Source of the DNA: Acidobacteriota bacterium
Lineage (GTDB): Bacteria > Acidobacteriota > UBA6911 > JACQSX01
Direction: 5' to 3'
DNA: 25,546 nucleotides
Assembly: GCA_036507075.1 (NCBI GenBank)
Contig: DASXQR010000162.1
Coordinates: 1-25,546, forward strand
Shown here: one piece after another, positions 1 to 25,546 of the stretch
Layout: each line of letters opens with the position of its first letter
How positions within the stretch are numbered: the first letter of the stretch is position 1
Position numbers and translations under genes: made by a program
Notes under the pieces: generated by a model
What the model was told of the DNA's origin: nothing
What the model saw: only the letters and a program-made list of their open reading frames with translations
The model's database searches: none

Positions 1-29
1 TCCATCGTCGACCTCTCTGCCCAGGGCAT
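1..29 (-). CDS. IS481-family transposase, N-terminal fragment (truncated by the window edge)
   Basis: Minus strand reads GAGGAG-atcacagg-ATG CCC TGG GCA GAG AGG TCG ACG ATG = MPWAERSTM, matching the MPW.E.S.M N-terminus common to IS481 transposases. Only 9 codons are visible. Confidence 0.65.
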
Positions 30-122
30 CCTGTGATCTCCTCAAAGACCCCATTCTGCCCTGTTCAATTGTGTCAACGATGTTGTGAGGTTAAAGTGTC
101 AACGATGTTGTGAGGTTGTACC
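1..122 (-). mobile_element. Left end of an IS481-family insertion sequence (continues off the window)
   Basis: Perfect 22-bp direct repeat gtgtcaacgatgttgtgaggtt at 71-92 and 96-117, ending in ...gttgtacc at 122. Repeated subterminal boxes like this are typical of IS481 ends. Inside lie an RBS and the ORF start MPW... Confidence 0.75.
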
Positions 123-185
123 CTGACAACGGACAACTGACCACGGACAACCGACTAGGAACAACGGACAACTGACAACGGAGGA
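123..185. repeat. Heptamer tandem array (CTGACAA/CGGACAA), about 9 units
   Basis: ctgacaa cggacaa ctgacca cggacaa ccgacta ggaacaa cggacaa ctgacaa cggagga. It is the reverse complement of the unit at 7607-7686. Confidence 0.9.
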
Positions 186-197
186 ACGGACCCTGGA

Positions 198-587
198 TTA
201 ATCCCCAACGATTGCTTCCACCTCAATCTCCACCAGCATATCGGGCGAAATCAGGCGTCGCACTTCAACCATGGTGGCGGCCGGGCGGATGTCTTTGAAG
301 AACTCCCCGTGCGCTTTGCCGACTTCTTTCCAATTGTCGATGTCGGTCACGTACATCCGCGTTCGAACCACGTCCTTCAAGCCGGCGCCGGCGGCGTGCA
401 GCGCCTTCTCTATTTTCTTGAATATTTCCACCGTCTGGCGGTAGGCATCCCCGACGGCCGTTACCTGGCCTTGTGCGTCAGTGGCCGTTGTTCCGGAGAC
501 ATGGACAACCGAGCCGACGCGCACGGCGCGCGAGTATCCGATCGTCGGTTCCCAGGGCGCCCCGGACGAAATGTTTTTCCGTTTCAT
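198..587 (-). CDS. RidA/YjgF/UK114 family protein
   Basis: Motifs [48 protein letters not shown]. Start moved to ATG 587 (MKRKNISSG) because the longer start at 635 lies in a repeat element. Confidence 0.93.
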
Positions 588-603
588 GAGCCGAAACCAG
601 AAG

Positions 604-688
604 CTGAAAAAATCACCACAAAGACACAAAGACACGAAGGGTACAAAGAGGCTTTGTGTTCTTCTTGTTTTTGTGGTGATTTTTCCAG
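604..688. repeat. Inverted-arm element, ACCACAAAGACACAAAG family
   Basis: Left arm ctgaaaaaatcaccacaaagacacaaagacacgaag; right arm ctttgtgttcttcttgtttttgtggtgatttttccag. Confidence 0.85.
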
Positions 689-710
689 GTTCTCATGCGC
701 GCGGCTCGAA

Positions 711-1829
711 TTATAGCCCCAGAATTCTTCCAATCAGCTCGATTCCGCTATTGATATCCTCTTCGGAGCCCGAGAACGACAGCCGCAGATATCCTTCGCT
801 GTAATGTCCGAAGGCAGAACCGGGCACGGTGATTACGCCACCGCTAAGCAGTTTTTCAGCAATATCAATCGATTTACCGAAACGGGAGATATCCAGCATT
901 ACATAGAAGCTTCCGCCCGGATTGGTGTAAGGGAGCCGGAGGCGCCTGCCTATCAATGCGCACATCAAGTCCCGCCGCTGCTGAAGCCGGCATCGCAGAT
1001 CCTCTTTTTGCTCGTCACCCTGCGGTGTGAATGCGGCAAGCGCCGCCCGCTGGCTCAACGTCGGCGCGCATGTGACCGTATAGGCATGGATCAGGCTGAC
1101 ACGCCGCAGAGCTTCCGCCGGGCCGATCACCCAGCCGAGTCGCCATCCTGTCATGCTGTAGGTCTTGGAAAATCCGGACACCACAATATGATCGCGCGTC
1201 ACATCCCAGAGCGACGCGGGGCGGGCATCAAAATAAATCTCGCGATAAATTTCATCGGATACCAGCAGGCAGTCGCTGTTGTTTGCCAGGTCCCCAAATT
1301 GGCGCAGCTCGTCAGGCGCCAGGACCTGCCCGGTAGGATTCGAGGGGCTGTTCAAGACAGCCATCCTTGCGCCATTCCAGGCTGCTTCCAGCGACCGAGC
1401 ATGCAAACGGAAGTTCGGCGGCGGCATGTCATATGTTTCCGCCATCCCGCCCACCATCTTCACCAGAGTAGGATAAGCAACGAATCCCGGATCCGGCAGC
1501 AGCACCTTGTCTCCGGGATTTACGAACGCATGCACGGCGGCATAAATTCCTTCCTGGGAGCCGGCCGTCACCAGCACGTTGTCGGCGGTTGCGCCCGCGT
1601 AAAGAGACGCGATCTTCTCACGCAGCTCCGGTAGACCCTGATTCAATGTGTAAGGAATCTTGTCGGATTTCAGGATCTGGGCGGCGCGCTCGCGGATCAC
1701 CTCGGGGGTGTAGAAATCCGGCTCTCCCATTCCCAGATTGATGCAGCCGGCGCCGCGATCGAAGAAGCTTCGAATGACGGAAGGTTGAATCGATGCAACG
1801 CGCCCTGCGGGCCGGTAACGATTCTTCAT
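711..1829 (-). CDS. PLP-dependent aminotransferase class I/II (AspC/DapC-like)
   Basis: Motifs NLGMGEPDF, GLPELRE, NSPSNPTG, SDEIY, GFSKTYSMTGWRLGW (PLP lysine), PGSAFG, LRLSF. Confidence 0.93.
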   Translation of the reverse strand: MKNRYRPAGRVASIQPSVIRSFFDRGAGCINLGMGEPDFYTPEVIRERAAQILKSDKIPYTLNQGLPELREKIASLYAGATADNVLVTAGSQEGIYAAVHAFVNPGDKVLLPDPGFVAYPTLVKMVGGMAETYDMPPPNFRLHARSLEAAWNGARMAVLNSPSNPTGQVLAPDELRQFGDLANNSDCLLVSDEIYREIYFDARPASLWDVTRDHIVVSGFSKTYSMTGWRLGWVIGPAEALRRVSLIHAYTVTCAPTLSQRAALAAFTPQGDEQKEDLRCRLQQRRDLMCALIGRRLRLPYTNPGGSFYVMLDISRFGKSIDIAEKLLSGGVITVPGSAFGHYSEGYLRLSFSGSEEDINSGIELIGRILGL

Positions 1830-1877
1830 TGAAGTCGAATCTTAACCGAGCGGAACGAAAATGGCGACTGTTCGGGG

Positions 1878-1980
1878 AGTTACGGGTTGGCGGATTGGCG
1901 AATTACAGGTTGGCGGGTTACGGGTTGGCGGGTTGGCGAATCACGGGTTGGCGAGTACGGGTTGGCGGGTTACGGGTTAT
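1878..1980. repeat. 7/8-bp tandem array (GGGTTAC/GGGTTGGC), unpaired arm
   Basis: gagttac gggttggc ggattggc gaattac aggttggc gggttac gggttggc gggttggc gaatcac gggttggc...; the same unit family appears paired at 20047-20137. Confidence 0.88.
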
Positions 1981-1989
1981 GGAGTGCGC

Positions 1990-2232
1990 TCACGATTCCG
2001 GAGAGGCGTTTCGTGTAACAAAGAGTTTCCACAGGAGAACGGCGATTGGACTGCGTCGGCCGTTTGCGCCGGAGGACAAGAAGGGAGGTTCTTGCCGATT
2101 CTGTGCGGGCCCGTGTGTGGCGCGAAGACGCAAAACCGATCGTCGTTCTATTTTCTCCCAATTTACTCGAACTCTATTTCCCGGCTGGTTGTCAGTTTTT
2201 CTTCCCATCGGATCTCTCTTTTCAGCAATCAT
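1990..2232 (-). CDS. Possible small hypothetical protein (80 aa, MIAEKRDPMGRK...)
   Basis: ATG at 2232 preceded by purine-rich GAAGGGAGAGGC; co-oriented with neighbours; no recognisable motif. Confidence 0.35.
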   Translation of the reverse strand: MIAEKRDPMGRKTDNQPGNRVRVNWEKIERRSVLRLRATHGPAQNRQEPPFLSSGANGRRSPIAVLLWKLFVTRNASPES

Positions 2233-2409
2233 GCCTCTCCCTTCGCAAATAAAAGGCCAATGGGGACGGAAGAGGGAACAGCGGGAAAGGCTTATTCTAG
2301 AAATGCTTACAGTCAAGAGCGGATAACACTGGTGTGACCGGGACAGTCGCGCCAGCTGTCAAGCACCCGCAGAGCCGCGACCGGAGAAACTATGAAGAAA
2401 TCAAAAACG

Positions 2410-2564
2410 GAACCGCCAAGTACGCCAAGAGCGCCAAGGCTCTAATGATTCTAATCCGGTCAAATCGTGCAATCGGTTCAAAAAAATAGTGGAAAGCCAA
2501 CATCTATCTCGATGCTACAGAACTAAAAGCAAACCCTTGGCGTTCTTTGCGGTCTTGGCGGTTC
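2410..2564. repeat. Inverted-arm element, GAACCGCCAAG-(nnCGCCAAG)n family, with AT-rich spacer
   Basis: Left arm gaaccgccaagtacgccaagagcgccaagg (2410-2439); right arm ccttggcgttctttgcggtcttggcggttc (2535-2564). Lies immediately downstream of the dapD stop. Confidence 0.88.
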
Positions 2565-2569
2565 ATTTT

Positions 2570-3400
2570 TCAGCGCAGATCCTTTTCCAGCCGAGTGGCC
2601 GAATCGGTTCGGTCGTCGCGGTATTTTACGATCAGGGGAGTGTAAACGGAGAGACCACGTGAAAACTCGTCATCACGAGACAAGGGGCGCGAACCGGGAA
2701 TAACCACAGCGTCTTCGGGAATGCTCAGCGGCTGGTGGTCTTCTTTGCGGTAGATTTTCCGGCGCACCAGATCATACACCGGAGTGCCGGAAGTCAGGAT
2801 CGTCCCGGCCGCCAGCACGGCGCCCCGGCGGACAATTGTGCCTTCATAAATGCCGCAGTTGCCGCCCACCAGCACGTCATCTTCAATGATGACGGGAAGC
2901 GCACCGATCGGTTCAATGACGCCTCCGATCTGAGCGGCGGCGCTGATATGCACGCGCTTGCCGATCTGGGCACAGGATCCGACCAGGGCATGCGAGTCGA
3001 CCATGGTTCCGTCGTCGACAAAGGCTCCTACATTAATATATGCGGGCGGCATGATGGTCACATTGCTGCCCAGATAGACTCCGGAGCGGATGCTGCTGCC
3101 GCCGGGCACAATGCGGATATTCTTTTCCACCCCCGGAACGCTGCGGGTCGGATAAGTGTCCTTGTCGAAAAACTGAAGCGGCGGCGGAGAACCGGCATCC
3201 TGGATCTTTCCGATTCTAAAACCAAGCAGGATCCCCTTCTTTACCCAGAAATTGACTTTCCACTCGGACCCCGCCCGTTCCGCGGCGCGAATAGCGCCGC
3301 TGTTGAGCGCCTCGATAAATCGATCGAAAGCCTCGCGCGCCCCCGATGTGGGATTGTCGTATTCGCTCTCGATGCGGGAAGCAAGTTCGGAAATATTCAT
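2570..3400 (-). CDS. dapD: 2,3,4,5-tetrahydropyridine-2,6-dicarboxylate N-succinyltransferase
   Basis: Motifs WKVNFWVKKGILLGFR, FFDK, RIVPG, MPPAYINVGAFVD, MVDSHALVGSCAQIG, QIGGVIEP; hexapeptide repeats. Confidence 0.96.
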   Translation of the reverse strand: MNISELASRIESEYDNPTSGAREAFDRFIEALNSGAIRAAERAGSEWKVNFWVKKGILLGFRIGKIQDAGSPPPLQFFDKDTYPTRSVPGVEKNIRIVPGGSSIRSGVYLGSNVTIMPPAYINVGAFVDDGTMVDSHALVGSCAQIGKRVHISAAAQIGGVIEPIGALPVIIEDDVLVGGNCGIYEGTIVRRGAVLAAGTILTSGTPVYDLVRRKIYRKEDHQPLSIPEDAVVIPGSRPLSRDDEFSRGLSVYTPLIVKYRDDRTDSATRLEKDLR

Positions 3401-3415
3401 TCAAGTTGCGTTAAG

Positions 3416-3471
3416 CTTTGTGTCCTTTGTGTCTTTGTGGTTAAGAAAGAAGAAACCACAAAGACACAAAG
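3416..3471. repeat. ACCACAAAGACACAAAG-family hairpin between dapA and dapD
   Basis: Perfect 18-bp inverted repeat ctttgtgtctttgtggtt (3425-3442) / aaccacaaagacacaaag (3454-3471) with an 11-nt loop. Confidence 0.9.
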
Positions 3472-3489
3472 TTCAGCATCCGCAAAGAT

Positions 3490-4374
3490 TTACTTTAATC
3501 CCACCCGCTTCAGGTTCTGGAGGAGCCGGGCCTTATTCTCTGACTGCATAGAGGCCAGCGGCAGCCGGAAATGCTCTTCGATCATTCCCATGGCGGCCAG
3601 CGCCGTTTTTACCGGGATGGGATTGGTCTCGACGAACAAATCCTGAATCAGATCCAGATACTGGCCCTGAAGTTTGCGCGCGCTGTCGAATTTGCCGGAG
3701 AGCGCCAGTTGAACCATCTTTCTCACGTCTGCCGGAGCGATGTTGCTCAGCACGGAGATGACCCCGTCGCCGCCGCATGCAATCAGAGACAGCGTGTACA
3801 AGTCATCGCCGCTCAACACGGAGAATCCGGCCGGCCGCCGGTGCAGCACTTCCAGCATCTGGGGCAGATTCCCCGATGCTTCCTTCACGCCTACGATGTT
3901 ATCGATCTTGGCAAGGCGCATCAGCGTCGAAGTGGACATGTTCACCGACGTCCGGCTCTGAATGTTATACACAACCATGGGGAGCGGCGCCGCGTCGGCA
4001 ATGGCGCGAAAGTGCCGATACTGGCCTTCCGGAGTAGGCTTGTTGTAATAAGGAACCACCTGCAGCGTTCCCTGCACTCCCATGCGATGCAGTTCGCGCG
4101 TCAGGGAGACCGAATGGGCGGTGTTGTTGCTGCCTGCGCCCACCAGCAGCGGCAGTTTCTGGTGCGATTCTTCCATACAGATTTCAACCACCCGGAAATA
4201 TTCCGGCTCTTCCAGGGAGGTGGCCTCGCCCGTGGTGCCCAGGGGCACCAGGAAATCCACTTTCGCTTTGATCTGAAAATGGACCAGCCTGCGCAGCGCC
4301 TCTTCGTCAAGTCCGCCGCTCTTTTTAAACGGCGTAACCAGCGCCGTGCCCAATCCGCGGAAAGGATGGTTCAT
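3490..4374 (-). CDS. dapA: 4-hydroxy-tetrahydrodipicolinate synthase
   Basis: Motifs TALVTPF, LGTTGE, GAGSNNT, VPYYNKP, VYNIQSRT, GVKEASG (Schiff-base Lys), LSGDD, ETNPIPVK. Confidence 0.97.
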   Translation of the reverse strand: MNHPFRGLGTALVTPFKKSGGLDEEALRRLVHFQIKAKVDFLVPLGTTGEATSLEEPEYFRVVEICMEESHQKLPLLVGAGSNNTAHSVSLTRELHRMGVQGTLQVVPYYNKPTPEGQYRHFRAIADAAPLPMVVYNIQSRTSVNMSTSTLMRLAKIDNIVGVKEASGNLPQMLEVLHRRPAGFSVLSGDDLYTLSLIACGGDGVISVLSNIAPADVRKMVQLALSGKFDSARKLQGQYLDLIQDLFVETNPIPVKTALAAMGMIEEHFRLPLASMQSENKARLLQNLKRVGLK

Positions 4375-4390
4375 AAAGTTAATTAAAATA

Positions 4391-4446
4391 CAAAAACGGA
4401 ACCGCTAAGAGCACAAAGAACGCCAAGGGTCTAATGGATCTAACCT
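4391..4446. repeat. Solo left arm of the GAACCGCCAAG-family element
   Basis: caaaaacggaaccgctaagagcacaaagaacgccaagggtctaatggatctaacc aligns with 2402-2456, including sequence beyond the arm; no right arm before dapB. Confidence 0.8.
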
Positions 4447-4519
4447 GTCTCACTTTACGCAAATAGTTTAAGATGTGGAGCAAGAGCACCATCGATTAGT
4501 CTTTCAATTTTCCAATCTT

Positions 4520-5188
4520 CTAATCCTTAAGCGTTTCTGCAAACGTGAACAAACCTTTTTTTCCGATTACCCATTGCGCAGCGTGAAGAGCGCCTTCGGC
4601 GAAGACTTGCCGGTCGCGAACTTCATGCTTCAGTGTAACGGTCTCAAACTGTGAATCAAACCCGACGACGTGCGTGCCCGGGAAGTTTCCGGCCCTAAGG
4701 CTGCTGATGGACACCTCCTTGCCGGAGAGCGGCTCCAGGCGCGCCTGCAGCTCGCGCGCGGTGCCGGAAGGCGCATCCTTTTTGGCGCTGTGGTGCGCTT
4801 CGAAGATGAACGGCGAAAATCCAGCGCCCGCGAAGAGTTTTCCAGCCTGCTCGCACAACTGGAAGACGAGATTCATGCCGATTGAAAAGTTGGAGCCGTA
4901 AACCATGCCGCAATCGGAGCGCCGTACCCACTCGCGCACCTCGTCCAGTCGCGAAGTCCAGCCCGTTGTTCCCACCACCAGATTTTTCTTCCAGGAAAGA
5001 ATGCGCTCGATGTTGCCCGGAGCGGCGTCGGGACGCGTGAACTCAATCACGACATCGGCGCGGGCAAGCGCGCCCTGATCAAGCGGCCGATCGGCGCCGC
5101 ATATGCACGAGATCTCCCAGTCGCGCGCGCGTGCGAGATGCTCAACGGCTCTCCCCATCTTTCCACGGCCTACCAGCGCGATCTTCAT
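4520..5188 (-). CDS. dapB: 4-hydroxy-tetrahydrodipicolinate reductase (short form)
   Basis: Motifs IALVGRGKMG, IEFTRP, VVGTTGW, NFSIG, EAHHSAKKDAPSGTA, PGTHVV, FAEGA. 4-bp overlap with lysC. Confidence 0.96.
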   Translation of the reverse strand: MKIALVGRGKMGRAVEHLARARDWEISCICGADRPLDQGALARADVVIEFTRPDAAPGNIERILSWKKNLVVGTTGWTSRLDEVREWVRRSDCGMVYGSNFSIGMNLVFQLCEQAGKLFAGAGFSPFIFEAHHSAKKDAPSGTARELQARLEPLSGKEVSISSLRAGNFPGTHVVGFDSQFETVTLKHEVRDRQVFAEGALHAAQWVIGKKGLFTFAETLKD

Positions 5189-6558
5189 TCGAATACGTCC
5201 GGATCCAGGTCCGAGAAAAAGCGCTCATGGAGCCGCCCGAGCGCTTCTTCCACTTTGTCTTCGTCGATCACAAAACTGAGATTAATCACGGATGCTCCCT
5301 GGCTCACCATGTGGATGTTGATCGAATCGACAGCAGAGAACGCCTGCGCCGCCACGCCGGGGGTGAATTTGATCTTGTCCCCCACAAGGCAGATGATGGC
5401 TTTGTCCTTTTCTACATTCACGCGGCCCAGAGCGCTCAAGTCGTCGGTGATTTCCTGCAGTTTCTCGGCGTCGTCCAGCGTCAAAGACACACTCACTTCC
5501 GAAGTCGTGACCATGTCGACGGACCTCTGATGACGCTCAAAAACTTCGAAAATCTTCTTCAGGAAACCGTAGGCCATGAACATCCGCGTAGAAGTGATGT
5601 TTACAATCACCACTCCCTTTTTATAAGCGATGGATTTGACCGAAGTCCGGCACGGGCCAGGCTGCGCCACGATGCGCGTGCCGGATCCGGCGGGATTACG
5701 CGAATCGAGAACCAGAACCGGTATGTCCTTTTCCACGGCCGGCAAGATGGTGCTGGGATGAAGCACGCGCGCGCCGAAATAAGCCAGCTCGGATGCCTCC
5801 GCAAAGGAAATGGTTCTGATTTTGCGCGCCCCGGGCACCAGCTTTGGATCCGTCGTCAGAATCCCGGCCACGTGGGTCCAGATCTGAATCTCCTCGGAAT
5901 CGAGGAGCGCGCCCACAATGGCGGCTGTATAATCCGATCCACCCCGGCCGAGAATGGTCGGCACGCCGCTGGCGTCCGAGCCAATAAATCCCTGAATCAC
6001 CGGAACCCGCCCCGCCTTCACGAGTGCGGGAACCACGGCCTGCAGATTGCTCCGGGTGGTTTCCATATCCGGGGCGGCGCGGTAAAACTCGCTGTTGGTG
6101 CGCACCAGTTGGCGCGCGTCCAGCAGCGTAGCAGGGATGCCTTTCTGCTCCAGGAGACTGGCAAAGATGAGCGTGGACAGCAGCTCGCCGAAGGACGCGA
6201 TGGCTGCCTGGCTTCGAGGTGAGCTTTCCTTCAAAATGCTGAGCGCCTCGAGAAGGCTCTGCAATTCAGCAAAGTATTTGTGAAGCTGGGCGGCGACCGC
6301 GGAGCCTTCAAAGGCTCGCAAGCACCGGACCGCCTCTACTTCGTGATGCCGCCGGATTTTCTGCAGCTCCTCGCTGGCGGCGGCCAGGTTTCCTTCCGAC
6401 GCGAGCCGTGTGCAGCGGACCAGTTGATCAGTGGTTTTTCCCATTGCCGACAAGACCACCACCGGACGCTGCGGCAAACGCTCGGCGACAATCCGCGCCA
6501 CGCGCTCCATGGCCTCGGCGTTTTCCACCGACAGGCCGCCGAATTTCATCACGATCAT
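5185..6558 (-). CDS. lysC: Aspartate kinase (lysine-sensitive AKIII-like, two ACT domains)
   Basis: Motifs MKFGG, VLSAMGKTTD, FGELLST, GFIG, LGRGGSDYTA, EASELAYFGARVLHP, TTSEVSVSLT, MVSQGASVINLSFV. Confidence 0.96.
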   Translation of the reverse strand: MIVMKFGGLSVENAEAMERVARIVAERLPQRPVVVLSAMGKTTDQLVRCTRLASEGNLAAASEELQKIRRHHEVEAVRCLRAFEGSAVAAQLHKYFAELQSLLEALSILKESSPRSQAAIASFGELLSTLIFASLLEQKGIPATLLDARQLVRTNSEFYRAAPDMETTRSNLQAVVPALVKAGRVPVIQGFIGSDASGVPTILGRGGSDYTAAIVGALLDSEEIQIWTHVAGILTTDPKLVPGARKIRTISFAEASELAYFGARVLHPSTILPAVEKDIPVLVLDSRNPAGSGTRIVAQPGPCRTSVKSIAYKKGVVIVNITSTRMFMAYGFLKKIFEVFERHQRSVDMVTTSEVSVSLTLDDAEKLQEITDDLSALGRVNVEKDKAIICLVGDKIKFTPGVAAQAFSAVDSINIHMVSQGASVINLSFVIDEDKVEEALGRLHERFFSDLDPDVFE

Positions 6559-7604
6559 GACAGGTAACCCTGCGCCTGCAGCAGTTCGGCGTTCAAGATT
6601 GCCGCGCCGGCGGCCCCGCGAATGGTGTTGTGCCCGAGAATCACCAGGCGCAGGTCAAGAATAGGGCAGGGGCGAATGCGACCGACAACAGTGCTCATTC
6701 CGCCGCCAGCCATCACATCGAGTCTCGGCTGCGGGCGATCTTTTTCCCTTCGCACCACGATGGGCCGGCACGGAGCGGAGGGAAGCTTCATCTGCTGCGG
6801 GAGCCCAGTGAAATTCTCCAGCAGGTGCGCGACCTCTTCCGGTGTCGCTTTCTGCTGCAGTTTGATGGAAAGGCATTCGGTATGGCCGTGCTCGACGGCG
6901 ACCCGGTTAGTTTGGGCGCTGATCACAAACGGGGCCAGCTCAATCCTGCCGTTTGTCAGCGATCCCAGAATTTTTCGCGGCTCTATTTCAACCTTCTCTT
7001 CTTCGCCGGAGATAAACGGAATGACGTTGCCCAGAATATCCCACGACGGAACACCCGGGTATCCGGCACCGGAAATCGCCTGCATCGTTGTCACAAAGAC
7101 CTTGTCGATTCCATAGCGGCGCTGGATGGGGCCCAGCGCCATTGCCAGAAACATGGTCGAGCAGTTCGAGTTGGTGACCACGCCGCCTTTCCAGCCCCGA
7201 TTCCTTCTCTGCGCAGGCAGCACCTGCAGGTGATCCGCGTTCAGTTCGGGAATCACCAGCGGAATGTCGGGCTCGAGACGGTGATTCCTGGAATTGCTCA
7301 CTACCAGATGGCCGGCGGCGGCAAAGCGCTGTTCAATCTCTCCGGCCACGGAAGCATCCAGTGCGGAAAAAGCAACCTGGAAATCCCCGCCCGGCTCGCA
7401 GGGCTCTACTTTCATGGCGGCAATCGCGGGCGGCAACTCGATCGGCTGCTTCCAGGAAGCTGCCTCAGCGTAGGTTTTACCGGTCGATCGCTCCGATGCC
7501 ATCAGCGCGCGGATCTGAAACCAGGGATGCTCGGCCAGCAAAGCAACGAATTGCTGGCCCACGGCTCCGGTTGCCCCCAGAATTGCGACATTGACTCGGT
7601 TCAT
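6555..7604 (-). CDS. asd: Aspartate-semialdehyde dehydrogenase (archaeal/fungal-type)
   Basis: Motifs ILGATGAVGQ, MASERS.GK.Y, NSNCST (catalytic Cys), QAISGAGYPG, EEEKVE, HGH, RPQPRLD, HNTIRGAAG. Confidence 0.97.
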   Translation of the reverse strand: MNRVNVAILGATGAVGQQFVALLAEHPWFQIRALMASERSTGKTYAEAASWKQPIELPPAIAAMKVEPCEPGGDFQVAFSALDASVAGEIEQRFAAAGHLVVSNSRNHRLEPDIPLVIPELNADHLQVLPAQRRNRGWKGGVVTNSNCSTMFLAMALGPIQRRYGIDKVFVTTMQAISGAGYPGVPSWDILGNVIPFISGEEEKVEIEPRKILGSLTNGRIELAPFVISAQTNRVAVEHGHTECLSIKLQQKATPEEVAHLLENFTGLPQQMKLPSAPCRPIVVRREKDRPQPRLDVMAGGGMSTVVGRIRPCPILDLRLVILGHNTIRGAAGAAILNAELLQAQGYLS

Positions 7605-7606
7605 CG

Positions 7607-7686
7607 TTGTCAGTTGTCAGTTGTCAGTTGTCCGTTGTAGTCCGTTGTCCGTTGTCAGTGGCCCGTTGTCAGTGGCTCGTTGTCAG
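7607..7686. repeat. Heptamer array TTGTCAG/TTGTCCG, about 11 units
   Basis: ttgtcag x3, ttgtccg, ...tagtccg ttgtccg ttgtcag tggcccg ttgtcag tggctcg ttgtcag; begins 3 nt from the asd ATG. Confidence 0.9.
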
Positions 7687-7700
7687 TGCTAGACAAATTC

Positions 7701-7770
7701 CTGCCTACTGCCCGCTGCCTGCTGCCTACTGCCTGCCGCCTGCTGCCCGCTGCCTGCTACCTACTGCCTA
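7701..7770. repeat. Heptamer array CTGCCTR/CTGCCCG, 10 units
   Basis: ctgccta ctgcccg ctgcctg ctgccta ctgcctg ccgcctg ctgcccg ctgcctg ctaccta ctgccta; overlaps the M20 gene stop codon. Confidence 0.9.
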
Positions 7771-8789
7771 AGCAGTGCCCGCGCCAGATCGGCGTACAGT
7801 TGAACTCCACGACTTAATTCCTGCTTGGAGATTTTTTCCTGCAATGTATGAGCGTCATCGATACAGCCAGGGCCGAGCAGCAGCGGCTCTCCAAAATGAG
7901 TCAGAAACGGAATATCGGTCGTATACGCCATGGGAGCAGTTTGGAATTCCGCCATGCGCTTGAGGCGCAGCGGCGGCACCTCAAACTCGAAATTCACTTC
8001 AGCCAGGCCGCCCACCCGCTGCAAAATCTCATTCTTCAAAACACCGCCGCCGTCAACCAGCCGGAACATCACCTCGGCAGTCGCAAAATCGGGAACGACA
8101 TTGGGTCGGGTGCCGCCCTGAATTGTACCAAGGTTTAGCGTTTCCTCTCCCAGATCCGGGTCTGTTCGAAGCTGAAGACTCCGTATCCTGTGGAGAGCTT
8201 CCAGCAGCTTTTCGATCGCATTGACCCCCAGATGAGGATAGGCCGAATGGGCGGAAACCCCGCTCGCCGTCAGTCTGCAGCGCAGCGATCCTTTGGTGCC
8301 GCTGGCGAGAACGTTTTCGGTCGGCTCTCCATTAATCAAGTAACGCAGGCCGCCGAAGAAGGGTTGCTTTTCTACCCATCGATTAGCCGCGATGGCTCCG
8401 GCGCTGTTTCGTTCTTCGCCCACGACGAACAACAGGCAGATGTTTTCAATGCCCTCTTCCCGGAAGAGCTTTTCAGCGGCCGAAACCTGCGCGGCGGCGA
8501 TGCCCTTGGCGTCACAAGCCCCACGACCGTAGATAAAGGCCTCATCTTCGGCCAGCTCCACATGGGGCGGCACCGTATCGATGTGCGTTGAAAACACAAC
8601 CTGCGGCGCGCCGCGCCGGGCAAACACGTTCCATCGTCCTTCCTCAACCGGCAGCTTCTGTGCTGACCATCCATGGTCCCGAAGATAGCCGTATAAAAAA
8701 TCGGCGGCCGGGCCTTCGCACCCTGTCGTGGATTCGATGGCGACGAGCTTGCGGGTGAGCTCTTCGACCTCGCTTGAAGCTGTTTGCAT
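7761..8789 (-). CDS. M20 family metallo-amidohydrolase (ArgE/DapE-like)
   Basis: Metal-ligand motifs STHIDTVPP, GRGACDAKG, VGEE, NGEPT, DAHT; also AHSAYPHLG and G..PNVVP. First gene of the dap cluster. Confidence 0.92.
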   Translation of the reverse strand: MQTASSEVEELTRKLVAIESTTGCEGPAADFLYGYLRDHGWSAQKLPVEEGRWNVFARRGAPQVVFSTHIDTVPPHVELAEDEAFIYGRGACDAKGIAAAQVSAAEKLFREEGIENICLLFVVGEERNSAGAIAANRWVEKQPFFGGLRYLINGEPTENVLASGTKGSLRCRLTASGVSAHSAYPHLGVNAIEKLLEALHRIRSLQLRTDPDLGEETLNLGTIQGGTRPNVVPDFATAEVMFRLVDGGGVLKNEILQRVGGLAEVNFEFEVPPLRLKRMAEFQTAPMAYTTDIPFLTHFGEPLLLGPGCIDDAHTLQEKISKQELSRGVQLYADLARALLRQ

Positions 8790-8848
8790 GAGGAAGACAA
8801 TGTACAGTAAGGGCCTGCGAAAAGGGAAGGTTTGATCATCTGGGATTT

Positions 8849-8935
8849 GAGCACGAATTACACGAATTTCACGAATTACACGAATCTTTTAAGTAACTTC
8901 GTGAAATCCGTGGAAATTCGTGGAAATTCGTGTTC
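8849..8935. repeat. Inverted-arm element, CACGAATTA/CACGAATTT family
   Basis: Left gagcacgaattacacgaatttcacgaattacacgaa; right ttcgtgaaatccgtggaaattcgtggaaattcgtgttc. Confidence 0.88.
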
Positions 8936-8945
8936 GATAGCGGGC

Positions 8946-9680
8946 TCAATATCGGGAGCGGTAAAAGAATTCGTCACGGGTGATTACACCGTCCCTATTT
9001 CTATCCAGCCGCTCGAAATCTCTCATGCTGCCGTGCCATTCATTGGGTCTGATCAGCGCGTCGCCGTTGCGATCCAGGGATGCAAAACTGTCGACGCGGC
9101 GGGTATCGATTCGCCCGAAGAATTCGTCGCGCGTCAGCAGGTTGTTGCGGTCAACATCCAACCGGCCAAACAACGCGTCGTTGCGGAATTCATCGCGCGA
9201 CACCAGCCCGTCATTGTTCAAGTCTAAGCGACGGAAGCGGTCATCGGAAATAATGACATTGTTTCGGACCCTTCCTCGCGCTCCGGCCCGGGCTTCATCG
9301 CCGGAAAGAACGCCGTCGCCGTTCCGGTCATGGACAGCGAACGAATTGTCATTTCCGCGCCACTCGTCCCGCGTGATCACGCCGTCGCCATTACGATCCA
9401 TCCCGCGGTGTCGAATGTGGCCGCCTTGCACGCGCGCAGCGTTGGGGCCATAAAAAACGCGATTACCTCGCTCGACCCGGACAACCTCGCCTGCGTTCCG
9501 ACCCCGGTGTCGAAAGTCATTGTCTCGCTGTTCGAATTTCAACTGTTTTTCTACTTTGTTCTCCTTGAAATGCCCTTTGCCATGGCCCTTTCCGCCCTTG
9601 TCCGCGAGTACGGGAGACATCACAGCGGCGGCTGCAAAAGTGATCAAAAAGCATCGACTTAACAGTACCGTAAAACGCAT
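8946..9680 (-). CDS. Secreted multi-EF-hand calcium-binding protein
   Basis: Signal peptide (MRFTVLLSRCFLITFAAAAVMSPVLA-D). Six EF-loop-like motifs: DRNGDGVITRDE, DRNGDGVLSGDE, DLNNDGLVSRDE, DVDRNNLLTRDE, DRNGDALIRPNE, DRNRDGVITRDE. GGAGG RBS. Confidence 0.88.
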   Translation of the reverse strand: MRFTVLLSRCFLITFAAAAVMSPVLADKGGKGHGKGHFKENKVEKQLKFEQRDNDFRHRGRNAGEVVRVERGNRVFYGPNAARVQGGHIRHRGMDRNGDGVITRDEWRGNDNSFAVHDRNGDGVLSGDEARAGARGRVRNNVIISDDRFRRLDLNNDGLVSRDEFRNDALFGRLDVDRNNLLTRDEFFGRIDTRRVDSFASLDRNGDALIRPNEWHGSMRDFERLDRNRDGVITRDEFFYRSRY

Positions 9681-9825
9681 AAAACCTCCTCAGTCAAACC
9701 CTTGCAAAACAAACATACACCTATAGTGTAAGATGAAATTCGTACTTGTGAAGTTTCAATAGATTACCGGAAATCGGCGTCAAGAAAATTCAGCAGTTGA
9801 TGTCAAAATTTGCCGACGTGATTTA

Positions 9826-9950
9826 GCCACGAAGACACGAAGGAAACGGATATCGCGTGACGTGACGTGACTCATTAATATTTGCAGGTATTTGTCGCCG
9901 TGTCACTTCGAAAGGACGGTTAAATCTTCGTGACTTCGCGGCTTCGTGGC
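9826..9950. repeat. Inverted-arm element, GCCACGAAG(ACACGAAG) variant
   Basis: Left gccacgaagacacgaag (9826-9842); right cttcgtgacttcgcggcttcgtggc (9926-9950); unique spacer between them. Confidence 0.82.
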
Positions 9951-9964
9951 AAGAGACTCTGTGT

Positions 9965-12202
9965 ATGACGATCAGGATCCGAGAAAAATCCTTCGCCCCA
10001 GCGATCCTTTCGTGTGCTGTTTTGGCGATCGGTCTTTCCGCCCCGCAGCAGGATCGTCTCCAGGTGCAGAGCCGGTTCTTTCCCGTGGCGGTCTGGTATG
10101 GGGGCGGCAAAGCACGCGCGCCCATGTTGGAGCCGGTAACGGCCGAGTCGCGCCGCTTGTGGCGTGAAGATCTGCTCAAGATCAGGGAGCTGGGTTTCAA
10201 TACGGTCCGATGCTGGATTGAATGGACGGCATGCGAGCCCCGGCAGGGAGACTTTCATTTTGAACAATTGGAGCTGATGCTCAGTCTTGCCGAGGAACTG
10301 GATTTGCGGGTGCTTGTCCAGGTCTACGTCGATTCGGCACCCGACTGGGTAGCCAGGAAGTATCCCGACAGTTTGTTTGTGGCGCAGAACGGCGCTGCAA
10401 TACGGTCACAATCGGCGCCCGGGTATTGCTTTGATCATCCCGGCGTGCGCAAAGGCGTGCTCGGTTTCTACCAGGAGGCGGCTCGCCGGGCGCGCAAAAG
10501 CAAGGCCTTCTTCGGATGGGACCTTTGGAGCGAGCCTCACATCATTAACTGGGCCATCATCGAATACATACCAAACGCCACCTTCTGCTATTGCCCGAAT
10601 TCAATAGAAAGGTTTCGCCGGTGGCTTCAGTCCAGATACGGAAGCCTGGATCATCTCAACGCGGCCTGGTATCGAAGATTTGATGACTGGAAGGAAGTCG
10701 AACCGCCCCGTTTTGGAACCATCCTTTCCTATACCGACTATATTGACTGGCGTGTGTACGTCGCCGACAAGCTCGCCGAAGACCTTCGGCTGCGCCATGA
10801 AGCCATAAAGCAGATCACACCGGACCGGGTCACCACCAGCCACGCGGCTGTGCCTTCGGTTTTCACCAATCCTGCCGCGGGCGACGGCACGCCGGATGAT
10901 TTCCTGATGAATCAAGTGGTCGACTACTGGGGAACCAGTTTTTATCCAAAGCATTCCTTTCCCTCGTCCCACTGGTCGCTGGCGCGAAGAACGCTGGCGA
11001 TGGATTTCACGCGCTCGGTGAGCGGCGACAAGGGGTTTTACGTGGGCGAGCTGCAGGCCGGATTCGGCACCAGAGGCGTGGTGGTAGGCGAAGAAATTAC
11101 CCCCGCTGATCTGGAGCTTTACACCTGGGGCATGGTGGCGCGGGGCGCTCGTGCCATCAGCTACTACGCGTTTTATCCGATGAGCTCAGGGTACGAATCG
11201 GGCGGGTACGGTCTGGTGGGACTGGACGGGGCGTTGACGGAGCGAAGCCGCCGCGCGGGCGACAACGCGCGCCGGATTGCATCAAATTCGGATCTTATTC
11301 TGGCGGCCCGTCCGGCCCCGGCCGAAGCGGCTGTCCTGTATAACCGGCTTTCGATTCTGGTGGGAGGGGAACAGACCTCGGGCAACCGCGCCGCATTGCG
11401 TGACTCGACGGCGGGCTATCATCGGATATTTTTTGAACGAAATATCCCGCTGGATTTCCTGAGCGCCTCTGTTTTAACGGAAGAGCAACTGAAGAAATAC
11501 AAGCTGGTGATTGTGCCGTACCCGATATTAATGACGCAGCAGATTTCCGACCTGCTGGCCCGCTATGTGGAGCAGGGCGGGCGCCTGTTTCTGGAGGCGA
11601 GGGCGGGATGGAATGACCAGCGAGGGTACGCCCAACCCGTGATTCCCGGCTTCGGCTGGCACAAAATTCTGGGAGTGCGTGAAAAATCGGTGACGCCGCG
11701 CGCCGAGTCGATGATCCGCTGGGGCGAATATTCCTTCCTGTCTTCGACCATGGAAGAACGCTTCGAAATCCTGAGCGACGCGGCCCGTGCCGTGGCCTCT
11801 TTTGAAGACGGCTCGCCGGCCGCCTTCGAACGCTCGTACGGGCGCGGCAGGGTAATCATATTGGGAGGGTTTGCCGGGCTGGCGAACGAGCTGAAACCGG
11901 CCGTCCGGCACCCTCTGGGGACATTTTTTGCGGAGTGGGCGGGACTGAAATCTCCCAAACTGACGGCGTCACACTTTGTGGAACTGCGCGAGCTGCACGC
12001 TCCTTTGGGAAGGATGGTGCTTTTCTTCAATCATGATTCGCAGCCGGTTCAGGCCGATTACACGGCGTCGCTGGATAAGCCGGCCGGAAAGATAAAGGAG
12101 TTGATCGGCGGCGCCGAGGTGACGCCCTCGGAAACTAAGGAACAGCGCCTCCGGACGGATTTGCCTGCAAACAGCGTGCGCGTGTTTCGCATCGACTATT
12201 GA
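9965..12202 (+). CDS. Glycoside hydrolase family 42-like (beta-galactosidase-like) with predicted signal peptide
   Basis: Motifs LGFNTVR, WTACEP.QG.F.F, PDW, WDLWSEP (acid/base Glu), CYC..S..RFR.WL..RYG.L..LN.AW, GELQAG (nucleophile), and a trimerisation-domain-like C-terminus. Confidence 0.88.
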   Translation: MTIRIREKSFAPAILSCAVLAIGLSAPQQDRLQVQSRFFPVAVWYGGGKARAPMLEPVTAESRRLWREDLLKIRELGFNTVRCWIEWTACEPRQGDFHFEQLELMLSLAEELDLRVLVQVYVDSAPDWVARKYPDSLFVAQNGAAIRSQSAPGYCFDHPGVRKGVLGFYQEAARRARKSKAFFGWDLWSEPHIINWAIIEYIPNATFCYCPNSIERFRRWLQSRYGSLDHLNAAWYRRFDDWKEVEPPRFGTILSYTDYIDWRVYVADKLAEDLRLRHEAIKQITPDRVTTSHAAVPSVFTNPAAGDGTPDDFLMNQVVDYWGTSFYPKHSFPSSHWSLARRTLAMDFTRSVSGDKGFYVGELQAGFGTRGVVVGEEITPADLELYTWGMVARGARAISYYAFYPMSSGYESGGYGLVGLDGALTERSRRAGDNARRIASNSDLILAARPAPAEAAVLYNRLSILVGGEQTSGNRAALRDSTAGYHRIFFERNIPLDFLSASVLTEEQLKKYKLVIVPYPILMTQQISDLLARYVEQGGRLFLEARAGWNDQRGYAQPVIPGFGWHKILGVREKSVTPRAESMIRWGEYSFLSSTMEERFEILSDAARAVASFEDGSPAAFERSYGRGRVIILGGFAGLANELKPAVRHPLGTFFAEWAGLKSPKLTASHFVELRELHAPLGRMVLFFNHDSQPVQADYTASLDKPAGKIKELIGGAEVTPSETKEQRLRTDLPANSVRVFRIDY

Positions 12203-12210
12203 ACGGCCCC

Positions 12211-12334
12211 AAATGCGGAATGAAGAATGCGGAATGTTGAATGCGGAATGCGGAATGTATTCTAGTTGAATTTCTTCGGCTAAGAGAGAGCCCCTCCCTT
12301 CTATTCCGAAATCCGCATTCCGAAATCCGCATTT
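12211..12334. repeat. Inverted-arm element, GAATGCG/CGCATTC heptamer family
   Basis: Left aaatgcg gaatgaa gaatgcg gaatgtt gaatgcg gaatgcg gaatg; right attccgaaatccgcattccgaaatccgcattt. Confidence 0.88.
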
Positions 12335-12354
12335 GACGGAAATCGACTTTCTGA

Positions 12355-13629
12355 TTGAACAGAATGGAAAGCCAAAGCCAGCACGAACTCGAATCGCGAA
12401 TACGACTGGGGGGCGGCAAAAAAAATATCGCCAGACAGCACGAAAAGGGGAGGCTGACCGCTCGCGAGCGAGTGGATAAGCTGATCGATCCGGATACCTG
12501 CTTTTTTGAGATCGGATTATGGGCGGCATGGGGAATGTACGAACAGTGGGGAGGCGCTCCGGCGGCGGGCCTGGTGTGCGGCGTGGCAAGAGTTTCCGGC
12601 GTTCGCCACATGATCATTGCCAACGACGCGACCGTGAAGGCCGGTTCCTTTTTCCCGATGACGGTCAAGAAAATGCTGCGCGCCCAGCATATCGCCATGA
12701 TCGCGCGCATACCCTTAATTTACCTGGTCGATTCGGCCGGCGTTTTCCTGCCGCTGCAGGATGAAATTTTTCCTGATCAGGACGACTTCGGCCGAATCTT
12801 CCGAAATAATGCCGTGATCAGCGCCATGGGAATTCCACAGACCGCCGCCATCATGGGCTCCTGCGTGGCCGGAGGCGCCTACCTTCCCGTGATGTGCGAT
12901 CGCATCCTGATGACCGAGGGAAGCGGCTTGTACATAGCCGGACCTTCCCTGGTCAAGGCCGCCATCGGACAGGACATCGACAGCGACCGTCTGGGCGGCG
13001 CAAAGCTGCACGCCTCGCTCAGCGGCACGGTCGACTTTCGCGAAGAAGACGAGCCGTCGTGCCTGGAGAAATTGCGCCGTCTGGCGGCCGCCTCAGGCGC
13101 GCCCAGAAGCCTTGTCTACGAGCGCGGCGTTGAAGGAGCGAGGCCGGTGGAAAACGAGCGAAAGCCGGACGGCGCCGTTTTCGACGCAATCGATGCCGGC
13201 ACGATTGAGTTCACCGTTGTGCTGGATGAGCCGGTACTGCTGATCGGCCTCAAGCCGGGCTTCTCGCGCCGGATCGATTTGCACTCCGCCAGGCGCGCCC
13301 TGGAGCGCGCGCGCAACGAAAAAACCATCCTGCTGCTCGACTGCAGTTTCGATCCGCAGTACGCGGAGGATTTGGCGGCGTTCAGCTCCTTTTCGCTGCA
13401 CATCGCGCAGCTCGACCTTGTTACCCTGGTGCACTTGCAAAACTGCGAGAACACAACAATCGTGCAGTTGGCGCGCTCGGTCAGACCGGCGCTGGTAGTC
13501 AGTCCCTATTCGGAGGCGGGCATCCAGGCGGCCAGATCTCTCTGGATCGATGTCCTCTATGCGCCGGAAAATTTCCCGGCGGTTCTTAAAGAAGGTCTGC
13601 AACTGTTGCGGGAGCAGGCCGGGCAATGA
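12355..13629 (+). CDS. Acyl-CoA carboxylase carboxyltransferase (MCC-beta-like) with intact N-domain and shortened, divergent C-domain
   Basis: Motifs GGG...RQHEKGRLTARERV..LID, IIANDATVKAG, YLVDSAGVFLP.QDEIFPD..DFGRIF, MGSCVAGGAY.P, AGPSLVKAA.G, LGGA.LH...SG. Similarity fades after about aa 245. Start is TTG 12355 or ATG 12364. Confidence 0.85.
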   Translation: MNRMESQSQHELESRIRLGGGKKNIARQHEKGRLTARERVDKLIDPDTCFFEIGLWAAWGMYEQWGGAPAAGLVCGVARVSGVRHMIIANDATVKAGSFFPMTVKKMLRAQHIAMIARIPLIYLVDSAGVFLPLQDEIFPDQDDFGRIFRNNAVISAMGIPQTAAIMGSCVAGGAYLPVMCDRILMTEGSGLYIAGPSLVKAAIGQDIDSDRLGGAKLHASLSGTVDFREEDEPSCLEKLRRLAAASGAPRSLVYERGVEGARPVENERKPDGAVFDAIDAGTIEFTVVLDEPVLLIGLKPGFSRRIDLHSARRALERARNEKTILLLDCSFDPQYAEDLAAFSSFSLHIAQLDLVTLVHLQNCENTTIVQLARSVRPALVVSPYSEAGIQAARSLWIDVLYAPENFPAVLKEGLQLLREQAGQ

Positions 13630-14492
13630 GCACCTTTTTTCTTGTGGAAACACCGCGGGACGCCTTTCAGGGGATTCGCGGCTTCATTCCGACCGATGAA
13701 AAGATCGCGCATATCCGGAAGCTGATAGCGGCGGGTTTCCACCGCATCGATTTTGGAAGCTTTGTCTCGCCCCAAGCCGTTCCCCAGATGCAGGACAGCG
13801 AAGACGTCTTGAAATCCATCCAGGACGCGGCCGGGCTGTATTTGATCGTTATCATCGCCAACGAGCGCGGATTGCAGCGCGCGCTGGCCGCCGGTAGAGT
13901 AAATGCGGTAGGATTTCCCTTCTCCATTTCGAATACGTTTCAACTGCGCAATACCCACAGGAGCATCGAGGACACATGGCCTTTGATGACTCGACTGGCC
14001 GAACAGTGCCGCGCCTCGGGCCTCGACTTCATCATTTATGTTTCAATGGCGTTCGGGAATCCTTACGCCGATCCGTGGTCGGCTGGGGACGTGGTCGAAT
14101 TTCTGCGGAAGCTCGGCGACGCCGGGGCAAAAATTGTGTATCTTGCCGATACCACCTCGGAAGCGACCGCCGCGCGGATCCGCAGTCTGGTGACGCGCTG
14201 CCGGTCTGAGTTTCCCGACCTGGAGCTCGGGGTTCATTTGCACAGCGATCCGGCGGGGTGGACGGAGAAGCTCGCTGCCGCGCTGGACGCGGGAATCTCG
14301 CGGGTTGACAGCGCCATGGCGGGCATGGGCGGGTGTCCATTTGCCCGCAGCGGGCTGGTAGGAAACATTCCGACCGAAGGCGTGGTGTCGTTGCTGCAGT
14401 CGCGCGGTATTTCGCTGGCGATCGACCCGGCCGCGTTGCAGGACTGCGTGCGCAGCGCGCGCCGGATTATGGAGCGTTACGGACATGGCTGA
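13626..14492 (+). CDS. Hydroxymethylglutaryl-CoA lyase
   Basis: Motifs ETPRDAFQG, GSFVSP.AVPQM.D, SMAFGNPY, LADT, GVHLH, GMGGCPFA, GNIPTE; ATGA overlap with the upstream gene. Confidence 0.94.
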   Translation: MSTFFLVETPRDAFQGIRGFIPTDEKIAHIRKLIAAGFHRIDFGSFVSPQAVPQMQDSEDVLKSIQDAAGLYLIVIIANERGLQRALAAGRVNAVGFPFSISNTFQLRNTHRSIEDTWPLMTRLAEQCRASGLDFIIYVSMAFGNPYADPWSAGDVVEFLRKLGDAGAKIVYLADTTSEATAARIRSLVTRCRSEFPDLELGVHLHSDPAGWTEKLAAALDAGISRVDSAMAGMGGCPFARSGLVGNIPTEGVVSLLQSRGISLAIDPAALQDCVRSARRIMERYGHG

Positions 14493-15264
14493 CCAGAAAG
14501 TTCTGATTCAAATTGAAGCCCCTGCCGCGGTTCTGACTCTCAATGACCCTGAGGTCCGAAACGCGCTCTCGGCGCAGTTGATTGCCGAGTTGGGGGACGC
14601 GCTCGATCGGATGGAAGGCGAACCGCAGGTTGGCGCGGTGATTGTAACCGGGCAGGGCAACGCGTTCTCGGCGGGGGCGGATCTGAGCGCATTGCAGAAA
14701 ATGACGGAATTCTCCGTCGAGCAGAGCCGGCAGGACTCCCTGCGGCTCCGGGATCTTTACCAGCGACTCTACCTTTACCCCAAACCAACAATTGCGGCCG
14801 TCAACGGCCATGCAATCGCGGGAGGCTGCGGTCTGATGAGCGTCTGCGACCTGAGTATTGCCGCCACGGGGGCGAAACTCTCCTACTCGGAAGTAAAGGT
14901 GGGCTTCATACCTGCTGTTGTGATGGTCTTTTTGATTCGCCAGGTGGGGGAAAAGATTGCCCGGGAACTGCTTCTGACCGGCAGGATCATCGATGCCGAG
15001 CAGGCGCTTGCCTACGGATTGATAAACGAAGTCGTGCCGCCCGAGAGCCTGCTGGATCGCGCGCGCCAACTGGCGCGGGAAATCGCGGCCAATTCGCCGC
15101 AAGCAGTGCGGTTGACCAAGGAACTGCTGTCGCGCCAGCCGGGTGTGGAGCTGTTTGAAGCGCTCAGCAACGCATTGAATATGAACGCGCTCGTGCGCAC
15201 TACCGACGATTTTCGCGAAGGAGTCAGCGCCTTTTTAGAGAAACGGAAGCCGGAGTGGAAGTGA
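14485..15264 (+). CDS. Enoyl-CoA hydratase/isomerase (methylglutaconyl-CoA hydratase-like)
   Basis: Motifs LNDPEVRNAL, AFSAGADL, KPTIAAVNGHAIAGGCGL...CD, SEVKVGF.PA, FREGVSAFLEKRKPEW. Confidence 0.94.
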   Translation: MADQKVLIQIEAPAAVLTLNDPEVRNALSAQLIAELGDALDRMEGEPQVGAVIVTGQGNAFSAGADLSALQKMTEFSVEQSRQDSLRLRDLYQRLYLYPKPTIAAVNGHAIAGGCGLMSVCDLSIAATGAKLSYSEVKVGFIPAVVMVFLIRQVGEKIARELLLTGRIIDAEQALAYGLINEVVPPESLLDRARQLAREIAANSPQAVRLTKELLSRQPGVELFEALSNALNMNALVRTTDDFREGVSAFLEKRKPEWK

Positions 15265-15297
15265 CCAAGAGCTTTCTCACCACAAAGGCCTAACGCG

Positions 15298-15365
15298 ACG
15301 GTGGGCCGCAACCAAAAAGCCGCCCACGTTCACGAGCACACGGTGGCCCTAAGGCCACAACCAAA
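15298..15365. repeat. Short imperfect direct repeat ACGGTGG...GCC(G/A)CAACCAAA between convergent genes
   Basis: acggtgggccgcaaccaaa (15298-15316) and acggtggccctaaggccacaaccaaa (15340-15365). Confidence 0.55.
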
Positions 15366-15420
15366 GGTGATGGAAAAAATCACGCGGCTTTGCCAAAAAA
15401 AACAAGAAGTTGCCAACTTG

Positions 15421-15717
15421 TTAGATCTCCATCCCCTGCAGCAAGCTCAGGAATTCCTCCCGATTGAGGGTTTGAGTCTCTTCCTGCTTCTTGATTACAA
15501 ATTCATTGGCTGTGCGGAGCACGGTCGCAGGATTGGGGCGGCCAATCATCTCGCCGGCTGGATTGAAGCTGCTGTACGCTCTGGGGTTGATAACGCCGTC
15601 GGCATCGATGTTGAGAAAGCCGATTTCTCGATTTCCAACTCGCAGCGTGCACGAGTGGAGCGCGCAAAATGTCTTCAGCCTGTCCAGCGTCAGCGCCGGT
15701 GCGGTTGTTTTATTCAC
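15421..15717 (-). CDS. Hypothetical protein (about 98 aa)
   Basis: GTG start at 15717 with upstream AGAGG; globular-looking composition; fills an otherwise empty gap. Confidence 0.6.
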   Translation of the reverse strand: MNKTTAPALTLDRLKTFCALHSCTLRVGNREIGFLNIDADGVINPRAYSSFNPAGEMIGRPNPATVLRTANEFVIKKQEETQTLNREEFLSLLQGMEI

Positions 15718-15840
15718 TGGGAACCTCTGTTCCGTCAATAGCTTTGGCAAAAAACACAATCAAATACCACGAAACCCGGATGTTGGCAACGATTCAGCAT
15801 CCTTTTATTGAGATGGCGGCGGCGGTAGAATCGATTCAAT

Positions 15841-17310
15841 ATGAAACCCAGAAATTTAGGGGAGCTGAAAAAAGCCGGGTACCGGTCCCGGTCGGTGAAA
15901 GACGAAGTCCGAGCCAACCTGATCCGGCACCTAAGCAACAATGGAGGACCCCTGTTTCAGGGAATCATCGGTTACGAGGAGACTGTCGAGCCCCACATCG
16001 TCAATGCAATTCTTTCCCGCCATAATTTCATCCTGCTGGGCCTGCGAGGGCAGGCAAAGAGCCGCATCCTGCGCGGTCTGGCAAACCTGCTCGATCCGGA
16101 ACTGCCGGTAATCGCCGGTTGTGAAATCAACGATGATCCCCTGCGACCTCTGTGCCGCGCCTGTCGGGAGCGTTCCCAGGAAGCGGGAGACAATTTGCCG
16201 GTCGCGTGGCTGCCGCGCTCGGCCCGCTACGTGGAGAAACTCGCCACCCCGGACGTGACGGTGGCCGACTTGATCGGCGACATCGACCCTATTCGCGCCG
16301 CAAAGGAGGGCCGCGTTCTGAGCGACGAGATGACGATTCACTACGGCCTGCTGCCGCGCGCCAATCGAGGCATCTTTGCCATCAATGAGCTGCCGGATCT
16401 GGCTCCCAAAATTCAGGTGGGCCTGTTCAACATCATGCAGGAAGGCGACATCCAGATTAAGGGATATCCGGTGCGGCTTCCGCTCGACGTGCTGCTGGTT
16501 TTTTCAGCCAACCCGGAAGACTACACGGCGCGAGGCAAAATCATCACTCCGCTCAAAGATCGGATCGGATCGGAGATCAAGACCCATTATCCGGTGAGCG
16601 TACGCGAGGGTGTGCGCATCACCGAGCTGGAAGCGTGGACGGACCGCCAGGCGGCGCTGCCAGTGATAATCCCGTCGTTTATCCGCGACATTGTCGAGCA
16701 GGTGGCGTTTTTGGCGCGCGATGATCAGCGCGTCGACAAGCGTTCCGGCGTAAGCCAGCGCATGCCTATCAGTTGCATGGAGAACGTCATCAGCAACGCG
16801 GAACGGCGCGCGCTGAAAAACAATGAAAAGACCGCAGTGACGCGGCCTGCCGACATCTACAGCGCGCTGCCGGCGCTCACGGGCAAGATGGAGCTCGAGT
16901 ATGAGGGCGAGCTGCGCGGCGCTGAAAACATCGCGCGCGAGCTGATCCGTTCCAGCATTCAAAAACTTTTCCCGCAGTATTTCTCGGGCGTCGACACTCG
17001 CCCGATTGTGGAGTTTTTTGAGCTGGGAGGATCATTGAAGCTCGACAGCATGGCCTCGCGCGAAACCGCCATGCGCGAGCTCAAGAAAGTTCAGGGTCTG
17101 CTGGAGAAAGCAGCCGGGATAAAAATGGATGCCCATGCCGATGCCAAAGACGACAACTTCAGGATTTCGGCCGCCGAGTTTCTGCTCGAGGGACTATATT
17201 CAATAAAGAAGATCAGCCGCACCGAAGAACGTGTTTACATGCGCTCTGAAGAAAAGAAGGAGGAGCGATTCTACGGCGAATTTGAGAGGATGAAAAAGCC
17301 ACTCAATTAA
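15841..17310 (+). CDS. AAA+ ATPase, MoxR/ChlI-like (Rv0958-type)
   Basis: Walker A variant GLRGQAKS; YVEKLATPD.TVADLIGDIDP; RANRGIFAINELPDL; ANPEDYT.RG.IITPLKDR.GSEI.THYP; SGVSQR. Confidence 0.9.
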   Translation: MKPRNLGELKKAGYRSRSVKDEVRANLIRHLSNNGGPLFQGIIGYEETVEPHIVNAILSRHNFILLGLRGQAKSRILRGLANLLDPELPVIAGCEINDDPLRPLCRACRERSQEAGDNLPVAWLPRSARYVEKLATPDVTVADLIGDIDPIRAAKEGRVLSDEMTIHYGLLPRANRGIFAINELPDLAPKIQVGLFNIMQEGDIQIKGYPVRLPLDVLLVFSANPEDYTARGKIITPLKDRIGSEIKTHYPVSVREGVRITELEAWTDRQAALPVIIPSFIRDIVEQVAFLARDDQRVDKRSGVSQRMPISCMENVISNAERRALKNNEKTAVTRPADIYSALPALTGKMELEYEGELRGAENIARELIRSSIQKLFPQYFSGVDTRPIVEFFELGGSLKLDSMASRETAMRELKKVQGLLEKAAGIKMDAHADAKDDNFRISAAEFLLEGLYSIKKISRTEERVYMRSEEKKEERFYGEFERMKKPLN

Positions 17311-17313
17311 GAC

Positions 17314-17672
17314 AATGCGGAATGGCGAATGCGGAATGGGGAATGGGGAATGCGGAATGGGGAATGCGGAATGGGGAATGCGGAATGGGGAATGCGGAAT
17401 GGGGAATAGGAATATGGAATGGTACGATGTCCGAGGAGTGGACTGGAAGTTGAGCGCAGGATGTCTAGCGGATTTCTCACCTTTGACCCCGGGCAAGAAG
17501 TTCTTGCTATTGAAAGAATTATTCCGCATTCCGCATTCCCTATTCTGCATTCCGCATTCCGCATTCCGCATTCCCCATTCCGCATTCCGACTTCCGACTT
17601 CCGACTTCCGCATTCGGAAGTTCCGCATTCCGCATTCGTCAGTTCCTCATTCCGCATTCCGAATTCCGCAAT
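17314..17672. repeat. Large inverted-arm element, GAATGCG/GAATGGG versus CGCATTC/CCCATTC
   Basis: Left array 17314-17421, unique spacer of about 100 bp, right complementary array 17519-17672 including cgacttc variants. Confidence 0.93.
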
Positions 17673-17701
17673 TCAAAATTCACAGGCAAGCTCACTAGGA
17701 T

Positions 17702-18928
17702 ATGCCAAAGATTGTTTTCGGCAAATGGACCGGTGAAGACTGGGACTCGATCAGCCTGGAAGAATTGATCAACCGGCTGAGCAACGCGCTCCTGAACAGC
17801 GGTTTCTACGACCCGTATTTCGAGTATTCCCAGAACAGCAGCGATTTAGATGTGAGCAGTCTTTACCAGGCGCTGATTCGCGCCCTGCTCGAACAGGGAC
17901 TGCTCAGCCAGGAACAGCTTGATTCCATGACCGACGCCGATGGAAATCCCAATCAGGAGCTCAAAGATATTCTGGATCGGCTGATCGCGCGCATGATGCA
18001 GGAAGGCTACCTGAGGCAGGAAGAAAATAAACCGGGCTCGGGACAGGGACGCAGCAGCACCCCCGCCCGCTTTGAGATTACCGACAAAACGGTCGATTTT
18101 CTCGGCTTCAAGACACTCAAAGACCTGCTTGCATCGCTGGGGCGCAGCAGCTTCGGCCGGCACGACACCAATTCTCTTTCCACAGGAGTGGAGGCGTTCG
18201 AATCGAGCAAGCAGTATGAATTCGGCGATTATTTGAATCTCGATATCAGCGAGACGCTGCTGAACAGCGTCAAGCGCCAGGGCAAGAGTTTCCCCATCAG
18301 CCTGGAGTATCCGGACCTGATGGTGCGCCAGACCGAATACCAAAGCTCCTGTGCCACCGTTTTGCTGCTGGATACCAGTCACAGCATGATTTTGTATGGC
18401 GAGGACCGTTTCACTCCCGCCAAGCGAGTGGCGCTGGCGCTGTCACATCTGATTCGAACTCAATATCCGGGCGATTCGCTTCATGTGATTTTGTTTCACG
18501 ACACGGCCGAAGAGATCCCCCTCAAAACGCTGGCCCGCGTCCAGGTTGGTCCCTACCACACCAATACGCGCGAAGGGCTGCGGCTGGCGCGCAGCATTCT
18601 CAATCGCGAGCGCAGGGACATGCGCCAGATCATTATGATCACCGATGGTAAGCCCTCTGCCGTGACGCTGCCCAACGGGCAGATCTACAAGAACTCGTTC
18701 GGGCTTGATCCAATGATCATCGGGGAGACATTCAAAGAAGTCGGCTACTGCCGGCGCAGCGGAATCCTGATCAACACGTTTATGCTGGCGCGGGACCACT
18801 ATCTGGTCGAATTCGTGAAAAACGTGGCTCAGATCTGCCGCGGTAAGGCATACTTCACCACCACGCTCAATCTGGGGCAGTACATTTTGATGGATTACAT
18901 GAAGAAGAAACGGCAGACGATTCACTGA
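17702..18928 (+). CDS. VWA-domain protein (partner of the AAA+ ATPase, Rv0959-type)
   Basis: MIDAS motif [22 protein letters not shown]; also YEFGD...LD...TL, RFTPAK.VALAL..LI..QYPGD, INTFML. Confidence 0.9.
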
Positions 18929-18941
18929 TTGAAGCGACACG

Positions 18942-18965
18942 GTAGAGACGCGACATGTCGCGTCT
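18942..18965 (+). repeat. GTAG-type REP palindrome
   Basis: gtag followed by the perfect 20-bp palindrome agacgcgacatgtcgcgtct; related to the palindromes at 22319-22532. Confidence 0.85.
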
Positions 18966-18993
18966 TTGGAGTTTGGATATTTTTGGGACCGGA

Positions 18994-19015
18994 GAGACGG
19001 CCTGAGGGCCGTCTC
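18994..19015. repeat. GC-rich hairpin (REP-like)
   Basis: gagacggcc-tgag-ggccgtctc, 9-bp stem with 4-nt loop, no U tract. Confidence 0.65.
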
Positions 19016-19094
19016 AGCTTGGCGGTTTGCATCGCCGAAAATGTATTGAACCACCAAGGCACCAAGCCAGACCTTAATCAACTCAGGAGCGTTC

Positions 19095-19460
19095 ATGTCC
19101 AAAAACGCAGCACCGGTGTTCACCTTCATTCTGGCATTATCGTTTTTGGCGGCGCAGGAGGCGCCGCCGGAAAAGAACAAAGAAGAACTGGTCAAGAAGC
19201 TTACCGAGATGGGCATCACGGTGAAGAATCAGCCCGTGATGCTGGCCGAGGTTTTTACCGTAGCGCCCGAAGACTCCAAGATGGTAGTGAGGCTGGGGAA
19301 TCCGACCAGAACCATGGTCCTCGGCATCGGAGAAAAAGCCACCGTAAAGCAGGGAAAGAAGACCATCAAGCTCAAGGACCTGAAACGGGGCGACAAAGTG
19401 ATTTTACTCCTGGATGCCAAGACCACCATGGTGGCGGAGATATACCTGGACAAAAAATGA
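19095..19460 (+). CDS. Exported hypothetical protein, probable small beta-barrel/OB-type fold
   Basis: AGGAG RBS; signal peptide (VFTFILALSFLAA-QE); beta-rich, ending in IKLKDLKRGDKVILL...VAEIYL. Confidence 0.8.
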   Translation: MSKNAAPVFTFILALSFLAAQEAPPEKNKEELVKKLTEMGITVKNQPVMLAEVFTVAPEDSKMVVRLGNPTRTMVLGIGEKATVKQGKKTIKLKDLKRGDKVILLLDAKTTMVAEIYLDKK

Positions 19461-19574
19461 ACCGCCAAGAGCGCCAAGCCCGCGAAGCTTTCATTTCACC
19501 CGGCGGTTACTTCTGGTGTGCTATACCGGAGTTCTCTCAAATCGCTTGGCGTTCTTGGCGCTCTTTGCGGTTCA
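19458..19574. repeat. Inverted-arm element, GAACCGCCAAG family, between convergent genes
   Basis: Left tgaaccgccaagagcgccaagcccgcgaag; right cttggcgttcttggcgctctttgcggttca. Its first 3 nt are the TGA stop of 19095-19460. Confidence 0.88.
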
Positions 19575-19579
19575 AGCTT

Positions 19580-20041
19580 TCATTCCCGGACGGGGCGGCC
19601 GTAGTTTGTGCCCCAGGCGCTCACCATTTCCGAATCGCTGTCGACGATCTTCCAAATTCCGGCTTCCTTTCTCAAAAGGAAACTCTGACGGGTGTTGCGT
19701 TCCGCATAAATGGTTTCGGTGGAAAGCACGATTGTATCGGGTCCCTGCGTTTGCCGCCCGATGATGGCGAAACCCTTGACCGCGCCGCTTCGATCTTTGA
19801 GCAAGCGCGACAATTCTCCCTCGCCCTGACGCTGCGAGATATCTTCCAGACGGCGTCTCAGGTCGCCTCCGAACAGATCAACCCACTGCGACACGCTGCC
19901 CTCGCCCATGGCTTGCACCATGTCCAGCAGCGCGTCGTCTGGTGACCCCGTTTGGACCGCCCCAGGCCTCTGCGCATCGCGCAACATGAAATAGGTAAAG
20001 CCGGCGATCAGCAGGAGAGCCGGTATTACTCTTTTGGCCAT
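19580..20041 (-). CDS. Membrane-anchored hypothetical protein (NTF2/DUF4878-like pattern)
   Basis: Start set at MAKRVIPALLLIAGFTYFML (N-terminal TM), since the longer start lies in a repeat. SPDDALLDMVQAM helix and F.LRKEAGIWKIV strand pattern. Confidence 0.8.
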   Translation of the reverse strand: MAKRVIPALLLIAGFTYFMLRDAQRPGAVQTGSPDDALLDMVQAMGEGSVSQWVDLFGGDLRRRLEDISQRQGEGELSRLLKDRSGAVKGFAIIGRQTQGPDTIVLSTETIYAERNTRQSFLLRKEAGIWKIVDSDSEMVSAWGTNYGRPVRE

Positions 20042-20046
20042 AGACT

Positions 20047-20137
20047 CGGGTTTACGGGTGGCCGGGTTTCGGGTTGGCACAAAGTTTCGTTAATTCGGAA
20101 CCCGTAACCAGCAAACTCGTAACCCGAAAACCGGTAA
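20047..20137. repeat. Inverted-arm element, GGGTTAC/GTAACCC family
   Basis: Left cgggtttacgggtggccgggtttcgggttggc; right cccgtaaccagcaaactcgtaacccgaaaaccggtaac; abuts the hflK stop. Confidence 0.78.
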
Positions 20138-21151
20138 CTATTTTTTCTGAACTTCCAGAATATCCAGATCAAGCCCCTGCGCTTTGCCGCTGTCATCCAG
20201 GATCACCTTTCGGATCCTGGGCAGGATGTCTTCCATCGCTTCCAGAAACAGCCGCGCCGTGGTGACCCTTCGGTGATCCCTGTACTCCTGCCACAGCGTG
20301 GTAAAACGATCCGATTCGCCGCGCGCCCGGTTTTCCAGCTCGTTGCGATATATCTCGGATTGCTGCATCAGTTCCTGTGCCGAGCCGCGCGCCCGGGGAA
20401 GAAGCTCGTTGGCGTATCCATTCGCTTCCTGAACGATGCGATTGCGATCCTCTCGCGAGTTTGCCACTTCCAAAAATGCGTCCCGTACTTCTTCAGGAGG
20501 ACTGACCTGCTCGAGGGCCACGCTGGTTATCGTGATCCCCAGTCCCAGCGTCTCGCCTGACTCCTGCAGCGCCTGCTGTACTTCGTTCTGCAGCGCTATG
20601 CGTTCGACGGTCAAAATGTCATCCACTTTGCGGGACGCCACTGCGCGTGACATGCACTGAAAGAACAAACCTTCCAGGATCGAAGGGAGACTTTCGGAGC
20701 GATACAGGTAACCGGCCGGGTCCTGAATGTAGTACTGGATCCACGCCTGCAATCGCACCAGGTTCTGATCGCCCGTAAGCAGGTATTCATCCGGGGTGGC
20801 GGCCCCCACTCCGAGAGCACGGCTCAAGTCGGTGCTTCCGATGGCAAGCCGCTGCGCTTCATTTACTTTCAATCGAATCACGCGCTCCGCCGGGAACGGC
20901 CATGCGTAATGGAGTCCGGGTTGCACGCGCTGCCGCATCAGCTTTCCAAAACGGACTCGAACTGCCTGTTGATCGGCGGGAACGTAGAACAGCCCCGAAA
21001 GCAGATAGATCACAAGCAGGCCGCCGACCAGCCATCGCGGTTGCGACTTCAACCGCGCCAGGGACTCAGCCAAGCGGCGAAAATGAGAATGCTTCACCCG
21101 TGGGTGCATGTGACCATGTTGATGACCGTGATCATGATGTTCGTCGTGCAT
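20138..21151 (-). CDS. hflK: HflK-like SPFH protein with His-rich N-terminus
   Basis: Starts MHDEHHDHGHQHGHMH; TM LVGGLLVIYLLSGLF; RFGK, PGLHYAWPFP, LLTGDQNLV, VDDILT, PPEEVRDAF.EV..SREDR....EA.GYAN...P.ARG, VT..RLFLEAME.IL. Confidence 0.92.
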   Translation of the reverse strand: MHDEHHDHGHQHGHMHPRVKHSHFRRLAESLARLKSQPRWLVGGLLVIYLLSGLFYVPADQQAVRVRFGKLMRQRVQPGLHYAWPFPAERVIRLKVNEAQRLAIGSTDLSRALGVGAATPDEYLLTGDQNLVRLQAWIQYYIQDPAGYLYRSESLPSILEGLFFQCMSRAVASRKVDDILTVERIALQNEVQQALQESGETLGLGITITSVALEQVSPPEEVRDAFLEVANSREDRNRIVQEANGYANELLPRARGSAQELMQQSEIYRNELENRARGESDRFTTLWQEYRDHRRVTTARLFLEAMEDILPRIRKVILDDSGKAQGLDLDILEVQKK

Positions 21152-21176
21152 CTCAAATCCCGGCAGGAAGAAAAAC

Positions 21177-21329
21177 AAAGCCGTCTACGTCCACGTGTAC
21201 GACCACGTCAACGTCCACGCCTACGTCTACCGATGAGTTGTGGTAAAGACGGTAATCCTTTGACAGCGCGCCGGCGCAGGCGTTGTGGTGGACATTGACG
21301 TGGTCGTGCGCGTGGACGTAGACGGCTTT
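21177..21329. repeat. Inverted-arm element built of hexamers (YACGTC/GACGTR)
   Basis: 42-bp arms at 21177-21218 and 21288-21329 complementary with 3 mismatches. Confidence 0.92.
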
Positions 21330-21388
21330 TGCTTGACGTTCCGGCCACGCCGCGCTTTGTCCATCAACTGAATAGAGGCTCAGGGTGT

Positions 21389-22285
21389 TCATTTCACCAG
21401 TTTCCCGTTCTTGCCTGCGGTCAAAAGTTTCAGCAGCTCGGAATCGGCCGAAAGGACAGCCGTGGTTTTCTCATCCAGGATCTTGCGATAGGCCTGCAGC
21501 GTGCGCACCATTTGATAGAAATCAGGATCTCGCGAAAAGGCTTTGCCGTAAATTCGCGTCGCCTCGGCGTCTCCCTTGCCGCGCACAATTTCCGCTTCTT
21601 TGTAGGCATTGGATAAGATCTCTTCAGCGGCGCGATCGGCTTCGGCGCGGATCTTTCTCGCTTCCTCTTCTCCTTCGGCCCGGTACTGCTTGGCGATCCG
21701 CTCGCGCTCGGCGCGCATGCGGGCGAACACACTTTCCCGGTTTTGCGCGGGAAGGTTGAGCCGTTTGATTTCCACTGAGGCGATGCGGATCCCGTAGCGC
21801 GAGCGCGCCAGATTCCTGCACTCTCCAGTCACCGCCTTCATCACCGCGCCCACTTTCACGTGTTCCACGTCGGTGGAAACCAGTTCGGCAAGGGTTGTTT
21901 TTCCGAGTTCTGCTGATACCTGGGACCAGACGATATCGTGCAGGCGCATTTCGGCTCCGGCCCTGTCGCCGACGGTTCGCAGAAACAACAGCGGATCTTC
22001 CACCTGCCAGCAGACATAGTTCTCCACCAGAAGGTTCTTTTTGTCGCGCGTCAGATATTCGGACGGGCGCGGGTTGTAAAAATGCAATCGCTTATCTATG
22101 CGCGTAATTCCCTGGAACGGCAACTTGAATTTCAAGCCGGCATCCCGGTACTCGGCCACGGGCCGCCCGAATTGAGTCACCAGCACATAGTCCGTCTCAG
22201 CCACCGTGAAGAAGCTGGCGTAGCCAGCCAGCAGCGCCGCTGTAATCCAGAGTTTCTTTTGTTTCACCAATTCCATCGCCTTCAT
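21389..22285 (-). CDS. hflC: HflC-like SPFH protein
   Basis: AAGGAGGT RBS before MKAMEL; motifs VTQFGRP, AGLKFKLPF, EYLTRDKKNLLV, W.V.DP..F, GI.I..VEIKRL.LP, VFARMRAERERIA.QYRAEGEEEA..IRAEAD, G.GDAEA..IY..AFS.DP.FY...RTL.AY. Confidence 0.95.
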   Translation of the reverse strand: MKAMELVKQKKLWITAALLAGYASFFTVAETDYVLVTQFGRPVAEYRDAGLKFKLPFQGITRIDKRLHFYNPRPSEYLTRDKKNLLVENYVCWQVEDPLLFLRTVGDRAGAEMRLHDIVWSQVSAELGKTTLAELVSTDVEHVKVGAVMKAVTGECRNLARSRYGIRIASVEIKRLNLPAQNRESVFARMRAERERIAKQYRAEGEEEARKIRAEADRAAEEILSNAYKEAEIVRGKGDAEATRIYGKAFSRDPDFYQMVRTLQAYRKILDEKTTAVLSADSELLKLLTAGKNGKLVK

Positions 22286-22318
22286 ATCGAACCTCCTTCC
22301 AGTTGGCGGTGACTCGCC

Positions 22319-22532
22319 GTAGCGACGCGGCATGCCGCGTCGGAGTTGGCCGCGACATGTCGCGGCCCTGTCGCCGCCGGCTGCTCCATGCCCGGCCGCG
22401 ACATGTCGCGGCCTGACTCTGACGCGGCATGCCGCGTCGCTACGTGGGCGTCGCTACGTGAGCGCGGCGGAGCTCAGCCCCGGGGGCGCGATTTATCGCG
22501 CCCGCCTCAGACGCGATGTATCGCGTCTCTAC
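22319..22532. repeat. Cluster of six REP-like palindromes (REPIN/BIME-like)
   Basis: gtag-cgacgcggcatgccgcgtcg (22323-42); ggccgcgacatgtcgcggcc x2 (22348-67, 22394-413); gacgcggcatgccgcgtc-gctac (22421-43); gggcgcgatttatcgcgccc (22484-503); agacgcgatgtatcgcgtct-ctac (22509-32). Confidence 0.92.
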
Positions 22533-22542
22533 GAACGCCGAA

Positions 22543-25533
22543 CTACTTCTTCAAAGCCTTTTCCAAATCCGCGAAGTTAAAAATCGAATCACGAACCAGC
22601 ATCATCTTTCGCCGGCCCGACCTTTGATCAAGGATGTACTTGGACTTGTCGCCCAGCGCGGCTTCCACAGCTTCCAGATAAAGGCGCGTGCGGGTAGTCT
22701 GCGGCGCAGTTCGATAGGCGTCGTACTGCAAGTTGAAGCGCTGCGCTTCTCCCGTGCCGCGATTGACGCGCCGCATGCGGTAAGCTTCCGCCTCAATCTG
22801 TCTTTTCTGCGATTCCCCGCGCGCCAGCGGAAGGCGCTCGTTGGCGTAAGCCTGCGCCTGGTTGATCATGCGGTTCTTTTCCTCCAGAGCGCCGGCCACC
22901 TCGCGGAAAGACCCCACCACCTCCAGCGCCGGATGCACATCCTGGAGATTGAACGACAGCACCTGTACTCCCAGGTTGAGCCTGGAAGCTTCCTGCTCTG
23001 TCATCTGCGCCGCCAGCCGCTCTACCTCATCGCGGTCCAGCGCCAGCACCTGATCAAGAGACATGAAGCCCACCACATAGCGCAAAGATCCTTCGCACAC
23101 GGCTCTCAACGCCCCCTGCAGATTGTCTAATGCGAATAGATAACGCTTCGGGTCCCGGATTGAATACTGGACGATGGCGTTGACTTCCACCAGGTATTCG
23201 TCTCCCGTGAGCATCAAAGCTTCATCAGGCCGGCGGATGTAGCCGCCCTGGCGATGCTGGATATTCCACTCGTATGCGGCCGGCTCCATCCGGGCTGCCG
23301 GATCGCTCGCGATGCGAAAGCCGATCTCAAGCGAATTGACCCGCGCCGGCCGGATTCTATGCAAACGCTCTACCGGCCATGGCAAAACGTAACGGAGGCC
23401 GGGCAAAAGCGGATGCTCCGAAACGCGGCCGAAGCGCTGCACGATCCCGATCTCATCGGAACGGATTACGGCGACCCCGGACAGCAGGTACAAGGCGGGA
23501 AGTCCCACCGCAGCCGCTCGCAGCCATTCCTTCCGATGCCGGCGCGCCCACTGCGACACAGCGGCAAAGCGAACCGGCGTTCGAATGGAAGCATCCAGAC
23601 GCTTGCGCGCTTCTGCCAGGCGGTGACCGACATGATGGGGCAGCAGGTTCACGGATCTTTTCTGAAGGAGCTTCAGCGAGTTCATCAGCACCAGAAATGA
23701 GGAGCATTGATGCACTACCGCCGCGGCAATCGCGCTCAGGTAACCGGCAAAGGCTGCCAGTACCGCCGTGAGATTTACGATCAGTCCAAACCAGAGGATG
23801 TTGTCCTGGATAGTTTTCAAAGTGCGCCGGCTCGCCCGGATCAACTCGGCCAGGCGGTCCAGTCCTCCCGATCCCATTAACACCACTCCAGCCGCCTCGG
23901 CCGCAATATCGGTTCCCGTGTCGCCCATGGCGATGCCGACATCGGCGGCGGCAAGCGATGGGGAATCATTGACGCCGTCGCCCACCATTGCCACTGTGTA
24001 ATTGCGCTGCTTCAGTTCCTGAAGCCGGGCGAGCTTCTCTTCCGGAAGAAGGTCGGCGTACACTTCGGAGATTCCCACCGCCCGGGCCACGCGTTGAGCT
24101 GCCTGCGCGTGATCGCCGGTAAGCAGGACCGTCTTGTGGATTCCCAGATGCTGAAGCTGATGAATGGCGCGTGCCGATTCCGGGCGCACCGCATCACGCA
24201 GGATGAGCGCGCCGGCGAGCCGGTTCTGCACGCCTATTAGAATCGCAATCGATCCTTCGCCGGCATACCGGCCCAGGGCTTCGCGCTGCGCGTCGGAAAA
24301 TGCGACCCCTTTTTGCTGAAGAAAGCGCGCGCTTCCAACCAGCACATGACCGGCCTGCAGCGTGCCTTCCATTCCCAAACCCGGATATCTCTGCACAGCG
24401 TCAGCATGGCAAGGGACTACGTGCTGCCGGTTGGCGGCGTCCCGGATCGCCTGAGCCAGAAGATGCTCCGAGTGGGACTCGATCGAAGCCGCGAAGGCAA
24501 GCAGATCGTTTCCACGGTAATCGTCAAACGGCACAATCTCGACCAGCTCAGGACGTCCCAGCGTCAATGTTCCGGTCTTGTCGAAGGCCACGCAATTCAC
24601 CTGAGCAAGTCTTTCCAGATGAATCCCGCCTTTAACGATGATTCCGCGTCTGGCCAGCGCGCTGATGGACGCCAGAACCGCCGCGGGGGTGGCGAGCACC
24701 ATGGGGCATGGACAGGCGACGATTAGAATCGCGATGGCGCGCATCCAGTCGCGAGTGATCAGGAAGCAGGCTCCGGCGATCAGCAGCACCAGCGGAAGAA
24801 ACCACCGGGCATAGCGATCCGCGGTGCGCTGAATGGGCGCTTTGTTTTCCCTGGCGTGGCGAACCAGATCGACAATGCGGCTCAAGACGGTCGATTCGCC
24901 CACCTGCACGGCGTGAAGCACCAGCCGGCCGGTCTGGTTGAGCGTGCCGGCGAACACCGCATCGCTCGCGGCGCGCTCGCGCGGAACCGATTCACCCGTG
25001 ATGGAGCTTTCATCCACCAGAGAAATCCCTTCCACTATTTCGCCGTCCACTGGAATGCGCTGGCCCGGGTAGACCAGCACGGTTTCGCCGATGCGAATTT
25101 CTTCCAGGTGAACCTTGTGCTCGGCGCCGTCGCGTATCACGCTGGCATGATGAGGGAGGCAGGAAAGGAGCCGCTTGATGTCGGAGTGGAAGCGTCGCGC
25201 TGCGTACTCTTCCAGCGTTTCGCCCACCAGCATGATGTAAACCACTTCGGCCGCGGCCAGGTACTGGCCGACATAGAGCGCCGCCAGAGCGGCCACCGTC
25301 ACTGCCTGGTCGGCGCTGATTCTCAGAGCGATCGCATCCTGGAAGGATTTCAGGAATGTCCTGTAGCCGAAAACGAACGTGAGCGCGATGGCCAGGTCCC
25401 ATTGGAAGGGAGATCGGATCCATTGCTGCCAGTAGGCGATCAACGTCAGCCCGGCCAGACCCAGGCCTGCAAATCGCCACCGAAAGTTGTGGTCGCCTTC
25501 CAGTTGTGGATTGTGGAGCAGGGGAAAGAACAT
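22543..25533 (-). CDS. P1B-type heavy-metal-translocating ATPase fused to a C-terminal HflK/SPFH domain
   Basis: ATPase motifs PG.RIPVDG, DESSITGES, IVACPCP..LATP, FDKTGTLT, SEHLLA, LTGD, LLPEEK, MVGDGVNDSPSLAAADVGIAM. Then in frame: TM, VQRFGR, PGL...LPWPVE, MLTGDE, LQDVHP..EV..SF.EV.GA.EE..R.INQA.AYAN...P.ARGE, TRTRLYLEAVE. Confidence 0.95.
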   Translation of the reverse strand: MFFPLLHNPQLEGDHNFRWRFAGLGLAGLTLIAYWQQWIRSPFQWDLAIALTFVFGYRTFLKSFQDAIALRISADQAVTVAALAALYVGQYLAAAEVVYIMLVGETLEEYAARRFHSDIKRLLSCLPHHASVIRDGAEHKVHLEEIRIGETVLVYPGQRIPVDGEIVEGISLVDESSITGESVPRERAASDAVFAGTLNQTGRLVLHAVQVGESTVLSRIVDLVRHARENKAPIQRTADRYARWFLPLVLLIAGACFLITRDWMRAIAILIVACPCPMVLATPAAVLASISALARRGIIVKGGIHLERLAQVNCVAFDKTGTLTLGRPELVEIVPFDDYRGNDLLAFAASIESHSEHLLAQAIRDAANRQHVVPCHADAVQRYPGLGMEGTLQAGHVLVGSARFLQQKGVAFSDAQREALGRYAGEGSIAILIGVQNRLAGALILRDAVRPESARAIHQLQHLGIHKTVLLTGDHAQAAQRVARAVGISEVYADLLPEEKLARLQELKQRNYTVAMVGDGVNDSPSLAAADVGIAMGDTGTDIAAEAAGVVLMGSGGLDRLAELIRASRRTLKTIQDNILWFGLIVNLTAVLAAFAGYLSAIAAAVVHQCSSFLVLMNSLKLLQKRSVNLLPHHVGHRLAEARKRLDASIRTPVRFAAVSQWARRHRKEWLRAAAVGLPALYLLSGVAVIRSDEIGIVQRFGRVSEHPLLPGLRYVLPWPVERLHRIRPARVNSLEIGFRIASDPAARMEPAAYEWNIQHRQGGYIRRPDEALMLTGDEYLVEVNAIVQYSIRDPKRYLFALDNLQGALRAVCEGSLRYVVGFMSLDQVLALDRDEVERLAAQMTEQEASRLNLGVQVLSFNLQDVHPALEVVGSFREVAGALEEKNRMINQAQAYANERLPLARGESQKRQIEAEAYRMRRVNRGTGEAQRFNLQYDAYRTAPQTTRTRLYLEAVEAALGDKSKYILDQRSGRRKMMLVRDSIFNFADLEKALKK

Positions 25534-25546
25534 GGTTACTCTTTAA

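Follow-up and report, generated by a model that had tools for sequence, protein, structure and literature searches.

Gene content of the locus

The window analysed here is an entire contig of 25,546 nucleotides from a genome with a completeness of 95.7%. The host is a soil bacterium. Four co-oriented genes occupy one part of its minus strand, at the coordinates given by an earlier note on this DNA: a P1B-ATPase::HflK1 fusion (22543..25533; 996 aa), recognized by its open reading frame and by profile matches; an hflC-type gene (21389..22285; ~298 aa from the ATG at 22285); a second hflK-type gene, encoding HflK2 (20138..21151; ~337 aa from the ATG at 21151); and a gene for a small membrane-anchored protein (19580..20041; 153 aa from the ATG at 20041). 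The hflC start is preceded by a GGAGG ribosome site and is likely the true one; the ATGs chosen for hflK2 and the small gene are likewise the likely starts.

The fusion seen in the note is borne out, as both domain sets lie in one frame. Its Pfam domains are E1-E2_ATPase, Hydrolase and Band_7, and in NCBIfam it scores 571 bits as a heavy-metal P-type ATPase (cut-off 346) and 195 bits as hflK (cut-off 159). HflC and HflK2 reach 187 bits (hflC cut-off 134) and 205 bits (hflK cut-off 159), respectively. An assembly artefact is ruled out, because one read-assembled contig, possibly from the source sample, covers 22568-25546 with 0 differences and because both parts are present in 163 full-length homologues. 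A literature search of main texts found no paper describing the fusion module.

Only 13 bases of the window precede the start of the fusion gene, and the promoter lies outside the contig. None of the other contig ends overlaps with the end of the window, and the upstream genes of relatives gave no join that would identify a gene upstream of the fusion. The absence of ftsH and hflX, also remarked on earlier, applies to all 23 window ORFs scanned with Pfam; the single ftsH of the genome sits on another contig.

The repeats between the genes are present as described, but they are not parts of the system. The gap between the fusion and hflC contains a palindromic cassette (22318..22534) with 235 matches on 58 other contigs, the gap between hflC and hflK2 a 52-nt inverted repeat (21177..21329) with 87 matches on 34, and the gap before the small gene a short repeat (20062..20134) with 61 matches on 32. 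A functional role for these cassettes within the system is ruled out, as they are ordinary elements found genome-wide. In the subsets of relatives tallied, the median gap between the fusion and hflC is 3 bp (within 50 bp in 39/41), and hflK2 and the small gene overlap or abut in 22/22.

Conservation of the gene set

The order fusion-hflC-hflK2 was found at 63 of 70 related loci, and the other seven end at contig edges. The hflC gene is present at 67 of the 70 and the small gene at 57; at none are the pump and HflK1 cleanly split into two genes, although three are frameshifted. All 22 full-length matches of the small gene in 101 genomes of the class adjoin a triad hflC, and among 401 genomes of the phylum the same 23 carry both a fusion-type HflK1 and the full-length small gene. 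The four genes are thus co-conserved, and the set is kept across several phyla. No common palindrome that might serve as a shared operator was detected upstream of 62 fusions.

The small protein combines one N-terminal TM helix with an NTF2-like periplasmic domain (model pLDDT 83.1). It matched no Pfam or NCBIfam family; its model matched NTF2-like structures in Foldseek (E 1.8e-5) and by structural alignment (Z 11.6, rmsd 3.1 over 115 residues), with no fold match clearly above the other NTF2-like rows. It represents a new anchored NTF2-like family, which counts 507 representatives with an E value of 1e-10 or lower.

Metal site of the pump

The fusion opens with an eight-helix pump (aa 15-620) that lacks a metal-binding domain at its N-terminus. 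After it come cytoplasmic linker helices (627-665), a ninth TM helix (667-684), an SPFH domain (687-868) and a coiled coil (870-960). The AlphaFold model has a mean pLDDT of 83.4, and its pTM of 0.62 leaves the domain arrangement open; the predicted topology places the SPFH part in the periplasm, in line with the periplasmic compartment envisaged earlier. The best Foldseek matches are CopA, ZntA and P1B-4 structures.

At the level of sequence, the catalytic motifs of the pump are intact. The M4 CPC metal site (C274-P275-C276; 24706..24714, minus strand), the DKTGT phosphorylation motif with D318 (24568..24582, minus) and the M6 His-Gln pair H608-Q609 (23707..23712, minus), 20 residues past the invariant M5 N587, are found in 163/163 homologues, and the A-domain TGE in 162/163. 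With DKTGT, TGE, a Cys-containing M4 and a fold of MA/MB plus M1-M6, the protein is a P1B-ATPase.

Its metal site differs from those of the P1B-1, P1B-2 and P1B-4 subgroups. P1B-1 pumps (CopA, Cu+) are marked by YN in M5 and MxxSS in M6, a pattern seen in the host genome's own CopA-type pump; with N578/N587 and HQxSS in the fusion, this assignment is rejected, and the database name 'Cu+-exporting ATPase' lacks support. P1B-2 pumps (ZntA) are marked by an M5 lysine and an M6 aspartate (PMC8880997), both visible in the ZntA-type pump of Aquibium; at these places the fusion has N587 and H608-Q609. P1B-4 pumps (CoaT/PfeT), marked by SPC in M4 and HEGxT in M6 (PMC8880997), share with the fusion the M6 His and the missing metal-binding domain; the fusion has CPC and HQxSS instead, and this assignment is rejected as well. 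The P1B-6-like/CtpC group is characterized by N-X18-H-N-X-(S/T) from M5 to M6, and CtpC additionally has CPC (PMC13460109). The corresponding stretch of the fusion is N-x20-H-Q-x-S in 163/163, with Gln in place of Asn and a different spacing; the pump tree held neither CtpC nor FezB. Finally, the closest plasmid match by bit score sits in an antR resistance operon. An AntA-type antimony pump is rejected, as this match is 40% identical but has FQEAG in M6 and does not group with the fusions. The fusion pumps define a P1B group whose CPC / N / HQ site is unassigned.

SPFH subunits and histidine tracts

All three SPFH subunits are of the HflK/HflC (SPFH3) kind: besides scoring above the NCBIfam cut-offs, each has a single TM helix, an SPFH domain and a coiled coil. 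The fusion matches E. coli HflK (7vhp) with E 1.6e-34. By alignment, HflK1 carries an insertion of 35-40 residues beside the FtsH-contact residues, on the FtsH-facing strand. Specific to it is an inserted loop at aa 750-761 (23251..23286, minus) with the pattern W-x3-H (W756, H760). H760 is invariant in 150/150 fusion homologues, and W-x3-H[RK] occurs in 159/163. The loop is present in P1B-fused, most CDF-fused and unfused long HflK1, and missing from the alignment rows of HflK2, canonical HflK and the HflK of separate hflK-hflC pairs, as well as from the Aquibium CDF fusion and the SO_0444 fusions L152-L154.

The His tail noted on the second HflK is real here, as 10 of the first 24 residues at its cytoplasmic N-terminus (21080-21151, minus) are His, but it is not constant. 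Found at only 5/60 loci, it is ruled out as a defining feature. His tracts (>=6 in 30 aa) do occur at one of three cytoplasmic sites at 34/60 loci, versus 0/126 control stretches; the other 26 loci have none.

Relation to FtsH

HflK and HflC alternate in a 24-subunit membrane-anchored ring that encloses FtsH. The module shares with the E. coli FtsH-HflK/HflC complex (PDB 7vhp, 7wi3, 9cz1, 9cz2, 9paw) one-TM K- and C-type SPFH subunits, periplasmic SPFH domains and a long coiled coil. It differs in having two different K subunits, one of which covalently bears a pump, in the HflK1 insertion, in lacking linkage to hfq-hflX or ftsH, and in phylogeny. In a quick HflK tree, drawn from 21 of the 70 fusion loci and omitting 22 near-redundant rows of 87, canonical and pair HflK fall in one group, and outside it lie a clade of fusion HflK1 (SH-aLRT 93) and a clade of HflK2 (SH-aLRT 94); fusion-type HflC forms one clade in only 42% of bootstrap trees. 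The separate clades and the absence of hfq/hflX/ftsH context speak against orthology to the canonical hflK-hflC operon.

That the subunits are paralogous to the FtsH-type proteins, as had been proposed, is supported, and 19 of the 22 class genomes with the module also have a separate K-C pair (18 whole, one cut). The note had also named, as a finding that would count against its proposal, that these were the genome's only FtsH-type HflKC and did not associate with the ATPase. Half of this applies, as the host has no other HflK/C-type proteins, although its relatives show that they are an extra set. No HflC above the cut-off was found in 38/101 class genomes, including both genomes of the same family.

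The subunits might instead join FtsH-containing HflK/C assemblies, the fusion keeping the pump beside the protease or shielded from it and thereby adjusting pump level to metal status. That both K subunits and HflC exceed the NCBIfam cut-offs and that the host has FtsH and no other HflK/C-type proteins would suit this arrangement. The FtsH-contacting residues of HflK are R141, E142 and R185 (PMC13220708). R185 is kept in HflK1, a further point in its favour, and lost in HflK2; the R141 and E142 equivalents differ in both, although they also differ in the canonical HflK of S. meliloti and the canonical rows are variable. Against it stand the absence of ftsH from every fetched locus except ftsH's own, the separate pair in most relatives together with the many class genomes lacking HflC, and the large insertion at the FtsH-facing strand. 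In addition, P. aeruginosa paFlo mutants, affected in an unfused counterpart, reportedly had no tobramycin phenotype, unlike hflK-hflC mutants. We consider FtsH-coupled control improbable, and the coupling of pump turnover to proteolysis suggested earlier gained no support.

Proposed arrangement

We find it probable that the SPFH proteins form a scaffold dedicated to the pump. The full reading, in which a dedicated HflK/HflC-type ring holds the pump in place of FtsH and serves metal delivery, has on the sequence evidence a little less than an even chance. The four products would likely assemble into a ring without FtsH, with HflK1, HflC and HflK2 co-assembling in the alternating K/C order of the E. 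coli ring. HflK2, which bears no pump, may occupy K positions and thereby limit the number of bulky pumps per ring. On the cytoplasmic face, His tracts could supply metal to the pump in place of the metal-binding domain that it lacks. The pump would export into the space beneath the dome a divalent metal, with zinc the likeliest candidate. There the W-x3-H loop of HflK1, which appears to sit where E. coli HflK touches FtsH, may receive the ion or dock a client, helped by the NTF2-like protein. The purpose would be metal delivery, probably the loading of exported metalloenzymes, rather than detoxification. Counting against this, the efflux names of all three fused transporter families suit detoxification just as well, and the pump of the nearest characterised cluster, in P. 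aeruginosa, is reported to be an importer.

The HflK1 domain could also be a lone periplasmic appendage, with the adjoining SPFH genes travelling along unassembled. The fusion model, whose domain arrangement is left open, would allow this; the retention in modelled HflK1 of the whole coiled coil and of the strand region at the C-terminus, and the presence of hflC and hflK2 wherever sequence allows and with all three fused transporter types, make it highly improbable.

Other fused exporters and gene neighbourhoods

Two further, unrelated exporters of metal also occur in the layout transporter::HflK1-HflC-HflK2. Six genome loci and one Aquibium plasmid carry a CDF domain fused to the HflK1 slot, and at four loci the fused partner is a Cu/Zn efflux domain of the SO_0444 family (two of the four were scanned, both above the cut-off). 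A metagenome scan with a CDF fusion as query returned one near-identical locus. A client has thus been tied to the cage three times in evolution, and since it is fused, it is identified without a pull-down. It also offers a direct readout, namely metal-dependent ATPase activity and transport, which can be compared in the presence and absence of the ring.

Genes for exported DUF3604 (PHP-like) hydrolases lie at 18/70 fusion loci, at 10/10 loci of one further genus and at 0/20 pair loci, a comparison in which the pair loci span 11 kb versus ~16 kb and per-genome copy number is unmatched. At seven loci the gene is directly upstream and co-oriented; it is missing from this window, from 52/70 fusion loci and from 10/10 CDF/SO_0444 triad loci. 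Other triads adjoin PCuAC/SCO/Dsb genes or a TonB receptor gene. The DUF3604 linkage gives circumstantial support to the periplasmic metalloprotein loading proposed earlier. A broader generalization is possible if doubtful: these rings may be periplasmic metallation chambers, HflK1 being a modular socket that in different lineages holds a P1B, CDF or SO_0444-type exporter. Metal would be pumped into a closed-off periplasmic volume, and the Trp-His loop and the NTF2-like adaptor would there pass it to newly exported metalloenzymes, e.g., DUF3604 hydrolases.

Comparison with known systems

The closest known system is the unfused P. aeruginosa cluster PA2434-PA2439 (hmtA and PA2437-39, the latter being PaFlo5-7). 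It too has three HflK/C-type genes and a P1B-ATPase, apart from the housekeeping hflK-hflC, and a patchy distribution (PMC4542158, PMC13086221); the combination of a K-C-K triad with a P1B-ATPase is also found here. Unfused hflK/hflC/P1B neighbourhoods, mentioned in the earlier note, exist both in P. aeruginosa and as K-C-K plasmid clusters with a P1B pump. The remark that they lacked characterisation goes too far: zinc starvation induces the P. aeruginosa cluster (PMC4542158, PMC11761036), which is reported as Zur-bound, and deletion of the three SPFH genes (paFlo5-7) reportedly gave no phenotype in standard tests. The module suggests a hypothesis for these genes, whose deletion was phenotype-free in tests that, as described, did not vary metal.

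The plasmid hmtA-type clusters, which stand in here for PA2435-39 and are equated with them by gene order alone, resemble the fusion module in their CPC, M6-His pump and in the W-x3-H loop of their long HflK. In contrast, their pump is unfused and has HN in M6 instead of HQ, their long HflK bears another multi-helix domain, no NTF2-like gene was detected there, and identities to the fusion module are 22-29% for K subunits and 32-36% for pumps. A weak split (81/63) in the pump tree leaves both kinds of pump on one side, with long branches in the pump, HflK and HflC trees.

P. aeruginosa HmtA is reported to be an importer within its hflK-hflC-hflK cluster, and the dome might correspondingly collect periplasmic zinc or copper for import by the pump. 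The shared CPC and M6 His, the common side of the split and the TonB receptor gene that precedes one CDF fusion would fit such recapture; given the low identities and long branches, and with exporters as the CDF and SO_0444 partners, uptake appears quite improbable.

Mycobacterial effluxosomes (PacL1-3 with CtpC, CtpG and CtpV) likewise pair P1B pumps with a dedicated membrane scaffold and an optional His-rich motif, and CtpC has a similar CPC and N...H motif (PMC13460109). PacL proteins are, however, cytoplasmic, non-SPFH, unfused DUF1490 proteins, whereas the scaffold of the module would be a periplasmic SPFH ring subunit; Pfam detected no DUF1490 in the four proteins or the window neighbours. 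The ring might similarly cluster or stabilize a detoxifying exporter in a membrane microdomain, with no periplasmic client. Such an efflux platform accords with the efflux-system names, and export families, of all three fused transporters, with the need of CtpC and CtpG for PacL scaffolds bearing His-rich motifs for their stability (PMC13460109), with the likeness of the CtpC motif to N-x20-H-Q-x-S, and with the resistance operon around the best plasmid match. It is nevertheless unlikely: a dome above the exit would presumably hamper clearance, the 45 largest clusters of neighbouring genes include no conserved metal-sensing regulator, zinc deficiency induces the Pseudomonas counterpart, and the conserved periplasmic loop and the DUF3604 linkage are left unexplained.

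The role of SPFH cages toward membrane proteins besides FtsH is a question in both bacteria and eukaryotes. The orientation of the stomatin cage is cytoplasmic. Human stomatin cages are reported to enclose the transporters aquaporin-1 and UT-B (PMC12407830), and so resemble the proposed pump-bearing ring in being SPFH oligomers around transport proteins rather than a protease. They differ from it as eukaryotic homo-oligomers whose clients are passive channels held non-covalently.

Organization of the locus

Four genes occupy the minus strand between positions 19580 and 25533 of the window, as the earlier note had placed them. The first is a single frame of 996 codons in which a heavy-metal P-type ATPase (571 bits) precedes an HflK domain (195 bits; here HflK1). 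The second and third exceed the hflC and hflK cut-offs, respectively (the third being hflK2), and no family assignment was found for the fourth, whose 153-aa product has an NTF2-like fold and a single transmembrane helix. The source genome is 6.1 Mb in size with a completeness of 95.7%, and the region's words are present to 98% and 92% in two soil metagenome runs. A single contig from run X1, possibly the source sample, spans the fusion with 0 differences, and run X2 covers it partially; 163 full-length homologues of the fusion were found among the proteins returned. The fusion promoter is unseen because the contig stops 13 bases upstream of the start codon. The intergenic repeats, which the earlier note saw between the genes, recur on 32–58 other contigs of the genome, and since genes in relatives mostly abut, they are incidental.

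Elsewhere in the window, three genes in succession on the plus strand (15841–18928) converge on the metal operon: one for an AAA protein whose BchI/cobaltochelatase-subunit matches are weak and below cut-off, a 127-aa ORF, and one for a VWA-domain protein. A 121-aa ORF on the plus strand (19095–19460), which begins like a signal peptide and matches no Pfam family, is convergent with the small gene and has genome-wide repeats on either side. An ordinary lysine/diaminopimelate cluster (aminotransferase, DapD-, DapA- and DapB-like proteins, aspartokinase, Asd, M20 peptidase) lies at 711–8789 on the minus strand.

Conservation of the gene set

A scan of GTDB species genomes yielded 70 fusion loci, titled as Acidobacteriota, Verrucomicrobiota (with Lentisphaeria), Planctomycetota and Armatimonadota; one locus (L034) is titled 'uncultured Clostridia' but apparently corresponds to a contig (G289:C5) of a genome assigned to the same phylum as the window, and Bacillota were left out of this tally. 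The fusion is followed by hflC and hflK2 in 63/70 loci, the remaining 7 being cut at contig ends, and the small gene is present in 57, i.e., in 57 of the 58 with sequence past hflK2. An independent small-gene search of 101 class genomes gave 22 full-length matches, all adjoining the hflC of a triad (HflK1-, hflC- and hflK2-type genes in a row), and the 23 of 401 phylum genomes with a fusion-type HflK1 are the same 23 with a full-length small gene; in the latter count few candidates received a score in each genome, and related genomes are not independent data. All four genes occur in 10/10 loci retrieved via the small gene. The predicted co-conservation is thus borne out, within a patchy distribution (~6% of the phylum sample). 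At E 1e-10 or better, the small-protein family numbers 507 representatives; in L034 its gene is placed upstream of the fusion.

Relation to the FtsH-type complex

Judged by sequence, the system is a member of the HflK/C family but differs from the FtsH-type complex, described for E. coli, in the accessible text, as 24 alternating subunits enclosing one to four FtsH hexamers (10.1101/2024.08.09.604662). In a quick HflK tree (65/87 rows), fusion HflK1 and HflK2 each form one clade (SH-aLRT 93 and 94) apart from canonical HflK and that of stand-alone hflK-hflC pairs, in line with the suggestion of paralogues distinct from FtsH-associated HflK. Fusion-type HflC is not recovered as one clade, yet its supported groups exclude canonical and pair rows. 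E. coli HflK contacts FtsH via R141, E142 and R185 (PMC13220708). The equivalents of R141 and E142 differ in both K subunits and that of R185 persists in HflK1 alone, but canonical HflK rows vary at these positions as well; HflK1 has a conserved insertion straight after the matching strand.

Coupling of the module to FtsH is suggested by the window's own genome, where one ftsH is present on another contig and no further HflK/C was found at 95.7% completeness; this goes half of the way to the earlier note's refuting case, in which the SPFH proteins are the only FtsH-type HflKC. Against this, a separate K–C pair accompanies the module in 19/22 module-bearing class genomes, and ftsH appears in none of the fetched neighbourhoods; we regard such coupling as improbable. 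As 38/101 class genomes, both same-family genomes included, have no HflC over the cut-off, the lineage does not need a separate HflK/C.

Pump and alternative exporters

The AlphaFold model of the fusion (150-row alignment, pLDDT 83.4, pTM 0.62) begins with an eight-helix P1B pump that has no metal-binding domain at its N-terminus; linker helices, a ninth transmembrane helix and an SPFH domain follow, and then a coiled coil of 90 residues. Given established topology, the SPFH part is probably periplasmic as in HflK, since the ninth helix follows the cytoplasmic pump C-terminus. Foldseek matches are CopA, ZntA and P1B-4 structures; the signatures of all three mismatch the fusion motifs. DKTGT, CPC, N587 and H608-Q609 are kept in 163/163 homologues, and the closest motif to the pump's site is CtpC/P1B-6-like, as given in the accessible part of PMC13460109. 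The M6 His of a P1B-4 structure is a built-in counterion (PMC8880997). We infer that the substrate is a divalent ion, zinc first.

The order transporter::HflK1, hflC, hflK2 also occurs with two other transporter domains, and may represent a general design. In 5 class loci, 1 phylum locus and 1 Aquibium plasmid the transporter is a CDF domain retaining the two HxxxD motifs; in 4 loci it is a Cu/Zn efflux domain of the SO_0444 family. Unfused clusters of long HflK, hflC, hflK and P1B genes, of the kind mentioned in the earlier note, do exist on replicons of Burkholderia, Paraburkholderia, Klebsiella and Rhizobium. Pumps of such plasmid clusters, compared as stand-ins for the P. aeruginosa hmtA cluster, show a weak sister grouping with the fusion pumps (81/63), on long branches.

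The HflK1 slot is recognisable by a W-x3-H loop in 159/163 P1B fusions, the 6 acidobacterial CDF fusions and the 4 unfused clusters. No such loop is present in HflK2, in canonical or pair rows, in the Aquibium fusion or in 3/4 SO_0444 fusions. His tracts occur in 34/60 loci, once at two sites: the linker of the fusion carries 14, the N-terminus of HflC 16 and that of HflK2 5. The other 26/60 loci have none, as do all 126 control stretches. All three sites are predicted to be cytoplasmic, the side given for the HflK2 His tail in the earlier note; the tract is variable, and HflK2 carries it in just 5/60 loci.

Proposed mechanism and functional context

HflK1, HflC and HflK2 would most likely form a ring of their own, with HflK2 diluting the pump-bearing HflK1; cytoplasmic His tracts would supply the pump, at whose exit the Trp-His loop and the NTF2-like protein would stand. 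An SPFH scaffold dedicated to the pump is probable; that the subunits form no ring is hardly credible.

Neither a conserved regulator among the 45 largest neighbour clusters nor a shared operator upstream of 62 fusions was found. The neighbour that recurs across lineages is a DUF3604 protein, presumably PHP-like, which has an HxH motif and whose N-terminus is hydrophobic. Its genes occur at 18/70 fusion loci, 10/10 loci of one further genus, 0/20 pair loci and 0/10 other triads (copy number unmatched), seven directly upstream in the same direction; the window's genome has about four, none at this locus. Other triads have PCuAC, SCO and Dsb genes, or one for a TonB receptor, next to them. Circumstantially, these neighbours appear to tilt towards metal delivery; the full reading including delivery is nearly an even bet, and a platform for efflux is unlikely.

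The proposed mode of action would resemble both the hmtA cluster and the PacL effluxosome, whose scaffolds stabilise mycobacterial P1B pumps (PMC13460109, accessible part). According to excerpts, P. aeruginosa PA2434-39 (hmtA and three HflK/C-type genes) is 5.6 to 14.4-fold up in a znuA mutant (PMC4542158), its proteins are raised in zinc-depleted proteomes (PMC11761036), and Zur binds the PA2439 promoter, though zinc did not repress hmtA mRNA (PMC8531726). HmtA is cited second-hand, in partial text, as an importer; import by the present pump is quite improbable. Deletion of the P. aeruginosa triad (PaFlo5-7) gave no phenotype in tests described in the accessible text of PMC13086221, where 'ATPase' and 'HmtA' are absent; likewise, 'ATPase' and 'transporter' are absent from the accessible text of an SPFH survey (PMC2636767). 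Stomatin encloses AQP1 and UT-B (PMC12407830); further related literature includes 10.1101/2020.01.10.902569 and PMC10654040. No publication on the fusion was found in the main texts of literature mostly outside subscription journals.

Additional observations

A convergent unknown gene follows the CDF::HflK1 triads L090, L091, L093, L097 and L106 (contig-cut in two), and a calcineurin-like phosphoesterase gene also follows in three of the five. At L156:1634-5685, a gene for a TonB-dependent receptor, which matches a copper receptor best but below cut-off, precedes a CDF::HflK1 gene on the same strand by 30 bp. A 411-aa ORF (L109:5615-6850, genome G016), HflC-like in its first half and HflK-like in its second, is a chimera or an assembly error. 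Two P1B pumps on plasmids carry unusual sites, namely CPC and FQEAG in an antR-linked pump (L087:5827-7773) and TSP and HLGPD in a Rhizobium one (L088:5872-7764). Among the stand-alone hflK-hflC pairs (L086, L134, L136; L110-L129), those on plasmids immediately precede genes for NhaA or a cation:proton antiporter, and SPFH pairs may also serve antiporters; the Vibrio, Roseibium and Methylophaga pairs group with the acidobacterial pairs in a single clade.

Follow-up and report, generated by a model that had tools for sequence, protein, structure and literature searches.

A single uninterrupted ORF from a soil bacterium joins a P1B-type ATPase, a linker and an HflK-type SPFH subunit (hereafter HflK1) in one chain of 996 aa. 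The window, i.e., the whole 25,546-nucleotide stretch of DNA analysed, carries this gene on the reverse strand. An earlier note proposed the in-frame fusion, and it is real: in 65 of 70 related GTDB loci, drawn from several phyla, a continuous reading frame covers both parts. That note's picture was partial, as it overlooked HflC, a second and unfused HflK (HflK2), an NTF2-fold protein (protein X) and related hmtA-type operons. We give an even chance to the reading that the pump, in one chain with HflK1, sits with HflC and HflK2 in a ring cage dedicated to it, with export of the Zn or Cu type into a periplasmic chamber; the assembly, metal and transport direction of this unit we infer. SPFH scaffolds of this kind are likely to be cages around metal transporters, and not around the protease with which they are usually associated, because other bacteria carry two further unrelated metal transporters attached to the same kind of subunit.

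The fusion gene and its gene unit

The features of the window are as follows.

22543..25533, reverse strand: fusion gene, P1B-ATPase, linker and HflK1, 996 aa (ORF, Pfam and NCBIfam profiles, structure model)
23665..25533, reverse strand: P1B-ATPase part, aa 1–623, with helices MA, MB and M1–M6 and the A, P and N domains
24706..24714, reverse strand: CPC in M4, aa 274–276, in 109/109 full-length homologues
24568..24582, reverse strand: DKTGT phosphorylation motif, aa 318–322, in 109/109
23710..23712, reverse strand: His608 in M6 (HQxSS-like), invariant in 107/107
23536..23664, reverse strand: linker, aa 624–666, basic, cytoplasmic and predicted to be helical
22546..23535, reverse strand: HflK1 part, aa 667–996, with membrane helix, SPFH domains and coiled coil
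23254..23274, reverse strand: YEWxxxH loop, aa 754–760, in the SPFH hinge, in 107/109 homologues; the insertion adjoins the site that holds R141/E142 in E. coli HflK
22318..22503, strand not given: REP-like palindromic repeats in the gap between the fusion gene and hflC
21389..22285, reverse strand: HflC; an AAGGAGG site precedes the likely start (22285), and the longest ORF extends to 22333; TIGR01932 187 against 134
20138..21178, reverse strand: HflK2, unfused, with a His-rich N-terminal tail; TIGR01933 205 against 159
19580..20041, reverse strand: protein X (about 153 aa), with a single membrane helix at the N-terminus and an NTF2-like domain

The domain search proposed in the earlier note found E1-E2_ATPase (126–296), Hydrolase (313–531) and Band_7 (689–897) in the one ORF. 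The ATPase is intact, as claimed: CPC, DKTGT and TGE are present, the match to TIGR01525 reaches 571 bits against a curated cut-off of 346, and the eight-helix MA-MB-M1–M6 core is visible in the structure model. The description of the other half as a complete HflK is correct in that the helix, SPFH region and coiled coil are present, with 195 bits against a curated TIGR01933 (hflK) cut-off of 159. However, the HflK part scores only 135 against 660 with PRK10930, the full-length enterobacterial HflK model. The last residue of the ATPase part is L623 (about 23665), residues 624 to about 666 make up the linker, and 667–691 form the HflK helix; the proposed topology, from a cytoplasmic ATPase end through the HflK helix to a periplasmic SPFH domain, holds. 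The contig ends 13 bases upstream of the ORF start. The N-terminus is nevertheless likely to be whole, because the close homologues P0008 and P0017 start at the same place.

The junction has no internal stop, as was claimed, but the linker does contain an in-frame GTG (V628), which lacks a ribosome-binding consensus. Any Met in the linker is present in only 29 of the 109 homologues; linker length varies from 41 to 75 aa (measured into the HflK helix) and net charge from +1 to +12. A scan of the window found no promoter-like site. As for read coverage of the junction, a Logan contig of run X1 spans 22568–25546 and agrees with the window throughout (0 differences, 0 gaps); X1, however, is a possible source of the window DNA. 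Runs X2 and X3 were uninformative, with no listed piece crossing the junction (X2 lacks cover at 22942–23817, X3 has short pieces only). An assembly or sequencing artefact, to which the single junction-spanning contig leaves room, has a practically negligible probability and is already refuted by the homologues that keep the fusion. Five of the 70 independent loci lack the single frame; two are truncated by contig ends and three frameshifted, none within the linker. Hydrolase and Band_7 also occur together in 120/120 proteins among the matches listed (420 in total; query residues 520–996).

The unit of four genes, in the order ATPase-HflK1, HflC, free HflK2 and membrane-anchored NTF2-fold protein, is kept in records of Acidobacteriota, Verrucomicrobiota, Planctomycetota and Armatimonadota, with varying flanks. 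Locus L024, labelled “Clostridia”, was left out as a phylum record because its contig belongs to genome G210, which is placed in the phylum of the window. Motif counts exclude proteins shorter than 950 aa (12 of 121), leaving 109 full-length homologues. The REP-like repeats lie outside the conserved unit, and the fusion gene and hflC abut in most homologues. Protein X, present in 58 of 71 clustered loci, matched no Pfam or NCBIfam family. Its fold is NTF2-like (three helices and a curved four-strand sheet), with VIA as the best match (Z 12.0, rmsd 3.4, 115 aligned) and many further NTF2-like chains at Z 9–11. His-rich HflK2 tails occur in a minority of loci only. No metal regulator is conserved among the genes neighbouring the P1B fusion, and a simple palindrome scan and inspection by eye of 38 upstream regions revealed no metal operator. 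Candidates for a stand-alone P1B-clade HflK1 were rejected, being short matches that mostly lie on short contigs or start inside the helix, SPFH or ATPase part. Protein P0132 (359 aa, 134-kb contig) is a possible true split.

The putative membrane metal site of the ATPase part

The TGE of the A domain is present in 109/109 homologues, and Asn587 in M5, like His608, is invariant (107/107). Judged from the sequences, His608 and Asn587 are candidate metal ligands. An N-terminal CxxC metal-binding domain occurs in 0/109 homologues and is likewise lacking in the fusion protein.

P1B-1 ATPases (CopA, Cu+) carry YN in M5 and MxxSS in M6, and P1B-2 ATPases (ZntA/CadA) a Lys in M5 and D-x-G in M6. The fused ATPases share the fold of both subclasses (best Foldseek matches 4BBJ, 7R0G and 4UMW) as well as CPC, DKTGT and TGE. 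Nevertheless, they carry xN in M5 and HQxSS in M6, whereas CopA-like rows of the same alignment show YN and MxxSS, and ZntA-like rows (L076, L134 and L148) K and D-x-G. Assignment to P1B-1 was rejected, as a Tyr before the Asn or a Met in M6 was found in 0/18 fused rows, where M6 has His; so was assignment to P1B-2, the M5 Lys with M6 D-x-G being found in 0/18. The missing N-terminal CxxC domain also sets the fused ATPases apart from CopA and ZntA/CadA, and they form their own clade with support of 100/99 (L089, with a broken ATPase, was excluded from the tree). The identity of the pumped ion is a guess, because the membrane site fits none of the P1B subclasses considered.

The best stand-alone plasmid match was an AntA-like ATPase at the antR locus of Enterobacter plasmid NZ_CP066096 (40% identity), which also has CPC and no metal-binding domain. 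Unlike the fused ATPase, it has YN, lacks the M6 His and has no SPFH genes nearby, and it shows no supported grouping with the fusion. The membrane motifs rule out an AntA (antimony) identity.

The HflK subunits and their transporters

Among solved structures, E. coli HflK/HflC-FtsH (PDB 7VHP, 7WI3, 9CZ1/2 and 9PAW; E 3e-35) is closest to the HflK part. Both systems have the helix–SPFH–coiled-coil layout and encode the K and C partners in a single operon. In contrast to E. coli, the fusion unit has two HflK paralogues, one of them fused to a transporter, and an extra NTF2-fold gene, and contains neither hflX nor ftsH. HflK1 also differs from E. coli HflK in about 30 additional residues with W-x3-H adjoining the R141/E142 site.

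The W-x3-H loop is restricted to first-position HflKs. W-x2-4-H in the hinge was found in HflK1 of P1B-fused (16/16), CDF-fused (14/20) and hmtA-type units (12/13), and in 0/45 HflK2 and 0/22 ordinary or unplaced HflK; it was missing from 12/12 SO_0444-fused and 6/20 CDF-fused HflK1. The loop has a pLDDT below 50 in the monomer model. Both HflK trees place ordinary HflK, including that of E. coli, on a separate branch (99) that contains neither HflK1 nor HflK2 (12 near-duplicate rows were removed from the larger tree). The deep order conflicts, with P1B- and CDF-HflK1 as sister of ordinary HflK in one tree and HflK2 in the larger tree; a tree test does not reject a single origin of all HflK1 (p-AU 0.90).

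The trio could instead be a specialised FtsH adaptor: its cage would bind FtsH, as the E. coli cage does, and the fusion would keep the pump at the protease, to be protected or destroyed depending on metal status. Consistent with this are the deep position of P1B-/CDF-HflK1 or HflK2 next to ordinary HflK and the scores of both HflK parts and HflC, which exceed the TIGR01933 and TIGR01932 cut-offs. The FtsH-contact residues of HflK are R141, E142 and R185 (PMC13220708); among 18 HflK1, Arg141 is found in 9, Glu142 in none and Arg185 in 15, and ordinary non-enterobacterial HflK vary at 141/142 too. In the genome of the window (G000, 95.7% complete), a single FtsH is encoded and HflK is confined to the unit; G210 and the single-chromosome G305 have no further HflK either. 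The adaptor role keeps some weight because Arg185 is retained and this genome has no other HflK. On the other hand, a phylum sample of 301 genomes includes 16 that bear the fusion, and 14 of these encode a third HflK-like gene; the eight fetched were all short unfused hflK, seven with a clear hflC alongside. No HflK match whatsoever was found in 174 of the 301 genomes, and the lack of an ordinary HflK pair is thus common in the phylum. Moreover, FtsH is absent from the 45 largest neighbour clusters of the fusion loci, the 30-residue loop adjoins the FtsH-contact site, and deletion of the SPFH trio in P. aeruginosa PA14 reportedly lacked the tobramycin sensitivity of an hflKC deletion. On balance, the adaptor reading appears unlikely.

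Elsewhere, the HflK1-HflC-HflK2 trio carries a fused CDF transporter or SO_0444-family Cu/Zn efflux permease in place of the ATPase, or adjoins an unfused P1B-ATPase. Three unrelated metal-transporter families are therefore joined to the HflK1 kind of subunit. In the CDF-HflK fusions, 67 of 71 aligned full-length proteins have an intact HD-HD site, and the space is too small for the usual CDF C-terminal domain. The SO_0444-HflK fusions exceed the NF033936 cut-off (352, 353 and 389 against 300). Of 32 planctomycete loci, chosen since the HflK match lay in a long frame, 31 contain K-C(-K) units; a metal transporter is fused or adjacent in 30 of these, and the last reaches a contig edge. Judging by NCBIfam names and a review, P1B, CDF and SO_0444 are mostly exporter families. 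The three families strengthen the earlier note's Rosetta-stone argument, but a fusion demonstrates a physical link only and not the claimed direct action of the scaffold. A literature search, whose coverage excludes most subscription papers, found no description of a P1B-, CDF- or SO_0444-HflK fusion. A possible lead from a transporter database, FUPA32, yielded no paper.

HflK/C is reported to form a cage of 24 subunits. In the dedicated-cage reading, K and C subunits would alternate in a ring whose HflK slots are divided between HflK1 and HflK2, and the free HflK2 would act as a spacer, so that a bulky transporter sits on only some slots. The chamber would be lined by the W-x3-H loop and protein X, which would capture the metal or hand it on; at the cytoplasmic side, metal may be fed by the His-rich HflK2 tails, replacing the absent metal-binding domain.

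The hmtA locus of P. aeruginosa

P. aeruginosa PA2439–PA2434 (PaFlo5–7 and the P1B-ATPase HmtA) likewise combines three SPFH genes and a P1B-ATPase in one unit. The cluster is reported to be up in a Zn-starved mutant and to bind Zur, while hmtA mRNA was not Zn-repressed in one study. In the fetched units with the same gene order, HflK1 has the W-x3-H loop and the ATPase the M6 His, as in the fusion units, but the ATPase is a separate gene, and the match of PAO1 to the fetched units is by gene order, not by sequence. In these units, the first HflK has an unassigned N-terminal region of 6–7 helices, which matched no Pfam or NCBIfam family, with all Atlas scores below 0.8.

HmtA is described as a Zn/Cu importer in a review. 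The fusion unit might accordingly be an uptake device, its cage and W-x3-H loops gathering scarce periplasmic Zn or Cu for an inward-working pump. The rise of the hmtA cluster under Zn shortage fits this, as do the M6 His common to the fused and 11 of 13 hmtA-type ATPases and a CDF-type unit (L104) preceded by genes for an MntR/DtxR-like repressor and a TonB-dependent receptor. Two points weigh against it: the interchangeable CDF and SO_0444 partners are efflux families, and the fused and hmtA-type ATPases were not recovered as one clade in the free tree (0% of 200 bootstrap trees; HmtA itself outside the set), while a constrained clade was not rejected (p-AU 0.36). We consider uptake improbable, if still worth weighing.

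Another explanation is that the fusion serves just to set the stoichiometry and to place the pump in a lipid microdomain or make it more stable, with the pump outside the ring and no chamber chemistry. The linker, long, basic and variable, could extend beyond the ring; hmtA-type units do with an unfused ATPase; and the PA14 trio deletion reportedly had only slight phenotypes. The main text of that PA14 paper mentions neither “ATPase” nor “hmtA”. The near-invariant YEWxxxH loop and the retained protein X, however, suggest a specific periplasmic job, which makes this explanation very unlikely.

More broadly, HflK1-HflC-HflK2 may tentatively be regarded, at somewhat less than even probability, as an SPFH machine of a class not yet described: a metal chamber of modular design in the periplasm. 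Its tethering subunit would have taken on at least three unrelated transporters, the free subunit would set the number of transporters per ring, W-x3-H would catch metal for hand-off, and the Zur-regulated hmtA locus would be an unrecognised member.

The role of SPFH cages towards membrane proteins beyond FtsH-type proteases is a general question in bacteria and eukaryotes. Here, the effect of the cage on a transporter is directly measurable, because the client is linked covalently, its ATPase activity (metal-dependent) and transport are easy to read out, and it is swapped among three families. The P1B site of CPC, Asn and His points outside the subclasses considered, and the finding offers a testable job for three SPFH genes whose part in the zinc-starvation response of P. 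aeruginosa is unexplained.

The fused gene and its surroundings

Contig C162, of which the window is the entire length, belongs to a 6.1 Mb genome with a completeness of 95.7%. The features discussed here are:

22543-25533, minus strand: fusion of a P1B-ATPase to HflK1 (the first-position HflK), 996 residues on translation, without a stop
22318-22503, 21177-21329, 19458-19574 and 20062-20134: palindromic REP-like repeats, present in every operon gap
15841-18928, downstream of the unit on the opposite strand: gene pair for an AAA ATPase and a VWA-domain protein (Pfam)
12355-13629: carboxyl-transferase-like ORF, read by eye, in which the similarity seems to stop midway
8946-9680: EF-hand protein with many repeats, predicted to be exported (Pfam)
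1-200, 12135-12350 and 17307-17700: additional repeats between genes, either simple or palindromic

The earlier note had proposed an in-frame fusion of a complete P1B-ATPase to a complete HflK. The fusion is real: the 996-aa frame is single and stop-free, and both halves share one unbroken frame in 65 of 70 GTDB loci, with the other five either cut at contig ends (two) or frameshifted outside the linker (three). The Pfam domains E1-E2_ATPase, Hydrolase and Band_7 follow in this order, and the protein passes the NCBIfam models for both heavy-metal P-type ATPases and HflK. In the AlphaFold prediction (mean pLDDT 83, pTM 0.61), the ATPase part has eight helices; a linker, also helical, and a ninth helix (667-685) lead to the SPFH strands and an extended coiled coil. 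The top structural matches of the model are P1B-ATPases. Since P1B termini lie on the inside and the orientation of HflK is established, the topology first proposed, from a cytoplasmic ATPase C-terminus through the HflK helix to a periplasmic SPFH domain, accords with both. A contig of sequencing run X1, a run that may itself be the source of the window, shows 0 differences over 22568-25546. The nearest homologues are found in Acidobacteriota records, and soil metagenomes are the best holders of the window sequence.

The operon genes abut in most homologues where the window has REP-like repeats; a sharp rise in summed contig depth at these repeats indicates that they recur widely. Many other contigs of this genome have a match to the contig start. 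The AAA ATPase/VWA pair is not conserved beside the unit. The carboxyl-transferase-like ORF is possibly shortened, and the genes beyond it are HMG-CoA-lyase-like and enoyl-CoA-hydratase-like.

Pump, SPFH subunits and distribution of the unit

The CPC, DKTGT and TGE motifs are each present in 109/109 full-length homologues, and an N-terminal CxxC in 0/109. N587 (helix M5) and H608 (M6) are invariant (107/107). P1B subclasses carry characteristic residues. In the alignment, CopA-like rows show Tyr-Asn and Met, and ZntA-like rows Lys and Asp; the fused ATPases have neither set. They form one branch of the ATPase tree (support 100/99), and the ATPases of unfused trio operons (HflK1, HflC and the free second HflK, HflK2) form a separate one (100/100), 11 of 13 of which also have the M6 His. 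The free tree leaves the two apart, and forced joining was not rejected (p-AU 0.36). Two actinobacterial plasmid P1B-ATPases (L147, L151) carry CSC in M4 and adjoin MerR-type regulators.

Residues 520-996 as a query retrieved 420 proteins, with Hydrolase and Band_7 both in all 120 listed matches. The unit of ATPase-HflK1, HflC, HflK2 and protein X occurs in Acidobacteriota, Verrucomicrobiota, Planctomycetota and Armatimonadota records. Protein X, a membrane helix with an NTF2-like fold, is encoded in 58 of 71 loci; in the planctomycete loci examined, it accompanied P1B fusions alone. The fusion is uncommon in even samples: 16/301 genomes of its own phylum, a tally including two unpublished genomes without it, and 5/201 planctomycete genomes, plus one cut copy. 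A third HflK-like gene occurs in 14 of the 16 fusion genomes; the eight fetched are all short and unfused, seven clearly paired with hflC. The window genome is an exception, with seven Band_7 genes, the HflK type only in the unit's two, and one FtsH.

The flanks are variable (DUF3604, sulfatases, acyl-CoA synthetase, RraA). In 17/71 loci (L032:3860-6466 and 16 others), the unit adjoins, on either strand, a gene for a DUF3604 protein whose N-terminus resembles a signal peptide; this protein is a possible periplasmic metal client. L015 (5621-6283), L016, L014 and L028 encode a divergent membrane protein without a match in Pfam or NCBIfam, whose His/Asp motif we take to be reminiscent of Ni/Co permeases. 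In Bryobacterales (L023, L033, L038-L040, L045, L047, L049, L053, L059), a conserved TG-extended -10-like box lies within 20 bases before the start; its placement, only a few bases from the GTG, suggests a leaderless transcript.

HflK trees were built with the loop columns left out, and two were compared. In each, ordinary HflK separate as a distinct branch and P1B-HflK1 form one branch (99 and 89); in the larger tree, most HflK2 from all four types cluster (93). The trees disagree on the deep branching order; a single origin of all 61 HflK1 was not rejected (p-AU 0.90, scoring above the quick free tree), which is no proof. The HflK1 hinge next to R141/E142 is about 30 residues longer than in E. 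coli HflK, and many ordinary HflK have a shorter loop there. A W-x2-4-H motif is confined to first-position subunits (P1B 16/16, CDF 14/20, hmtA-type 12/13); it was absent from SO_0444 HflK1 (0/12), HflK2 (0/45) and ordinary or unplaced HflK (0/22).

Other transporters on the SPFH trio

The three-gene set also follows first genes other than the P1B fusion. CDF-HflK1 fusions, one on an Aquibium plasmid, keep the HD-HD site in 67/71 aligned full-length members, with only 85-120 residues from TM5 to the SPFH domain (likewise 67/71). In L104 (145-6597, genome G022), an MntR/DtxR-like repressor, a TonB-dependent receptor, CDF-HflK1, HflC and HflK2 lie in a single run, which gives the strongest regulatory hint at a metal for the CDF form. 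Fusions of SO_0444-family Cu/Zn efflux permeases to HflK1 are another first gene. In hmtA-type units, an HflK1 with an unassigned 6-7-helix region precedes HflC, HflK2 and a separate P1B-ATPase; these occur on Klebsiella aerogenes, Burkholderia, Rhizobium and Paraburkholderia plasmids and in planctomycetes. Thirty-two planctomycete loci were chosen because the HflK match sat in a long frame, a choice by length that cannot reveal transporter-less trios. One is an ordinary hflK, and the other 31 comprise 5 P1B fusions, 4 CDF, 11 SO_0444 and 11 hmtA-type loci, the ATPase being seen in 10 of the last.

An Aquibium trio operon (L076:5553-21001) lies among copper genes (ZntA-type ATPase, PCu(A)C, SCO, CopC, CopD), PCu(A)C is upstream of a Paraburkholderia one (L108:1526-8767), and DUF4198 precedes the K. 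aerogenes unit (L088). Single genomes hold two different trio types (G302: L109, L020, L110; G456: L124, L143; G368: L128, L130), which suggests different metals or tasks.

A possible metal-exporter cage

The hmtA-type units resemble, by gene order only, PA2434-PA2439 of P. aeruginosa PAO1. There, hmtA and three SPFH genes are 5.6- to 14.4-fold up in a znuA mutant (PMC4542158), and the proteins are raised under Zn depletion and were read as FtsH interactors (PMC11761036). R141/E142 and R185 matter for FtsH binding (PMC13220708). Zur bound at the PA2439 promoter, yet hmtA mRNA showed no repression by Zn (PMC8531726). HmtA was described as a Zn/Cu importer (PMC8456098). A 2026 PA14 study deleting the SPFH trio reported slight biofilm and virulence effects and none on tobramycin; the main text leaves the ATPase unmentioned (PMC13086221). 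The comparison with AntA drew on PMC12641948.

Our preferred reading, at about even odds, is that HflK1-HflC-HflK2 form an SPFH cage built for a metal exporter. An FtsH adaptor and an inward-working pump of the kind reported for HmtA seem unlikely to us, each to the same degree, and we give mere microdomain parking a still smaller chance. We infer the cage mechanism as a whole, from K slots, spacer and dome to loop and X. If the 12+12 ring of E. coli (bioRxiv 2025.04.21.649849) is a guide, HflK1 and HflK2 would fill the K slots between them. The free HflK2 would hold the bulky pumps to fewer than twelve, and this would account for the second HflK that comes after the fusion in every locus whose contig extends far enough. 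Metal would leave the pump under the dome, where the W-x3-H loops and protein X would capture it or hand it on.

HflK-transporter fusions were not described in the main texts searched, mostly of open-access papers, nor was an SPFH cage to which interchangeable metal transporters are tethered. Each constituent protein belongs to a known family, and the unfused locus has already been reported; the fusion is a real, conserved and new combination of known parts.
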